The notes beneath the pieces are model-generated. The model ran no database searches. It saw only the letters and a list, made by a program, of their open reading frames with translations, and was not told the origin of the DNA. Positions 1 to 64,000 of a stretch of 64,000 nt of DNA are shown in pieces (the first letter of the stretch is position 1; each line of letters begins with the position of its first letter). The translations under genes were made by a program, and so were the position numbers. The DNA is taken from positions 5,901,295-5,965,294 of the forward strand of contig OZ242003.1 of the NCBI GenBank assembly GCA_965204675.1, in the 5' to 3' direction. Origin of the DNA: Vicinamibacterales bacterium (lineage in GTDB: Bacteria; Acidobacteriota; Vicinamibacteria; Vicinamibacterales; UBA8438).

Positions 1-149
1 TGAACGTGATGATCGACACGGAACCGTAGGCACCGCCCGGCGGACCCTGTCGTTCAGCGGCTTCCACGAATACGAGAGTCGGCTCCGGCAGAACCCCCAC
101 GGGCTCGAGCCGCGCGACCGCACCGCCGCGGAGCCGCCGACCTCCTGAG

Positions 150-1301
150 ATGCCGATGATCTACCTGGACCACAACGCGACGACGCCCCTCGCCCCGCGG
201 GTCCTCGACGCGATGCTGCCGTTCCTCACCGATCGCTTCGGCAACGCGGCGAGCCGGCACCACGCCCTGGGCTGCGACGCGGCGACCGCCGTCGAGACCG
301 CACGCGGGCAGGCGGCGTCGGTCATCGGCGCCGATCCGCGGGAGATCGTGTGGACGAGCGGCGCGACCGAGTCGGACAACCTGGCTCTGCAGGGGGTGGC
401 GCACGCGCCGGCGTACGCCAAGAAGCGGCACCTCGTGACGGTGACGACCGAGCACCGCGCCGTCCTCGACACCTGCGAGCAGCTCGAGGGTCAGGGGATC
501 GACGTCACCTACCTGGGCGTCGACGGCGATGGGCGCCTCGATCTGGACCGCCTCGCCGCGGCGATCACCGACCGCACGCTGCTCGTCTCGATCATGCACG
601 CCAACAACGAGACCGGCGTCCTGCACCCCATCGCCCGCATCGGCGCCCTGTGCCGGGAGCGCGGGGTCCTGTTCCACACCGACGCAACCCAGTCGTACGG
701 CAAGGAGCGGATCGACGTGAACGCGATGCACGTCGACCTGCTGAGCGCCAGCGCCCACAAGATCCACGGGCCGAAGGGCGTCGGCATGCTCTTCGTCCGG
801 CGCCGCGGACCCCGGGTGCGGTGCGAGCCCCTGTTGCGCGGCGGCGGACACGAGCGCGGCCTGCGGTCGGGCACCCTCAACGTCCCCGGCATCGTGGGCA
901 TGGGGGCTGCGGCCGCGCTGGGCGCCGAAGACGACGCCGTACGCGCCCTGCGGGACCGCCTGGAGACCGGCTTGCAGTCCCGGTTGGACGGCGTCGAGGT
1001 CAACGGCAGCCGAACCGAGCGCCTCGAGAACACCACGAACCTCAGCTTCTCGGGGGTGGACGGGGCAAAGCTGATGAAGGCGATGCCGGCGCTGGCGGTG
1101 TCGTCGAGCTCCGCCTGCACCAGCGCCGCCCTCCAGCCCAGCTACGTCCTCGGGGCGATGGGCTGCGACGACGCGCGCATCCGCGGCAGCGTCCGCTTCT
1201 CGCTCGGTCGGTTCAACACCGCCGCCGAGATCGAGACCGCCATCGAGACCGTCGCCGCCGCGGTGGCGGCGCTGCGGAGCGGCCCGACCGGGGTCCCGTG
1301 A
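150..1301 (+). CDS. iscS: Cysteine desulfurase (IscS/NifS group I)
   Basis: IYLDHNATTP N-terminus, WTSGATESDN, HANNETG, SASAHKIHGPKG (PLP lysine) and SSSSACTS catalytic Cys loop. Confidence 0.92.
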   Translation: MPMIYLDHNATTPLAPRVLDAMLPFLTDRFGNAASRHHALGCDAATAVETARGQAASVIGADPREIVWTSGATESDNLALQGVAHAPAYAKKRHLVTVTTEHRAVLDTCEQLEGQGIDVTYLGVDGDGRLDLDRLAAAITDRTLLVSIMHANNETGVLHPIARIGALCRERGVLFHTDATQSYGKERIDVNAMHVDLLSASAHKIHGPKGVGMLFVRRRGPRVRCEPLLRGGGHERGLRSGTLNVPGIVGMGAAAALGAEDDAVRALRDRLETGLQSRLDGVEVNGSRTERLENTTNLSFSGVDGAKLMKAMPALAVSSSSACTSAALQPSYVLGAMGCDDARIRGSVRFSLGRFNTAAEIETAIETVAAAVAALRSGPTGVP

Positions 1302-1370
1302 TAGGCTGGCGCGTGCGGCCGCGACGCCGGCACACCGCGAATCGCTGGATGACGAGAGAAGGAGCATGGC

Positions 1371-2066
1371 ATGACCGCCAGACGGCTGCTCGGCGTGGTC
1401 GGACTCGCAATCGTGCTGTGCCTGCCCCTTTCCGCCGGGGCGCAGGAGACGACCCGGGGCTACGCCCCCGCGACGCTCCCGGGCACGATCCCGATCTTTC
1501 CGCTGCCGGACGTCATGCTCTTCCCGGGCGCCACCCGCCCCCTGCACATCTTCGAGGCGCGCTACCGCGAGATGATCGCGGACGCCCTGGAGGGCGACCG
1601 GCTGATCGGGATGGTGATGCTGCAGCCCGGCTACGAGGCCGACTACGAGGGGCGCCCCCCCGTCCATGCCGTCGGCTGCGTCGGGGTCATCGCCGAGGCC
1701 ACCGAGCTTCCGGACGGCCGCTACAACATCCTGCTCGGCGGCCTGACCAAGTTCCGCATCCTGCGCGAGGACGACAGCCGCGCCTACCGGCTGGCCGACA
1801 TCGAGCCCATCAGCGACGCCATCAGCACCGCCGACCGCAACCGGCTGCGCGACGTGCGGGAGGACCTCGCGGCCCTGATTCCCCTCGGCATCCCCGGGCT
1901 ACAAGTGCCGGACGGCCTCGACGACGAGGACCTCGTCAACGGCATCTCGCAGCTCATCGACATCGCCCCCGCCGACCGGCTGGGGCTGCTCGAGCAGCCG
2001 GGGCCGCTGGCCCGGGCGGAAGCGCTCATCGACCTCATCTACATCCGCTCCGCCCTCCGGCAGTGA
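1371..2066 (+). CDS. Stand-alone Lon protease substrate-binding (N-terminal) domain protein with apparent signal peptide
   Basis: IPIFPLPDVMLFPGATRPLHIFEARYREMI, VGCVGVI and LPDGRYNILLGG match the Lon-N domain. There is no AAA or protease domain. The N-terminus is RR plus a hydrophobic stretch plus AGA-Q. RBS GGAG lies upstream. Confidence 0.8.
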   Translation: MTARRLLGVVGLAIVLCLPLSAGAQETTRGYAPATLPGTIPIFPLPDVMLFPGATRPLHIFEARYREMIADALEGDRLIGMVMLQPGYEADYEGRPPVHAVGCVGVIAEATELPDGRYNILLGGLTKFRILREDDSRAYRLADIEPISDAISTADRNRLRDVREDLAALIPLGIPGLQVPDGLDDEDLVNGISQLIDIAPADRLGLLEQPGPLARAEALIDLIYIRSALRQ

Positions 2067-2929
2067 ACGCCGACGACCGTGAGGCCGCTCGTCCACGGTC
2101 GCGCGTCGTTCGCGAGCCTGCCTTGGTGCGTCCAAACGGCGGCGCCGGCGCCGCACCTCGCCCGGCCCTTCGACCGCACCGGCGACCTTCCGCGAAGCTG
2201 TTCGTCTACCTGTGGGCGCCGTTCGCGAACCTGCTCTGGTACGCGCACACTGTGGTCATGGCGAGCCTGTCGTTCCTCATCTGGCCCTTCGACCCGACCG
2301 GCGACCGGCAGTTCTGGTGCGCACGCTGGTGGTGCCGGCTCGTGGCGTGGTCCATCTTCGCCCGCATCCGCGTGCACGGCGCCGAGCGGGTGCGGCGGGA
2401 CCGGAGCTACGTGTACGTGGCGAACCACGCGAGCCTCATCGACACCCCGGCGCTGTTCGCGTACCTGCCGCACCCGTTCCGCATCGTGGCCAAGCGCAGC
2501 CTCTTCTACGTCCCGTTCATGGGCTGGCACCTCTGGACGGCCGGCCACTTCCCGATCGACCGCGGCGATGCGCGCAAGACCGCGCGCAGCCTGCGGCGGG
2601 TCATCGACGGGGTTCGGAACGGCCGGTCGCTGGCCGGGTTCCCCGAGGGCACGCGGACCCGCGACGGCCGTCTCCAGACGTTCCAGCCGGGCCTCTTCCG
2701 CATCGCCCTCAAGGCCGGCGTGCCCGTCGTCCCCGTCACCATCCTGGGCACGTTCGCCCTCCTGCCCCGGACGACGCTGGCCCCGCGGCCCGGCGCGGTC
2801 GACGTGATCGTCGGACAACCGATCGCCACCTCCGACTACCGCGAGCGGGGGGTGGACCGATTGATCGACCGCACCCGGGCGGTGATGCAGCAGACGCTCG
2901 AAGCGGGTCCGCCCGGCCGGCGCGGGTGA
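2063..2929 (+). CDS. plsC: 1-acyl-sn-glycerol-3-phosphate acyltransferase
   Basis: VANHASLID (HX4D), FPIDRG and FPEGTRT motifs in the 3' part of ORF 350..2929. The GTG start overlapping the upstream TGA is inferred. Confidence 0.85.
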   Translation: MNADDREAARPRSRVVREPALVRPNGGAGAAPRPALRPHRRPSAKLFVYLWAPFANLLWYAHTVVMASLSFLIWPFDPTGDRQFWCARWWCRLVAWSIFARIRVHGAERVRRDRSYVYVANHASLIDTPALFAYLPHPFRIVAKRSLFYVPFMGWHLWTAGHFPIDRGDARKTARSLRRVIDGVRNGRSLAGFPEGTRTRDGRLQTFQPGLFRIALKAGVPVVPVTILGTFALLPRTTLAPRPGAVDVIVGQPIATSDYRERGVDRLIDRTRAVMQQTLEAGPPGRRG

Positions 2930-2999
2930 GGGCGTCGATGACGGGCGCGGGCGCCGGAGTGTCGGAACGTCGCCACGCGCCGGGTCGGAGCGGCCGGGC

Positions 3000-3028
3000 T
3001 TGCCAATCCCCCGTACAACGGGTAGCCT
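3000..3028 (+). promoter_or_regulatory. Possible sigma70-type promoter of the DUF411 gene, with a palindrome in the spacer
   Basis: TTGCCA-17 nt-TAGCCT. The spacer contains the inverted repeat CCCGT-aca-ACGGG. Confidence 0.4.
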
Positions 3029-3057
3029 GATACCGCGACAACCACGAAGGAGCCTTC

Positions 3058-3513
3058 ATGCGCACGCTGCTCGCCGTTCTCTCGTTGCTGGTGGTCGGCC
3101 TCGGGGTCCACACCGCGGTGCAGACCCAGGAGCCGGTCATCGAGGTCTACAAGTCACCCACCTGAGGGTGCTGCGTGGGATGGGTCTTGCATCTCAAGGA
3201 AGCGGGTTTCAACGTAAAGACGACCGACGTGCCTGACGTGACGCCGCTCAAGCAGGAGAAGGGGATTCCGCAGCGGCTCTTCTCGTGCCACACCGGCCTC
3301 GTCGACGGCTACGTCATCGAGGGTCACGTGCCGGCCGAGGACATCCGCCGGCTGCTCGACGAGCGCCCCGACGTCGCGGGCATCTCGGTGCCGGGCATGC
3401 CCGTCGGATCGCCGGGCATGGAGGGGCCCAAGTCCCTCTACCGGGAGTACCCGGTGATCTCGTTCACCGACGACGGCGAGCTGGCGCTCTACAACACCCA
3501 CATGCCGCAATAG
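3058..3513 (+). CDS. DUF411 (CopG-like metal-binding) protein, probable selenoprotein (in-frame TGA 3163-3165)
   Basis: RBS GAAGGAG, ATG at 3058 and a signal peptide, then EVYKSPT-TGA-GCCVGW continuing in frame into SCHT, YVIEGHVPAEDIRRLL and VPGMPVGSPGME. The family motif is YKSPTCGCC. Confidence 0.82.
3177..3195 (+). promoter_or_regulatory. Candidate bacterial SECIS element
   Basis: Stem GGGAUG/CAUCUC (6 bp, one G-U) closes loop GGUCUUG. GGUCU starts 17 nt after the UGA, compared with 18 nt in the E. coli fdhF SECIS (GCAGGUCUGC). Confidence 0.6.
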
Positions 3514-3722
3514 CGGCGGCCGCGGACCGGAGCTGCGCGCCCTCGGGGAAGCCATGGTGAAGCACCGTTCCTCGAGGGCGCGTTTCCTTGTACGCATCGT
3601 ACGCATCCGGCGCGTCGCCGCGCGGGACGCCGCCCGCGTCAGCCGTTCGCGCCCCGGCCGCCGACGCCCTCGTCCCGCCGCCGGGTGGCGGCTGCCGGCC
3701 GCCGTCTCCTGACGAGGGCGGA

Positions 3723-4166
3723 ATGCCCCGGCACCCGTATCCGCCCGGCGACCGACCATCGCAACAGGCGGCGGCCATCCCTTTCAGGTTCCGCGAAGGC
3801 GAAGTGGAGATCTGCCTGATCACGACCGTCAGGGCCGGCCGATGGACCGTTCCCAAGGGGTTCATCGATCCCGGGGAGACCGCGCCGGAGACCGCGGTCA
3901 AGGAGGCTCGCGAGGAAGCGGGCCTTCACGGGCGTGTCGCGGGCGGCCCGGTCGGTTACTATGACATCGCCAAGGAGGGCGGTCGCTACCGCGTCGCCGC
4001 CTACCTGATGCACGTCGACCGGGTGGACGACGCCTGGGAGGAGCAATCGGTCCGGAAGCGGCGCTGGACCACGGTTCGTCAGGCGGAGGAACTGCTTGCC
4101 GGCCGGCCCATCGAGGCCGTGTTCCGGCGGGCGCTGACCCAAATCACCAGCAAGGAGCCATCATGA
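3723..4166 (+). CDS. NUDIX hydrolase
   Basis: QAAAIPFR, WTVPKG and the Nudix box GETAPETAVKEAREEAGL. Confidence 0.85.
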   Translation: MPRHPYPPGDRPSQQAAAIPFRFREGEVEICLITTVRAGRWTVPKGFIDPGETAPETAVKEAREEAGLHGRVAGGPVGYYDIAKEGGRYRVAAYLMHVDRVDDAWEEQSVRKRRWTTVRQAEELLAGRPIEAVFRRALTQITSKEPS

Positions 4167-4603
4167 CCATCAAGACCCGCCATCTCGTCGTCTTCGTCAC
4201 CGCGGTGTTCGTCGCCGGCTTCGCGGCCGGAACGCTGTGGCAGGCCGACACCGCCGTCCACGCCCAGGGCGACAAGGTCTTCGAGCTGAGGACGTACACC
4301 GCCCCGGAGGGCAAGCTGCCGAACCTGGAGGCCCGGTTCCGCGACCACACGACGCGGATCTTCGAGAAGCACGGCATGAGCAACGTGGGCTACTGGGTGC
4401 CGCAGGACGCCCCCGCCTCGGACAACACGCTCATCTACATCATCTCGCACGACAGCCGCGAGCAGGCGGCGGAGAACTGGGACAGCTTCCGCGCCGACCC
4501 CGAGTGGCAGGAGGTGTCCCGCGCGTCGCAGGTCGACGGCCGCATCGTGAGCGGCGTCGAGGCGGTGTTCATGGACGCGACCGACTACTCGCCGCTGAAG
4601 TAG
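4163..4603 (+). CDS. NIPSNAP family protein, exported
   Basis: VFELRTY, RFRDHT, NTLIYI and WDSFRADPEW motifs; signal peptide; ATGA overlap with the NUDIX gene. Confidence 0.85.
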   Translation: MTIKTRHLVVFVTAVFVAGFAAGTLWQADTAVHAQGDKVFELRTYTAPEGKLPNLEARFRDHTTRIFEKHGMSNVGYWVPQDAPASDNTLIYIISHDSREQAAENWDSFRADPEWQEVSRASQVDGRIVSGVEAVFMDATDYSPLK

Positions 4604-4690
4604 CCCGCCGGCGTCGCCCCTGCGGCTCGTGGCCGCGCAACCGACCCGCCGGGAGCCCGCGCCCCTTCACCGGCGCGGGCTCCCGGCCGG
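4601..4690 (+). repeat. Structured intergenic element, copy 1 (diverged)
   Basis: Starts at the TAG stop. Leader GCGTCGCC..CGGCTC..CCGC.CAACCGACCC. Perfect 15-bp inverted repeat 4649-4663/4672-4686. Homologous to 13797-13887 and 36108-36198. Confidence 0.7.
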
Positions 4691-4709
4691 GATCACCCCG
4701 GGGAGAACC

Positions 4710-4985
4710 GTGAGCGAGGCGGACGGATACGTCGTCATCACCATCGTGCAGGGCCAGTTCGTCGAGGCCCAGATCAAGGCGTTCCTCGAGGCCCACGGCA
4801 TTCCCTGCCAGCTTCGCGGCGAGGCCCTGCGGGTGACCCACGCCATCTCCGTCGACGGCATCGGCGCGGCCGAGGTGCTGGTGCCGGCGGACCGGGCCGA
4901 GGAGGCGCGCGACCTCCTGGCGCGGGCCGACCGCGGCGAGCTCGCCATAGACGATCCACCGGCGGAACCGCCCGCCGAGTCCTGA
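4710..4985 (+). CDS. DUF2007 (putative signal-transducing) protein
   Basis: EAQIKAFLEAHGIPC and EVLVPADRAEEARDLL pattern; GTG start after GGAG. Confidence 0.7.
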   Translation: MSEADGYVVITIVQGQFVEAQIKAFLEAHGIPCQLRGEALRVTHAISVDGIGAAEVLVPADRAEEARDLLARADRGELAIDDPPAEPPAES

Positions 4986-4994
4986 CCGCGACCG

Positions 4995-5696
4995 ATGAAC
5001 GAATCCGTCCAGCTCATCCCCCTGACCCGGCTCGCCCTCGCGTTCCTGCCCGTCCTCGCCGTCCTCGTCATCATCCACCGCTGGTCGCTGGGTACCCGCA
5101 CCGCGGTGGTCGCGGTGCTGCGCATGGTCACCCAGCTTCTGCTGGTGGGCTACGTGCTGACGTTCATCTTCGGGTCGGAGCGGGCGATGGTGACCCTCGC
5201 GGTGGTCGGCGTGATGCTCGCCGTGGCCGGCTGGATCGCGCTGCGTCCGCTGGGAGACGAACGGGCGGGCCGTTATCCGACGGTGCTCGCGGCCATCGGC
5301 CTCGGCGCCCTGACGGTGCTGGCCCTGGTGACCCAGGGCGTGCTCGGCGCGAGCCCCTGGCACGACGCCAGCGTGGTCGTCCCCCTCGCCGGCATGATCA
5401 TCGCCAACTCGATGAACACCGTCAGCCTCGCGGCCGAACGGTTTCAGGCCGAGCGCCGGCGCGGCGCCGCCTACCCCGAGGCGCGGCACGCGGCCATGAG
5501 CACGGCCCTCATTCCGATGACCAACTCGCTGCTCGCGGTGGGCCTGGTGTCGCTGCCGGGGATGATGACCGGCCAGATCCTGTCCGGCGTCGCCCCCCTC
5601 GTGGCGGTGCGCTACCAGGTCCTCGTGATGTGCATGATCTTCGGGTCGGCGGGCCTGGCCACGAGCTGCTACCTCGTGCTGCAGCGACCCCGCTGA
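4995..5696 (+). CDS. UPF0014/FetB-like ABC transporter permease
   Basis: RMVTQLLLVGYVL, PLAGMIIANSM, GLVSLPGMMTGQILSG and AVRYQ motifs. Confidence 0.82.
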   Translation: MNESVQLIPLTRLALAFLPVLAVLVIIHRWSLGTRTAVVAVLRMVTQLLLVGYVLTFIFGSERAMVTLAVVGVMLAVAGWIALRPLGDERAGRYPTVLAAIGLGALTVLALVTQGVLGASPWHDASVVVPLAGMIIANSMNTVSLAAERFQAERRRGAAYPEARHAAMSTALIPMTNSLLAVGLVSLPGMMTGQILSGVAPLVAVRYQVLVMCMIFGSAGLATSCYLVLQRPR

Positions 5697-5732
5697 CGCC
5701 GCCGCTGGGTGGGCGCTGCCCGGCAACGCAAC

Positions 5733-5827
5733 TCGACGGCGCGGTCGGCCGCCGGCGGAGCCGCCGGGTCCGTCGCCAGCGTCTCGAAGAAGCCGGCCGA
5801 GACGAAGTGGCAGTGGGGTCGTCGAGC
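5733..5827 (-). pseudogene. Relic copy of the 5' end of the amidohydrolase gene
   Basis: Aligns to 9726-9821. Encodes [24 protein letters not shown] versus [24 protein letters not shown] in the intact gene. Confidence 0.8.
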
Positions 5828-6105
5828 CGCCCGGCGGGGCCCTGCCCAGGTGACGAGCGTCGCCGCAATGTCCGGCGAGTTCCGGCGATGCCGATGCGGG
5901 GCGCCTCGGAGTCGACGCGCATCGACGCGCATCGGCACGCCCCCGAACCCGCAACCCCGTCCAGCCCACGCCGCCCTGTCCTTGTTTACCGAGAGGAACA
6001 GTGCCACAATACACGGTAACCGAGAGGATCGGGACCATCGAGGCAACCATCGGGTGACCGGACCGTCGTACCTTGCACGGGACGGCTGACTGACGGAGGA
6101 GGGTC

Positions 6106-8787
6106 ATGCCTTTCGAGCGATGGCTGTACGCATGGCGGGTCCGCTCGCGGATGCTCCTCGACCGTGATCGGGTCGACCGGGAGCTGGACGACGAGCTGCG
6201 ACACCACGTCGCGCTCGACACCGAGGCCCGGCGCGCGCAGGGCGTCCCCCCGATGGAAGCGCGCCGCCAGGCGCTGGCGACCCTCGGCGGGCTGGAGTCG
6301 GCCCGCAACCACGTTCGCGAGGCGCGTTTCGGGGCGGCGCTCGAGCACGTGCTCCAGGACGTGCGCTACGCCCTGCGGGTCCTGCGGCGGAACCCGGGCT
6401 TCACCGCCACCACCGTCCTCACCCTGAACCTGGCCATCAGCGCCACCACCGCGACCTTCTCGGTGGTGGACGCGGTGCTCCTCCAGCCGCCGTCCTTTCC
6501 CGAGCCGGACCGTCTCGTCACGCTGTGGGAGACCGACCCGGAAAACGGCAACCGGCCGACCGGGGTCGCCTCCGCGAACTTCCTCGACTGGCGCGAGCAG
6601 GCGACGAGCTTCGAGGGCGTAGCGGCCCTCGACCCGTGGTCGGTCGACCTCACCGGCGCCGACACGCCCGAGGTGCTCTACGGGTGGCAGGTCACCGAGG
6701 GCTTCTTCGAGACGCTCGGGGCCGGCGCCGCCCGAGGCCGGACGTTCCTGCCCGACGAGCACCGTCCGGGCAGCGGCGTCGTCGTCCTGACCGACGGGCT
6801 GTGGCAACGCCGCTTCGGCGGCGACCCCGGCATCCTCGGCCGTTCGCTGGTGCTGGACGGCGAGCCGCACACGGTGGTGGGGGTGCTCGCCCCGAGCTTC
6901 GAGCTCCGCCTCGAGGGCGGCCGCGGCGACCGCGACTTCTTCCTGCCCAAGGCCATCGCCGAGTACGAGACGTTCATACGCGCCGGCGGCTGGTGGCCGG
7001 TGGTGGGACGGATGCGCCCCGACGTCACCCTCGCGGAGGCGCAGGCCGAGCTGGACGCCGTCGCCGCCCGGCTCGCCGCCGACCATCCACGCACCAACGC
7101 GGGGGTCGGGGCGCGGGTCATCCCGCTGCAGACCCGCCAGGTCGAAGGGGTGCGGCCGGTGCTGCTGCTGCTGTGGGGCGCGGTGGTCTTCGTCCTCCTC
7201 ATCGCCTGCGTGAACGTCGCCAACCTCATGCTGGCCCGCTACGCCCGGCGCCAGCAGGAGTTCGCGGTCCGCGCGGCGGTGGGCGGCGGGCCCGCGCGCC
7301 TGCTGCGCCAGCTCCTGACCGAGAGCGTGGTGCTCGCGGCCCTCGGGGGGCTGGGCGGCCTGGCGGCCACGGCCTACGCGCTCGATCTGCTGGTGGCGAT
7401 CATCCCCGCCGACGTCCCGCGCCTCGCGCGGATCGCGGTGAACGAACGGGTCCTGGGGTTCACCGCCGGCCTCGTCGTCCTGACCGCCCTGGGGTTCGGG
7501 TGCGCGCCCGCCGTCCGGATACTCCGGCAGGACGTCAACAGCTCCCTCGGCCGGGGTGGGCGCCGCGCCGGCGACACCGTGGGCCAGCAGCGGCTGCGCC
7601 GCCTACTGGTGGCGGCCGAGGTCGCCCTCGCCCTGGTGCTGCTGGCCGGCGCGGGCCTGCTGCTGCAGAGCTTCGTGCGGCTGGTGAACGTGGACCTGGG
7701 GTTCGCCCCCGGGAACGCCGCGACCCTGCAGGCGTTCCACTATGCCGACGACGGCACCGGCGTCGAGGCCACCCCCAACTTCTTCCGTGACACCCTCGAA
7801 GGCATCCGCGCCCTCCCCGGCGTCACCGCGGCCGGCGCCACCTCGGCGTTCCCGCTCGGCCTCGCCGACATGACCATCCGGAGCCCCCTGACCCTGCACG
7901 ACCGGCCGCCGCCCCCGCCCGGCGAGGAGCCGACGACGACCGTCTCCATGGCCACGCCGGGCTACCTGGACGCGATGCGCATCCCCCTGCGGGCCGGACG
8001 CTGGTTCGACGAGCGCGACGACGCCGGGGGGCCCGCCGTCGCCGTCGTCAACGAGACGCTGGCGCGGCAGCACTGGCCGGACGCGGATCCGATTACGCGC
8101 CGGGTGGCCGTGCGGCTCTCGAGGGGACAGGCGTTCACGGGGGACTTCGAGGTGGAGATCGTCGGGGTCGTCGGCGCGATGCGTCCGCGGGGCTTCGACA
8201 GCCCCCCGAGCCCCGAGCTGTTCCTCCCCCACGCGCAGGCGCCGAACGGCGCGATGACCTACGTCGTTCGCACGGCGGGGAATCCCGCGGCGAGCATCCC
8301 CGCCATCCAGGACGCCGTCTGGACCGTCGCGCCGGACCTCGCCTTCTACAGCGTCTCGACCGTCGACGCGCTCCTGGCGAGGACGCTCGCGACGCGGCGG
8401 TTCACGACGACGCTGCTCGCGCTCTTCGGCGTGGCCGCCCTGACGCTGGCCGGCCTCGGCATCTACGGGGTGATCGCGGTCGCCACGGCCCAGCGCACCC
8501 GCGAGATCGGCCTGCGCATGGCGATGGGAGCGCAGCCGCGGAACATCACGTGGATGGTCGTCCGCGGCGCCGTCGGTCTCGCCGCCTCCGGGGTGGTGAT
8601 CGGGCTGCTCGCGTCGCTGCTGTTCTCGCAGACGCTCACGAGCCTGCTCTTCGACGTCACGCCGTTCGACGCCGCGACGCTGGCCGGGGTGTCGCTGCTG
8701 CTGCTCGCGCTGGCCGCGGCCGCCGCCTGGTCCCCGGCCCGGCGCGCCAGCCGGGTGGATCCGCTCGTCGCGCTTCGCACGGAGTAA
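6106..8787 (+). CDS. ADOP-type duplicated MacB/FtsX ABC permease (orphan)
   Basis: ELDDELRHH N-terminal domain, QDVRYALRVLRRNPGF, two MacB-PCD/FtsX repeats and ARRASRVDPLVALRTE C-terminus. Confidence 0.9.
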   Translation: MPFERWLYAWRVRSRMLLDRDRVDRELDDELRHHVALDTEARRAQGVPPMEARRQALATLGGLESARNHVREARFGAALEHVLQDVRYALRVLRRNPGFTATTVLTLNLAISATTATFSVVDAVLLQPPSFPEPDRLVTLWETDPENGNRPTGVASANFLDWREQATSFEGVAALDPWSVDLTGADTPEVLYGWQVTEGFFETLGAGAARGRTFLPDEHRPGSGVVVLTDGLWQRRFGGDPGILGRSLVLDGEPHTVVGVLAPSFELRLEGGRGDRDFFLPKAIAEYETFIRAGGWWPVVGRMRPDVTLAEAQAELDAVAARLAADHPRTNAGVGARVIPLQTRQVEGVRPVLLLLWGAVVFVLLIACVNVANLMLARYARRQQEFAVRAAVGGGPARLLRQLLTESVVLAALGGLGGLAATAYALDLLVAIIPADVPRLARIAVNERVLGFTAGLVVLTALGFGCAPAVRILRQDVNSSLGRGGRRAGDTVGQQRLRRLLVAAEVALALVLLAGAGLLLQSFVRLVNVDLGFAPGNAATLQAFHYADDGTGVEATPNFFRDTLEGIRALPGVTAAGATSAFPLGLADMTIRSPLTLHDRPPPPPGEEPTTTVSMATPGYLDAMRIPLRAGRWFDERDDAGGPAVAVVNETLARQHWPDADPITRRVAVRLSRGQAFTGDFEVEIVGVVGAMRPRGFDSPPSPELFLPHAQAPNGAMTYVVRTAGNPAASIPAIQDAVWTVAPDLAFYSVSTVDALLARTLATRRFTTTLLALFGVAALTLAGLGIYGVIAVATAQRTREIGLRMAMGAQPRNITWMVVRGAVGLAASGVVIGLLASLLFSQTLTSLLFDVTPFDAATLAGVSLLLLALAAAAAWSPARRASRVDPLVALRTE

Positions 8788-8893
8788 CGGTCACCGCCGT
8801 GCCGAACACCGACGACCCGTTCCCCACGCCGGACGGATGCACGGGATCTACGACCGGTTGGTCGAGCGCGACGGCCGGGTCGCGGCCCCCTGA

Positions 8894-9823
8894 TCAGGAC
8901 GAATCGACGCGCTCCTCCGCGGTCGCGGCGCCGAAGACGCGCTCGAAGTTCCCGGCGAAGATCGCGGCCTGCCCCGGGGCGTCGAGGCCGAGGGCGTCCA
9001 TCACCCCGCGTTGCGCCTCCCAGACCGGCCGCTGCCATCCCCGCGGAAAGAACGACGAGTCCGAGCCGAACAGGATCCGCTCGGGGCCGAGGACGGCGAG
9101 GGCCTGCCGGAACACGCCGTCGAGGGTGAGGGGTGGCGCCTGGTACTTCACCCAGCCGTTCGAGCTCGACGTGTCGACGTGGACGTTCGGGCAGAGGTCG
9201 GCCGCCATCAGCGTCTCGCGGAAGAGACCGGCCCCGAAGTGCGGAATGATGACCGGCACCGACGGGAACGCCGCCGCGGCGGGCACGAGGTCGAGCGGGT
9301 TGCCCCGCCGCACGTCGAACCGGCACGGCAGGCCGAGCTTGCGCCGGACCCCGACCGACAGGACCCCGCAGTGCACGAACACCGCCCGGCCGTGCCCGGC
9401 CGCCGCCTCGAAGACCGCGAACACCCGCGCGTCGTCGAGCGCGAAGTGGTGCATGGCGGGAAAGAGGCAGGCGCAGCCCAGCCCGTGCTCGCCGTACGCC
9501 CGGGCGAGGCGACCGGCCGCGTCGGGCGCCGTCGGGTTGAACATGAAGCTGCCCGCGAGCCGCGCCGGATGCCGGGCCACCGCCGCCGCGACCGACGCCT
9601 CGTCGCCGGGGACGCTCGCCATCAGCGCCGCGCGCGCCACCCCGTGCCGGTCGAGCTCGTCCACCCAGCGGTCCGCGAGCGCCGCGGGGCTCCCCGGCGC
9701 ATCCCAGCCCAGCCGCGCGGGCAGATCGACGGCGGGGTCGGCGGCCGGCGGCGCGGCCGGGTCCCGGGCCAGCGTCTCGAAGAAGCCGGCCGAGAAGAAG
9801 TGGCAGTGGGCGTCGTTGAGCAT
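8894..9823 (-). CDS. Amidohydrolase family protein (amidohydro_2)
   Basis: DAHCH (HxH), [22 protein letters not shown] and ILFGSD motifs. Confidence 0.85.
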
Positions 9824-9881
9824 GTCCGGCTCGATGTTAGCCTGCCGGCCGGCGCGAGTCGAATCGACCGGTCATGCCGTC

Positions 9882-10066
9882 GATCTCGACGCGCAACCGG
9901 CGGACCCCGCCGGTGTCAGGGCTTCGACCCGAGCTCGCGGGCGCCGACACTCCTCAGGGGCAGGACGGTGGACGATCTCGACGCGCAAACCGGCGCACCC
10001 CCCGGCCGGCGTCAGGACGTCGGCCCGAGCCCGCAGGCGCCGACACTCCTCAGGGGCAGGGCGGTG
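9882..10066. repeat. Diverged tandem duplication, ~92-nt period
   Basis: 9882-9970 and 9974-10066 share GATCTCGACGCGCA...GGCGCCGACACTCCTCAGGGGCAGG.CGGTG. Confidence 0.85.
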
Positions 10067-10155
10067 ATGGCGTCGGCGAGCGGATACTCCCGCTCGCCGG
10101 GATAGACGACCCACAGGTGCTCGAGCCCCAGGTCGTCGATGACGACGTGCGCCAA
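10012..10155 (-). pseudogene. C-terminal remnant of an AAA/DUF4143-type ATP-binding protein
   Basis: HVVIDDLGLEHLWVVYPGEREYPLADAITALPL resembles the conserved C-terminus of that family (recognised from memory). The rest of the gene is absent. Confidence 0.6.
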
Positions 10156-10347
10156 TGGGCGGCTACAATACGTGCATGCCGCCCAGGACGAACACCTTCG
10201 CCGGAACGGCTGGGAACGCTCGCTCCACCGCCGGCTCCATCCCCGCCCCGTCAGGCGCAACAGCACTCCCCCGGTGGGACACGAGGCGCGGCGCGCCGGC
10301 CGCGGCAACGACGGTATGTGGACGCTGACCGAAGGAGGGCTGCGGGC

Positions 10348-11652
10348 GTGATCGACCGCCTTGTCATCGAGAACTTCAAGAGCCTTCGGCGGGTCGATCT
10401 GGCGCTCGGCCGGATGAACCTCCTCGTCGGCGCGAACGGCAGCGGCAAGTCGAACCTGCTCGACGCGTTGCGGGTGTTGCAGGGCATCGGCAGCGGCTTC
10501 ACGATCAGCGAGATTCTGGACGGCAAGCCGAGAAGCGCGACCAGCGTGGCGTGGGAGGGCATTCGCGGGGGAAGCGGCCTGGCCTGCTTCGCCGACGGCC
10601 GCGGAAACGCCGGAACCGGTGACTTGACTTTCAGGGTGCATGGACGGCTGGCCAGCCGCCCCGGTCGGGGTCGGGTCGGGCCGGACGACCTGCCCTGGGA
10701 GCTTCTGATCGCGTTCTCGCCGAAATCGGGCTGGGTGACGCGCGAGCGCCTCGAAGTGGGGGGGACGGTCATCTACGATACGGATCTCGTTGAGGACTTT
10801 TCGCAGAAAAACCCGGTATGGTGCACCATAGCGGCAGCGCCGGACTTTGCCGTCCAGTTGCAGCGGACACGTCCGGCACTGGGACAACTGGCCGGCCCGT
10901 GGCGCCACGACGGTAGTAGCACGGGAAGCGCAGACGACGATCCGAGTCTTGACGTGCTGCCGGCAGACAACGGCTTTGTTTGGGGCCATCTGGCGGGCGA
11001 AGTGGTCGGATTGCTGGCCGACATCCAGCAGGTGGACCCGGAATCGCGTTTGCTGCGGGAGTACTCTCAAGTGGCTCAAGTCCGCCAGATGGGCAACCGA
11101 GGGGAGAATTTTGCCGCCCTGGTGCACGCGATATGCGAGGACGAAAAGGCCAAGGACGCCTATCTGGCGTGGCTTCGGCAACTTCGTCCTGAGGAAATCG
11201 ACGACGTCGGGGTGCTGCGCGGCGCGGTCAACGAACCGCTGTTCATGCTGCAAGAGAAGGGCAGAACGTTTCCCGCGATGGTCCTGAGCGACGGCACCCT
11301 GCGCTTCGCCGCACTCACGGCCGCGTTCTTCCAGCCCGACATGCCCGATCTCATGATGATGGAGGAGATAGAGAACGGCGTTCCCGCGAGCCGGGCGCGG
11401 CTGCTGCTCGAGTTGCTGCGCAGCCAGTCCGTGGCTGCGGAGACGCAAGTCGTTGCGACGACGCACTCGGCGACGGTCCTCGACTGGCTCGGGGAGGAAG
11501 ACTACAAGACGACGTTCGTCTGCAAGCGGGACGAGGAGACCGGCGAATCGCGGATCTGCGCCTTGGCGGACGTGCCGCATTTCGGGAACGTCGTGAAGAA
11601 GCGCCCCGTGTCCGAGCTGTTCTCGGAGGGCTGGCTGGAAGCGGTGTTGTGA
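10348..11652 (+). CDS. ABC-type (AAA_21/AAA_15-like) ATPase
   Basis: RBS GAAGGAGG and GTG start; IENFKS, Walker A GANGSGKS, LSDGTLRF signature, MMEEIENG Walker B and ATTHS H-loop. Confidence 0.88.
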   Translation: MIDRLVIENFKSLRRVDLALGRMNLLVGANGSGKSNLLDALRVLQGIGSGFTISEILDGKPRSATSVAWEGIRGGSGLACFADGRGNAGTGDLTFRVHGRLASRPGRGRVGPDDLPWELLIAFSPKSGWVTRERLEVGGTVIYDTDLVEDFSQKNPVWCTIAAAPDFAVQLQRTRPALGQLAGPWRHDGSSTGSADDDPSLDVLPADNGFVWGHLAGEVVGLLADIQQVDPESRLLREYSQVAQVRQMGNRGENFAALVHAICEDEKAKDAYLAWLRQLRPEEIDDVGVLRGAVNEPLFMLQEKGRTFPAMVLSDGTLRFAALTAAFFQPDMPDLMMMEEIENGVPASRARLLLELLRSQSVAAETQVVATTHSATVLDWLGEEDYKTTFVCKRDEETGESRICALADVPHFGNVVKKRPVSELFSEGWLEAVL

Positions 11653-12218
11653 GCTTCAAGGTGCTCGTCGTCCCGGAAGACCCGATCCTGGACGGACACA
11701 TCCTCAAGCCCCTGGCGGAGGCGTTGCTGGACGATGCGGGGAAGCCCAATGCCAAGGTGAGAGTGCTCGACAGCCCTCGCGTCCGCGGGTACGACCACGC
11801 CGTGCGGGCCATCCGTAGCGACAATCTTCACGCCAGCTATGCGTTCTACGACCTCTGGCTGTTCTTTCCCGACGCTGACCGTGCGCCCTCCGACGCCATG
11901 GACGACCTGGAAGCCAGGTCGCGTTCCCGAGGAGTCTCGCTACTCTGCTGTCCGGCCCAACCCGAAGTCGAGATCTATGCCTGTGCCGCGTTCCGCGAAG
12001 AGCTGCACCAGACGTGGGAGGACGTTCGCACCCATCCCCGGATGAAGGAGGAAGTGTTCGAGCCCCTCCTCGCGAAACATGGACACCCGCGCCGGCCGGG
12101 TAGAGGCCGGGATGTGATGATCGCGAAGTCTCTCCGGAACCTTCCGCGACTGCTCCGGTTGTGCCCGGAGACGAAACGCCTCCGCGACCGAATCGCGGCG
12201 CATCTTCGAGTTCGCTGA
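11649..12218 (+). CDS. TOPRIM-like (DUF4276/RloB-related) partner of the ATPase
   Basis: GTGA overlap with the ATPase; N-terminal LVVPED, FFPDADR (DxD) and QPEVEIY. Confidence 0.6.
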   Translation: MSFKVLVVPEDPILDGHILKPLAEALLDDAGKPNAKVRVLDSPRVRGYDHAVRAIRSDNLHASYAFYDLWLFFPDADRAPSDAMDDLEARSRSRGVSLLCCPAQPEVEIYACAAFREELHQTWEDVRTHPRMKEEVFEPLLAKHGHPRRPGRGRDVMIAKSLRNLPRLLRLCPETKRLRDRIAAHLRVR

Positions 12219-12362
12219 CGCGCGAGCGCCACCAGCCGCCGTCCGATGCCCCGGCGCGGTTGCCGTACGGGTTCCCCTGCCGGCACGGCCCGCGATATGA
12301 TCACGACCCGTTGCGGCCATCCGCGACGTCCGCAATCCACCACACAGCCAACGGAGCCCGTC

Positions 12363-13799
12363 ATGCACTTCGCACGAACGCTCGGAACGACCGTCCTGAT
12401 CATCACCGCCGCGGCCCTTCCGGCCGCGGCGCAGGTGGAGCCCCTGGCCGACCCCATTCCCGACCCGATCCTGAAGGGCGACCTGGTCGTGGCAGCGACC
12501 CCGTTCGTCCGCGCCCCGCGGACCGCGGACTCGGCCGTGGACGCGATGACGAACGAGGCCTACGCGCGCATCCAGTACCTGACGCCGATCGGGGACGGCT
12601 CGGGGCGTCTCGTCCTGAACGACCTGCGCGGGCTGCTGTACATCACCGACGAGAACGGGGCGGAGCCGGTGATCTACATGGATGTCCGCACCCTCGACAT
12701 CGGCTTCGACGACTCGATGTTCCCCAACGAGACCGGCCTCGTGGGGGTGGCGTTCCACCCGCAGTTCGCCGACGCCGGCACGCCGGGGTTCGGCAAGTTC
12801 TACACTGCGTACAGCGCCCGGTCGGACAGCGGCACCGCCGACTACCTGGACGACGACGCCGGGAGCCACGAGAGCGTGATCCGGGAGTGGACGGTCGACG
12901 ATCCGGCCGCGAACGCGTTCAGCGGCACGTCGCGCGAGGTCTTCCGCATCGGCCAGTTCGCCCCCAACCACAACGTCGGCACCATCGCGTTCAATCCGAA
13001 CGCGGCCCCGGGGTCGCCGGAGTACGGGTTGCTCTACGCCAGCCTCGGGGACGCCGGGGCCGCCCACGATCCCCGCGACTTCGGCCAGTCCCTCGCCGCG
13101 CCCCACGGCGCGATCATCCGCATCGACCCCCTCGGCGGCGACGGCAGCCGGGGCTACGGCGTTCCCGCCGACAATCCCTTCGTGGGCGAGGCGGGCGTCG
13201 CCCCCGAGATCTGGGCCTACGGCCTGCGGCACGCGCAGCAGTTCTCGTGGGACACGGACGGCCGGATGTTCATGGGCGACATCGGCCAGAACGTGGTGGA
13301 AGAGGTCAACCTGGGCGTGCCGGGCGCCAACTACGGCTGGCGCCTTCGGGAGGGCACGTTCGCCACCGGCTACACGCTCACCCCCCGGCGACCGGGACCC
13401 GTGTACCCGCCGCCGGCCGAGGACGACCATCCCTTCGTGCACCCGGTGGCCCAGTACGACCACGACGAGGGCTACGCCGTGAGCGGCGGGTTCGTCTACC
13501 GCGGCGAGGCCATCCCCGAGCTGCGGGGCCAGTACGTCTTCACCGACTTCCCGCGGGGCCGGGTGTTCTACATCGACGCCGACGGGCTCGTGCCCGGCCA
13601 GCTCGCCGAGATCCGGGAGCTGCGGCTGGTCATCGACGGCGAGGAGCGCGACCTCGTCGAGGCCGCCGGGATACGCAACACGTACGCCCCGGGCGACCGG
13701 GCCGACGCCCGCCTGGGCATCGACTCCGCGGGAGAACTCTATCTGCTGACGAAGAGCGACGGCTGGGTCCGGAAGCTGGAGCCGGTGGGAGCACGCTAG
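12363..13799 (+). CDS. Exported PQQ-dependent sugar dehydrogenase (GSDH/sorbosone-type beta-propeller)
   Basis: Signal peptide; GLVGVAFHPQF, NHNVGTIAF, IPADNPF-like motif, EIWAYGLRH, DIGQNVVEEVN and GANYGW. Confidence 0.85.
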   Translation: MHFARTLGTTVLIITAAALPAAAQVEPLADPIPDPILKGDLVVAATPFVRAPRTADSAVDAMTNEAYARIQYLTPIGDGSGRLVLNDLRGLLYITDENGAEPVIYMDVRTLDIGFDDSMFPNETGLVGVAFHPQFADAGTPGFGKFYTAYSARSDSGTADYLDDDAGSHESVIREWTVDDPAANAFSGTSREVFRIGQFAPNHNVGTIAFNPNAAPGSPEYGLLYASLGDAGAAHDPRDFGQSLAAPHGAIIRIDPLGGDGSRGYGVPADNPFVGEAGVAPEIWAYGLRHAQQFSWDTDGRMFMGDIGQNVVEEVNLGVPGANYGWRLREGTFATGYTLTPRRPGPVYPPPAEDDHPFVHPVAQYDHDEGYAVSGGFVYRGEAIPELRGQYVFTDFPRGRVFYIDADGLVPGQLAEIRELRLVIDGEERDLVEAAGIRNTYAPGDRADARLGIDSAGELYLLTKSDGWVRKLEPVGAR

Positions 13800-13887
13800 C
13801 CCGGAGAGCGTCGCCTACGGCTCCGCTCACCGCCCAACCAACCCTGCCAGGAGTCTGCACCGTTCTACGGCGCCGACTCCTGGACCG
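13797..13887 (+). repeat. Structured intergenic element, copy 2
   Basis: Starts at the TAG stop. Hairpin CCAGGAGTC...CCGT-TCT-ACGG...GACTCCTGG. Highly similar to 36108-36198. Confidence 0.85.
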
Positions 13888-14067
13888 GCAACGGCGATCA
13901 GCCCGTCCGCGCCGAGCCGGTCTCGATCCGACGCTGGACCGAGTCGGCAGATCTCATGAGGCGATTCACCGGTCCGGCGCGGATCGACGCGGGGCAGCGG
14001 CGGAACCCACAGGCCGGCCCTGCTGCGAACGCCCGATGGCTCCCGGACGTATGTATTTCAGGGAACG

Positions 14068-14865
14068 ATGGCCACTCCGCACCCACTGGTGGGCCGTTAC
14101 GGACTGTTGAGGAAACGCCGGCTGACGATTCTGCTCGCCGGCGGCGTGCTCGGGGCCGCGGCCCTGGTCGGCGCCGGTCTCGCGTCCGGCCTCCTGGGCG
14201 AATCGCCTGCGCCGGAAGACGCGCCGGCGGTCATCCTGGCCCACGGCCTGGGCCGCACCCCGGCGTCGATGGCAATCCTCGCCAACCGTCTCGAGGAGGC
14301 CGGGTTCCGGGTCGTCCGGTTCGGGTACCCGTCGCGTTCGGAGCCGATAGAGACCCTGGTCGAGCGCCTGCGAGACGAGGTCGAGCGCTGCTGCGGGAAC
14401 GATTCCCGACGCGTGCACTTCGTCACCCACTCGATGGGCGGCGTGCTGGTGCGCAGCTACCTCTCCGAGCGCCCCGAGCCGCACGAGGGACGCGTGGTCA
14501 TGCTGAGCCCCCCGAACCAGGGCAGCGAGATCGTCGACGCGTTCGCCGACTCCGAGCTGCTGCGGTCGTTCCTCGGCCCGGCGGGCGCGCGGCTGGGAAC
14601 CAGCCCGGACGGGATCGCGAGCCAGCTCCCCCCGGTTCGGTTCAGCCTCGGCATCATCACCGGCAGTCGGAGCATGAACCCCATCGGTTCCTGGCTCATC
14701 CCCGGCCCCGACGACGGCACCGTCGGCGTCGACCGGGCGAAGGTCGAGGGTGCGTCATTCCTCGTGCTGCCGGCCACCCACACGTTCATCATGAACCGCC
14801 GCGACGTCGCCGAGGAAGTGGTGCATTTTCTCCGGCACGGTCGATTTCGGAAGGATGAAGCCTGA
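14068..14865 (+). CDS. Alpha/beta hydrolase (lipase/esterase-like)
   Basis: ILAHGLGR, nucleophile elbow THSMGG, LSPPNQGS, DDGTV and THTFIM; N-terminal membrane anchor. Confidence 0.85.
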   Translation: MATPHPLVGRYGLLRKRRLTILLAGGVLGAAALVGAGLASGLLGESPAPEDAPAVILAHGLGRTPASMAILANRLEEAGFRVVRFGYPSRSEPIETLVERLRDEVERCCGNDSRRVHFVTHSMGGVLVRSYLSERPEPHEGRVVMLSPPNQGSEIVDAFADSELLRSFLGPAGARLGTSPDGIASQLPPVRFSLGIITGSRSMNPIGSWLIPGPDDGTVGVDRAKVEGASFLVLPATHTFIMNRRDVAEEVVHFLRHGRFRKDEA

Positions 14866-14890
14866 GCCGGCAGGTCCGTTACCCGCTTCG

Positions 14891-14984
14891 CGGAAGACGC
14901 GCCGCCCGGCAACACCCCACAACCCGCAACCGGGCAGCGGAAGACGCACCGCCCGGCAACACCCCACAACCCGCGATCGGACAG
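14891..14984. repeat. 47-nt tandem repeat, two copies
   Basis: CGGAAGACGC(G/A)CCGCCCGGCAACACCCCACAACCCGC... at 14891 and 14938. Confidence 0.85.
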
Positions 14985-15017
14985 CAACCGACCGCGGGCG
15001 CCGTCACGGCGCAGGTC

Positions 15018-15251
15018 AGCCCATCGTCGTCCGTCGACCCCAGTCAACCTGCGGATCGTCGGCGCTCGCCTCTATCGCGTACAGGTAGCTGGTGGCGCGC
15101 AGGAGGATCTGCCCGTCGGGACACCGCGATCGAACGCGGAGCCCATCGTCGTCCGTCGACCTCAGTCGCCCACGGACCGTCGGCGTTCGCCTATCGCGTA
15201 GAGATGGCCGGTGGTGCGCAGGAAGATCTGCCCGTCGGACACCGCGATCGA
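15018..15251 (-). repeat. Diverged tandem duplication (122-nt period) of the 3' end of the beta-propeller gene
   Basis: 15018-15133 versus 15140-15251. They encode DGQILLRATSYLYAI versus [15 protein letters not shown]. Confidence 0.85.
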
Positions 15252-16502
15252 GCTGAGGACGTAGTCGTCGAGGTCGTTCTCGGCGAGCAACTCGAACGCG
15301 GGCCCCGCCCGGAAGACGCTGGTCAGACCGCCCTCGCTGGTGATGTAGACCTTGCCGTCGGCCAGCACCGGCGAGGCGCTGTAGGTACCCGGCCGCAGAC
15401 GCTGGCGGCCGTAGATCTCCTCCCCGGTACGCGCGTCGAGCACCCACACGATGCCCTGGTCGTTGACGGTGTAGAAGTACTCGCCGTCAGTCACCGGGGT
15501 CGGCACGTCGGGCCCGTTGTCGGTCTTCCACACGAGGTGCGAGGTGGTGACGTCGCCCCGGCCGCCGGCCCGGAGGGCGAGGAGGGGGCGGACCCGGGTC
15601 GGCGCGTAGATCATGTCGCCGTGCACGACCGGCGACGCGATGATTCGGTAGGCGCCGTTGTTGCGCGGGTTGAGGCCGTCGGCCCGCCACAGCTCGCGCC
15701 CCGTGGCGAGGTCGTGCCCGGTCACGACGTCGCCGCCGGTGATCACGATCTCGCGCGCGCCGTCGTACTCGAGGAGGGCGGGCGTGGTGTACGAGTCGGG
15801 CGACTCGCGGCGGGCGTCGGTGGGGCGCTCGACCCGCCAGACGGTCTCGCCGGTGTGGCGGTCGATGCGCAGCACGTAGGACGGGTCGTCGGTGCGCATG
15901 CCGTGGATGACCTGGACGAACAGGGCGTCGTCGACCAGGAGCGGCGACGACGCGTAGCCCCAGTTCAGCCCGAACCGGCCGTACGACGCCTGGATGTCGC
16001 GCTGCCACAACGGGTTGCCGTCGAAGTCGAAGGCGGTCAGCCGGCCCGTCCCCGTCATCACGTAGACGTGCTCGCCGTTGGTCACCGGCGACGGCGACGA
16101 CATGTTCTGCTTCCGCAGCCGCCGGTCGCCGTCGCTCAGGTGTCGCACCCACAGCGTCTCGCCACGGTTCCGATCGAGGCACCACAGGGTGATGTTCTCG
16201 CCGTCGGCGACGTTCAGGAAGATGCGCTCGCCCCAGACGATCGGCGTCGACCCCGTCCACGCGGGCATCTCCACCTTCCAGGCCACGTTCGTGTCCGGCC
16301 CCCACGTCACCGGCAGGCCGGTCTCGGCGCTGATGCCGTTGGCGGACGGCCCCCGCCAGTGCGGCCAGTTCTCGCCCGCCCCGGCGGCGGTCGCGGCGGT
16401 CAGAGCGGCGAGCATGGCCACCGCTACGGCCCCGACCCGGACCCCGTGCACCCCTGTACCGACTCCAATGGCAACACCCGGCGTCCACTGCATCCGCATC
16501 AC
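15162..16502 (-). CDS. PQQ-binding-like beta-propeller repeat protein (exported)
   Basis: [36 protein letters not shown] and [12 protein letters not shown] repeats. The start codon is uncertain. Confidence 0.85.
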
Positions 16503-16600
16503 GTCAGTCGTCCCCTTGGAGAAGCCCGCGGCAAGAGCCGACGGACGGAGACCCCGCCACTACTGCCTGACGGAGCCGTGGTCTGGTCTGGTCCGGCCAA

Positions 16601-16626
16601 CCCCGGCACCGTCGGCGGTGCCGGGG
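16601..16626 (-). terminator. GC hairpin downstream of the 16637-17656 gene
   Basis: Perfect 11-bp stem CCCCGGCACCG/CGGTGCCGGGG with a 4-nt loop; no long U-tract. Confidence 0.35.
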
Positions 16627-16636
16627 CCCGCCGCCG

Positions 16637-17656
16637 CTACTGCTGCTCGGTGGCCGCGGCCCGCTCCTCCGCCCGCGCGCCGCTCAGCAGGTTGAACATG
16701 CCGTGGTTGCCCTCGTGGCAGGCGTACTCGTAGAGGGGCGCGTCGGACCGGTTCAGCGGGAACCGGCCCGTGAACGGCGCCGTCCACGTGTCGGGATCGT
16801 CGACCGTGAACTCGTAGCGGATGGTGTCGCCGTCCACCCGGGTGAACCGCTCGACGAGGCGCGTGTTCTCGGCCGACCCCCAGGAGACGAACGAGGTGTT
16901 GAAGCTGCCGGTCCCGTTCGTGAAGTTGGTCGTCTCGACCACCAGGGTGTCGCCCTCCCACCGGCCGCGCGAGCTCCCCAGCCACTGGCGGACGTCCGAC
17001 GGCAGCGCGTCGCGCCCGTCCATCGGCACGACCCGCACGTCGTGCACCATCTCGTGGAGCAACACCACGTAGCCCGGCGCCTGGAAGATCTGCACGTTGT
17101 TGTTGTAGCCGCCCGGCAGCATCGGCGGCCCGGTGCTGAAGCCGAGCAGGCACCGCTCGGCCACCCCGCGCGCCTCGGGGCCGTCCTCGTTGAGGCCGCC
17201 CACCCGCACCCGCACCGGGTAGCCGCCGCCCGCGCGGTGCGCCTCGGCCGACTCCTCGGCCGCCGCCGTCAGCGTCGGCAGCCGGCCGTCCGGCGGGTCC
17301 ACGAGCAGCGACGCCTGGGTCAGCGCCGTCGGCCGCGCCCGGTCCGTCCACACCTCCTGGCTGTACCCCCCGGGGTCGCCCGGCGGCGGGCCGTCCGCGT
17401 CGCGGGCCAGCGCCGCATCGGTGCCGCGCTGGCCGACCACCGCCGCCTCCTCGGCCGTCAGCTCGCCGCGCTCGCCGAACTCCTCGGGCCTCTCGAGCGG
17501 CGTGAACGTCCAGTAGTCCCAGACCCCCTGCAGGTCCGGATCTCCCCACGGCGTGCGGGGCCCCTCCGCCCCCGTCTGCCCCGCCGCGGGCACCGACGAC
17601 AACGACAACGCCGCGGCCAGCGCCGCAACCCCTGCCAATCTGGACAATCGCTTCAT
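16637..17656 (-). CDS. Exported conserved hypothetical protein (PRTPWGDPDLQGVW family)
   Basis: Signal peptide; PRTPWGDPDLQGVW, ERCL, YNNNVQIFQ, WLGSSRGRWEGDTLVVETTNF and YEYACHEGN. Confidence 0.8.
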   Translation of the reverse strand: MKRLSRLAGVAALAAALSLSSVPAAGQTGAEGPRTPWGDPDLQGVWDYWTFTPLERPEEFGERGELTAEEAAVVGQRGTDAALARDADGPPPGDPGGYSQEVWTDRARPTALTQASLLVDPPDGRLPTLTAAAEESAEAHRAGGGYPVRVRVGGLNEDGPEARGVAERCLLGFSTGPPMLPGGYNNNVQIFQAPGYVVLLHEMVHDVRVVPMDGRDALPSDVRQWLGSSRGRWEGDTLVVETTNFTNGTGSFNTSFVSWGSAENTRLVERFTRVDGDTIRYEFTVDDPDTWTAPFTGRFPLNRSDAPLYEYACHEGNHGMFNLLSGARAEERAAATEQQ

Positions 17657-17828
17657 CACGGATCCCCTTTCCCGCCAGCCATCCCTCCGAACCCGGCACC
17701 GGGTCGAGTCGACTTCCGATTCCTGCAATTATGACTCATCCCGGGTCGCCTGCCGGCGCCGGTCGCTCACGGGCATGGGCGCCGCAAGACGCGGTCGCCC
17801 GCCACCTGCATCGAAGGAGTTGTGATAA

Positions 17829-17845
17829 GTTGTCATTTTGACAAC
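17829..17845 (+). promoter_or_regulatory. Palindromic operator upstream of the TA pair
   Basis: GTTGTCA-ttt-TGACAAC perfect inverted repeat just before the RBS. Confidence 0.6.
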
Positions 17846-17859
17846 CGAGAAAGGCGACC

Positions 17860-18135
17860 GTGGCGACAACGACCGTCGGTGTCAAGCTGGATGACGAGAC
17901 GCGCGCCCGCCTCAAGAAGCTGGGCAGCGCCAAGCAACGCTCCACCCACTGGATGGTGAAGGAGGCGGTGGCGCGGTACGTCGAGGTCGAAGAACGCTAC
18001 GAACGGGAGAAAGCCGAGGACCTGGTCCGCTGGGAGCGCTACATCGAGACCGGCCGCGCCGTTCCGCACGAGACCGTCACGGCGTGGCTCGACGGGCTCG
18101 CCGCCGAAGCCGACCGACGGACCGGCGACACATGA
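17860..18135 (+). CDS. CopG/ribbon-helix-helix antitoxin
   Basis: TTTVGVKLDDETRARLKKLG..RSTHW..KEAVARYV RHH pattern; VPHETVTAWL tail. Confidence 0.85.
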   Translation: MATTTVGVKLDDETRARLKKLGSAKQRSTHWMVKEAVARYVEVEERYEREKAEDLVRWERYIETGRAVPHETVTAWLDGLAAEADRRTGDT

Positions 18136-18413
18136 CCGTCCGCTGGCTCCCCGCGGCACTGGACGACATCAGGCGTCTCTACGACTTCCTGCTCGACAAG
18201 GATCCCGCCGCCGCCGGGCGCGCGGCCCGCGCGATACGCGCTGGCGCCGACCGGCTCCTCGACTCGCCCGAGATCGGCCGGCCGCTGGCTGACGGCACCG
18301 GCCGCCGGGAGCTGGTGATTCCCTTCGGCGCGGGCGCCTATGTCCTGCGCTACCGGATCCACGACGACACCGTCGTGGTGATCCGCGTCTGGCACGGGCG
18401 CGAAGCCCGATAG
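18132..18413 (+). CDS. RelE/ParE family toxin
   Basis: ATGA overlap; WLPAALDDIRRLYDFL, PEIGRP, RELVIPFGAGAYVLRYRI and VIRVWHGRE. Confidence 0.88.
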   Translation: MTVRWLPAALDDIRRLYDFLLDKDPAAAGRAARAIRAGADRLLDSPEIGRPLADGTGRRELVIPFGAGAYVLRYRIHDDTVVVIRVWHGREAR

Positions 18414-18462
18414 ACGACCGCCGCCATCGGACAGAACGCCGCGCTGCCGTCGACAGTCGAAG

Positions 18463-20631
18463 CTACGCCAGCCCCGCCTGACGGAGCAGGAACGCGTACT
18501 GCAGCGCTGTCTCGCGGTAGCGGCGGTAGCGGCCGGAGACGCCGCCGTGGCCGGCGTCCAGGTTGGTCTTGAGCAGCAGCGGACGGGTGTCGGTCTTCAG
18601 GGCGCGCAGCTTCGCCACCCACTTCGCGGGCTCCCAGTACTGCACCTGGGAGTCGTGCAGGCCGGCGAGGACGAGCAGGGCGGGATAGTCGCGGGCAGTG
18701 ACGTTGTCGTAGGGCGAGTAGGCGAGGATGTCGTCGAACGCGGCGCGCTCGCGGGGATTGCCCCACTCGTCGTACTCGCCGGTGGTCAGGGGAATGGAGT
18801 CGTCGAGCATGGTCGTCAGCACGTCGACGAACGGGACCTGGGCGACCGCGCCGGCGAAGAGGTCGGGGCGCAGGTTGAGGACCGCGCCCATCAGCAGCCC
18901 GCCGGCGCTGCCGCCCATGGCGTAGAGGCGGTCGGACCGCGTGTAGCCCTGGCGGACGAGGTGCTCGGCGCAGGCGATGAAGTCGGTGAACGTGTTCCGC
19001 TTGCGGCCCAGGCGCCCGTCGTCGTACCAGTGCCGGCCGAGCTCCTGCCCCCCGCGCACGTGGGCGATCGCGAACCGGAAACCGCGGTCGAGCAGGCTCA
19101 GCCGCGCCGAGTTGAACGCGGGGTCCATCGAGATCCCGTAGGCCCCGTACCCGTACAGCAGCAGCGGTCGCGTCCCGTCCCGCGGCGTGCCGGCCCGCGC
19201 GACGAGCGAGATGGGCACCTGCCGCCCGTCGGAGGCGGTCGCGAGCACCCGCTCGGCCGCGTAGTCCGCCGGGTCGAAGCCTCCCAGCACCTCCTGACGC
19301 TTCAGCAGGGTGCGCGAGCGCGCCTCCATGTCGTAGTCGTAGGTCGACCGCGGCGTGGTCAGCGACTCGTAGCCGAACCGCAGCAGGCGGGTGTCGGCCT
19401 CGCGGTTCACCGACACGTGCACGTCGTAGACCGGCTCGTCGAAGGCGATGTCGTGCGCGCCGTCCCCCGACCAGGGACGCACGTGCAGTCGGCTCAGGCC
19501 GCCGCGACGCTCCTGCAGCACGAGATGGCCGCGGAACAGCGCCAACGACTCGAGGAGCACGTCGTCGCGGTGCGGCACCACCTCGACCCACCGCTCGGGC
19601 GGGGTCCCGGCGGCGCCGGTTTCCATCAACCGGAAGTTGCGGGCGCGGTGGTTGGTGCGCACGTAGAAGCGGTCGCGATAGTGGTCGACGTCGTACTCGT
19701 GGTCGCGCTCGCGGGGCCAGAACACGTCGAACGCGCCGTCGGGCCGGTCGGCGTCGAGCAGCCGGTACTCGGTGGACACCGTCTGCGCCGACGCGATCAG
19801 CAGGTAGCGTTTCGACCGGCTTTTCCCCACCTCGCAGTTGAACGTCTCGTCCGCCTCCTCGTAGACGAGGACGTCCTCGGCCTGCGGGGTGCCCAGCGTG
19901 TGCCGCCAGACCTGGTGCCAGCGCAGCGTCTCGGGATGCTGGCGCGTGTAGAAGAGGGTGCGGTTGTCGTTGGCCCAGACGAGGTTGCTCGTCACGCCCG
20001 CCAACTCGTCCTCGAGCAGGGCATCGGCGGCCAGGTCCTTCACACGGATGGTGTGGATGCGGCGGCCTTCGACGTCGATCGCATAGCCGAGCAGGCGCCC
20101 GTCGGGGCTGACCTCCAGCGCCGACACCTGGCAGAAGTCGTGCCCCTCGGCCAAGGCGTTGACGTCAAGCAGAACCTGCTCCTCATCGACCGCTGTCGGG
20201 GCGTCAGCCAGCCGCCGGCAGTGGATGGGGTACTCCCGCCCGTCCTCGTATCGGGTGTAGTAGAGGTGCTCGCCCTCCCGGTACGGCACCGACATGTCGG
20301 TCTGCTTGATGCGCCCCTTGATCTCGGTGAACAGGGTCTCCTGCAAGTCCTCGGTCGGCGCCATCACCGCCTGCGTGTAGGCGTTCTCGGCCTCGAGATG
20401 GGCGGTGACGGCGGGGTCGCCGCGCTCGCGCAGCCAGTGGTAGTCGTCGACGCGCACCACGCCGTGCGTCTCGTGGCGCACGGGAGAGACCCGCGCCCGC
20501 GGCGCGGGAATCCCCGCCGTGGAGAGCGCCGCCGGCGAGGGAGGCCCGACCGCCGTCACCGCGTCTTCACCGGCAACGTCCCCGGCGGGTGGAGCACCTG
20601 CCGGACGTGTCGAAGGCTCGCCCGCCGTCAC
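18463..20631 (-). CDS. ptrB: Oligopeptidase B (peptidase S9A)
   Basis: RVDDYHWLR, LYGYGAYG, HVRGGQELG, GGSAGG (Ser), YDEWGNP, GLHDSQVQYWEPAKW and AGHGG. The start is GTG 20631 or 20559. Confidence 0.92.
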   Translation of the reverse strand: MTAGEPSTRPAGAPPAGDVAGEDAVTAVGPPSPAALSTAGIPAPRARVSPVRHETHGVVRVDDYHWLRERGDPAVTAHLEAENAYTQAVMAPTEDLQETLFTEIKGRIKQTDMSVPYREGEHLYYTRYEDGREYPIHCRRLADAPTAVDEEQVLLDVNALAEGHDFCQVSALEVSPDGRLLGYAIDVEGRRIHTIRVKDLAADALLEDELAGVTSNLVWANDNRTLFYTRQHPETLRWHQVWRHTLGTPQAEDVLVYEEADETFNCEVGKSRSKRYLLIASAQTVSTEYRLLDADRPDGAFDVFWPRERDHEYDVDHYRDRFYVRTNHRARNFRLMETGAAGTPPERWVEVVPHRDDVLLESLALFRGHLVLQERRGGLSRLHVRPWSGDGAHDIAFDEPVYDVHVSVNREADTRLLRFGYESLTTPRSTYDYDMEARSRTLLKRQEVLGGFDPADYAAERVLATASDGRQVPISLVARAGTPRDGTRPLLLYGYGAYGISMDPAFNSARLSLLDRGFRFAIAHVRGGQELGRHWYDDGRLGRKRNTFTDFIACAEHLVRQGYTRSDRLYAMGGSAGGLLMGAVLNLRPDLFAGAVAQVPFVDVLTTMLDDSIPLTTGEYDEWGNPRERAAFDDILAYSPYDNVTARDYPALLVLAGLHDSQVQYWEPAKWVAKLRALKTDTRPLLLKTNLDAGHGGVSGRYRRYRETALQYAFLLRQAGLA

Positions 20632-23600
20632 GGCGTCTTCACCGGCGGGGCGGGGCGCGTGGGCAGCGGCCGCGGGTCCTCCCGGATCATCCGGGTGATC
20701 TCCGCGATGGCCCGCTCGAGTTGGGGGTCGCCGCCCGCGATGACCGACTTCGGGTCGTTCTCGACCTCGATGTCGGGCTCGACCCCGTAGCCCTCGATGA
20801 CCCAGCTCCCGTCGCGGCCGGCGGTGCCGAACTCGGGCACGTTGACGGAACCCCCGTCGATGAGCGGCCCGCGGTTGGTGATGCCGATGACGCCGCCCCA
20901 CGAGCGCTTCCCGATGAGCGGCCCGAGGCCCGCCGCCTTGAAGCGGGCGGGGAAGATGTCGCCGTCCGAGGCGGAGTCCTCGTCGAGGATGCACACGAGG
21001 TGGCCGGTGAACACCGTCGTGGGATAGGTCTCGGTGTTCTCCACCGTCCGCGAGAAGCCGGTGCCGAGGAGCTCGCGGCTCAGGCGCTGGATGAGCATCG
21101 CCGACACGTTGCCGCCCCCGTTGCCGCGCACGTCGATGATCAGGCCGTCCTTGCGGATCTGGCCGTAGAAGTACTTGATGAACTCCTGGATGCCGGCGAC
21201 GCCCATGTCGGGGATGTGCAGGTAGCCGACCCGCCCCTCCGTCGCCGCGTCGACCTTCATCCGGTTCGCGGTCACCTCGTCGAGGTAGCGCAGGTTGGTC
21301 TCGCTCGTGACGGGCCGGATGGTCACCTCGCGCGCCGCGCCCTCGGCGGCGGGGAACGCCGGCGCCGTGCTCAGGGTCAGCCGCACCGGGCGGTCCGCCT
21401 TGTGCCGCAGCAGGCGGTAGGGGTTGTCGCCGCCCGCGAGCTCCTCGCCGTCGATGGCGAGCACGTAGTCGCCGACGCCGGCGTCCACCCCGACCTCGGT
21501 CAGCGGCGCCCGGTAGCGCGGCTCCTCGTTGTGCCCCTCGAAGATCTCGGCCAGCCGGTAGCGGCCGGCGTCGCGGTCGAGCTCGAACACGGCCCCCGGC
21601 AGGGCCACCGGGGGCCGATCCGGGGTCTCCCAGTCGCCGCCGGCGATGTAGGCGTGGCTGACGCTCAGCTCCGCCACCATCTCGCCGATCACGTAGTTCA
21701 GGTCCGACCGGTGGGCAACGTGCTCGAGCCACGGGCGGTACTGCTCGCGCAGGGCCTCCCAGTCGTAGCCGTGCATGTTGTCGACGTAGAAGAAGTCGCG
21801 GAAGCGCCGCCACACCTCGTCGAAGATCTGCTCCCACTCCTCGGCCGGCACCCGGTCCACCATCAGCCCCGCCGTGGACACGGTGTCCGGGTCGCCGGCG
21901 CCCGAGGCGTTGTGCAACTGGAAACGCCCCCCGGTGGCGACGAGCACCTTCTCGCGGTCGCCGGACACCGCGTAGCCGCCGACGTTCGCGGCCAGCGTCT
22001 CGGTCTCGCGATCCTCGAACGAGAAGGTCTGCACCTCGGTCGGGACGTCGCCGCCGCGCCCGTAGAACTGCGCGCCGGTGCGGATGAAGAACACCCGGTC
22101 GTTGCCGGCGCTCAGCCCCACGTAGTTGTCGAACGTGACGGGCAGCCGGACGACCCGCCGCGCGAGGCCGTCGAACTCGATGCGGATCGGCCCCTCGTCG
22201 TCACCGTCGGCCGACGCGTCGTCGTCCCCGTCGTCCCCGCCCTCGTCCCCGGCGTCGTCGTCCGCCTCCACCGTCACCTCGTCGCTCTCCGGCGGCAGGG
22301 GGTGCGGCACGTCCTTCCGCAGGGCCAGCGCGTAGATGCCGGTCTCGCGGTCGACGAGGTAGTTCCACTCGAACGACCCGAGCTGGGGGGTGAACGAGCG
22401 GTCCGACAGGTAGTAGAGGTACTCGCCGTCGGGGTCCCAGGCCGGGTTCCACTCGTGGAACAGGTCGCTCGTCACCTGGCGCGACTCCCCGCCGGCCCGC
22501 TCCCAGACGTGGATCGAGCTGAAGCCGGTGTCGTCGGTCAGCGAGAACGCGAGGTAGCCGCCGCGCGGCGACCACACGTGGTCCTGGAGCTGCCCGTTCG
22601 CCTCGTCGGCGACGAGCGTCGACTCCCGCGACTCGACGTCGAGGACGTAGAGGCGGCCGTCCTTGTCGCTGAACGCCAACTGGTCCCCGTCGGGTGACCA
22701 CGACGGCGCGTACCGCATCGCCTCGCCGCCGTCCGTGAGCTGCTCGGCGGGGCCGCTGCCGTCCTGCGGCACGACGTAGATCTCGTCCTCGCCGTCGCGG
22801 TCCGAGACGAACGCGATGCGCGAGCCGTCGGGCGACCAGCGCGCCCACTTGTCGTGGGCGTCCGAGCTGCGGGTGAGGTTGCGGGTCGGGCCGTTCTCGA
22901 TCGGCGCCGTGAACACGTCGCCGCGGGCCACGAACAGGGCGCGCTCGCCCTTGGGGCTCAGCTCGAAGTCCTCGATCTGCCCCGCCGCCGACACCCGCGC
23001 CGGCCGCGCCGCCACCCCGTCGTCGGGCACCACGATGGGAATCGGCCGCGACTCGCCGCCGTCGATGCTGTAGAGGTGCAGCTCGCCGTTCATCTCGTAG
23101 ACGATCCGGTTCGCGCCGTCGTCGCCGGGCCACCGCACGTCCCACTGCGTGCTGTCGGTGAGCTGCGCGGTCTGGCCGCCGCCGAGGTCGAACCTGTACA
23201 GGTTCAGGGTGCCGTCGCGGTCGGACGTGAAGTAGATGGCGTCGCCGATCCACATCGGGTCGCGGTCGGCGCGCGGATGGTCGGTGACCCGCTCGACGTC
23301 GTGGGTCTCGCGGTCGAACACGTAGAGCTCCTGCGCCCAGCCCCCCTCGTAGCGCTTCCACGTCCGGAAGTCGCGGAACAGCGGCGAGTACACCACCCGG
23401 GTGCCGTCCGGGGAGAGGTCCCCCGCGCCCGACTCGGGCATCGGCAGGGGCACGGGGAGCCCCCCGTCGGTCGAGGCGAGGAAGAGACGGCTGTCCGACA
23501 GGTCGGTGCTGTAGCGCAGCGACCGGAACAGCACCGACCCCCCGTCCGGGGTCCAGTCGTAGACCTGGTTGTCGTAGCCCCAGCGCGGCGCGAGCGGCCC

Positions 23601-23924
23601 GCGGGCCGGATACCACGTCAACTGCCGCGGCACGCCGCCCGCCGTCGGCACGACGTAGACCTGCTCGTCGCCGTCGTACTGACCCGTGAACGCGATCCAC
23701 TGCCCGTCGGGAGAGAACTTCGGGAAGATCTCCAGCCCCGGGTGGGCAGTCACCCGCACGGCCGTACCGCCCGCCGTCGGCACGGTCCACAGGTCCCCCG
23801 CGTACACGAACACGATGCGGTCGCCGTGCACGTCCGGGAACCTCAACAGCCGGGTCTGGGCGCCGGCCGGCGCTGCCATCGCGACGAGCGTTACCAATGC
23901 CGCCAGATATCGAACTGTCCTCAT
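20628..23924 (-). CDS. Tricorn-type protease (S41), exported
   Basis: Signal peptide; LLRFPDVHGDRIVF, TolB-like propellers, PDZ region, GYLHIPDM, IDVRGNGGG and SASDGD. Confidence 0.92.
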   Translation of the reverse strand: MRTVRYLAALVTLVAMAAPAGAQTRLLRFPDVHGDRIVFVYAGDLWTVPTAGGTAVRVTAHPGLEIFPKFSPDGQWIAFTGQYDGDEQVYVVPTAGGVPRQLTWYPARGPLAPRWGYDNQVYDWTPDGGSVLFRSLRYSTDLSDSRLFLASTDGGLPVPLPMPESGAGDLSPDGTRVVYSPLFRDFRTWKRYEGGWAQELYVFDRETHDVERVTDHPRADRDPMWIGDAIYFTSDRDGTLNLYRFDLGGGQTAQLTDSTQWDVRWPGDDGANRIVYEMNGELHLYSIDGGESRPIPIVVPDDGVAARPARVSAAGQIEDFELSPKGERALFVARGDVFTAPIENGPTRNLTRSSDAHDKWARWSPDGSRIAFVSDRDGEDEIYVVPQDGSGPAEQLTDGGEAMRYAPSWSPDGDQLAFSDKDGRLYVLDVESRESTLVADEANGQLQDHVWSPRGGYLAFSLTDDTGFSSIHVWERAGGESRQVTSDLFHEWNPAWDPDGEYLYYLSDRSFTPQLGSFEWNYLVDRETGIYALALRKDVPHPLPPESDEVTVEADDDAGDEGGDDGDDDASADGDDEGPIRIEFDGLARRVVRLPVTFDNYVGLSAGNDRVFFIRTGAQFYGRGGDVPTEVQTFSFEDRETETLAANVGGYAVSGDREKVLVATGGRFQLHNASGAGDPDTVSTAGLMVDRVPAEEWEQIFDEVWRRFRDFFYVDNMHGYDWEALREQYRPWLEHVAHRSDLNYVIGEMVAELSVSHAYIAGGDWETPDRPPVALPGAVFELDRDAGRYRLAEIFEGHNEEPRYRAPLTEVGVDAGVGDYVLAIDGEELAGGDNPYRLLRHKADRPVRLTLSTAPAFPAAEGAAREVTIRPVTSETNLRYLDEVTANRMKVDAATEGRVGYLHIPDMGVAGIQEFIKYFYGQIRKDGLIIDVRGNGGGNVSAMLIQRLSRELLGTGFSRTVENTETYPTTVFTGHLVCILDEDSASDGDIFPARFKAAGLGPLIGKRSWGGVIGITNRGPLIDGGSVNVPEFGTAGRDGSWVIEGYGVEPDIEVENDPKSVIAGGDPQLERAIAEITRMIREDPRPLPTRPAPPVKTP

Positions 23925-24003
23925 GACGTTTTCTCCGGGCGCCCGGCCAGCCGCGCCGGACCGCCCCTTGCTTCTCCGGTGGGCTCCCCCCACCGTTTCC
24001 GTC

Positions 24004-27000
24004 CTACTCGGACCGCAGCGACGCCAACAGCGGCGACCGCACCGCGGCGGCGGTGGCGGCCAGCGACGAGGCGAGGCCGGCCGCGGCCACCGCGAGCAGC
24101 ATGCCGCCCAGCCCCACGACGGGGAACTGGCCGCCCCGCTCGATCCACGCCGGGGCTATCGCCACGACCGCGCACACCGTGCCGATGGCGAGGCCGCCGA
24201 ACAGGAGCAGGCCGTTCTCGACCAGCACCATCAGCGACACGTGCCGCGTGTCGTAGCCCACGGCGCGCAGCAGGGCCAGCTCGCGCCGCCGCTCCAGCAC
24301 GTTCCTGAGCAGCACCGCCCCCAGCCCCAGCGTCCCCAGCAGGAGGCCGAGGGCCCCCAGGGTCTGGAACGTGGCGAGGTAGGTGTTGTTGACGCGGTGG
24401 AAGGCGGCGAGGCGCTCCGGCGTCGAGGTGACGTCGAACCCGTAGTCGGCGAGCCGGTCCTCGAGGGCCGCGGTCGCCTCCGCGGTCCGGTCCACCGGCG
24501 TGTCCACGAGGAAGAAGCGGTACCCGTCGTGCTCGGGGAACAGGCGCAGGAACGCCGCCTCGCCGACGATCAGCTCGCGCTGGAAGATGCTGTCGGAGAG
24601 GGCCGCGACGATGCGCAAGGTGACGGGGTTGTCGCTCTCCCGGTTGAGCACGAAGTCGTCGCCCACCGAGAGGTGCAGCGCGTAGGCCAGCGACGTCGCG
24701 TCGGCGATGGCGGGGACCGCCCCGTCGTCGAAGACGCGGTCGAGGAGCAGCCAGGGGTTGGCGGCCTCCTCTTCCGTCTCGGCCAGCGTCGCCCCGAACC
24801 GGAAGCGCCCCTCCGGCAGGAACGCCGCCTCGGGCGCGAGCAGCCGCGGGTCCTTCGCCTGGTAGAGGTTGAGGCAGCTCGTGTCCTCGCCCGGCCGCAG
24901 ACGGAACCGCGCGTAGGACACATCGGCGAAGATCTCGTCGTCGAACGACGACACCCCCAGCTCTTCCCGCTCGTCCTCCGACCCGAGGTCGCGGACGATC
25001 GGCAGCAGCGACTCGGCCAGGAGCGGATAGCCGCCGGTGCCCGACGACCGGCCGCCGACGTCTCCCCCACCCTCGAGATGGAAGGCGTCGACGGCCACGA
25101 TGATGAACGAGGCGAACGCGATGAGGGTGATGCACAGGACGGAACGGCCGGGGCGGGCCGTGGTGTTGCGCAGTCCGACCCGGGACACCGTCCACGTCGA
25201 CGGCGCCGCCACGCCGGCCGGCGCCTGCCGGCCCAGCCACGACCACGACAGCGTGAGCAGCGACGCCAGCAGCAGCATGCCCGCCCCGAAGAAGCCGGCG
25301 GTGTCGCCGACGACGCCGGCCACGGTCACCGCAAGCACGGCTGCGCCGAGCAGCCCGAGGACGGCGGGGGCGTGGCGCGCGGCGGCGGCGGCGCGCGAAG
25401 GCGGCGCGTCCCCGTCGCCATCGCCGGGCGACGCGACGGCCCCGGACGAGGGCAGCACGCCGTGGATGAGGGCGCGCGGGGTCGCCCGCGCCACCATGCG
25501 CAGGCTCCACGCGATGGACACCACCGCCGCCGCCATGCCGCCGCCGATGCCCGCGGCGAGGGCGACGGGCGACACGTGCAGCACGAGCAGGGTGGTGCCC
25601 ACCGCGTCGACCCACCACGTGCGCAGGCCCCACATGATCAGCTCGGCGTAGCCCACCGCGCCGGCCGCCCCCACGAGCCCCCCGACGAGAGAGAGGGCCC
25701 CCGCCTCCGCCCAGAACAGCCGCCGCACGCTCCCCTCGTCGAAGCCGAGGGCGCGCAGGGCGCCGATCTCGCGCAGGCGCTGCTCGACCCCGAGGCGGAA
25801 GAAGAGGCTCGCGAGCAGCAGGGCCGACACCACGAGGAAGAAGCTGAAGTAGGTGAAGTACTCGCCGAAGTCGGTCACCCCGGCCGACGCCTCGAGGGCG
25901 AGGTCGCGGGCGGGATAGACGACGAAGCCGGCCCCGAGGGGATCGAGCCGGGGCCGGAGCGCGTCGCGGAAGGCCGCCGCCGCGAGGTCCGAGACCCCGT
26001 CCGGCGGAAAGACCCGTAGCGAGGTCACCTGTCCCCACCGGGAGCCCCAGAGCCGCTGGCCGTCCTCGAGGGCGATGAACCCCTTCGACGCGGTCCGATA
26101 CTCGTCCCAGTAGTCCTCGTCCTTCGGGCGCACGAGGCCGAGGTCGATGGGGAACGGCGGGTCCCAGTCGGACAGGTCCGTGGCCTCGGTGATGCCGGGG
26201 TACTCCGGCGCGAGGTCCTGGTCGACGGCCAGCCCCGCCATCGGCACCACCCCGGCCACCCGGAAATCGGCGGTCTCGGTGACCAGCGCGCCCGCCTCTT
26301 CCCACAGGTAGTACTGCAGGGTCACCGTATCGCCGGGCGCCGCCTCGAGATCGTCGGCCGTCCACGCGTTCAGCCAGATCGGCGGCGGTGCCTCGTCGGC
26401 CGCCTCGCCGCCGGCGACAGGGGCGGTCGGCGCCACCGCGGCGACGGGCGGCGCGACCTGTCCGCGAGCCGGGTCGGCGCCACCGCGCGGGCCGGCGCCG
26501 AGCGGGGTCCCCGCGGCGGGCGGCGCGACCTGTCCGCCGGCCGGGCCGGCGGCCCCGCCCGGGTCGGGGCCGAGTGGAACCCCCGCGCCGGACGCCGCGT
26601 CTCCCGGCGGGGCGACGCCCAGCGACGCGAGATCCAGCGCGGTCACCAGCGAGTACGGCGTGACCCGCTCGCCCCGCCGGATCTCGTTGGCCAGATAGGT
26701 CAGGATGGGTTGCTCGCCCAGGTCGCCGCCCGCGGTCGCGGCCCGCGCGGCGGCGACGACGTCGTCGTTCAGCAGCCCCGCCGTCGACTCCACCGCCAGG
26801 GCGCCCGGCCCCGGAAGCGCCCGCACCCGCAGACCGAGGTCGCCGAGCTGCGTGGTGGCCCGCAGGGCCGCCTCGATGCCGGCCACCGCCGGCGCCCCCG
26901 CTCCGACCCCCGCTAGCAGCAGGGTGTTGGCTTCGCGGCCCAGCTCGAGGTCGCGCTGCATGCGCTCGAGATTGACGAAGACGGCGCGCGAGAACCCCTG

Positions 27001-27702
27001 CTGGGGCCGGAACGAGAACTCCCCCAGGTCGGCGGGGGCGAGCACCTCGCGGATGCCCAGCCGCATCGTGCTCCCCAGGTCGTCGCGCCGCCCGTGCAAC
27101 GAGCTGACGGGGATGGCCGAGGGCTTCTGCACCCGAACGAGCAGCGTGTCCTCGGCCGCCGCGCCGAGCTCGCGGGCGAGGCCGCCGCTCACCAGCACCT
27201 CGCCGGGCCCGGGTCCGCGCCCGCCGTCCAGGGCCGCGCCGTCGGGCCTGCCGTCTGGCCCGCTGCCAAGCCCGCCGTCAGGCCCACCGTCAGTTGTGTT
27301 GAAGGCCCAGAACCGGTCGTCCACCCCGTAGACCTGGATGCCGCCGGCGCGGCTGCCGCTCTCCTGGTGGGTGACGAAGCCCTCGAGCGCGATCATCGGC
27401 ACCGCCGTCGCCGCCGCAGGCGACCCTGCCGCCGGCGACGCGCCGGCCGCGGAGCCGCCGAGCGCGTCGGAGGCCACCACCTCCTCGGCGAGCGCCTCCC
27501 GAAAGAACGCGCCGGCCGTCACGACGTGGTCGACGCTCCCCAGCCGCTGCAGGGCGAGGTCGCGCAGGCTGGCCCGCACCGACGTCCCCACCAGGAACGC
27601 CCCCGCGAGCACCGACACCGCCACGCCGACCCCGGCGACCACCGCGAGGTTGATCCGCCAGAAGTGGGTCAGGCTCCGGAGCAGCAGGGTGATGGAGGTC
27701 AT
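24004..27702 (-). CDS. Large fused double FtsX/MacB-like ABC permease
   Basis: FWRINLAVVAGV TM start, large periplasmic domains, EQRLREIGALRALG and ERRRELALLRAVG FtsX motifs. Confidence 0.85.
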   Translation of the reverse strand: MTSITLLLRSLTHFWRINLAVVAGVGVAVSVLAGAFLVGTSVRASLRDLALQRLGSVDHVVTAGAFFREALAEEVVASDALGGSAAGASPAAGSPAAATAVPMIALEGFVTHQESGSRAGGIQVYGVDDRFWAFNTTDGGPDGGLGSGPDGRPDGAALDGGRGPGPGEVLVSGGLARELGAAAEDTLLVRVQKPSAIPVSSLHGRRDDLGSTMRLGIREVLAPADLGEFSFRPQQGFSRAVFVNLERMQRDLELGREANTLLLAGVGAGAPAVAGIEAALRATTQLGDLGLRVRALPGPGALAVESTAGLLNDDVVAAARAATAGGDLGEQPILTYLANEIRRGERVTPYSLVTALDLASLGVAPPGDAASGAGVPLGPDPGGAAGPAGGQVAPPAAGTPLGAGPRGGADPARGQVAPPVAAVAPTAPVAGGEAADEAPPPIWLNAWTADDLEAAPGDTVTLQYYLWEEAGALVTETADFRVAGVVPMAGLAVDQDLAPEYPGITEATDLSDWDPPFPIDLGLVRPKDEDYWDEYRTASKGFIALEDGQRLWGSRWGQVTSLRVFPPDGVSDLAAAAFRDALRPRLDPLGAGFVVYPARDLALEASAGVTDFGEYFTYFSFFLVVSALLLASLFFRLGVEQRLREIGALRALGFDEGSVRRLFWAEAGALSLVGGLVGAAGAVGYAELIMWGLRTWWVDAVGTTLLVLHVSPVALAAGIGGGMAAAVVSIAWSLRMVARATPRALIHGVLPSSGAVASPGDGDGDAPPSRAAAAARHAPAVLGLLGAAVLAVTVAGVVGDTAGFFGAGMLLLASLLTLSWSWLGRQAPAGVAAPSTWTVSRVGLRNTTARPGRSVLCITLIAFASFIIVAVDAFHLEGGGDVGGRSSGTGGYPLLAESLLPIVRDLGSEDEREELGVSSFDDEIFADVSYARFRLRPGEDTSCLNLYQAKDPRLLAPEAAFLPEGRFRFGATLAETEEEAANPWLLLDRVFDDGAVPAIADATSLAYALHLSVGDDFVLNRESDNPVTLRIVAALSDSIFQRELIVGEAAFLRLFPEHDGYRFFLVDTPVDRTAEATAALEDRLADYGFDVTSTPERLAAFHRVNNTYLATFQTLGALGLLLGTLGLGAVLLRNVLERRRELALLRAVGYDTRHVSLMVLVENGLLLFGGLAIGTVCAVVAIAPAWIERGGQFPVVGLGGMLLAVAAAGLASSLAATAAAVRSPLLASLRSE

Positions 27703-28418
27703 GGTCGTCCGCTCCCCGTCGTCTCGCCGCCGGCGGCGACGTTCTCGTCACCGTCCACGCGCTTCAGCCCCAGGCCCTCGAGCCGGTAGCGGATGGGGCA
27801 CCGCGCCGCCAGCTCGACGTTGTGGGTCACCACCAGCAGCACCGTCTCCTGCCCCCCGTGCAGGTCGAACAGCATGTCGGCCACGACCTCGCCGGCGGCG
27901 CGGTCGAGGTTGCCGGTGGGCTCGTCGCACAGCAGCAGCGGCGGGCGGCGGATCAGGGCGCGGGCGAGGGCGACGCGCTGGCGCTCTCCCCCGGACAGCT
28001 CGGCGGGACGGTGGTCGAGCCGGTCGGCGAGGCCCGCCCGCCCCAGCAGCTCGCGGGCGCGGTCCCCCGCCCCGTCCACCGGGTCCCCCACCAGGGTCGG
28101 CACCAGCACGTTCTCGAGCACCGTGCACTGCGGCAGCAGCAGGTGGTCCTGGAAGACGAAGCCGACGCGGCGGTTGCGAAACGCCGCGAGCTCGGCCGAC
28201 GCGAGGGCGAACGGGTCGACGCCGTCGAGGGTGACGCTGCCCGCGGTGGGCGGCTCGAGGGCGCCCAGGATGTAGAGCAGGGTGCTCTTCCCGCTGCCCG
28301 ACGGCCCCACGATGGAGGCCGCCTCACCGGGTCTCAGCGCGAAATCGACCCCGGAGAGGATGTCGAGGGCGCCCCGCGGCGTCGGATACGACTTCGCGAG
28401 GCCGGTGACTTCGAGCAC
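27699..28418 (-). CDS. LolD/MacB-type ABC ATP-binding protein
   Basis: GPSGSGKST, GFVFQDHLL, LSGGERQR and LLCDEPTGNLD; ATGA overlap with the permease. Confidence 0.92.
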   Translation of the reverse strand: MLEVTGLAKSYPTPRGALDILSGVDFALRPGEAASIVGPSGSGKSTLLYILGALEPPTAGSVTLDGVDPFALASAELAAFRNRRVGFVFQDHLLLPQCTVLENVLVPTLVGDPVDGAGDRARELLGRAGLADRLDHRPAELSGGERQRVALARALIRRPPLLLCDEPTGNLDRAAGEVVADMLFDLHGGQETVLLVVTHNVELAARCPIRYRLEGLGLKRVDGDENVAAGGETTGSGRP

Positions 28419-28461
28419 TGGGACCTCCAGGGCCGGGCCGACCAGCGCCCGGCCAACCGGG

Positions 28462-29886
28462 CTACGACGCCTGCTGGAACGCCCGGGGACGGAACAGGAA
28501 GTCCACGATGTTCCCCTCGTGCGGCTGCAGCCAGTTGAGCCGGGTCGTGGGCACGGGGCCGAGGTTGAGCCGGTCGATGTTGCGGGCGTCGAGCAGGGCC
28601 CGCGAGAACGCCGGGTCCCCGGTCAGGCCGGTCGCCACGAGGGTCGTCCCGATCGCCCGGATCATCTTGTCCTGCGGGCACTCGACGACGGTGACGAAGG
28701 GGTACATGTACTCCTTCTTGGCCATCGCAACGTCGGGCGAGCCGCAGTGCACGACGGTGGGGCGCAGGTAGTCGCAACGCTCCATCGAGACGAGGCGGCC
28801 GCCGTCCTGGTGGCGCGCCGACACCTCCTCGACCCCGTCCTCCTTGAGGGCGTTGTCGATGTCGGCGGAGACCGCCGGCGCCTGCCCCGGCACCGTGAAC
28901 GCGGCCAGCTCGGCCTTGGGGTCGTCGGGGGGCAGGGGGGCGATGGGGCCGATGCGCTCGGCCACCGCCTCGGCGATCTTGCGGGTGTGCCGCGACGCCC
29001 AGATGCCCGAGCAGTTGATGCAGCCCCGCCCGCTGTTGATGGCCACGCTCTCGACCATCAGGTCGAGATACCGCTCCCAGTCGTCGACCACGTCGTCGCC
29101 GATGAGGATCTTGCTGAACCCGGGCCCGTGCACCTGGACGCCGGGGTTGGCGGCGTACTGCTCGACGGTGGCGGTGCCCCCGAAGATGAGGCTCCGCGGC
29201 GAGTTGTTCAGCACCGCGGCGCCGACCTCGCCGAGCCCCGGGTAGAGGGCGATGGCCTCGCGCGGCACCCCCGCCTGGAAGAACGCCTGGGCCATCCGCC
29301 ACGGGGTCCACGGCTCCTGCGGCCCCGGCTTCAGCACCAGCCCGATCTGCAGCGGGATGATCGGCAGCCACAGGCTGTGCACCCCGGGCGAGTTCGACGG
29401 CAGCACCATGCCGAGCACCGGCGTCGTCGCCTGGTAGCTGCGCATCACCCCGTCCTCCTCCCCGTAGCCGCGGGTGAGGATGTCGTAGTCGAGGCGGCGG
29501 GTCAGCGAGCGCAGGACGTCGTCGAGGTGGGTCAGCACGTACTCGAGCTTGCCCATGTTCATGCGGCACAGGTGCTCGGGCAGCCCCGTCGTGGCCGACT
29601 GCTGGCGCACGAAGTCGTCGGGCGTCTGCACGCCGTCGCCCAGCGGCAGATCCGCCGACTTGAAGAGCTCGCCGCCCTTCTTGACCATCGCCAGCAGGTC
29701 CGCGCACGGAATCTCCCGCAGCACGTCGCGGGCCCGGTTCGCCCCCTTCCTCAGGTCCCGGGCGACGATGCCGGGGTTGGCCTGGCTGACCTCGGCCACC
29801 GGCTCGCCGGTCAGGAAGTGCTCGACCTTGGCGAGCTCGAGGCTCTTGTACTCCTGTCCCCAACGCAGAATCGGAAAGTGGATCAC
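28462..29886 (-). CDS. Aldehyde-dehydrogenase-fold acyl reductase (EhpG/GriD/LuxC-like)
   Basis: VLPSNSPGV, LVLKPG, IFGG, HGPGFSK, NSGRGCINCS (catalytic Cys position) and EYMYPF. Confidence 0.75.
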   Translation of the reverse strand: MIHFPILRWGQEYKSLELAKVEHFLTGEPVAEVSQANPGIVARDLRKGANRARDVLREIPCADLLAMVKKGGELFKSADLPLGDGVQTPDDFVRQQSATTGLPEHLCRMNMGKLEYVLTHLDDVLRSLTRRLDYDILTRGYGEEDGVMRSYQATTPVLGMVLPSNSPGVHSLWLPIIPLQIGLVLKPGPQEPWTPWRMAQAFFQAGVPREAIALYPGLGEVGAAVLNNSPRSLIFGGTATVEQYAANPGVQVHGPGFSKILIGDDVVDDWERYLDLMVESVAINSGRGCINCSGIWASRHTRKIAEAVAERIGPIAPLPPDDPKAELAAFTVPGQAPAVSADIDNALKEDGVEEVSARHQDGGRLVSMERCDYLRPTVVHCGSPDVAMAKKEYMYPFVTVVECPQDKMIRAIGTTLVATGLTGDPAFSRALLDARNIDRLNLGPVPTTRLNWLQPHEGNIVDFLFRPRAFQQAS

Positions 29887-29887
29887 G

Positions 29888-30994
29888 TCAGTACACTCCC
29901 ACCGTGGTCGCCGACGCGAGCCGGCTGAACGGGCGCACCCCGCTCACCCCGTCCCATGGATACTGCTCGCACGGCGGCTCGCGCTCGCCCTCGTCGCGCT
30001 CCTGGAAGCGCGGCACGAAGAACTCCTTCGTCAGCGTCGTCAGCATCACCCGGCCGGTCTCGCCGTACCCGACCACGCGGTCCGCGTCGTCGGGGTCCAC
30101 GACCTGCAGGACGGCCCGCGGCTGCGGCGCGTAGTAGGTGATCTTGTAGCCGTTCTCGGGGCCGCTCGGGGGGCTGCCGGCGAGGCCCATGAGGGTGTTG
30201 CCGTAGGTCGGTGTCATGTAGATGCCGTCGAGCAGCTCCTCGTGGGCGAAGCGGTTCCACTGCGGCGTGAACTCGGTGCCGCCGGCGAAGATGCCGGTGA
30301 TGCCGGTGTCCTTCAGGCACGACCCGTCGGCCTCGAGGCGGTTGGCGAGGGCCTCGAGCAGCTTGGGGGTCGAGAACAGGCACCTGATGTCGTGCCCGGC
30401 CGACAGCACCGTGATCGCCTGGTCGATGACGTGGTCCTGGTAGGCCTTCAGGTGCTCCATCCAGCCCTTCTTGATGAGCTTGATGACCCACCGTGGATCG
30501 AGGTCCACGCAGAAGCAGATGCCGCCCCGGTGCTGGGCGAGGTGCTCGACCGCGAGCCGCAGCCGCCGGGGGCCGCTCGGCCCCAGCATGAGCCAGTTGC
30601 TGCCCTTCGGGAAGTGCTCGTCGGGCAGGGTCTCCGAGAACAGCTCGTAGTCGATGCGGAAGTCCTCCTGGGCGACCCGGCTCTTGGGGATGCCGGTGGT
30701 GCCGCCGGTCTCGAACACGAACGTCGGCCGGTCGGCGTAGGCCCTGGGCACCCAGCGGCGGACGGGGCCGCCCCGCAGCTTCTCGTCCTCGAAGTGGGGG
30801 AACTTCGCGAGGTCGTCGAACCCGTGGACCTCGCCCCGCGGGTCCCACCCCGCGTCGCGCGCCCAGTCGAGCCAGAACGGACACCCGGTGTCGGGGTTGA
30901 AGTGCCACTCGACGATCTCGCGCACCCAGGCGTCGAGCGCCGTCCTCGCCTGGGCCGCCCTGGTCTCAGCCGTGCTGCTCTCCGTAGTCATCAA
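29888..30994 (-). CDS. EhpF/GriC-like adenylate-forming enzyme (truncated ANL fold)
   Basis: WHFNPDTGCPFW, FETGGTTGIPK (P-loop), DLDPRWV, GGTE, TYGNT, GETGRVMLT and ERD. These motifs match my recollection of Pantoea EhpF (WHFSKETGSPFW, ESGGTTGAPK, DIDPRWV). Confidence 0.75.
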   Translation of the reverse strand: MMTTESSTAETRAAQARTALDAWVREIVEWHFNPDTGCPFWLDWARDAGWDPRGEVHGFDDLAKFPHFEDEKLRGGPVRRWVPRAYADRPTFVFETGGTTGIPKSRVAQEDFRIDYELFSETLPDEHFPKGSNWLMLGPSGPRRLRLAVEHLAQHRGGICFCVDLDPRWVIKLIKKGWMEHLKAYQDHVIDQAITVLSAGHDIRCLFSTPKLLEALANRLEADGSCLKDTGITGIFAGGTEFTPQWNRFAHEELLDGIYMTPTYGNTLMGLAGSPPSGPENGYKITYYAPQPRAVLQVVDPDDADRVVGYGETGRVMLTTLTKEFFVPRFQERDEGEREPPCEQYPWDGVSGVRPFSRLASATTVGVY

Positions 30995-31069
30995 CCCATG
31001 ATCCTACACTAGTAGTCGACGGCGCGGCCCGGGGTGGTGGTCCGGCCGACAATCGGGGAGCGTGAACGA

Positions 31070-31546
31070 ATGGGACGTCTGGAACGGATCTGGGTGAAAC
31101 GGTTCCACCGCGGCCCGATGGACCCGGTTGACGCCGCCGACCTCCGGCGAGGCGCCGGCATCGTGGGCAACGCCAACCAGGGGGGCTGGCGACAGGTCAC
31201 GATCATCGCGGCCGCCGACTGGGACCGCGTCGTCGAGGCGCTCGCGACGGCGGTCGACCCTGGAGAGAGGCGCGCCAACCTGCTCGTCAGCGGGGTCGCC
31301 CTCGCGCACACCCGCGACCGCGTCCTGCAGGTGGGCGGCTGCCGGCTGCGGGTGCGCGGCGAGACCCGCCCCTGCGAGCGGATGGACGAAGCCGAGCCGG
31401 GCCTGCGCGCCGCCCTCGACCCCGGGTGGCGGGGAGGCGTGTTCGCCGAGGTGCTCGACGACGGCCGCATCGTCGTCGGCGACCCCGTCGCGTGGACGGA
31501 ACCGGCGCCGTCAGGCGAGGGCCGCGGTCAGACCGACTCGAGCTGA
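31070..31546 (+). CDS. MOSC domain protein
   Basis: RQVT, RRANLLVSG, ETRPCERM and GGVFAEVLDDGRIVVGD. Confidence 0.85.
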   Translation: MGRLERIWVKRFHRGPMDPVDAADLRRGAGIVGNANQGGWRQVTIIAAADWDRVVEALATAVDPGERRANLLVSGVALAHTRDRVLQVGGCRLRVRGETRPCERMDEAEPGLRAALDPGWRGGVFAEVLDDGRIVVGDPVAWTEPAPSGEGRGQTDSS

Positions 31547-31863
31547 TCCGTCTTGGCCGCGAAGACGAAGTCGCTCTCCGTCAGGCCGTCGATCTTGTGC
31601 GTCCAGATGGTGACGGTGGCCCGACCCCACGCCAGCAGGATGTCGGGATGGTGGCCCTGCTCCTCGGCCATCTCGCCGACCCGCACCGTGAAGTCGAGGG
31701 CCCGGCGGAAGTCCTCGAAGCGGTAGGTCTTCTCGAGGTGGTGCCCGTCGACCACCTCCCAGCCCCCGCCGAGCTGCCGCTGGTACCCGGCCAGCTCCTC
31801 GCCGGCGAGGGGCGGGACCCCGCCCCGGCAGGGCACGCACTGCTTCGACGCGAGCTCGCTCAT
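31528..31863 (-). CDS. phhB: Pterin-4-alpha-carbinolamine dehydratase
   Basis: LASKQCVPC, KTYRFEDF, GHHPD and WTHKIDGLTESDFVFAAK. Confidence 0.92.
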   Translation of the reverse strand: MSELASKQCVPCRGGVPPLAGEELAGYQRQLGGGWEVVDGHHLEKTYRFEDFRRALDFTVRVGEMAEEQGHHPDILLAWGRATVTIWTHKIDGLTESDFVFAAKTDQLESV

Positions 31864-31950
31864 GCGTCTTCCTCCGATGCCGGTCATGCCGGCACAGGCA
31901 CTATCATAGTGGGTTGGACTGCCGATCGCGACTCCTCAGGAGGCTCACCG

Positions 31951-32385
31951 ATGCCCGACCAGAAGCAGAACTTCGACAACCACGTCCGTTTCGTGCCCAT
32001 CTTCCACTACGTCGCCGCCCCCATCCTCCTCGTCAACCTCGTCTGGGCGGTCTGGCAGCTCCGGGCTCCGTCGTTCCCGGCCCTGCTCGACGTGCTGGTG
32101 GCCGTCGCCCTGCTCATCCTCTTCCTGTGCGCGCGGGTGTTCGCCCTCAAGGCGCAGGACCGCGTGATCCGAGTCGAGATGCGCCTGCGCATGCGCGAGC
32201 TGCTGCCCGAGGACCTGCAGGGCCGGATAAACGAGTTCACGCCGACCCAGATGGTGGGCCTGCGGTTCGCCGGCGACGCCGAGCTGCCCGACCTCGCCCG
32301 CAAGGTGCTCGACGAGAACATCACCGCGGCGACCCCCATCAAGAAGCTCGTCACCGACTGGCAGGGGGACTACTACCGCGTCTAG
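31951..32385 (+). CDS. Conserved membrane protein (DUF6526-like)
   Basis: QNFDNHVRF, QDRVIRVEMRLR, LRFAGDAEL and W..DYYRV; RBS AGGAGG. Confidence 0.7.
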   Translation: MPDQKQNFDNHVRFVPIFHYVAAPILLVNLVWAVWQLRAPSFPALLDVLVAVALLILFLCARVFALKAQDRVIRVEMRLRMRELLPEDLQGRINEFTPTQMVGLRFAGDAELPDLARKVLDENITAATPIKKLVTDWQGDYYRV

Positions 32386-32813
32386 CGCCCTGGTGCGCGC
32401 GTCGCACCGAGCCCGGAGAGGCCCTCGAGGGCCGTGAGACGCCCGTGCGACTGGGCGTGACGAGCGAGCGATGGAACAAGCGACGCGGTGGCATCGTCCA
32501 TTCGGGCGAAGCGCCGGGACGGAGGGGCCTGCGAGGCGGCGAGCGGGCGGTCCCCACGACCGACGCAGATGCTGTCTGCACCGGCCCGGGCACGGAGGCG
32601 CCTGCGAGGCGGCGACGGGGGCGATGCAATAAACGGCGCCGCCGAGTCGTCTAGTACCATTGGGGAGGTTGCGCCTCGTCCCGGAATCCGGCGGCGGGCG
32701 CGTTCCCCCTGGAATACGAGCCCAGTTCAAGCCTGCCACGCTCATGCGTCGGCGCGGCGCGGTTCGCATTCTCACTACGGCTCCGGGACGGAATCACGGA
32801 AAGGGAAGCACTC

Positions 32814-35800
32814 ATGAAGGGCGGGATCGCCTGGTTCGCCCGCAATCCGGTCGCCGCGAACCTCATGATGATCTTCATCATCATGAGCGGCGCGATTGCG
32901 ACCACCGCGGTCAAGGAAGAGATCTTCCCGGAGATCGAGCTCGACCGGGTCAGCATCAACATCCCCTATCTCGGCGCGGCGCCCGAGGAGGTCGAGTCGG
33001 GGGTGATCCTCCGCGTCGAGGAGGCCATCCAGGGCATCGACGGCATCAAGGAGATTCAGTCGACCGCGTCCGAGGGCAGCGCCTCGGTCATGGTCGAGCT
33101 CGAGCTCGGCGCCGACGCCCGGCGCGTCGTCGACGAGATCAAGAACCAGGTCGACGCCATCACCACGTTCCCCATCGAGACCGAAGAGCCCATCATCCGC
33201 GAGCTCATCGCCCGCAACCAGGTCACCGACATCGCCATCTCCGGCGCCACCGACGTCTTCACCCTCAAGGCGATCGCCGAGCAGGTGCGCGACGAGCTGA
33301 CCGTGCTGCCCGAGATCACCCAGGTCGACATCGTCAGCGCCCCCCCCTACGAGATCTCCATCGAGGTCTCCGAGACGGCGCTGCGGCGGCACGGCATGAC
33401 CTTCGACCAGGTCGCCGACGCGGTGCGCCGCTCGTCGCTCGACCTGCCCGGCGGCTCGGTCCGCACCGACGGCGGCGAGATCCTGCTGCGCACCATCGGC
33501 CAGGCCTACCGCGGGAACGAGTACGAGGCCCTGGTGCTGCTGACCCGCGCCGACGGCACCCGCCTGCGGCTCGGCGACGTGGCGACCATAATCGACGGCT
33601 TCGCCGAAACCGACCAGCAGGCCCGCTTCGACAGCGACACGACGGTGATGGTCTCGGTGTTCCGCACCGGCGACCAGAGCGCCCTCGACATCGCGGCGGC
33701 GGTGGAGCGCTACGTCGAGGACATGCAGGCGCAGGTCCCCCGGGGCATCTCGCTCACCATCTGGCAGGACCAGGCCGAGATACTCGCCGACCGGCTGACC
33801 CTGATGGTGCGCAACGGCGCGACCGGGTTCGTGCTCGTCTTCATCGTGCTCGCCCTCTTCCTCCAGTTCCGCCTGGCGTTCTGGGTCAGCCTGGGCATCC
33901 CCATCTCGTTCCTCGGCGCCATCGCCCTGATGCCGGGGCTCGACGTCTCGGCCAACGTCATCTCGCTGTTCGCGTTCATCCTCGTGCTGGGCATCGTGGT
34001 CGACGACGCGATCATCGTCGGCGAGAACATCTTCCGGCACCAGGAGAACCACGGGGAGGCCCTGCGGGGCTCCATCGAGGGGGCGCACGAGATCGCCAAG
34101 CCGGTGACCTTCGCGGTCCTGACGACGGTGGCGGCGTTCATGCCGCTGATGTTCGTGCCCGGCATGATGGGGAAGATCTTCCGGGTCATCCCCCTCGTCG
34201 TCATCCCCTGCCTGCTCTTCTCGCTGATCGAGTCGCTCGGCATCCTGCCCGCCCACCTCGCCAACATGCGCGAGCGCCGCACGTCCGGTCCGTGGCACCG
34301 GTTCCAGCAGTTCTTCGCGAACGGCCTGAAGGACTTCGTCCGGACCGTCTATCAGCCGCTGCTCGAGACCGCGCTGCGCTGGCGCTACGTGACCGCCGCG
34401 GTGGGGCTCTCGACCCTCATCGTGACCGGGGGCATGGTGCTCGGCGGGTGGACCAACTTCCACTTCTTCCCCTCGATCGAGGCCGACTTCATGGCCGCGT
34501 CGCTCACCATGCCGCAGGGCACGCCGGTCGAGTCGACGTCGCGGGCGGTCGAGAAGCTCGAGGCGGGGGCGGCGCGGCTGCGCGCCCGGTTGCAGCGGGA
34601 AACCGGCATGGACTACTTCCGCCACGTGTCGGCGTCGGTCGGCGACCAGCCGATGATGTCGCGCGGCGGCGGCCCGATGGGGCCGATGGAGGTGGCCAGC
34701 GCCGCGAACCTCGGCGAGGTGACGGTCGAGCTCGCCCCGGCCGAGACCCGGGCGTTCACGAGCGAGCAGCTCGGCCTGATGTGGCGCGAGGCGACCGACC
34801 CGATCCCCGAGGCGGTCGAGGTCAACTTCGACATGTCGATGATGGCGCCGGGCGACGACGTCGACGTGCAGCTCGCGGGGCCCGACCTCGAGCGGTTGCG
34901 CGCCGCCGCCGACGAGGTCAAGCGCCGGCTCGCGGCCTACGCCGGCGTCTACGAGATCTCCGACTCGTTCCGGGCCGGCAAGGTGGAGATGCAGCTCGGC
35001 ATCAAGCCCGCGGCGGAGACCCTCGGCCTGACCCTGCAGGACCTCGGCCGGCAGGTGCGGCAGGCCTTCTACGGCGAGGAGGCCCAGCGCATCCAGCGCG
35101 GGCGCGACGACATCCGGGTCATGGTGCGCTACCCGCGGGACGATCGCCGCTCGCTCGGCGACCTCGAGAACATGCGCATCCGAACCCCGAACGGCGGCGA
35201 GGTGCCGTTCGGCCAGGTCGCGCAGGTGGAGCCGGGGCGCGGCTTCGCGTCGATCAAGCGGGTCGACCGCAACCGGGCCGTCAACGTGACCGCGTCCGTC
35301 GACCCGGCCGTGACGTCGGCCGGGGCGGTCATCGGCGATCTGCAGGCCCGCATCCTGCCCGAGGTCCTCGCCGACTACCCCGGCGTGTTCTACACCTTCG
35401 AGGGGGCCCAGGCCGAGCAGGTCGAGGCGGTCGGCGGCCTGCAGTGGGGGTTCGCGCTGGCGCTCCTCATGATCTTCGCCCTCCTCGCGGTGCCGTTGCG
35501 CTCGTACGTGCAGCCGCTCATCATCATGGCGGCCATCCCCTTCGGCCTCGTCGGGGCCATCTGGGGCCACATGGTGATGCGGCTCGACGTCACCATGATG
35601 TCGATGTTCGGCCTCGTCGCGCTGACCGGGGTCGTCGTGAACGACAGCCTCGTGATGGTCGACTTCATCAACCGCGCCCGGAAGGTCCACGCCGACGTGG
35701 GCGCCAAGGTGCGCCAGGCCGGGGGGCAGCCGCGGGACCGCCACGCGTTCGAATCGGCGGGCCTGCAGCTCGCGATCCGCGAGGCGGGGGGCAACCGGTT

Positions 35801-36110
35801 CCGGCCCATCCTCCTCACGTCGCTGACGACGTTCTTCGGCCTCGCGCCGCTGATGCTCGAGCGCAGCATGCAGGCGGCGTTCCTGGTGCCGATGGCGGTG
35901 TCGCTGGCCTTCGGGGTGCTGTTCGCCACCTTCATCACGCTGATCCTGGTGCCGACGGCGTACCTCATCCTCGACGACGTCCAGCGGACGATGCGGCGGC
36001 TGTTCGGGCGGGAAGAGCCGGCGTTCGCCCCCGAGGCGCCGCCCCTGACCGGCGAAGCGGTGGTGGCGGGCGGCGCGCAGGCGGCGAGGACCGCCGAGGC
36101 GGCGTCGTAG
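32814..36110 (+). CDS. RND efflux permease (AcrB family)
   Basis: IAWFARNPVAANLMM, GIVVDDAIIVGE, GVVVNDS and RFRPILLTSLTT. Confidence 0.93.
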   Translation: MKGGIAWFARNPVAANLMMIFIIMSGAIATTAVKEEIFPEIELDRVSINIPYLGAAPEEVESGVILRVEEAIQGIDGIKEIQSTASEGSASVMVELELGADARRVVDEIKNQVDAITTFPIETEEPIIRELIARNQVTDIAISGATDVFTLKAIAEQVRDELTVLPEITQVDIVSAPPYEISIEVSETALRRHGMTFDQVADAVRRSSLDLPGGSVRTDGGEILLRTIGQAYRGNEYEALVLLTRADGTRLRLGDVATIIDGFAETDQQARFDSDTTVMVSVFRTGDQSALDIAAAVERYVEDMQAQVPRGISLTIWQDQAEILADRLTLMVRNGATGFVLVFIVLALFLQFRLAFWVSLGIPISFLGAIALMPGLDVSANVISLFAFILVLGIVVDDAIIVGENIFRHQENHGEALRGSIEGAHEIAKPVTFAVLTTVAAFMPLMFVPGMMGKIFRVIPLVVIPCLLFSLIESLGILPAHLANMRERRTSGPWHRFQQFFANGLKDFVRTVYQPLLETALRWRYVTAAVGLSTLIVTGGMVLGGWTNFHFFPSIEADFMAASLTMPQGTPVESTSRAVEKLEAGAARLRARLQRETGMDYFRHVSASVGDQPMMSRGGGPMGPMEVASAANLGEVTVELAPAETRAFTSEQLGLMWREATDPIPEAVEVNFDMSMMAPGDDVDVQLAGPDLERLRAAADEVKRRLAAYAGVYEISDSFRAGKVEMQLGIKPAAETLGLTLQDLGRQVRQAFYGEEAQRIQRGRDDIRVMVRYPRDDRRSLGDLENMRIRTPNGGEVPFGQVAQVEPGRGFASIKRVDRNRAVNVTASVDPAVTSAGAVIGDLQARILPEVLADYPGVFYTFEGAQAEQVEAVGGLQWGFALALLMIFALLAVPLRSYVQPLIIMAAIPFGLVGAIWGHMVMRLDVTMMSMFGLVALTGVVVNDSLVMVDFINRARKVHADVGAKVRQAGGQPRDRHAFESAGLQLAIREAGGNRFRPILLTSLTTFFGLAPLMLERSMQAAFLVPMAVSLAFGVLFATFITLILVPTAYLILDDVQRTMRRLFGREEPAFAPEAPPLTGEAVVAGGAQAARTAEAAS

Positions 36111-36198
36111 CCCGGAAATCGTCGCCTTCGGCTCCGATTGCCGCCCAACCGACCCTGCCAGGAGTCTGCACCGTTCTACGGCGCAGACCCCTGGACCG
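36108..36198 (+). repeat. Structured intergenic element, copy 3
   Basis: Starts at the TAG stop. Hairpin CCAGGAGTCTGC..CCGTTCTACGG..GCAGACCCCTGG. Highly similar to 13797-13887. Confidence 0.85.
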
Positions 36199-36227
36199 AT
36201 CTCGATCCCCGCAATCTCCTGATATAG

Positions 36228-36653
<426 letters not shown>

Positions 36654-36782
36654 AAGCCGGTGAAGCCCCGCGCCGCGGCGGGCCCGCCACGCGACGGCGG
36701 CGGTCCGGCGAGGCGCAGGGGCGGGTGAAGCGTCTGAACGGATTCCCGCGTCTCGGACCCTGTCTGGAGTAGGAGGATACGC

Positions 36783-38078
36783 ATGACCTTGAAGTCGAAG
36801 ACGATTCTGGTCGGACTGGCCGGTGCGTTTGCCGTCACCCTCCCCCGCGCGGCCTGGGCCCAGGACGGCCTGAGCTCCGGCGACACCGCGTGGATGCTCA
36901 CGTCGAGCGTGCTCGTCCTGTTCATGACCATCCCCGGGCTCTCGCTCTTCTACGCGGGCCTCGTGCGGGCCAAGAACGTCCTGTCGGTGATGATGCAGTG
37001 CTTCGTCATCACCTGCCTGGTGACGCTCATCTGGACCGTGTACGGGTACGGCCTCGCCTTCGGCGACGGCGGCGGCCTCAACGCGTTCGTCGGGGTCGGC
37101 AACTTCTTCCTGTCCGGCGTCGGCGTCGACACCGTCTCGGGCTCGATCCCCGAGTCGGTGTTCCAGATGTTCCAGCTCACGTTCGCCATCATCACGCCGG
37201 CCCTCATCGTCGGCGCGTTCGCCGAACGCATGAAGTTCTCGGCCATGCTGCTGTTCATGGCCCTGTGGGTCACCATCGTCTACGCGCCGGTCGCCCACTG
37301 GGTCTGGGGCGGCGGCTGGCTCGGCGAGATGGGGGTCCTCGACTTCGCGGGGGGCACCGTCGTCCACATCAACGCGGGCGTCGCCGCCCTCGTGCTCTGC
37401 ATCGTGCTCGGCAAGCGCCAGGGCTACCCGACGACCCCGATGGCGCCGAACAGCCTCGTCCTGACCGTGGTCGGCGCCTCGATGCTGTGGGTGGGCTGGT
37501 TCGGGTTCAACGCCGGCAGCCAGCTCGCGGCGGACGGCGTGGCGGGCATGGCGATGACCGTGACCCACATCGCCACCGCCACCGCGGCGCTGGCGTGGAT
37601 GACCACCGAGTGGATGATCCACGGCAAGCCGAGCGTCCTCGGTATCGCCACCGGCGCCGTCGCCGGCCTCGTCGCCATCACCCCCGCCTCGGGCTTCGTG
37701 GGGCCGGTCGGCGCCCTCGCCATCGGCCTGGCGTCGGGCGTCGTCTGCTACTGGGCGGCGAGCAGCCTCAAGCGCAAGATGGGCTACGACGACTCGCTCG
37801 ACGTCTTCGGGGTCCACGGGGTGGGCGGCTTCATCGGCGCCATCCTGACCGGCGTGTTCGCGGCCGAGGCGTTCGGCGGCTCGGGCCTCGACAACGGCAT
37901 CGGGTCGCAGCTCGGCCTGCAGTTCATCGGCGCCGCGGCCACCATCGCCTACTCGGGCGTGCTCACCTTCATCCTCGCCAAGGCGCTCGACGCCACGATG
38001 GGCCTGCGCGTCACGGCCGAGGAGGAGTCGGAAGGCCTCGACCTCGCGCTGCACGACGAGCGCGGGTTCAGCCTGTAG
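36783..38078 (+). CDS. amtB: Ammonium transporter
   Basis: GDTAWML, FYAGL, DFAGGTVVH, LWVGWFGFNAGS and DDSLDVFGVHG. Confidence 0.96.
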   Translation: MTLKSKTILVGLAGAFAVTLPRAAWAQDGLSSGDTAWMLTSSVLVLFMTIPGLSLFYAGLVRAKNVLSVMMQCFVITCLVTLIWTVYGYGLAFGDGGGLNAFVGVGNFFLSGVGVDTVSGSIPESVFQMFQLTFAIITPALIVGAFAERMKFSAMLLFMALWVTIVYAPVAHWVWGGGWLGEMGVLDFAGGTVVHINAGVAALVLCIVLGKRQGYPTTPMAPNSLVLTVVGASMLWVGWFGFNAGSQLAADGVAGMAMTVTHIATATAALAWMTTEWMIHGKPSVLGIATGAVAGLVAITPASGFVGPVGALAIGLASGVVCYWAASSLKRKMGYDDSLDVFGVHGVGGFIGAILTGVFAAEAFGGSGLDNGIGSQLGLQFIGAAATIAYSGVLTFILAKALDATMGLRVTAEEESEGLDLALHDERGFSL

Positions 38079-38094
38079 GACGAGGTCCGGCGGG

Positions 38095-38148
38095 CCGACC
38101 GGGCCCGGCGGGCCGCGGTTCTACGCGGCCCGCCGGGCTACCGGTCGG
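38095..38148 (+). terminator. Long hairpin after amtB
   Basis: 15-bp perfect stem 38103-38117/38124-38138 with loop GTTCTA, plus an outer 8-bp stem; no U-tract. Confidence 0.45.
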
Positions 38149-38165
38149 AAAGCGATACCCGGGGC

Positions 38166-38198
38166 ATGCGCACCGTCAACATGCACGAAGCCAAGAGC
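38166..38198 (+). pseudogene. Truncated Phd/YefM antitoxin start
   Basis: MRTVNMHEAKS is a typical Phd N-terminus. The similarity stops after about 10 codons. Confidence 0.55.
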
Positions 38199-38242
38199 GG
38201 TTGCGGCGACATCGACGACCAGCCGGCGAAGCCCTGGCGGGT

Positions 38243-38698
38243 TCAGTCGCCCGCGGTTCCGAAGAGCTCCCGGAGCACGACGCGGCGGTACTCGAAGATG
38301 CGCTCGATGTCGGGCCGCACCAGCAGGCGGTCGACGATGCGCCCTCCCCAGACCGCGTAGCGCACGTGATCACTCGCCACCGTGCACCCGTCGCGCTCCT
38401 CGAAGCGGTGCTCGTGGACCCAGAGCCGGTAGGGGCCGCGCCGCTGCTCGTCCACGAACCGGCCCGGCGGCTCCCACACGGTGATCTCGCTCCGCCACGG
38501 GATCGGCACGCCGCGCAGCCGCAGGCGGTAGTCGATGGTGGCGCCCGGCCGCATCTCGATCGGCCCCGGCGTCAGCACCGAGAAGCGGAGCCACGGCGGC
38601 GTCAGCCGCTCGAGGTTCCGGGCGCCCGCGAAGAACGGGAACACCTCGGCCCGTGGCCGGGGCAACGTGACCTCGCTGGTCAGCTCGAATGTACGCAC
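38243..38698 (-). CDS. SRPBCC family protein
   Basis: RBS GAGGAGG and GTG start; EVFPFF..ARNLERLTPPW, IDYRLRLRGVP..W, FVDEQRRGPY and WVHEHRF. Confidence 0.88.
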   Translation of the reverse strand: MRTFELTSEVTLPRPRAEVFPFFAGARNLERLTPPWLRFSVLTPGPIEMRPGATIDYRLRLRGVPIPWRSEITVWEPPGRFVDEQRRGPYRLWVHEHRFEERDGCTVASDHVRYAVWGGRIVDRLLVRPDIERIFEYRRVVLRELFGTAGD

Positions 38699-38977
38699 CG
38701 CCCCTTGCACCTCCTCGGTTCCGCCGCCCCCGGCCGTCGCGCGCCGAGCACCCTCTCCCCATCTACCGGTCCCGGAACGGGTGGGACTTCCGCAGCACGT
38801 CGACCTCGCCCACGCCCGTTCCCGGCAGCGTCCGCCAAGCCGAAACGGCTCAGTGCCGGCCAGACGCCGAACGTCCCAACCGCGGAGGAGCCAAGACTGG
38901 AGGTGTGGACGACCGCACGAGAGACGCTGCCCCCCCGACTCGGAACCGCCGGCGCGTACCGCCAAGCCGGCGCTAGA

Positions 38978-39367
38978 CTAGAGCCAACACACAGGGGCCG
39001 GATAGCGCGCGATCCAGGGGTCCGGCGTCACGATTGTCAGGCCACGCAAGATCGCTTGCGAAACCAGGCCTCGGTCGAACGGATCCCGGTGATGGGCCGG
39101 CAGCACGACGTCGTGCGCCGCATCCCGCTCATCGAACACCAGCGGCTCGATCTGCAGGTGCTGCCGACGACTGGCAACGAATGACTCCGGTGATTCGGGC
39201 AGGGGCAACCGGCCAAGTCGATACTTGATCGCTATCTCCCACGTCGAGAGCGCACTGAGGTACACCGCGTTCGCTGGATCGCGACAGTCTCTCCTGACGC
39301 GAAGCGGCAGTCGCCGGTCCTCGGACACCAGCCAGAGAAAGGTGCAGGTGTCGAGCAGAAGCGTCAT
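38978..39367 (-). CDS. vapC: PIN-domain toxin
   Basis: LLLDTCTFLW, SALSTWEIAIK, HHRDPFDR and TIVTPD. Confidence 0.9.
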   Translation of the reverse strand: MTLLLDTCTFLWLVSEDRRLPLRVRRDCRDPANAVYLSALSTWEIAIKYRLGRLPLPESPESFVASRRQHLQIEPLVFDERDAAHDVVLPAHHRDPFDRGLVSQAILRGLTIVTPDPWIARYPAPVCWL

Positions 39368-40296
39368 CGGGACACTCCACGCCAGCGGTCAGGGACAGGC
39401 CATGGAGCTCCGTCTCGTGCTTCGATCGCCTGTTGGGAGCGAGTGCCGTAGCCGCCCAACCAGCGGGTGACCAGCGGCGCGCTCTTGTCGGTCCGATGGA
39501 GACTGGCGCCGACCATTCGCGAACCTGCCGACGAGGCGGACGCGTCACCTGCACCTCGCACCAGTACACCCGTTTCGCACAACCGGTCAACGACGCCGGA
39601 GAGGATCATGGCCTCGTCCAGTGAGTGCGCGATGAACAACACCGCGGTGTCATCTTCGGATTTCAAGATCCGCGCTCCGGACCCGCGGCGGGCGTCGTCC
39701 TCTGCCGGGATGCTCAGCAACTGGAGCTCGTCGTCGGGCGCAAGGCCATGTATGGCCGCCTCGACCTCTTCCTCATGAACCGACCGGTTGCCCCAGTAGT
39801 GCGGCTCGCCGGGCCATCCCCTGACGAGTTCGATCTCGACCCCCTCGCCGTTCGTGCTCCGTTCTACGGCTTCCGCACTCCTGAGCGTCGTCGGGCCGGC
39901 TCCCTCCGGCGAGAGTGAGTACAGGCACTGCAAGGCGCAGCCTGAACGAGAAGGCCATGAGACGAGATCGGAGAGCGGTTCACTGGCCTCGACTCGAAGA
40001 AGGTTCGGCAGAATCTCGGGGTCGAGTGCCGGTTCAATCCGATCGACATCCAGATCGAGCGACTGGCCCCTGCCCCAACCCGCACGGTGCAACGTAAGGT
40101 CGAGCAACCTCCTGCTCACCTCGCGCGCCTCCCGGTCGCCGCCAGCAGGAACTTCTCGGCACTCGCCAGAAGCGATTCCCGGTCTGCGGATTGCGGCGCC
40201 TGCAGGCGAGCGATGACGTCGGTCAGCTTCAGCGGGTCTTCGTGCCGCGGTGAGCGGTGCTTCTGGTCGTAGAACGCCCTCAGCTTGCCGGCCCAT
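39364..40296 (-). CDS. Hypothetical ORF between phd and vapC (possibly degraded or frameshifted)
   Basis: The stop overlaps the vapC ATG (ATGA). The central part looks protein-like, but I recognise no domain. The start is uncertain and overlaps the antitoxin extension. Confidence 0.35.
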   Translation of the reverse strand: MGRQAEGVLRPEAPLTAARRPAEADRRHRSPAGAAIRRPGIASGECREVPAGGDREAREVSRRLLDLTLHRAGWGRGQSLDLDVDRIEPALDPEILPNLLRVEASEPLSDLVSWPSRSGCALQCLYSLSPEGAGPTTLRSAEAVERSTNGEGVEIELVRGWPGEPHYWGNRSVHEEEVEAAIHGLAPDDELQLLSIPAEDDARRGSGARILKSEDDTAVLFIAHSLDEAMILSGVVDRLCETGVLVRGAGDASASSAGSRMVGASLHRTDKSAPLVTRWLGGYGTRSQQAIEARDGAPWPVPDRWRGVSR

Positions 40297-40595
40297 TGCC
40301 GTTTCGATTGCTCGAAGGGGCTCGCGCCCTGCTGGCTCGCCGGTTCTGCCGGGGGCGAGGCACGGCCCTCGAACGCGTCGAGCAGATCGTCAGGAAGGGG
40401 ATCGAAGAAGCTATCCGGGACCACGAGGTCGGGGTCGGTGCCGATGGGACGAGGTTGGGTGAGGGGTTTCGGTAACGGGCGAATCTCGGCCACGGGAACG
40501 TTGCGTCTGCAGAGAATCACCGTTTCCCCACGCTCCACACTGGCGAGGTACTGGGAGAGTCGCGCCTTGGCGACGGCCACATTCACCCTGATCAT
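40116..40595 (-). CDS. Phd/YefM antitoxin with a C-terminal extension
   Basis: MIRVNVAVAKARLSQYLASVERGETVILCRRNVPVAEIRP..RPIG..VPDSFFDPLPDDLLDAFEG, followed by about 80 extra residues. Confidence 0.8.
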   Translation of the reverse strand: MIRVNVAVAKARLSQYLASVERGETVILCRRNVPVAEIRPLPKPLTQPRPIGTDPDLVVPDSFFDPLPDDLLDAFEGRASPPAEPASQQGASPFEQSKRQWAGKLRAFYDQKHRSPRHEDPLKLTDVIARLQAPQSADRESLLASAEKFLLAATGRRAR

Positions 40596-40607
40596 GGGTC
40601 CTATTGT

Positions 40608-40627
40608 TGACCATCAAGATGACCATC
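40608..40627 (-). promoter_or_regulatory. Tandem operator-like repeat upstream of phd
   Basis: TGACCATC-aaga-TGACCATC direct repeat just upstream of the ATG. Confidence 0.4.
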
Positions 40628-40780
40628 GTCAAGCCGCCGGACTCCGGCCGTCGGGTAGAACGACGATCGTGGCGCGAGTCTTTGCGGCCGGAGCCCGCCG
40701 GAAGCCGCTCGACAGCCGTTCGACGGCATGCTATGCGGCGCCGGCGGAAGGAGCGGTCGGCCAGCGCTGGATTGGTCGCA

Positions 40781-40846
40781 AAAAGGGAACACCTCGGCCG
40801 GCGGCGCAGGCCGCAGCACTCCGCCGGTCAGCTCGAGCGTACGCAC
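40781..40846 (-). pseudogene. Relic copy of the SRPBCC gene 5' end
   Basis: Encodes (V)RTLELTG...PAEVFPF versus (V)RTFELTS...RAEVFPF at 38698. Shares the exact block GGGAACACCTCGGCC. Confidence 0.75.
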
Positions 40847-40854
40847 CGGCGCGT

Positions 40855-43800
40855 CTACTCCTCCTCAAACTCATGCGACCGGAACTTGAGCGTCTTGCAG
40901 TTCTCGTTGACAATACGCTGGACGCTCTCGCTCAGACCGTCCTTGACGGTGGCCGAGATCTCCACCGACACCTCTACCGCCGCCCCCGGCAGCACAGTCA
41001 GGTGCCTCACGACTTCCTCGGTTACGACGCTCATGTCGCGGCCGGCGCGGATCGGGTCGAGCCGGATCGTCCCGAAGAAGCGGCGTGGCAAGCGCTGCTG
41101 GATGACCGGGGGCTTGTCAGCGCCTCCAGGTTGTGTTCCTGGATCCGTCCCGGCGTCCGTCGACGGCGTTTCCCCCTGGTCGGTCGATCCCTTCGTCGAC
41201 GCTTGCTCGGCCTCGCGTTGGGCCTTCGCAACATCAGGTTTCACGAGCACGCTCGTCGCATCGAGATAGACGGAGGTCGACGAGCCGAGCGTCAGGCCCT
41301 CGTAGCGGCCCTGCTCCGAGACACTGGTGGCGTACCCGAAGTAGTCGCCGCTTTCTAGCCCCGCCCGGAGCGTGCTCTCGAAGACGGACTGGTCCCGCAA
41401 GCGGGGCAGGTAGCAGTACGCGCACAGCGCATCCCAGACCTGCTTGACGGGGACATGCTTCCGGTCCTTCCAGAACCAGCGGTCGAGTTCCATCTTCAGG
41501 AGCGCCGGCGACCACTGGACGATCAGGTGCTCGCTCGACCGCATGCGCTGCGAGACGCGGGCCGCGATGGCATCGCCGCCGCCCGCCACCTGTTCGACCT
41601 CCCATTCGAGTCCGCTCACGCCCTCGGCCGATGCGTGCTGGACGGGAACGAGCAGCCAGCGCCACGCCTCGCTCAGACGAAGCCGCGCGGTCTCGTCGCT
41701 CGCCTTCTCGCCGTCGGCGGCCTCGCGGCGCTGGTGGGCGTCGAGATTCAGCGCCTCGTGGTCGCGCACCACCGACCGCCACGCCAGGAAGCGCCGCGCT
41801 TCCTGCTCGAGTCCCTCCGTCACCTCCCGGTCGGGCGCGAGGAACGCGAGCATGTTCTGGTGCTTTCGCGGCCCCTTGCCGCGGCTGGAGAGCAGGTCGC
41901 GGGCCGATTCCAGGGCGGCGCTGCGGGCGTCCTTGTCTGCGTGCGTGGCGCCGGGAGCAAGGACCACGAGCCGCGCCGCCGGCTCGTCGGGCACGTCGGC
42001 TGACGACCCGGGGCAGACGTGCACGGCCTGGAAGTCGCCCCGGCCCCGGCGCGACGCTTCGCGCACCCGGCGCTCGATCTCCTGCTCGACGTCGTCTCCG
42101 CTGAACTGCTGCGCCCGCTCAGCCACGGTGCGCCGCAGGTTGGGTCGCGTGTCGTACCACGAACGATGCCCCTTGCGGTAGAGATAGGTGAGCCGGTCGG
42201 CGAGCTGCGACGCGGCGTCGTTGAAGACGGCGACCTGTTCTCCGGGCTGGACCGCGCCGAGCCGCAGCCGGACGTCTTCGAGGCCGCGCACCTGCTGCTG
42301 CGCCACGTGCGGCGCGCTGCCGAGGAAGATGGTCCGGGCCACGCGGCGGGCCGCCACGATCTGGCCGAAGCGCGGGTTCTCGGCATCGACGCGGAACGGC
42401 CCGGCGTTGGGGCCGTCCACGTCGCCTTCGAGCACCGGCGTCCAGCCCTCGGGCAGATAGCGGGTCAACTCGTCGCGCACCGCGGGGGCGTCGAGCCCGA
42501 TGGAGCCCGGCAGGATCACGAAACCCGCGTCGTCGCGCACCCACAGGTCGTGAATGACGGCGGCCATCAGGCGCAGCACGCCGCGCGTGCGCTGAAAGCG
42601 CTCCAGCGTGGACCAGTCGCTGTACAGCCGCTCGAAGACCTCCGGGTGGATGGGGTAGCACGCCTTCAGGCGCTCCAGATACCGCCCCTCCCTGCATTCC
42701 GCGGGAAAGTCGGCGCCGTTCTCGCGGTACAGGGCGGCGAACGCCCGGCACACCTCGTCCCGCGCCGGCTCGTCGTCGATGGGCAGAAAGAGGCGCCGGC
42801 GCACGACCTCGAACCCCTCTTCCGAACCCACCGGCTTCCAGACCGCCTCCATGCGCCCGAAGGTGTGTTCGATCCGCGCCAGGGTCTCGCGACCCGCGTC
42901 GCCCCCGATCTCGATGTCCGACTCGGGAATGGTCGCGACGACCACGGTGTTGCGGCTGGCGCGCACCGCTTCCGTCAACTCCTGAATGAAGGTCTGCACC
43001 GCGTCGAAGCTGCCGGAGGGCAGCCCGTCGACGCCGTAGATCTTCCGCGCATACGCGACCAGCTCGTCAACGAGGATGAGGCACGGACCGCACGCGTCGA
43101 ACAGCCCGCGCAGGGCATCCGACCCGGGCGGCACCCCCTTGCGATCGGCCGACCGCACCCGGTTGAAGAGCTTCGGGTCGCCGGCCTGCTCGGCGAGCTG
43201 GGCCGCGATCTCACCCCAGAGGGTGCGGATTGTGATGCCCGGCAGGTTCGCCGGCCGGCGTTCTCTCGTGGGATTGATGGCGGTACCGACCACGACCGCT
43301 ACCCGTGCCGGCGTCGGCCGCCCGATGCCGGCCTCCTTCAACAAGTCGTCGACGCCGCGAAGCTTGTCGAACGCCACTCGCCCCCGCAACAGGTGGTACA
43401 GGGCGAGCAGGGAATGCGTCTTGCCGCCGCCGAACGCCGTCTTGAGCTGGATGACCGGCTCGCCGCCCTGCCGGGCGATCCGTCGCAGGGCCTGGGTCAT
43501 CAGCTCGCGCATGCCGTCGGTGACGTAGGTGCGGGCGAAGAACTCGACCGGATCCTGGTACTCGGCTTCCGCGCGCCCCCGCGCCACCTGCGAGAGATCC
43601 GCCGCGAACTCCGCCTGCCGGTAACGGCCGGCGGAAACGTCGGGATGCGGCCTCGCCACGTCCTTCCACGGTCTCAGTCCGTGCCGAGAGACGGCCGTGA
43701 GCACGCCGCCCCGATCCGCTCTCACCGGCACTGCATTCGTCGGCGGCTCGACCTCGGTCACCGACGTCGACGGGCCCTCCGTGCCGTAGCGCACCGTTCG

Positions 43801-44244
43801 CGCCAGGGCCCGCAGCCGCTCCGTCGCATCGGCGTCGATCTGCTCGACGAGCCGGGTCATCGTGTCGAGGGCCCGCCACGCGTCCTCGTCCGCCATGCCG
43901 AGCAACTCGGGATGCGCCCACTTGTTGCGCGTCGAGATCAACTCCTTGATCCACGTGCGGTGGTCGCGGCTGAGCTTGTGCCGGAAGAGCTCGTTCCACC
44001 GCACGTCCATGAGCCGCAGGCACCTCGCAGCGTCGAGCTTGGCCGTCAGCTCGTCGTCCTCCCCCCGGACCGGAAGGCCGCGCTGCTGGCTCTCGTGGAG
44101 GACGCCCAGGACACCGCGGATCCACCACTCGTCTCCCAATTCCGCCCGCAGCTCCTGCGCCACGTAGGGCGCGAGAACCCCCGTGAGGGTCCGCAACCCC
44201 TCCGTGACGCGCTGGTAGTTCGTGTCGGTCGTGGCGGTAGTCAT
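40855..44244 (-). CDS. Swt1-like HEPN + DUF499 AAA+ ATPase
   Basis: N-terminal RNKWAH (Rx4H), YRQAEFAADL, QLKTAFGGGKTH (Walker A), LILVDELVAY (Walker B), YPIHPE and FQRTRGVLR. Confidence 0.88.
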   Translation of the reverse strand: MTTATTDTNYQRVTEGLRTLTGVLAPYVAQELRAELGDEWWIRGVLGVLHESQQRGLPVRGEDDELTAKLDAARCLRLMDVRWNELFRHKLSRDHRTWIKELISTRNKWAHPELLGMADEDAWRALDTMTRLVEQIDADATERLRALARTVRYGTEGPSTSVTEVEPPTNAVPVRADRGGVLTAVSRHGLRPWKDVARPHPDVSAGRYRQAEFAADLSQVARGRAEAEYQDPVEFFARTYVTDGMRELMTQALRRIARQGGEPVIQLKTAFGGGKTHSLLALYHLLRGRVAFDKLRGVDDLLKEAGIGRPTPARVAVVVGTAINPTRERRPANLPGITIRTLWGEIAAQLAEQAGDPKLFNRVRSADRKGVPPGSDALRGLFDACGPCLILVDELVAYARKIYGVDGLPSGSFDAVQTFIQELTEAVRASRNTVVVATIPESDIEIGGDAGRETLARIEHTFGRMEAVWKPVGSEEGFEVVRRRLFLPIDDEPARDEVCRAFAALYRENGADFPAECREGRYLERLKACYPIHPEVFERLYSDWSTLERFQRTRGVLRLMAAVIHDLWVRDDAGFVILPGSIGLDAPAVRDELTRYLPEGWTPVLEGDVDGPNAGPFRVDAENPRFGQIVAARRVARTIFLGSAPHVAQQQVRGLEDVRLRLGAVQPGEQVAVFNDAASQLADRLTYLYRKGHRSWYDTRPNLRRTVAERAQQFSGDDVEQEIERRVREASRRGRGDFQAVHVCPGSSADVPDEPAARLVVLAPGATHADKDARSAALESARDLLSSRGKGPRKHQNMLAFLAPDREVTEGLEQEARRFLAWRSVVRDHEALNLDAHQRREAADGEKASDETARLRLSEAWRWLLVPVQHASAEGVSGLEWEVEQVAGGGDAIAARVSQRMRSSEHLIVQWSPALLKMELDRWFWKDRKHVPVKQVWDALCAYCYLPRLRDQSVFESTLRAGLESGDYFGYATSVSEQGRYEGLTLGSSTSVYLDATSVLVKPDVAKAQREAEQASTKGSTDQGETPSTDAGTDPGTQPGGADKPPVIQQRLPRRFFGTIRLDPIRAGRDMSVVTEEVVRHLTVLPGAAVEVSVEISATVKDGLSESVQRIVNENCKTLKFRSHEFEEE

Positions 44245-44273
44245 CGCATCCCCCGAGTCACCCGAACCGCTCC

Positions 44274-47201
44274 TCACTCCGCAGCCCCGAGCGCCAAGTC
44301 GCCCTGCTCGCCGGCGCCGGCGCCGAGCCGAGCGGCTTCCGCCTGAATCTGCGGCCAGGACGTCACGAGGACATTGTAGGCGTACGCTTCGTCAGCCCAC
44401 TTCCGGCGATCGGCGAGCGCGTACAGCCGGTACGCGAGTGCACGGGCCTTTTCCGCCCGCTCGCCGCCCATCGCAAGCACCAGACGAGCCGCTTCGGCGA
44501 CCCCGCCACCCTGCTCCGCCGTGAGCGCCCGGGTCAGATGCTGCGCACCCTCCCAGTCGGCGACGCGCCTGTCGCTCGCCGGGTCCCAGTCCGAGTCGAG
44601 CTCATCGCGGCCCCTGATCCGGACCTTCCCCTTGCCGCCCACGATCACGCCAGCGCTTCGCAAGCCCTCGAACGACGTGTTCTTGGCGTTGAACAGAACC
44701 TCCGCCTCCCCGTAGGCACGCTCCGCCATTCCGTACTGTTCGTACCAGGCCACGCAGAAGCGCGTGTCCGCGTCCAGATCGCCCTCCTGCCTCGCCAGCG
44801 TCTCGTCCAGCATTCTGTTGATCTCGACGAGAGCCGACCGCACCGACATCCGGGAACCATCGGCTTCGAGCACCTGCCCATAGCGCGTGAAGACAGCCAT
44901 GCCAGGGCCGATAGCCGCTTGCGCCAAGTCGACCGGCGCGATGTTGCTCGCCTGCAGATCGGCGAGCGCCGCAGGCAGCTCCGACCGAAGCGCCGCTAGG
45001 AACTGCCGCCGGGAAGCCATCTCCGCATCGGCCGATCGACGGCGGCACACCAGAACGATGCTCGAGGCAAGGGCGTTAGCCTCTTGATTCCGCTTTCTGT
45101 TCTCGCGTTCTGTGCGCACGGGCCACGTTCCGGTGATCCCGAAGCCAGCCTGGATGACGGCTTCCAGAAACGTCTCCCAGCCGGTGCTGGTCGTGCCGGT
45201 GCCACCTCTCGTTTCGGATTGCTTGAAGGCGTAGTAGATCGTGACGGGGAATGCCGGATGTGCCTGTTGGGAGAGCTGGCGCATGGCCTGAGTCATGCCA
45301 TCCAGGAAGAATCGCTCCGCTTCCGCCTTGTTGCCGTGGCGACGGGGCGTGGCGACCAACTCTTCGCCCTTTGGCACCGCCACCGTCGAGAAGAGCTCCG
45401 GCAACATCAGTTTCAGGGCACGGCGGAGCCAGACATAGAAGAAGTCGGACAGGTCGGCGTAGCCGATGTTGTCGTAGTACGGTGGGTCGGTGGACAGGAC
45501 CCTGTCGCGGCTCACCGCTTGGGTTGCCGCGTCAGCCTGACTCGCTGTTCCGCAGGAATTCCGGTTCGCGCCATTCGACACCAGACCTGCCGCGGTGTTC
45601 TGAACCATGCTCTCGAATGAACCGCTGGGCCCGTTCAACGTGTTCGCCTCCGCGTAGTCCCATGACATGGGAAGCGCCTGTCGTCCGAATGTATCTCCAG
45701 GACACTCAACCCCGATCTTGAAGGTACAGAGCATGCTCGAACGATTGGCCGTCTTGCTCGTCGCGAGACCCAGGTACACTGCCACGGCCTCCGCGTACTC
45801 AATCCCGCGGGCACGCCCGCGGGCACGCCCGCGGTGGCCCGGTCCGTCGTCTCGCAAGCCCGCGGCGCGCGCATCGTGCCGAACGCGGTCCATGGTGTCC
45901 GTTACCAGGTCGGAGAGAGTCGTCAAGACGACGAGTTGGCGGCGCGTGAAGAGGTCGCTCCACTTCGTCATCCCGTAGTTGCCCACTCGAAAACCAAGAG
46001 CCTGCTGGAAGAACTCGACATCTGGCCTCCACTCAGGAATAGCTCGGCGCGCGGCGTGTTCCTGTTCTGCAAGCGGGGGCAAGTGGACCCGGCGTCTATC
46101 GCCCTGGGCGACGATCGCCATCAGTCGGGCGCCGATGCGGCCGCGCTGCCCCTCGGCCATGATGTAGTCGCCCGCGACCGGCGAGCCGGACATCAGGCAA
46201 CGGAAGTTCGCCCCGCTCGACAGCTTGGTTCCCGCCCTGGCGGCTTCCAGGTCGGGCGGGGCGCCGACCTTCACCGTAAATCGGTAGCCCCGTCCGTCGA
46301 CCACGGGCTCGACGTACGCCTGCTTCCCCTTCTTCGTCGACAGCATGAACGTCGACACGAGGGGCACGTCGACGTCGGCGAACGCGGGGTTGGGGCTCCT
46401 GACGGTCCGCGCCCAGAGCCACGCGATGACAGTGAGCTTTCGGCCCTCGTAGGGCTTCAGATCGGGCCGCTCCTGTACCAGCTCCGGCGTGATCTCGACC
46501 GGCGGATAGAGATGGCCGATGCGCTTCTCCGCCTCGTCGCGCATCCAGCGGCCATAGTAGCGCACGTCGTCGGCCAGCCCCTGAGCCCCGTGCCACGTCT
46601 TGGCAACGACCGTCTGCTCGGCCCGGGACACCGGGTTCACCGGCGGCCGGCCGGCGAACCCCGGCGGGATCTCGATCATCGCCTTGTTGATCAGCACCGC
46701 CACCGGGTTGAGATCGCTGGCGTGTGCTTCGAGTCCGAGCCTCTGCGCCTCCAGGGTTAGTGCTCCACCACCCGCGAAGGGGTCATGGAAGGCCGGCAGC
46801 CGGTCGGAATCGAACAGCTCCGCCGCCCGCGGATGTGCCGCGTTGTCGGCGCACGTGCGGCGCCAGCTCTCCCGAATCTCCTCCAGCGCCTGTTCCAGCA
46901 CGGCCTCGTTGGTCGTGTTCTCCCACTTGACGAGCTCCTGGACGATGCCGAACAATCGCTTGCGCTCCTGCTCCTGGGCCTTCTCGGTCGGAAACAGCTC
47001 TGGATGGCCCGACGGATCGTCCACCAGTTGCGCGAAGATCACGGCGCGCGCCGCGGCCAGAGGCCGTCTCGCCCACCACAGATGTAGCGTGCTCGGATGC
47101 CCGCGGCGAATCGACTTCTCGTGCACACTGGCGGCGTTGATGTCGTCGAGCGGCAGGGCGACCTCGATCAGCTTTTTTCGGGTCCTGGTTTCGAATTTCA
47201 C
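44274..47201 (-). CDS. DUF1156 adenine DNA methyltransferase (in frame with the upstream domain; has its own SD and GTG at 47201)
   Basis: KKLIEVALPL, HLWWARRPL, DPFAGGG (SAM motif I) and TDPPYYDN (motif IV). Confidence 0.9.
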   Translation of the reverse strand: MKFETRTRKKLIEVALPLDDINAASVHEKSIRRGHPSTLHLWWARRPLAAARAVIFAQLVDDPSGHPELFPTEKAQEQERKRLFGIVQELVKWENTTNEAVLEQALEEIRESWRRTCADNAAHPRAAELFDSDRLPAFHDPFAGGGALTLEAQRLGLEAHASDLNPVAVLINKAMIEIPPGFAGRPPVNPVSRAEQTVVAKTWHGAQGLADDVRYYGRWMRDEAEKRIGHLYPPVEITPELVQERPDLKPYEGRKLTVIAWLWARTVRSPNPAFADVDVPLVSTFMLSTKKGKQAYVEPVVDGRGYRFTVKVGAPPDLEAARAGTKLSSGANFRCLMSGSPVAGDYIMAEGQRGRIGARLMAIVAQGDRRRVHLPPLAEQEHAARRAIPEWRPDVEFFQQALGFRVGNYGMTKWSDLFTRRQLVVLTTLSDLVTDTMDRVRHDARAAGLRDDGPGHRGRARGRARGIEYAEAVAVYLGLATSKTANRSSMLCTFKIGVECPGDTFGRQALPMSWDYAEANTLNGPSGSFESMVQNTAAGLVSNGANRNSCGTASQADAATQAVSRDRVLSTDPPYYDNIGYADLSDFFYVWLRRALKLMLPELFSTVAVPKGEELVATPRRHGNKAEAERFFLDGMTQAMRQLSQQAHPAFPVTIYYAFKQSETRGGTGTTSTGWETFLEAVIQAGFGITGTWPVRTERENRKRNQEANALASSIVLVCRRRSADAEMASRRQFLAALRSELPAALADLQASNIAPVDLAQAAIGPGMAVFTRYGQVLEADGSRMSVRSALVEINRMLDETLARQEGDLDADTRFCVAWYEQYGMAERAYGEAEVLFNAKNTSFEGLRSAGVIVGGKGKVRIRGRDELDSDWDPASDRRVADWEGAQHLTRALTAEQGGGVAEAARLVLAMGGERAEKARALAYRLYALADRRKWADEAYAYNVLVTSWPQIQAEAARLGAGAGEQGDLALGAAE

Positions 47202-47867
47202 GTTATGCCTTCTCTCCGGGGAGGGACCATTCGGCCAACCGCCACCACTCGACGAAGCGGAGGGAAACCAGCCTTGCAGCAAGTCCTTGAGCCGCAGGAA
47301 GGCGCGGTCCCTACAGTCTGCCGTGTTCACCTTGCGCGCGAGCCTGCGGAAGAGTGAGGCCGAACGGCTCTTCCCCGTCCGCCCCAGAATGTACTCGATG
47401 GCCGCCTTCGGATCGATGGGTTTCGCGTCCGCGGCCACCCATAGATTCCGTTCTTCGAGAGCCTCGCGGATGGGGGGCCAAGACGGCTTCCAGCCGAGCA
47501 CGTCCGGGACGTGGGGCGAGGCGCTGAAGACCCACGCCTCCAGCTCGGGCTCGATGACGACGGGGACGGCCCAGTCGGACATGCCCGCCTCTTCAAGCTT
47601 CTCGTCGATGAGCGCTTCGAGCGCGACGCCGGACGCGGCGGGAACGCCTTCCCACGCATGGTCGAGGACGATCAAGGCGTGTTCGGCGGCGCTCCGGTAG
47701 CCGCGCAAGAGGTCCGCGGGACGGGCGTAACAGCCGGGGTCGTGATGCGGATGCACGAGGATCTCGGCTTCCACCGATCGAATGCCGAGCGCCCGGGGTC
47801 GAAGCAGCAGTTCCTCGAGTGTCGCCGCGATCTGTCTGTCGGCGACGACGCAGACGAGGTCCTTCAT
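47202..47867 (-). CDS. MAD4-like TOPRIM-type domain; no stop codon, reads through into the methyltransferase
   Basis: MKDLVCVVAD, ALGIR, HPHHDPG, HALIVLD, IEPELEAWV and WFP. The MAD4 resemblance is from memory. ATGA overlap with the upstream ATPase. Confidence 0.65.
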
Positions 47868-49141
47868 CCGAGGACCCCGCTCGCGTGCAGCAGGCCGAGG
47901 TCCACGACGCCGGGCCAGTCGCGCAGGCGCGGATGGACGGAGCCGGCCACGACGTCGGTGCCATTCTGGTCGTCGCGGGCGAAGCACAACAACTGGTCCG
48001 TCGTGACTTGGCGTACGACGGCCGGTGAGTGGGTCGCCACGAGAATCTGGGCGCCGTAGATGGAGGAGAGCGAATCCATCAGCGTTTCGACGTTGCCAGG
48101 GTGTATACCGTTCTCGGGCTCCTCGATGAGATAAGGGCCCTCCGGATACGGCAGGTAGGCGGGCAGCGTGAGCGCGAGAAACCGCAACGTGCCGTCAGAG
48201 ACGAGCCAGGACGGCGCTTCCAGTCCGTTACGGTAGTGGACCACGAGATAGCGATGCCCATCTTCCGGACGCTTGATGGTGGTGATGTTCTCGACGTCGG
48301 GAAGCGCTTCGCGGACATGGCAGAGCCAGTCCGCGTAGCGCTCAGGGGTCTCGATGGCCACGGCGTCGATGACGTGCGGCAGATTCGAAGCGTCGGGACG
48401 ATAGAAGTCGGAGCTGCTGGATGGGCTAGGACGACGCATGGCGTCGCCCCAGGGCGCGATGCGCCCCACGCCGGCGACGAGCATCCGCCAGAAACGGTCT
48501 GCAACTGGGAAGACCTCCGCGTCACCGGGTCGCGTGGCAAGTGCGGGCCTGTCCGCCGGCAGGCTGAACGTGATGGGCCGCGCAGATGTCTCGGCGCGGA
48601 AAGTAACGCGCTCGGGCTCGCTGCCCCGGGAGACGATCCTCTTCCAGCCGGCCGGCGCACGCTGCGCCGGATCAGCCACGATTCGGGCCGGCGGGTCCGG
48701 CGGGTCCGGGAAGTCCGTTCCCTCGCGTTCGGGGACGGCTCCGCCGTCCGGTTTCAGCCACAGGGTCTCCTTTGCGATCCGGAGTGGCTGCGACACGTCG
48801 ATCGCAACTTCGTAACGGCAGATGCCGGCGCGCCTGTCCTTCAGGCGTTCCCGAAGGTCATCGGGAATGGTCGCCTCCACGGCCAGCTCGAACGTCGAGC
48901 CGCGCCGCATCCAGGTCAGGTGTTGCGGGTCGACCGCCCGCAACGGAACATCCTGCGTTGCGTTGCCGGTGATCGCCTGCCCGACGCCGACCCGCTGCAG
49001 GTCGCCCAGAAAGGCCAGGACATCGAGGAACGCCGACTTGCCGCTGGCGTTGGGTCCCACGAGGACGTGGAACGGCCCGAGCCGTTGCGAAACGTAGCGC
49101 AGGGATCGAAACCCGAGGGCCTCGATCCGAGTCACGATCAT
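47864..49141 (-). CDS. ABC-type ATPase (MAD3-like/AAA_21)
   Basis: RIEALGFRSL, GPNASGKS, VSDGTLRFL, LIEEPENGIHP and VATHSP. Confidence 0.85.
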   Translation of the reverse strand: MIVTRIEALGFRSLRYVSQRLGPFHVLVGPNASGKSAFLDVLAFLGDLQRVGVGQAITGNATQDVPLRAVDPQHLTWMRRGSTFELAVEATIPDDLRERLKDRRAGICRYEVAIDVSQPLRIAKETLWLKPDGGAVPEREGTDFPDPPDPPARIVADPAQRAPAGWKRIVSRGSEPERVTFRAETSARPITFSLPADRPALATRPGDAEVFPVADRFWRMLVAGVGRIAPWGDAMRRPSPSSSSDFYRPDASNLPHVIDAVAIETPERYADWLCHVREALPDVENITTIKRPEDGHRYLVVHYRNGLEAPSWLVSDGTLRFLALTLPAYLPYPEGPYLIEEPENGIHPGNVETLMDSLSSIYGAQILVATHSPAVVRQVTTDQLLCFARDDQNGTDVVAGSVHPRLRDWPGVVDLGLLHASGVLG

Positions 49142-49309
49142 GCCTTGACCTCCGACTTGAGGCGCGTGCTCCCGCTCAGTCCGCGGAGAACGGCCGCCGC
49201 ACCGCCCGCGCTACACTCCAGCCGGTGGACGACCCAGCGGAAACAGTCTAGCGGATCATCCCTGCGAGGTCTTGGCGTCGACCGTGAGTCGCCAGGCGGA
49301 GTCGCGTAC

Positions 49310-52300
49310 CTACCGCGGCGCCTCCGACCTGGCCAGCAAGTCCTTCATCCCGTAGTTCACGCTCGCGGCGCCGAAGTCCGGCTCGCTCTGGAACGGCCGG
49401 CGGACGTAGCGGACGCGGTGCGTGTCGTCGTCGCGGAACTCGACGATGGCGAGGATGAAGTCGTCCGGCTTGTTCAGCGAGCAGAGGATCTCGTTGCGGG
49501 TGACGGTGATGGTCTCGGCATCGCTCCGGCGCCCCTTGACCTCGATGAACCGCAGTCGGCCGGTGCCGGGGATGCGGCTCTCGATGTCGTACCCGAGCTT
49601 CTCGAGCTCGCGGTCCTTCGGGTCGAAGCCGAGGCGTCGCTCGGTGTCCATCACGGCGGCGCGCGCCCGGGCGGCGGAAGCCTGGGTGTCGACGGGCGGC
49701 TCGGGAGCTGGATCGACACGTCCCGCCATCCTGTCGATCAGGCCGCGCGGCACGACCAGGAGACCGCCGAGGACGACCGGCGGCCGAGGCGCGATCTGCC
49801 CGTCCCGGTTCAGCTCCGCGCTCCGCTTCTGCAGGCGGAGCTGCAGCGTGTCCGCCCGCCGGCGCGCTTCGCCCGAGTTGAGACGGGCGCCGGTCTTGCC
49901 GGCCTCCTCGTCGAGCTTGAGCTGCTCGGCGCGGTGGTCCCAGTAGGAGATCTCCTTGGTCAACCGGTCCTTCACCGCCGCTTCTGTCTTCGCGATGAGG
50001 GCGAGCCGGGCGTCGCGGACCTCGGCGAGGTGCTCGGGCACGACGTGGGCGACGGCGTAGGCCTGGGCCGTCTCCTCCAGGTCGCGGCCGATCCAGGAGC
50101 ACTCGTCGCGGGCGAGGATGGCGTCGACCGCCGGCTCGTCGTCGGTCAGCGGCCGGTAGTCGAGATACGGGGCGTAGTGAAGCTGGCGGGTGACGCCGTC
50201 GGCGGCGAGCTCGACGTAGAGCACCCGCTTCGAGATGACCCGCCGCTCGCCGGCGCGGGTGACGCTGCCGTCCTGCAGCGCGTGCTCGACGGAGAAGAGG
50301 ACGCGAGGCGCCGTGCCCGTGTCGCGGTCGTCGACGAGGACCGCGCCGTGCCTCAGCAGGTCGCGGTAGCGCTCGAGCGTCACGTCGATGACCGCGTCGA
50401 GCAGTGGATGGCCGGGGCAGACGAAGGCGGCGAGCGGCTGGCCGGGCGGCGCCACCAGCGGCTTCTCGAAGGCGATGCGCTCGTAGCGCGGCAGGACCGG
50501 CTCTCCGACCCCGATCATCCGGTCGCGGCTGCGGACGAGGGCCGGGACGTGCGTCACCTCGTAGCGGCGCGCCTCGCGTTGCCGCACGGTCCCGCCGAGC
50601 CGCCGGAACGCCTCGCGGAAGAACGACTCGATGTAGTGCGGCTGGAGACGGCGCGCCTCCGCCCGCTCCATCTCTTCGCGAACGCGCTGCACACGGGTGG
50701 CGTCCATCGCGTCGTGGACGAGCTGCCGCTCCTCCAGGAGGTCCTGCAGCGCGCCCGGGTCGAAGGCGTGGTCGACGGCGGTGTCGAGGCGCGCCCGCAC
50801 CTCGGGCCGCTCGCCGTACCGGATGGCATCGAGCAGCAGCTCGCGCAGAGGCCGCCCCTCGAACTCCAGCTTCCCGAGCACGTCGAACACCTGGCCGCCG
50901 AGCGTCTGCCGAGCCCGCTCCAGCTTCTCGAGCAGCCGCCGGTAGACGTCGCCCTCGCGCGTGTCGTCGGCGACCAGGTTCCACAGGTGGCAGACCTCCG
51001 TCTGGCCGATCCGGTGGATGCGCCCGAAGCGCTGCTCCAGCCGGTTCGGGTTCCACGGCAGGTCGTAGTTGACCATCAGGTGGGCCCGCTGCAGGTTGAT
51101 GCCCTCGCCGGCGGCGTCGGTGGCCAGCAGCACCTGCACGTCGGGGTCGTGGCGGAACGCCTCCTGCACCGCCAGCCGTTCCTCGCGGCCGATGCCGCCA
51201 TGGATGACGACGACCGCCTGTTCGCGGCCCAGCAGGGTGGCGATGCGCTTCTGCAGATAACGCAACGTGTCGCGGTGCTCCGTGAACAGCACCAGCTTCT
51301 GCCGCGGGGAGGGCGACGGCGGCGGAATCTCCCCGGCGCCGTACGGAACGTCCGTCTCCCTGACCTGTCCCCCCAGCCCCGCCGCCGTGAAGAGCTCACC
51401 GAAGAGACTCGCGAGCTCCAGCCACTTCGTATCCCGCCCCGCCCGTCGCACCTCCAGCGCCAGGGCTTCGAGCCGCTTCAGCGTCTCGATCTCCGCCTTC
51501 AGCTCCGCGATGGAGCGTGCCGCCGTCGCCTGATCGAGGATCCGCGCCTCGGCGTCCTCGACCTCCTGCTCGGGCGCGTCGTCGAGCTCATCGAGATCGT
51601 CTGCGTCGAGCTCCGGGACCGTGAACGGAACCGCCCCGGATGGCTGCCCGCCGCGCTGCAGGACCTCCAGCTCGCGCAAGCGCCCCTCCAGCCGCTCGCG
51701 CCGCCGTCGCAACGACTGATAGATCGCCTCCGACGACGAGGCGAGGCGCCGCTGGAGAATCGTGAGCGCGAAGCCGACCGTGCCCGCCCGCTTGGCGTTG
51801 GCCAGGGCGTCGGCCCGGTTGAACTCGTCCCGCACATAGTCCGTGACGGCCGCGTAAAGGCGGGCCTCCTCGTCTGACAACTGGTACGGGATGGTGTGGG
51901 CGATCCGCTCTGGAAACAGCGGCTTGCCGTCGAACTTCAGCAGCCGCTCCTTGACCATGCGCCGCATCAGGTCCGAGACGTCCGCCGTGTGGACGCCGTC
52001 CCGGAACCGCCCCTCGAAGCGGTCGCCGTCGAGCAGGGCCAGGAAGAGCTGGAAGTCCTCCTCCTTGCCGTTGTGCGGCGTCGCCGTCATCAGCAGCAGG
52101 TGCCGGGTCAACCCCGACAGCAGTTGGGCGAGCCGGTAGCGCTTGGTGTACTTGATCTCGCCGCCGAAGAACGTCGCCGAGAGCTTGTGGGCCTCGTCGC
52201 AGACCACCAGGTCCCAGCCTGCGTCCGGCGCCTGCAGCTTCTGCTGCACGTCCTCGTCACGCGACAGCTTGTCGAGCCGCGCGATGACGAGGTCCGTCTC

Positions 52301-52888
52301 CAGGAACCAGTTCCGGGTCCGCGCGGCCTCGAGCTTGTCGTTGGTCAGGATCTCGAAGGGGAGCTGGAACCGTCGGTACAGCTCGTCCTGCCACTGCTCG
52401 GCGAGGCTCCCCGGGCAGACGACCAGGCACCGCTCCAGGTCTCCGCGGGCGATCAGCTCCTTGATGAGGAGGCCCGCCATGATCGTCTTGCCCGCGCCGG
52501 GGTCGTCGGCCAGCAGGAAGCGCAACGGCTGGCGCGGCAGCATCGCCTCGTAGACGGCGGTGATCTGATGAGGCAGCGGATCTACCACCGATGTGTGGAC
52601 GGCCAGCACCGGGTCGAACAGGTGCGCGAGGCGGATGCGCTGAGCCTCCGACACCAGCCGGAACAGCGCCCCGTCGCCATCGAAGCTCCACGGGCGCCCC
52701 TCGGCGACGAGTTCCAGCCGATCTTCGTCGTGACGGTAGAGCAGCTCGTTGGCGACCGCGCCCTCCGGCGTCTTGTAGGTCAGCTCGAGCGCGTCCCCGC
52801 CGAACCAATGAACGCTGACCACCGTCACCGCTCCGTCGGGATGAACGCCCCTGACGGCGCCGCGCGGCTGCAGATCCTCAAGTTGCAT
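49310..52888 (-). CDS. SNF2-family helicase with C-terminal DUF3883 PD-(D/E)XK nuclease-like domain
   Basis: LLADDPGAGKT, DEAH, TATPH, TDAAGEGINLQ, EQRFGRIHR; C-terminal GYDIES..RFIEVKG. Confidence 0.92.
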   Translation of the reverse strand: MQLEDLQPRGAVRGVHPDGAVTVVSVHWFGGDALELTYKTPEGAVANELLYRHDEDRLELVAEGRPWSFDGDGALFRLVSEAQRIRLAHLFDPVLAVHTSVVDPLPHQITAVYEAMLPRQPLRFLLADDPGAGKTIMAGLLIKELIARGDLERCLVVCPGSLAEQWQDELYRRFQLPFEILTNDKLEAARTRNWFLETDLVIARLDKLSRDEDVQQKLQAPDAGWDLVVCDEAHKLSATFFGGEIKYTKRYRLAQLLSGLTRHLLLMTATPHNGKEEDFQLFLALLDGDRFEGRFRDGVHTADVSDLMRRMVKERLLKFDGKPLFPERIAHTIPYQLSDEEARLYAAVTDYVRDEFNRADALANAKRAGTVGFALTILQRRLASSSEAIYQSLRRRRERLEGRLRELEVLQRGGQPSGAVPFTVPELDADDLDELDDAPEQEVEDAEARILDQATAARSIAELKAEIETLKRLEALALEVRRAGRDTKWLELASLFGELFTAAGLGGQVRETDVPYGAGEIPPPSPSPRQKLVLFTEHRDTLRYLQKRIATLLGREQAVVVIHGGIGREERLAVQEAFRHDPDVQVLLATDAAGEGINLQRAHLMVNYDLPWNPNRLEQRFGRIHRIGQTEVCHLWNLVADDTREGDVYRRLLEKLERARQTLGGQVFDVLGKLEFEGRPLRELLLDAIRYGERPEVRARLDTAVDHAFDPGALQDLLEERQLVHDAMDATRVQRVREEMERAEARRLQPHYIESFFREAFRRLGGTVRQREARRYEVTHVPALVRSRDRMIGVGEPVLPRYERIAFEKPLVAPPGQPLAAFVCPGHPLLDAVIDVTLERYRDLLRHGAVLVDDRDTGTAPRVLFSVEHALQDGSVTRAGERRVISKRVLYVELAADGVTRQLHYAPYLDYRPLTDDEPAVDAILARDECSWIGRDLEETAQAYAVAHVVPEHLAEVRDARLALIAKTEAAVKDRLTKEISYWDHRAEQLKLDEEAGKTGARLNSGEARRRADTLQLRLQKRSAELNRDGQIAPRPPVVLGGLLVVPRGLIDRMAGRVDPAPEPPVDTQASAARARAAVMDTERRLGFDPKDRELEKLGYDIESRIPGTGRLRFIEVKGRRSDAETITVTRNEILCSLNKPDDFILAIVEFRDDDTHRVRYVRRPFQSEPDFGAASVNYGMKDLLARSEAPR

Positions 52889-53284
52889 GACTCCCGATCA
52901 CCCCAACACCATGCACGCGCCGGCCCAGCCCTGCACGCAAGACGCTCTTGTGCTGACTCCATGCACGATGAAGAACCGCAGCCGCACGAATCGTACGTTG
53001 GGTTGACCGGACCACCTCTATGGCTGAGCGATTCGAACACAAAGCCTGGAAGGAGACTGATGGCGACAATTGGACATGGTCCCGAATCAGCCGCTCCAAG
53101 ACTGCGGGCATCCGCGAGAACGGAAACACCGTGAGGCAGCAGCACCTCGCTGGTCAGATCGAACATCGGCACCCCTGCAACGCGCCTAACACCCGGCGCT
53201 GCAAACGCACCACACAACCACCACTCCGCTGCCCCTCCTGCGTGCACACCCTGACGCGCAGCGCCACCGACATCACCGCCAGCT

Positions 53285-54949
53285 TCACTCCAGCCGCCAC
53301 TCCCTTTTCAGTCTGGCCACCAGAGCGTCCTGGCGACGCCTCAAGACGGCCGGTGTCCATTCCTGCTCATTGAGTACCTGCGTGGTCAATGCAAACGGGG
53401 ACACGCCGCCCCGAGTGAAGTACCGGGTCGTCTTCTCTTCAAAATCCAAATTGGAGGCCCCGCTGTTCTTGCGGCGCGACAGAAGCACCAGATTCGCCAA
53501 TCGATGCGTCCACGACGCGCGCTCCTCATCATCCGCAAACCACCGAAGCCATGTCGAATCCTCCCTCGGGCGTTGAGGCAGCACGTGTTCGATCGAAATA
53601 ACCGAATGCTCGTAGCGCGCACCCGCGCCGACCAGCAAGCCGTCAAGCCTCAGCAGAAGCGGTTTCGGAACGCGCGGCAGCGTGTACACCGGCCCGTTCA
53701 GCGCATGCACGATGGCTTCCTTCTCTTCAGCTCGAAGCTGGAGGTGGCCTTCAGGCTCCAAGATGTCGTCGCCCTCCTCCATGGACTGGAGTATGGCAGC
53801 GTAACGGTTCACTCGCTCGTTGATGTTGGCACGCCGAATGAAAAGACCGTAGGCCAACCTCTCCAGATCGGCGATGAACTGCCTGCGTCGGTCCGAATCA
53901 GCCGAATTGGCGCGGAGGAACGCCATAGCTGGCGGGACCCAATCATAGTTGTCAAGACGACGCAAACTACCGAGGCATGCAACCGTTCTGTCGTCGCCGG
54001 CCGTGCCCTCCGACATCCCCAGCACGGATTCGTACGCCTCGGCGTACGGCTCGAGGATGTTGTCGATGAAATCCGTACTTCTGGAATTCTTCAGCACAAA
54101 ATCCTGGAACTCGTCCTGCAGATTGCGACGCGCCTTGGCCTTGGCATACACCATCCGTATGTGGACAAAAAGATCGCTGAATCTGCTTCGGCCCAACTCT
54201 TGCTCGATGTCCTCCCACTTGTCGCTGTACTCCTGGCGCCTTATCTCCTCGATACTCCCAATGATCTGGGCCTTCAGAATATCGGTCGGACCTAGATTGA
54301 GCCCGCGATCATTCATGACCGAGAAAATCCGATAGGCAGAGCCTATGTCGGACGTCGAAACGACCACCAGGTAGCAATGCTGGATGATGAACCGAGACAA
54401 GGAGTCCCGATCCCCGCTCGCTAAGTCGGACAGCTTCCTGTACAGGTGCCCCGCATTTTCGACTATCCGTAGCTGGCTGTCCGTGGCGACCTGCCCGCCG
54501 GTCGTCTCCAGCAACCTTGGGATCGCGCCATTGGTCTGAATGTTCGCGTGAAAAAAGGCCTGATCTCGATCTCGGAGCCGCAACCGAACCTCTTCCTCTG
54601 CGCCGATCAGCTCATCAGGAGGTTGCCGCACGCGCCTGTCCAAATCGGTCCTAATCGGCTCCTCAGCCAGGTCCCGAAGCGTACAAAGCAGAATCGTGAG
54701 CGTCGTCAGCCGCTGCTGACCGTCGATGACCTTGCTGTCTGGACCGTCGCCCTTGATGAGAACAATGCTACCGAGGAAATAGGGAACATCCTTTTCTCTG
54801 CCCATGGCGAACAACAGATCGTCCAGCAGTTCGCCGACCTCGTCGGTAGTCCAAGCATACGGGCGTTGGTAATGGGGAATCTCGAACACGTAGTCGTCGC
54901 AGAACACCTTGTTCAAGTTCTGTTCACTGGCCTTGATTGTCTCTGGCAT
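53285..54949 (-). CDS. GmrSD-type DUF262 + DUF1524 (HNH) restriction endonuclease
   Basis: IPHYQRPYAW, FLGSIV, IDGQQRLTT, F..MNDRGLNL, SIEHVLPQ and LANLVLL..RKN. The sequence is visibly more AT-rich than the flanks. Confidence 0.9.
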   Translation of the reverse strand: MPETIKASEQNLNKVFCDDYVFEIPHYQRPYAWTTDEVGELLDDLLFAMGREKDVPYFLGSIVLIKGDGPDSKVIDGQQRLTTLTILLCTLRDLAEEPIRTDLDRRVRQPPDELIGAEEEVRLRLRDRDQAFFHANIQTNGAIPRLLETTGGQVATDSQLRIVENAGHLYRKLSDLASGDRDSLSRFIIQHCYLVVVSTSDIGSAYRIFSVMNDRGLNLGPTDILKAQIIGSIEEIRRQEYSDKWEDIEQELGRSRFSDLFVHIRMVYAKAKARRNLQDEFQDFVLKNSRSTDFIDNILEPYAEAYESVLGMSEGTAGDDRTVACLGSLRRLDNYDWVPPAMAFLRANSADSDRRRQFIADLERLAYGLFIRRANINERVNRYAAILQSMEEGDDILEPEGHLQLRAEEKEAIVHALNGPVYTLPRVPKPLLLRLDGLLVGAGARYEHSVISIEHVLPQRPREDSTWLRWFADDEERASWTHRLANLVLLSRRKNSGASNLDFEEKTTRYFTRGGVSPFALTTQVLNEQEWTPAVLRRRQDALVARLKREWRLE

Positions 54950-55036
54950 TTGACGTGGACCCCAACAAACTGACGCAGTGAAGGGTCACGCGGAAGCGAC
55001 GCGTCGCACGGGCCGGCGCGCCGCCCCCTAACGCTC

Positions 55037-56740
55037 CTACGGCAAGGCGAACACGAACAACGCATTCCCCTGCCGCGGATTCCGCATCTCCCGGAGCAGA
55101 TCGGCAGGCAGGATGCTCGTCCAGCTCGAGCCGCCGAGGGGGCCGCCGGCGCTGAACGCGATGTACTGCTTGCCGTCGACCGCGTAGGTGATCGGGTAGC
55201 CGTTGGACATGGTGGTGAGCCGGCTCTGCCAGAGCTGCTCGCCGCTCGCGGCGTCGTAGGCGAAGACGTAGCGCTCCCAGTCGCCGACGAAGACGAGGCC
55301 GCCGGCGGTGGTCAGGGCCGCGGTGTTGTAGGGGGCGCGGCGGCGGTGCTTCCACAGGGTCTCGCCGGTGCGGATGTCGAGGGCCTGGAACTCGCCCATC
55401 TGGTCGGGCGCGTCGGGGTGGAAGTGGTTGAGCCGGCCACGGACGCCGCCGGTGCCGCCGCCGCCGAGACGGCGCTCGACGGGGCCGAACGCGGCGGTCT
55501 CGCAGTTGAGGTTGAGGGGGATGTAGAGGGCGGTCGTGTCGGGGTGGTAGGCCATGGCGCGGAGGCTCTTGAAGCCGCCGGTGCTGGGGCAGAAGAAGAG
55601 CTCCTCGCCCACGCCCGAGACCATGCCCTCGCGGTAGGTGAACTCACCCGTCGCGGGGTCGACGTCCGCCAGGTTCTGGTAGCCGAGGTCGACGGCGCTG
55701 GTGAACGCGCCGCTGGCGCGGTCGAGCTCCCAGAGAATGGCGAGCTTGCCCATGCTGAAGACCGACTGCTTGCCGTCGTAGTCGATCAGGATGCGCTCGA
55801 ACGTCTCGTCCATGTCGTGGCTGTCGCCGGGGATGTGCTGGAAGTACCAGGCCATCTCGCCGGTGGCGGGGTCGAGGGCGAGGGTCGAGTTGCTGTAGAG
55901 GGCGTCGCCGTCGGTGCCGCGGGCGTCGCGCGACCACGGCTTGGCCTGGGCGGTGCCGTAGAAGACGAGCCCGGTCGCGGGGTCGTAGCTGCCGGGAATC
56001 CACGCGTCGCTGCCGGCGCGGAAGAGCAGCGGCAGGTCGCCCCAGGTGTCGCCGCCGCGCTCGCCTGGGCGGGCGATGGTGGACGTGCGCCACAGTGCCT
56101 GCCCCGTGCGGGCGTCGAGGCCGACGATGTAGCAGGTGTCCTCGCGGAACCGCTCGCAGCCGCGGAGCCCCGCCACGACGACGCCGTTGGCGATGACCGG
56201 ACCGCTCGAGAAGCCGTAGCCCTCCTCCTCGGGGATGACCGGGGTCTCCCAGCGCACGTCGCCGGTGCGGGCGTCGAGGCCGACGACGTGGGCGTCGACG
56301 GTGTTCAGGATGATGAGGTCCTCGTAGATGGCGAGGCTGCGCATCTGGGCGGCGGGCCGGCGCGCCTCCTCCATCTCGCGCCGGTACTCCCAGATGAAGT
56401 CGCCGCTGTCGGCGTGCAGCGCCTGCACGACGTTGCCGGGGTTGGCGAGGTAGAGGATGCCGTCGTGCACCATCGGCGTCGTCTGCGACACGCCGGGCTC
56501 CATGCCCCACGACCACGCGAGCCGCAGATCGCCGACGTTGCCGCGGTCGATCTCGTCGAGGGGGCTGTAGCCCCACCCGTCGAGGGTGCGCCGCCAGCTC
56601 AGCCAGTCGGCGGGATCGGGGTCCTGGAGCACGGCGTCGGTGACCGGCGTCAGCTCCTCGACCTGCGCGTGCGACGCCTCCCCCGCCCCGAACAGCACCA
56701 CGACGCTTGCACATGCGACGAACCAGGCACGAACTGTCAT
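55037..56740 (-). CDS. Exported PQQ-dependent dehydrogenase (quinoprotein alcohol/sugar dehydrogenase-like)
   Basis: Signal peptide; DWLSWRRT..GWGYSPL..I, QTTPMV, YDPATGLVFYGT, WYFQH.PGD.HDMD and PITY.VDGKQY. Confidence 0.85.
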   Translation of the reverse strand: MTVRAWFVACASVVVLFGAGEASHAQVEELTPVTDAVLQDPDPADWLSWRRTLDGWGYSPLDEIDRGNVGDLRLAWSWGMEPGVSQTTPMVHDGILYLANPGNVVQALHADSGDFIWEYRREMEEARRPAAQMRSLAIYEDLIILNTVDAHVVGLDARTGDVRWETPVIPEEEGYGFSSGPVIANGVVVAGLRGCERFREDTCYIVGLDARTGQALWRTSTIARPGERGGDTWGDLPLLFRAGSDAWIPGSYDPATGLVFYGTAQAKPWSRDARGTDGDALYSNSTLALDPATGEMAWYFQHIPGDSHDMDETFERILIDYDGKQSVFSMGKLAILWELDRASGAFTSAVDLGYQNLADVDPATGEFTYREGMVSGVGEELFFCPSTGGFKSLRAMAYHPDTTALYIPLNLNCETAAFGPVERRLGGGGTGGVRGRLNHFHPDAPDQMGEFQALDIRTGETLWKHRRRAPYNTAALTTAGGLVFVGDWERYVFAYDAASGEQLWQSRLTTMSNGYPITYAVDGKQYIAFSAGGPLGGSSWTSILPADLLREMRNPRQGNALFVFALP

Positions 56741-56779
56741 CCCGAACCTCCTCACGTCTTCCGAACCAGACAAGCGCGC

Positions 56780-57841
56780 CTAAGCGATCCCGGCCCCGCG
56801 CACGCCCACGTACACCGAGAAGAGCGACTGGCTGGCGGTCATGAACAGCCGGTTGCGCTTCTCCCCGCCGAAGCAGACGTTGGCGCACACCTCGGGCAGG
56901 CGGATGACCCCGATGGTGTCGCCGTCCGGGGCCACGATCTGCACGCCGGGGCGGGCGCCGGCCCAGATGTTGCCGTCGACGTCGCAGCGCATGCCGTCGG
57001 CGCCCGATATGGTGTCGGGATCGCCGGGCATGGTGAGCTGCACGTGCCGCCGGCCGTTGCGGAGGCCGGTCCCGTCGACGTCCCAGACCCGGATCTCCCG
57101 CCCGCTGCCGGTGTCGGCCACGTACAGGCGCTCGTAGTCGGGCGAGAAGCAGATGCCGTTGGGCGCCCCGATGTCGTCGGTGACCCGCGCGATCTCGCCG
57201 GTCTGCCCGTCCACGCGGTAGACCGAGAGCGGCAGCTCGGCCTCGGCCCGGAAGCCCTCGTAGTCGCCGCGCACGCCGTAGGGCGGGTCGGTGAACCAGA
57301 TGCTGCGGTCGGGGTGCACCACCACGTCGTTGGGCGAGTTCAGCCGCGTCCCCTCGAAGCTGTCGGCGATGACCGTCACCTCGCCCGACTGCTCGTAGCG
57401 GACCACCCGGCGCCCCCCGTGCTCGCACGAGAGCTGCCGGCCCTCGTGGTCGAACGTGTTGCCGTTGCTGTAGCCCGACGGGTTGCGGAACTCGGTGACC
57501 CGGCCGTCGTCCTCGATCCAGCGCATCTGGCGGTTGTTGGGGATGTCGCTCCACACCAGGTAGCGACCCACGCCGTTCCAGGCCGGCCCCTCCGCCCAGA
57601 GGGTGCCGGTGTAGTGGCGCCGGATCGGGGTGTTGAAGAGGATGTAGCGGCGGAACCGGGGGTCGAGGGCGATGATGTCCGGATCGGGGTAGCGGAGCGG
57701 CGTGTTCCCCGACCAGTCGCGCGGCTGATACGGCGGAATGGCAGCCTGCTGGCGCGCCAGCGCGGGGACGGCGGCGGCACCGGCGGCGCCGGCGGCGAAC
57801 ACGGACAGAAACGTGCGACGGTCTACGGATCGGCGGTTCAT
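56780..57841 (-). CDS. SMP-30/gluconolactonase with Tat signal
   Basis: DRRTFL twin-arginine motif; WAEGPAW, SNGNT, LNSPND, FTDP, PNGICFSPD and DGMRCD. Confidence 0.9.
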   Translation of the reverse strand: MNRRSVDRRTFLSVFAAGAAGAAAVPALARQQAAIPPYQPRDWSGNTPLRYPDPDIIALDPRFRRYILFNTPIRRHYTGTLWAEGPAWNGVGRYLVWSDIPNNRQMRWIEDDGRVTEFRNPSGYSNGNTFDHEGRQLSCEHGGRRVVRYEQSGEVTVIADSFEGTRLNSPNDVVVHPDRSIWFTDPPYGVRGDYEGFRAEAELPLSVYRVDGQTGEIARVTDDIGAPNGICFSPDYERLYVADTGSGREIRVWDVDGTGLRNGRRHVQLTMPGDPDTISGADGMRCDVDGNIWAGARPGVQIVAPDGDTIGVIRLPEVCANVCFGGEKRNRLFMTASQSLFSVYVGVRGAGIA

Positions 57842-57843
57842 GG

Positions 57844-59088
57844 TCACCTCATCAACTCGGCGAGGGCGGCGACGGCCTCGGCCGGAAACAGCTCGTCGGT
57901 CTCCTGCGGCTGCACGCCCAGGGCGTTGAGCGACATCGACACCAGGCGGTAGTTGGCCACCGTCATCACCACGCTCATCATCTCGCGGGTGTCGTACTGC
58001 GAGGCCAGGTCCGCCCACGTGTCGTCGGCAATGATACCGTCCCGGTAGATCTCGTCGGCGGCCCGCACGTGGGCCTGCTCGAACGGGTCCCACCCGGCGT
58101 CGCGCCCGAGGGCGATGCGCTCCGGCTCGAGGCCGTGGTCGCGGGCGCGGCCCACGCTGCCCACGTGCTTCGCCCACTCGTAGACGGCCTGGCAGTTCCA
58201 GCCGATGCGCAGGATGAGCAGCTCGCGGAAGTAGGGGGTGAGCGGCGAGACCCGGTTCACGTAGCCCGACTGCCCGCTGCGCGCCGCCTGCATCCGGGGA
58301 TGGCGCCCGAAGGTGCGGCCCACCCGGATGCCCTCTCCCTCGAGGGGCGCCACCCGCGGCTCGCGCAGGGGCGGCTCGGGGTCGGCCACGTCGAGGCGCC
58401 GGGGCACGTCGGCGGGCCAGCGGGCGAGGGCGTCGCCGTCGGGCTGGACGCCGAACGAGTTGAGCAGCATCGCCAGCAGGGTGGTCTGGTTGACGGTCAT
58501 CACCGCGTCGACGAGCTCGAGCAGGTCGTAGCGCTCGTCGAGGGCGGCCCACACCGCGTCGCGGACCGACGAGTTGCGGTACAGCTCGTCGGCGAGCCGC
58601 AGCAACGCCGCCTCGAAGGGCGACCACCCCGGGGCGGCCGGTCCCTCCGCGATCCGGCTCACCTCGTCGGCGGTGAGGCCGACGAGGCGGGCCGTCGGCG
58701 CGTGGTCGGCCCACAGATGGCGGTTCTGCGTGAGCCACGCCGTGCGCAGGATCAGCAGCTCGCGGTGGCGGGCGGGAATCGTCGTCTCGCGGGTGATGTA
58801 GACGCGGAACGGCATCACCGCGTCGACCAGCTCGGGCACGTGCAGCAGGGTCCGGAAGGCGTTGCCGATGCGCACCTCGGGGGCCCACCGGTTCACCCGG
58901 GCGCGGTGCTCGTCCGTCCACTGCGACTCCGGCAGGGGGGCGATGCGCGGCTCGGTCAGGCGGACCGCCTCGGTCGTGCCGGGGGGATCCGGCCGGAGCT
59001 GCGCCGATGCGGGCTCGGCGGCGAGCAGGGCGGCACCGGCGAGGGCGAGGAAGACGGCGACCCGGGCGGACGAGGAGGCTGCGGTCAT
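57844..59088 (-). CDS. Tandem carboxymuconolactone-decarboxylase/AhpD-like domain protein with signal peptide
   Basis: Two repeats: RHRELLILRTAW..H and FRELLILRIGW..YEWAKH; N-terminal hydrophobic leader ending ASA-Q. Confidence 0.75.
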   Translation of the reverse strand: MTAASSSARVAVFLALAGAALLAAEPASAQLRPDPPGTTEAVRLTEPRIAPLPESQWTDEHRARVNRWAPEVRIGNAFRTLLHVPELVDAVMPFRVYITRETTIPARHRELLILRTAWLTQNRHLWADHAPTARLVGLTADEVSRIAEGPAAPGWSPFEAALLRLADELYRNSSVRDAVWAALDERYDLLELVDAVMTVNQTTLLAMLLNSFGVQPDGDALARWPADVPRRLDVADPEPPLREPRVAPLEGEGIRVGRTFGRHPRMQAARSGQSGYVNRVSPLTPYFRELLILRIGWNCQAVYEWAKHVGSVGRARDHGLEPERIALGRDAGWDPFEQAHVRAADEIYRDGIIADDTWADLASQYDTREMMSVVMTVANYRLVSMSLNALGVQPQETDELFPAEAVAALAELMR

Positions 59089-59361
59089 CAGGGCGTCCTT
59101 TCGTGGGAGCGCGAACGCGGTCGCGCACGATCCGAACATGCTAACAGCCCCCGGCGCAAGCCTCGATGCGCTCGACCGGCGATGCGCCCCGCAAATCGGT
59201 TTCGGCGCCGGCCGGGGAGACCACCACGGGCAGCGGCCCTCGCGGTGGGTCGTCGCCATCGGAAGACTCCGGATGGTCGAGGCCAACCCGATGCACTACC
59301 ATAGATTGTTTGCCGTCACGTTCGAGGGCCTCGCCGTCCGCCTCGAAGTCCGACCACTTCA

Positions 59362-62300
59362 ATGACCCGCGCCGCACGCGCTCTCGCCGCTTGTCTCCTG
59401 CTGCTGCCGCCGGCCGCCGGCGGCGTCCGCGCGCAGGAACCGGTCCCGGTGCGTGGCTCCCATCCGATCGCGGTGCTCCCGTTCACCAACCTGTCGCCCG
59501 ACCCGGCGGACGCCTGGCTGGGTGACGGCATCGCCGAGACCCTCACGGTGGAGCTGGCGGCGCGAGGCCTGACGGTCGTCGGCCCCGCCGGGCTTCCGAT
59601 CGTAGCCCCCGGCGGGGCGATGGGCGGCGAGGACGCCGGCGGAGACCTCGGACGGCTGTACCGCCGGCTCGGCGCCCGCCGGGCGGTCACCGGCAGCTAC
59701 CAGCAAGTCGGCCAACGCCTCCGCATCAACGCCCGGATCGTCGAGCTGCCTTCCGCGGTCGTGATCCACGCGGTCAGGACCGACGGCGGCCGCCACGAGA
59801 TCTTCGCGCTGCAGGACCGCATCGCCGGCGAGCTCGCGGCCGGCCTGTCCACGGGACGATTCCGCACCGGGATGCTCCAGCCGGCCCGGCCTCCGTCGGC
59901 CGGCGGCCGGCGTGCCGAAATCGTGCCGCCGGGGCCTCGCGTCGAGCCGCCGCTTCCCTTCTCTGCCCCGCCCTCGACACGCCGGCCGACGGCGGAGGCC
60001 GCAGCGGTCCCGGGCGCAGTCGCCGGACGCGAATCGCTGGAGACCGCGCCCGCGCCGACGGCCGCGATGGCGAGACGGAACCCGGCCCCGGCGCCGGCCG
60101 GAGGGGGCGTCCCGGGCCGGGCCTCGGCCGGCGCCGGGGTCCCGAACCCGGCCGGCGGGGTCGCGGGCCTCGGCATCGCCAGCGGCGCCGGCATCCTGAC
60201 CGGCCGCCCGAGCGTGCGCCCCCAACGCACCACCGCGGCCCCCCGCATCGACGGGACCCTCGACGATCCCGTGTGGGAGCGGGCCACGCGCATCGCCGAT
60301 TTCGTGCAGCAGCGCCCCCTCGACGGCGCCCCCGCCACCGAGGACACCGAGGTCTACATCGCTTACGACAACGACAACCTCTACTTCGGCGTCCACGCGC
60401 ACTACTCCGACCCCGGCCTGATCCGCGCCAACCGCGCCGACCGCGACCAGACGTTCATCGACGACACGGTGGCCCTCTACTTCGATCCGTTCCTCGACCA
60501 GCAGCGCGCCTACGTCTTCTCCGTGAACGGCTACGGCGTGCAGGGCGACTCCCTCCTCGAGTCGAGCGCGGAGCGCTCGCCCGGCGGCGGGGGCGGAGGC
60601 GGGGGAGGCGGGGGGCGACCCGGCGGCGGGGGACGGTCGCCGGGCGCCGGACGCGGGGGCATGAGCGCGGCCCTCGCCGCGTCGCTGGGGGCGCCGCCCA
60701 CCGGCGACCTCTCGTGGGACGCCCTCTTCGAGTCGGGGGCCCGGCTGGTCGACGACGGCTGGACGGCGGAGATGGCGATCCCGTTCAAGAGCCTGCGCTA
60801 TCCGGAACGCGGTCCGGGCGAGCCGCACCGGTGGGGCTTCCAGATCGTGCGGACGATCTTCGGCAAGGACGAGGCCGACGTGTGGTCCCCGGTGTCCCGC
60901 GGGCTGGCGGGCTTCCTCACCCAGATGGGCGTGCTCGACGGGCTCACGAACCTGTCGACGAGCCGCAACCTCGAGATCCTGCCGACGGTCACCGCCATCC
61001 GCATCGGATCGCTCGACGCCTCGACCGGAACGTTCGACGAGGCGACCCATCCCGAGGGCGCGGTGAACGTGAAGTACGGGGTGACCCCGAACCTGACCGC
61101 CGACTTCACCTACAACCCCGACTTCTCGCAGATCGAGTCGGACACCCCCCAGATCGAGGTCAACCAGCGGTTCCCGCTCTTCTATCCCGAGCTGCGGCCG
61201 TTCTTCCTCGAGGGCCAGGAGGTCTTCACGGTGCCGGGGCAGGTGAACCTGCTCCACACCCGCACCATCGTCGATCCGCGCTACGGGGGGAAGCTCACCG
61301 GCAAGGTCGGCAACACCACCCTCGGGGTGCTGGTCGCCAACGACGAGGCGCCGGGCCGGCGCGACGATCTGCCCCTCGACGCCATCGGCAAGACGTCGCA
61401 GGTGTTCGTGGGGCGGGCCCGCTACGACCTCTACGCGGAGTCGTCGCTCGGGGTGATGGCGACCGGCCGCGAGTTCCTCGACGCCTACAGCCGGGTCGCC
61501 GCCGTCGACGGCCGCTTCCGCCTCGGCCGCACGTCGTCGCTGACGATGCTCTACGCGGGGTCGCAGCACCGCGACGAGGACGGGGCGGAGCGGACGGGGC
61601 CCACCGCCCACGTCGCCTGGAACCGGCAGGGACGCAACCTCAGCTACGGCGCGTCGTTCGACACCGTGGACCCGAACTTCCGGACCGACACCGGGTTCCT
61701 GCAGCGGGTGGACACGCGCACGGCCCGGGCCAACGCCGCGTGGCGCTGGTGGCCCGACAACCTCGTCATCAACTGGGGCCCCTACGCCAGCTACGGCCGC
61801 ATCTACGACTTCGGCGGCATCCTGCAGGACGAGCAGTCCGGCCTCGGGGTGCGGGCCACCCTCGCCAACGGCATCATCACCGTCGCCAATGTCAACCGCG
61901 ACATGGAGCGCTACGGCGGCATCGACTTCCACAAGAGCTCGGCGTTCATCGGCGGCGGGGCCAGCGCCAGCCGCAGGGTCTCGTTCGGGGGCTTCCTCAA
62001 CTGGGGCGACCAGATCCGCTACCACGAGACCGACCCGTTCCTGGGCCGGTCGGTCAACACCACGGTGTTCGCCAACCTGCGCCCCACGAGCCGGCTCAGC
62101 GCCGACCTGACCCTCATCACCAGCCGCCTGCACGACCCGATGACCGAGGACCTCGTCTTCGACGTCAAGATCCTGCGCACGTTCACGACCTACCAGCTCA
62201 CCAACCGCCTCGCCCTCCGCAACATCATGGAGTTCAACTCGCTGAACCGCACCCTCGGCGCCAACGTGCTGTTCACCTACCGCGTCAACGCCGGCACCGT

Positions 62301-62430
62301 CTTCTTCGTCGGCTACGACGACCACTACCGGCAGGGCAACCTGATCGACGACGTGCGTTTCCCCACCACCGCGCTGCGACAGACCAATCGGGCGTTCTTC
62401 ACGAAGCTGTCGTATCTTTTCCGGTACTGA
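59362..62430 (+). CDS. TolB-N/FlgO-like domain + Pro/Ala linker + CBM9-like/DUF5916 outer-membrane protein
   Basis: AVLPFTNLS..GIAETL and GSYQQVGQRLRINARIV; APRIDGTLDDPVW; WTAEMAIPFKSLRY; NPDFSQIESD; KLSYLFRY C-terminus. Confidence 0.8.
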   Translation: MTRAARALAACLLLLPPAAGGVRAQEPVPVRGSHPIAVLPFTNLSPDPADAWLGDGIAETLTVELAARGLTVVGPAGLPIVAPGGAMGGEDAGGDLGRLYRRLGARRAVTGSYQQVGQRLRINARIVELPSAVVIHAVRTDGGRHEIFALQDRIAGELAAGLSTGRFRTGMLQPARPPSAGGRRAEIVPPGPRVEPPLPFSAPPSTRRPTAEAAAVPGAVAGRESLETAPAPTAAMARRNPAPAPAGGGVPGRASAGAGVPNPAGGVAGLGIASGAGILTGRPSVRPQRTTAAPRIDGTLDDPVWERATRIADFVQQRPLDGAPATEDTEVYIAYDNDNLYFGVHAHYSDPGLIRANRADRDQTFIDDTVALYFDPFLDQQRAYVFSVNGYGVQGDSLLESSAERSPGGGGGGGGGGGRPGGGGRSPGAGRGGMSAALAASLGAPPTGDLSWDALFESGARLVDDGWTAEMAIPFKSLRYPERGPGEPHRWGFQIVRTIFGKDEADVWSPVSRGLAGFLTQMGVLDGLTNLSTSRNLEILPTVTAIRIGSLDASTGTFDEATHPEGAVNVKYGVTPNLTADFTYNPDFSQIESDTPQIEVNQRFPLFYPELRPFFLEGQEVFTVPGQVNLLHTRTIVDPRYGGKLTGKVGNTTLGVLVANDEAPGRRDDLPLDAIGKTSQVFVGRARYDLYAESSLGVMATGREFLDAYSRVAAVDGRFRLGRTSSLTMLYAGSQHRDEDGAERTGPTAHVAWNRQGRNLSYGASFDTVDPNFRTDTGFLQRVDTRTARANAAWRWWPDNLVINWGPYASYGRIYDFGGILQDEQSGLGVRATLANGIITVANVNRDMERYGGIDFHKSSAFIGGGASASRRVSFGGFLNWGDQIRYHETDPFLGRSVNTTVFANLRPTSRLSADLTLITSRLHDPMTEDLVFDVKILRTFTTYQLTNRLALRNIMEFNSLNRTLGANVLFTYRVNAGTVFFVGYDDHYRQGNLIDDVRFPTTALRQTNRAFFTKLSYLFRY

Positions 62431-62448
62431 ACTCGTGAGGAGGCTCCC

Positions 62449-64000
62449 ATGAGGTCGCTGCTTCGACTGCTGCCGCACTCCGCCCTGACCGGCATGCTCG
62501 CCGCATCCATGCTGCCGGCGCCCACCCTCGCACAGACCACGGGCACGATCGACGGGTCGGTCACCGACATCGGGGGCGGCGCCCTGCCCGGGGTCACCGT
62601 CGCGGTGACCGGGGGGCCGCTCCCCGCCGCCCGGCTGGCCGTCACCGGCCTCGACGGCGGCTTCGTCTTCGACATGCTGCCGGCGGCCGAGTACGTGGTG
62701 CAGTTCAGCCTCCCCGGCTTCGAGACGCAGGAGATGCGCGTCGCGGTCGAGGCCGATGCCGCCGTCTCGCTCGACGTCGTGCTCGAGATCGAGCGGCTGC
62801 TCGAGGCGGTGTCGGTGATCGCCGACGAGCCGACGATCTTCGCCACCAACGTCGTCGCCGAGCCGATGCTGGAGCAGCAGGCCGCCATCACCAGCGTCGT
62901 CGCCGTCGTCGACAACCTCCCGGGGGTGTCGGTGCAGGAGGGCGACACCTACGGGTTCGACGACTGGTCGAGCTCGGTCGCCGTCCGCGGCTTCCAGACC
63001 AACATCAACGAGGCGCAGATCGGCACCACCATCGACGGGTTCCCCAACGGCACGTCCGACTACTGGAGCGGGGCCAAGGCGAACCGCTTCGTCGACCCCG
63101 CGAACCTCGGCGGGGTCGAGGTGTCGCAGGGCACCGCCGACGTCGCCTCGCGCTCGGTCGAGGCCCTGGGCGGCACCTTCAACTTCCTCACCGACGCGCC
63201 CGAGACCGAGCGCACCTACACCGCCTCGGTCACCCTCGGGGAGAACGACGGCGAGCGCTACTACATGCGGGTCGACACCGGCTCGCTGTTCGACCGCGAG
63301 ACGTACGCGTGGCTCTCGGCGGGGCGGCAGACCGCCACCGACTGGGTGCACGGCGCGGCCCGGAACGAGCGCGAGCACGTCGCGGCCAAGCTCGCGTCGT
63401 CGCACGGACGGCTCGAGCTGACGTCCTACTTCTCGTACGACCAGATCCGCGAGGACGTCTACCAGCGCCTCTACTCGGCCGCCGACTTCGAGGCCGCCCC
63501 CCGCTGGGACCGGCTCCTCGACGACTGGCCCGGCGTGCCCTACCTCAACCAGTTCTACCGGCGCGGCTGGTCGACGTACCGCAAGAACACGTTCGGCTAT
63601 CTGAAGGCCGACTGGGCGTTCAACGACGCCACCAGCCTGAGCCTCGGCGCCTACTACCACCGGAACCGCGGCCGCGGCGACTGGCTGCCGCCGTACGTCG
63701 TCGACGTGACCGACGACGGCGGCGGCCCCGAGTCGGAGCTGATGGGAGGGCCGCCGGTGCGGGGCGGCGCCATCCTCGGGCAGCTCCGCTTCGTCGACCG
63801 GAACCTCGTGGCGGTGGCGCCGCAACCCGGCTGCACGTCGTCGTTCATCTTCAACTACTACGGGGCGGGCGGGCCCGAGGTCGACCCCGCGTGCCACCCC
63901 GGGGCCACCGCGGTGCAGTCGTTCCGCCACAGCCACTACGGCAAGGACCGATTGGGCCTCACCCTCGACGAGGAATGGACCGGCGCCATCGGCGCCGCCG
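62449..64000 (+). CDS. TonB-dependent receptor (5' part; runs off the window)
   Basis: RBS GAGGAGG and ATG at 62449; signal peptide; carboxypeptidase-regulatory-like domain (GTIDGSVTD..LPGVTV); plug region LPGVSV..VRGF..IDG.P. Absent from the ORF track because it has no stop in the window. Confidence 0.88.
   Translation, partial: MRSLLRLLPHSALTGMLAASMLPAPTLAQTTGTIDGSVTDIGGGALPGVTVAVTGGPLPAARLAVTGLDGGFVFDMLPAAEYVVQFSLPGFETQEMRVAVEADAAVSLDVVLEIERLLEAVSVIADEPTIFATNVVAEPMLEQQAAITSVVAVVDNLPGVSVQEGDTYGFDDWSSSVAVRGFQTNINEAQIGTTIDGFPNGTSDYWSGAKANRFVDPANLGGVEVSQGTADVASRSVEALGGTFNFLTDAPETERTYTASVTLGENDGERYYMRVDTGSLFDRETYAWLSAGRQTATDWVHGAARNEREHVAAKLASSHGRLELTSYFSYDQIREDVYQRLYSAADFEAAPRWDRLLDDWPGVPYLNQFYRRGWSTYRKNTFGYLKADWAFNDATSLSLGAYYHRNRGRGDWLPPYVVDVTDDGGGPESELMGGPPVRGGAILGQLRFVDRNLVAVAPQPGCTSSFIFNYYGAGGPEVDPACHPGATAVQSFRHSHYGKDRLGLTLDEEWTGAIGAA

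What the first reader, a model, noticed from the sequence alone, without database searches (positions are those of the whole stretch)
40855..54949. Composite defence locus: restriction-like SNF2/DUF1156/DUF499 module with embedded MAD3/MAD4-like pair, HEPN and GmrSD
Seen: five co-oriented ORFs (six functional units), namely GmrSD, SNF2-DUF3883, ABC ATPase, TOPRIM-like domain fused to methyltransferase, and HEPN-DUF499, with catalytic motifs apparently intact. Established (from memory): DUF499 + DUF1156 + SNF2 nuclease is the core of the 'restriction-like' system (Gao_RL in DefenseFinder, which also has DUF3780), and MAD3/MAD4 belong to MADS. Here no separate DUF3780 gene is present, and the ATPase/TOPRIM pair sits inside the operon, coupled to the methylase. 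Inference: a hybrid architecture I do not recognise as described, combining self-methylation, restriction and a back-up abortive layer.
Basis: partly seen in the sequence, partly recalled or inferred. Interest (0 to 1): 0.85.

Follow-up and report, generated by a model that had tools for sequence, protein, structure and literature searches.

The report
Hma defence operon, MAD4-methylase fusion
This is a real, intact anti-phage gene cluster of an already published type (an Hma / BREX-related restriction-like system with a nested MAD3-MAD4 ATPase-nuclease pair, a HEPN RNase fusion and a neighbouring GmrSD enzyme); I found one feature undescribed in the papers I could search, namely that the small nuclease is fused to the methylase in one small bacterial lineage.

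Summary
The five minus-strand genes and all domain calls are confirmed, and every catalytic motif checked is intact. The architecture is not new.

- **Core system.** PADLOC models HmaA, HmaB and HmaC match full-length at E = 0. This is the Hma system, also called the "Type-1 DUF499-centred BREX-related" system. It is not Gao_RL/MANTIS.
- **HEPN::DUF499 fusion.** Published in 2013.
- **Nested ATPase/Toprim pair.** ABC-ATPase/Toprim pairs nested in Hma are published as HEC-01. Here the pair passes NCBIfam's MAD3 and MAD4 equivalog cut-offs.
- **GmrSD.** These enzymes are known Hma companions. This one is a low-GC, lineage-specific neighbour, absent from every related locus, so it is not part of the unit.

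What remains is the in-frame MAD4::HmaB (nuclease::methylase) fusion.

- It is real: 55 protein clusters and 9 independent loci carry it.
- It has a single origin (one clade, SH-aLRT 100).
- It stays in frame despite linkers of six different lengths.
- It usually keeps a GTG/ATG with an SD-like motif at the old HmaB start.

None of the relevant papers I read mentions it. MAD3-MAD4 pairs are otherwise mostly free-standing.

Verdict: a known system, with a modest new domain-architecture variant.

The parts
53285..54949 (-). GmrSD-family type IV restriction enzyme (554 aa), with a DUF262 NTPase domain (DGQQR at 54710-54724) and a DUF1524 His-Me nuclease domain (EHVLP at 53576-53590). It is a neighbour of the Hma unit, not a member of it.
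   Evidence: Pfam GmrSD_N and GmrSD_C are above cut-off. PADLOC 'Orf5' PDLC02686 scores 2.7e-165 over the full length; HEC-06 scores 6e-62 over part. GC is 0.578 and GC3 0.72, against about 0.71 for the genome. It is absent from all related loci.
49310..52888 (-). HmaA: SNF2 helicase (DEAH at 52187-52198) with a C-terminal NOV_C/DUF3883 PD-(D/E)xK nuclease (49406-49666).
   Evidence: PADLOC HmaA PDLC00659 matches at E = 0, residues 1-1191 of 1192. Pfam hits: SNF2-rel_dom, Helicase_C, NOV_C. Motifs.
47864..49141 (-). MAD3-family ABC (OLD-type, AAA_21) ATPase, 425 aa. Its stop overlaps the start of the next gene (ATGA).
   Evidence: NCBIfam antiphage_MADS3 NF047739 scores 442.4 bits against a 420-bit cut-off, over the full profile. 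PADLOC HEC-01A 1e-37, mad3 1e-26. Walker A, Walker B, signature and H-loop are present.
47262..47867 (-). MAD4 (Toprim-like nuclease) domain, residues 1-202 of the 1197-aa fusion protein.
   Evidence: NCBIfam antiphage_MADS4 NF047734 scores 190.3 bits against a 160-bit cut-off, profile positions 1-206 of 206. The acidic cluster is conserved. The AF2 model has pLDDT 91.8.
47202..47261 (-). Pro/Ser/Gly-rich linker of the fusion. It contains the SD-like GGAGAGAAGG 6 nt upstream of the in-frame GTG at 47199-47201, which is the relic and possibly still used HmaB start.
   Evidence: Sequence read. A GTG/ATG at the equivalent site, with an SD-like motif clear in most and weak in two (L001, L004), is seen in the 11 fused sequences aligned. 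V/M occupies that position in 46 of 51 fused proteins, and linker lengths are 31, 32, 33, 41, 42 and 57 aa.
44274..47201 (-). HmaB core: DUF1156 N6-adenine-type DNA methyltransferase (motif I DPFAGGG at 46764-46784; motif IV DPPY at 45477-45488).
   Evidence: PADLOC HmaB PDLC00660 and PDLC00661 match at E = 0 over profile positions 4-964 of 967. Pfam DUF1156 1.6e-30.
40855..44277 (-). HEPN_Swt1 RNase domain (43834-44199; RNKWAH at 43912-43929) fused to the HmaC DUF499 AAA+ ATPase (40861-43677).
   Evidence: Pfam HEPN_Swt1 2.7e-27 and DUF499 3.1e-24. PADLOC HmaC PDLC00662 matches at E = 0, profile positions 3-941 of 941. The same fusion follows the fused methylase in L001, L002, L004, L009, L010, L015 and L017.
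53135..53173 (.). Copy of the 5' end of the SRPBCC gene, lying between GmrSD and hmaA. Further copies lie at 40777-40848 (just after the hmaC stop) and 38629-38700 (the start of the real gene). Together they mark module boundaries.
   Evidence: the repeat finder families D1 and D2. blastp and blastn comparison.

Best explanation
**What it is.** The locus is an Hma system (HmaA helicase-nuclease, HmaB DUF1156 methylase, HmaC DUF499 ATPase). This is the same as the Type-1 DUF499-centred BREX-related RM-like system, here in its common HEPN-fused form. It carries the MAD3-MAD4 (HEC-01-type) ABC-ATPase/Toprim-nuclease module between hmaA and hmaB. In this lineage MAD4 has lost its stop codon, so it is made only as an N-terminal domain of the methylase.

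**Context.** A separately and recently acquired GmrSD type IV enzyme sits upstream. Everything lies in a variable defence slot between a PQQ dehydrogenase gene and an SRPBCC gene of a Vicinamibacterales-like acidobacterium.

**Likely working (inferred from relatives, not shown here).**
- HmaC loads and activates HmaB, which marks host DNA with m6A. This follows MtsA/MtsC of the sister system MANTIS.
- HmaA translocates on and nicks or cleaves unmarked DNA. The Halomonas HmaA nickase is the precedent.
- MAD3 dimers clamp two MAD4::HmaB chains, as in the published 2:2 MAD3-MAD4 heterotetramer. This puts a second, ATPase-gated DNase on the sequence-recognising methylase.
- The HEPN RNase on HmaC acts as a last-resort abortive effector.
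- GmrSD independently covers phages with hypermodified DNA.
- A conserved internal GTG with an SD-like motif may also yield free HmaB.
For: **Identity.**
- PADLOC HmaA/B/C match at E = 0 over their full length.
- NCBIfam MAD3 and MAD4 are above their equivalog cut-offs.
- Pfam finds HEPN_Swt1 + DUF499 and GmrSD_N/C.
- Motifs are intact.

**Literature.**
- Hma embedding, HEC-01 and HEC-06.
- HEPN::DUF499 with SNF2-DUF3883.
- Type-1 BR systems with OLD-ABC/Toprim auxiliaries.
- MAD3-MAD4 heterotetramer with ATPase and DNase activity.
- MANTIS mechanism.
- HmaA nickase defence, plus an AAA_21 pair and GmrSD in Halomonas hma loci.

**The fusion is real and selected.**
- 55 clusters of roughly 1200-aa proteins carry it.
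- It is in frame in 9 distinct loci from Acidobacteriota, Gammaproteobacteria and unbinned metagenome assemblies.
- Six linker lengths occur, all in frame.
- The fused and remnant loci form one clade with SH-aLRT 100.

**GmrSD is foreign.** Its GC is 0.578. It is absent from syntenic relatives, where PQQ-DH abuts hmaA or MAD3.
Against: - No experiment exists on this locus or on any fused homologue.
- HEC-01 gave no defence when Payne et al. tested it alone.
- Foldseek found no PDB match for the MAD4 model. The Toprim assignment therefore rests on family membership and on the 2026 MAD4 structure paper, whose entry is not in the library.
- Functional coupling of MAD3-MAD4 to the methylase is inference. 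In 60 of 74 related loci the pair has no Hma nearby. In a 20-locus sample of those (17 upstream and 17 downstream ORFs identified, 10 of each scanned against Pfam), many neighbours are housekeeping genes.
- The internal V/M is missing in 5 of 51 fused proteins.
Confidence: 0.85

Rival explanations
1. The guest is independent and the fusion has no functional meaning. On this view MAD3-MAD4 is an autonomous embedded defence cassette. Loss of its stop codon was a tolerated accident. The functional methylase is made from the retained internal GTG, and the long fusion protein merely carries a working MAD4.
For: - MAD3-MAD4 pairs stand alone in 60 of 74 related loci, and many sampled neighbours are housekeeping genes.
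- A GTG/ATG with an SD-like motif, clear in most and weak in two, is kept at the old HmaB start in the 11 fused sequences aligned, and V/M is kept in 46 of 51 proteins.
- In deletion derivatives L006 and L008, MAD3-MAD4 survive while HmaA, HmaB and HmaC are lost.
Against: - The frame across a fast-evolving linker is kept through six linker-length classes, in 51 clusters and several phyla.
- All MAD4 made in these genomes is necessarily tethered to HmaB, yet its catalytic residues stay conserved.
- The pair recurs next to different methylases: MADS mad2, HmaB, and MmeI-, Eco57I- and N6_N4-type enzymes.
Confidence: 0.3
2. One reading: all five genes (six units), GmrSD included, form one new, integrated hybrid system distinct from any described model.
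For: The genes are co-oriented and all motifs are intact. The four genes from hmaA to hmaC are conserved as a block.
Against: - The block matches the published Hma model with an embedded HEC-01/MAD3-MAD4 pair.
- GmrSD is absent from every relative and has deviant GC.
- GmrSD is separated from hmaA by 396 nt, which holds a repeat that marks a module boundary.
Confidence: 0.05
3. The locus is a MADS (methylation-associated defence system) variant.
For: MAD3 and MAD4 equivalogs are present. A methylase sits next to them, as mad2 does in MADS.
Against: MADS detection requires MAD6, MAD7 and MAD8, and no such genes exist between the housekeeping flanks. HmaA, HmaB and HmaC hit no MADS family.
Confidence: 0.03

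Closest known systems
Hma system (PADLOC; Payne et al. 2021, 2024) = Type-1 DUF499-centred BREX-related system (PMC12839542), with Hma-embedded candidate HEC-01
   Same: - HmaA (SNF2 + DUF3883 nuclease), HmaB (DUF1156 methylase) and HmaC (DUF499 ATPase) lie on one strand.
- HmaC carries the HEPN N-terminal fusion.
- An ABC-ATPase/Toprim pair is nested between hma genes.
- GmrSD-type genes accompany the system.
   Different: - The Toprim partner is not a separate gene. It is fused to the N-terminus of HmaB, so a gene-based model would see only the ATPase.
- No HEC-01B model hit the fused protein at E < 0.01.
- The pair sits upstream of hmaB here, rather than between hmaB and hmaC as in Halomonas and in L043, L066 and L067.
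MAD3-MAD4 module of Pseudomonas aeruginosa MADS (PMC13662399; 10.1101/2023.03.30.534895)
   Same: Both proteins pass NCBIfam equivalog cut-offs. The genes are translationally coupled. The conserved acidic residues of MAD4 plausibly correspond to the published Mg2+ pocket (D12, D55, D81, E119, E121). The module lies next to a methylase.
   Different: The host system is Hma, not MADS, and there is no MAD1, MAD2 or MAD5-8. MAD4 is covalently joined to the methylase. Identity to proteins that NCBI names MAD4 is about 43%.
Gao_RL / MANTIS (MtsA-D; 10.64898/2026.09.23.753747)
   Same: This is the sister family: a DUF499 ATPase, a DUF1156 methylase and a helicase-nuclease. Its mechanism is the best available model for HmaB/HmaC.
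   Different: There is no MtsB gene, and the helicase carries a NOV_C/PD-(D/E)xK nuclease rather than a PLD nuclease. NCBIfam's anti-phage-associated DUF499, DUF1156 and phospholipase-D models (which I read as the Gao_RL set) score 182/1200, 106/1000 and 164/1100 bits.
Type IIG/IIL and Type ISP restriction-modification enzymes (for example MmeI, LlaGI); comparison from my own knowledge
   Same: A nuclease domain and a methylase with target-recognition module sit in one polypeptide, so cleavage and modification share one specificity.
   Different: The nuclease here is Toprim-like and paired with a separate ABC ATPase. The comparison is an analogy only and was not tested.

Membership tests
Hma (PADLOC hma model) | HmaA, HmaB and HmaC each present once, on the same strand, with at most 3 embedded genes between neighbours (Payne 2024 methods) | tested here: met
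   PDLC00659, PDLC00660 and PDLC00662 match at E = 0 with near-full coverage. All three are on the minus strand. One gene (MAD3) lies between hmaA and hmaB, and none between hmaB and hmaC.
Type-1 DUF499-centred BR system (PMC12839542) | DUF499 ATPase (often HEPN-fused), DUF1156 N6-methylase, and Swi2/Snf2 helicase with a C-terminal PD-(D/E)xK REase | tested here: met
   Pfam HEPN_Swt1 + DUF499, DUF1156, and SNF2 + NOV_C. D...ExK, DPPY and Rx4H motifs are present. The N-terminal TUDOR domain of the helicase was not examined.
Gao_RL / MANTIS | Anti-phage-associated DUF499, DUF1156 and phospholipase-D-helicase NCBIfam equivalogs (which I read as the Gao_RL set) plus a small co-regulator gene (MtsB) | tested here: not met
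   NF042962 scores 182 vs 1200 bits, NF042963 106 vs 1000, and NF042964 164 vs 1100. Intergenic gaps are 396 nt or less, which leaves no room for a fourth core gene.
MADS | MAD6, MAD7 and MAD8 are mandatory; MAD3 and MAD4 are accessory | tested here: not met
   MAD3 and MAD4 equivalogs are present. All other genes between the housekeeping flanks are Hma, GmrSD, toxin-antitoxin or SRPBCC genes.
MAD3 / MAD4 protein families (NCBIfam equivalogs) | Score above the curated cut-off over the whole profile | tested here: met
   MAD3 scores 442.4 vs 420 bits over profile 1-427 of 427. MAD4 scores 190.3 vs 160 bits over profile 1-206 of 206.
HEC-01 (PADLOC two-gene candidate) | HEC-01A ATPase plus a separate HEC-01B Toprim gene | tested here: inconclusive
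   HEC-01A scores 1e-37 on the ATPase. No HEC-01B hit reached E < 0.01 on the fused protein; only mad4 did, at 1e-6. The partner exists, but as a domain rather than a gene.
Toprim fold | Toprim-like alpha/beta core with a conserved acidic metal site | tested here: inconclusive
   The acidic residues are conserved and the AF2 model is confident. Foldseek against the PDB gave no hit with E < 0.001, and phmmer against the PDB gave none. The assignment rests on the MAD4 structure paper.
GmrSD family (type IV restriction) | DUF262 domain with DGQQR plus DUF1524 His-Me nuclease with (D/E)HxxP | tested here: met
   Pfam scores are 123.7 and 84.4 bits, above cut-offs. DGQQR76 and EHVLP454 are present.
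HEPN superfamily | Rx4-6H motif in a helical domain | tested here: met
   HEPN_Swt1 scores 95.8 bits against a 27.5-bit cut-off. RNKWAH lies at residues 117-122.

The most novel reading that the evidence does not exclude
The conserved MAD4::HmaB fusion may be a 'Rosetta stone'. On this reading MAD3-MAD4 is not an independent guest. It is an ATP-gated nuclease that docks on the methylase and recognition subunit, making a Type IIG-like cut-or-methylate machine. This would explain three things:
- why the pair recurs beside unrelated methylases (MADS mad2, HmaB, MmeI- and Eco57I-type enzymes);
- why mad3 deletion keeps methylation but loses restriction in MADS;
- why HEC-01 cloned alone gave no defence.

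The mostly conserved internal GTG with an SD-like motif would then give two HmaB isoforms: free methylase for maintenance, and nuclease-tethered methylase for restriction.
Probability: 0.25. Interest if true: 0.65.

Novelty: new variant of a known kind. Interest (0 to 1): 0.35.

Why it matters
As a locus it is a clean, intact, single-copy example of a published arrangement, so it adds little.

The fusion clade is the useful part. How nested modules such as MAD3-MAD4 relate to their host systems is still open; the authors of the 2026 MAD3-MAD4 structure paper say so. Here nature has tied MAD4 covalently to a methylase and kept that link across at least two phyla. This gives a concrete, cheap test: split the fusion, remove the internal start, and pull down MAD3. 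It also warns that gene-based detectors (PADLOC HEC-01, the MADS models) will miss the nuclease partner in these genomes.

Tried and rejected
- **Neighbour clustering.** Clustering neighbours around 80 MAD3-MAD4 pairs to find a universal partner found none beyond the pair itself. The idea that MAD3-MAD4 is always linked to a methylase is therefore rejected.
- **MADS and Gao_RL membership.** Both rejected.
- **Sequencing or assembly artefact at the fusion junction.** Rejected, because the fusion recurs in many independent assemblies.
- **Pseudogenisation.** Rejected.
- **Provenance of the PADLOC label 'Orf5'.** I could not establish it for the best GmrSD model.
- **Rfam.** No RNA family lies in 37500-56000.
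- **Promoter and terminator scan.** Uninformative in this 70% GC genome.


Full report
**1. Observation**

The window has about 70% GC.

Pfam assigns the following:
- GmrSD_N + GmrSD_C to 54949-53285.
- SNF2-rel_dom, Helicase_C and NOV_C (the DUF3883-type nuclease) to 52888-49310.
- AAA_21 to 49141-47864.
- DUF1156, plus a weak D12-methylase hit, to the long ORF ending at 44274.
- HEPN_Swt1 + DUF499 to 44277-40855.

The long ORF listed from GTG 47987 overlaps the ATPase gene by 124 nt. The sequence shows an ATG at 47867 in an ATGA overlap with the ATPase stop codon. The resulting 1197-aa protein is the form present in public collections.

All catalytic motifs I looked for are intact. The acidic residues of the N-terminal domain are at least 90% conserved in 143 homologues.

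**2. What the parts are**

PADLOC-DB matches HmaA, HmaB and HmaC at E = 0 over essentially their whole profiles. The HmaB profile starts at residue 226 of the 1197-aa protein. The HmaC profile starts at residue 201 of its protein, so both proteins have extra N-terminal domains.

NCBIfam places the ATPase in antiphage_MADS3 (442 bits, cut-off 420). It places residues 2-202 of the methylase protein in antiphage_MADS4 (190 bits, cut-off 160, full profile). NCBIfam's three anti-phage-associated models (DUF499, DUF1156, phospholipase-D helicase), which I read as the Gao_RL set, score 5- to 10-fold below their cut-offs.

The GmrSD protein matches a PADLOC family labelled 'Orf5' full-length (2.7e-165). 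It matches HEC-06 only in part.

An AlphaFold2 model of the MAD4 domain is confident (pLDDT 91.8). It finds no significant PDB neighbour, and a sequence search of the PDB is empty. The Toprim label therefore rests on family membership and on the 2026 MAD3-MAD4 structure paper. That paper describes a Toprim-like fold with an Mg2+ pocket of D12, D55, D81, E83, E119 and E121, and a 2:2 heterotetramer with ATPase and DNase activity.

**3. What is already published**

- Payne et al. 2024 report that 62.7% of 1,485 Hma systems carry genes nested between hma genes. They name ABC ATPase + Toprim (HEC-01) and GmrSD-like genes (HEC-05/06) among them. HEC-01 alone gave no defence in their assay.
- Anantharaman et al. 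2013 described HEPN fused to the DUF499 ATPase, in operons with an SNF2 helicase fused to DUF3883.
- A 2026 survey renames Hma 'Type-1 DUF499-centred BREX-related system'. It counts the HEPN-fused form in 1370 taxa, reports OLD-ABC/Toprim auxiliaries in at least 1242 taxa, and lists GmrSD as a common auxiliary.
- A Halomonas study showed that the HmaA nickase defends against T4. It noted an AAA_21 ATPase pair and a GmrSD gene in hma loci.
- The sister system Gao_RL/MANTIS has a worked-out mechanism. The DUF499 ATPase loads the DUF1156 methylase for hemimethylation, and the helicase-nuclease restricts.

So the composite architecture is described. This locus belongs to Hma, not Gao_RL.

**4. The fusion**

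This is the one feature I did not find in any of these papers.

*It is not an artefact.*
- A search restricted to the MAD4 part finds 55 clusters of roughly 1200-aa DUF1156 proteins with 53-94% identity in that part.
- Three divergent examples show the same neighbourhood: [hmaA] - AAA_21 ATPase with a 4-nt overlap - fused methylase - HEPN_Swt1::DUF499.
- Among GTDB species genomes, at least 558 loci encode MAD4 relatives. The nearest are Vicinamibacteria and Vicinamibacterales MAGs.
- tblastn and frame checks show in-frame fusions in 9 distinct loci from Acidobacteriota, Gammaproteobacteria and unbinned metagenome assemblies. There is also one copy with MAD4 split by an insert (L009), one frameshifted copy (L005), and two deletion derivatives (L006, L008).

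*It arose once.* A MAD3+MAD4 tree puts all fused loci, the remnants and two loci that lack Hma (L012, L016) in one clade with SH-aLRT 100. This indicates one origin followed by losses and horizontal spread.

*It is kept in frame.* The linker is Pro/Ser/Gly-rich and poorly conserved. It occurs in lengths of 31, 32, 33, 41, 42 and 57 residues, always in frame.

*An internal start persists.*
- A GTG or ATG lies at the old HmaB start in the 11 fused sequences aligned (ten distinct loci plus the window). It sits nine codons before the conserved KKLIEV in ten of them and eight codons before in L002.
- A GGAG-like motif lies 6-14 nt upstream. It is clear in most and weak in two (L001, L004).
- V/M occupies that position in 46 of 51 fused proteins.

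Because MAD4 has no stop codon of its own, every MAD4 molecule here is tethered to HmaB. Yet its catalytic residues remain conserved.

**5. How independent is the MAD3-MAD4 pair?**

MAD3 and MAD4 are always together.
- In 60 of 74 non-redundant loci no Hma gene is nearby.
- Three loci (L043, L066, L067) have the unfused order hmaB-mad3-mad4-hmaC.
- I took a 20-locus sample of the loci without Hma (17 upstream and 17 downstream ORFs identified) and scanned ten ORFs on each side against Pfam.
- Many of these neighbours are housekeeping genes.
- A minority of the scanned ORFs are RM-type proteins: Eco57I/MmeI-type, N6_N4 and MmeI-family methylases, and a PLD-SNF2 helicase.
- From an earlier scan of clade members, L016 lies near a Type ISP methylase and L012 lies next to type I cas genes.
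- Clustering of neighbours found no universal partner.

The pair is thus a mobile two-gene module that repeatedly lands beside methylases but does not need one in cis. This limits the 'integrated' reading and keeps the 'independent guest' rival alive.

**6. Context**

The flanks are housekeeping genes: AcrB, P-II and Amt on the plus strand, and a PQQ dehydrogenase and others on the minus strand.

Related Vicinamibacterales genomes keep the same slot between the PQQ dehydrogenase and an SRPBCC gene, with varying content. PQQ-DH abuts hmaA in L009 and MAD3 in L008, and an Mrr gene sits there in L006. None of the 86 loci has the GmrSD gene.

GmrSD has GC 0.578 and GC3 0.72, against about 0.71 and above 0.9 for resident genes. 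It is a separate, recent acquisition. It is adjacent to Hma rather than embedded in it.

The first roughly 24 codons of the SRPBCC gene are repeated just after the hmaC stop and again between gmrSD and hmaA. This looks like successive insertions at one site.

A PIN toxin gene and a Phd-like gene lie between hmaC and the SRPBCC gene.

**7. Mechanism**

*Shown here.* Gene content, intact motifs, translational coupling of MAD3 to MAD4::HmaB, and conservation of the fusion.

*Taken from published relatives.* m6A marking by the DUF1156 methylase with help from the DUF499 ATPase; restriction by the helicase-nuclease; MAD3-MAD4 as an assembly-dependent DNase; GmrSD as a modified-DNA nuclease; HEPN as an RNase.

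*Inferred.* MAD3 dimers bridge two MAD4::HmaB chains, so a second nuclease sits on the recognition subunit (my odds about 0.55). The internal start supplies free methylase (about 0.4).

**8. Verdict**

This is a sound observation of an already described system type. The MAD4::methylase fusion clade is a modest new architectural variant, worth one cheap experiment. Earlier notes in this scan on other genomes reached the same 'published Hma with nested MAD3/MAD4' conclusion.

Noticed in passing
window 38629-38700, 40777-40848, 53135-53173: The 5' end of the SRPBCC (polyketide-cyclase-like) gene (VRTFELTSEV...) occurs three times at 71-77% identity: at the real gene, right after the hmaC stop, and between gmrSD and hmaA. 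This looks like tandem accretion of modules at one insertion site. No integrase was seen.
   Followed up: partly
L006 6727-9013 and L008 7727-9890: In two close relatives only MAD3 and MAD4 survive. They are followed by a stub joining the first ~4% of HmaB to the last 5-7% of HmaC. hmaA is also gone.
   Followed up: partly
L004 10001-14341 (P0037); also P0035, P0042, P0050, P0058: Some fused MAD4::HmaB proteins are about 1430-1450 aa long and carry a Pfam Y1_Tnp (IS200-type transposase) domain inside the methylase ORF.
   Followed up: no
own genome G000:C1 about 5375000-5386300 (L091/L092): A second, decayed Hma region lies about 570 kb away. It holds an intact unfused HmaB paralogue (59% identity, 970-aa ORF), a frameshifted HmaB copy on the other strand, a broken HmaC, and an HmaA N-terminal fragment (86% identity).
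   Followed up: partly
window 9874-11652 (+): A second ABC ATPase in a lower-GC patch (0.663) matches PADLOC candidate PDC-M07A (4e-56) better than HEC-01A or mad3. It is a different ATPase-nuclease cassette from the one in Hma.
   Followed up: partly
window 38978-39367 (-), 40116-40595 (-): A PIN-domain toxin gene and an ORF with a Phd/YefM-like N-terminus lie between hmaC and the SRPBCC gene. A PIN pair also flanks the homologous operon in L001 and L017.
   Followed up: no
L009 6109-9558: MAD4 is interrupted by an insert of about 2.8 kb, while the MAD4-HmaB junction downstream is still in frame.
   Followed up: no
L014 5865-7700 and 12904-14751: In a gammaproteobacterial fused locus, an AAA-ATPase_like + PDDEXK_9 gene sits between hmaA and mad3. 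A SIR2-STAND gene follows the fused methylase where hmaC would be expected.
   Followed up: no
window 40855-52888: GC3 differs within the operon: hmaA 0.93 and hmaC 0.88, against 0.815 for mad3, the mad4 domain and the hmaB core. This hints that the mad3-mad4::hmaB block has a different history from its neighbours.
   Followed up: no
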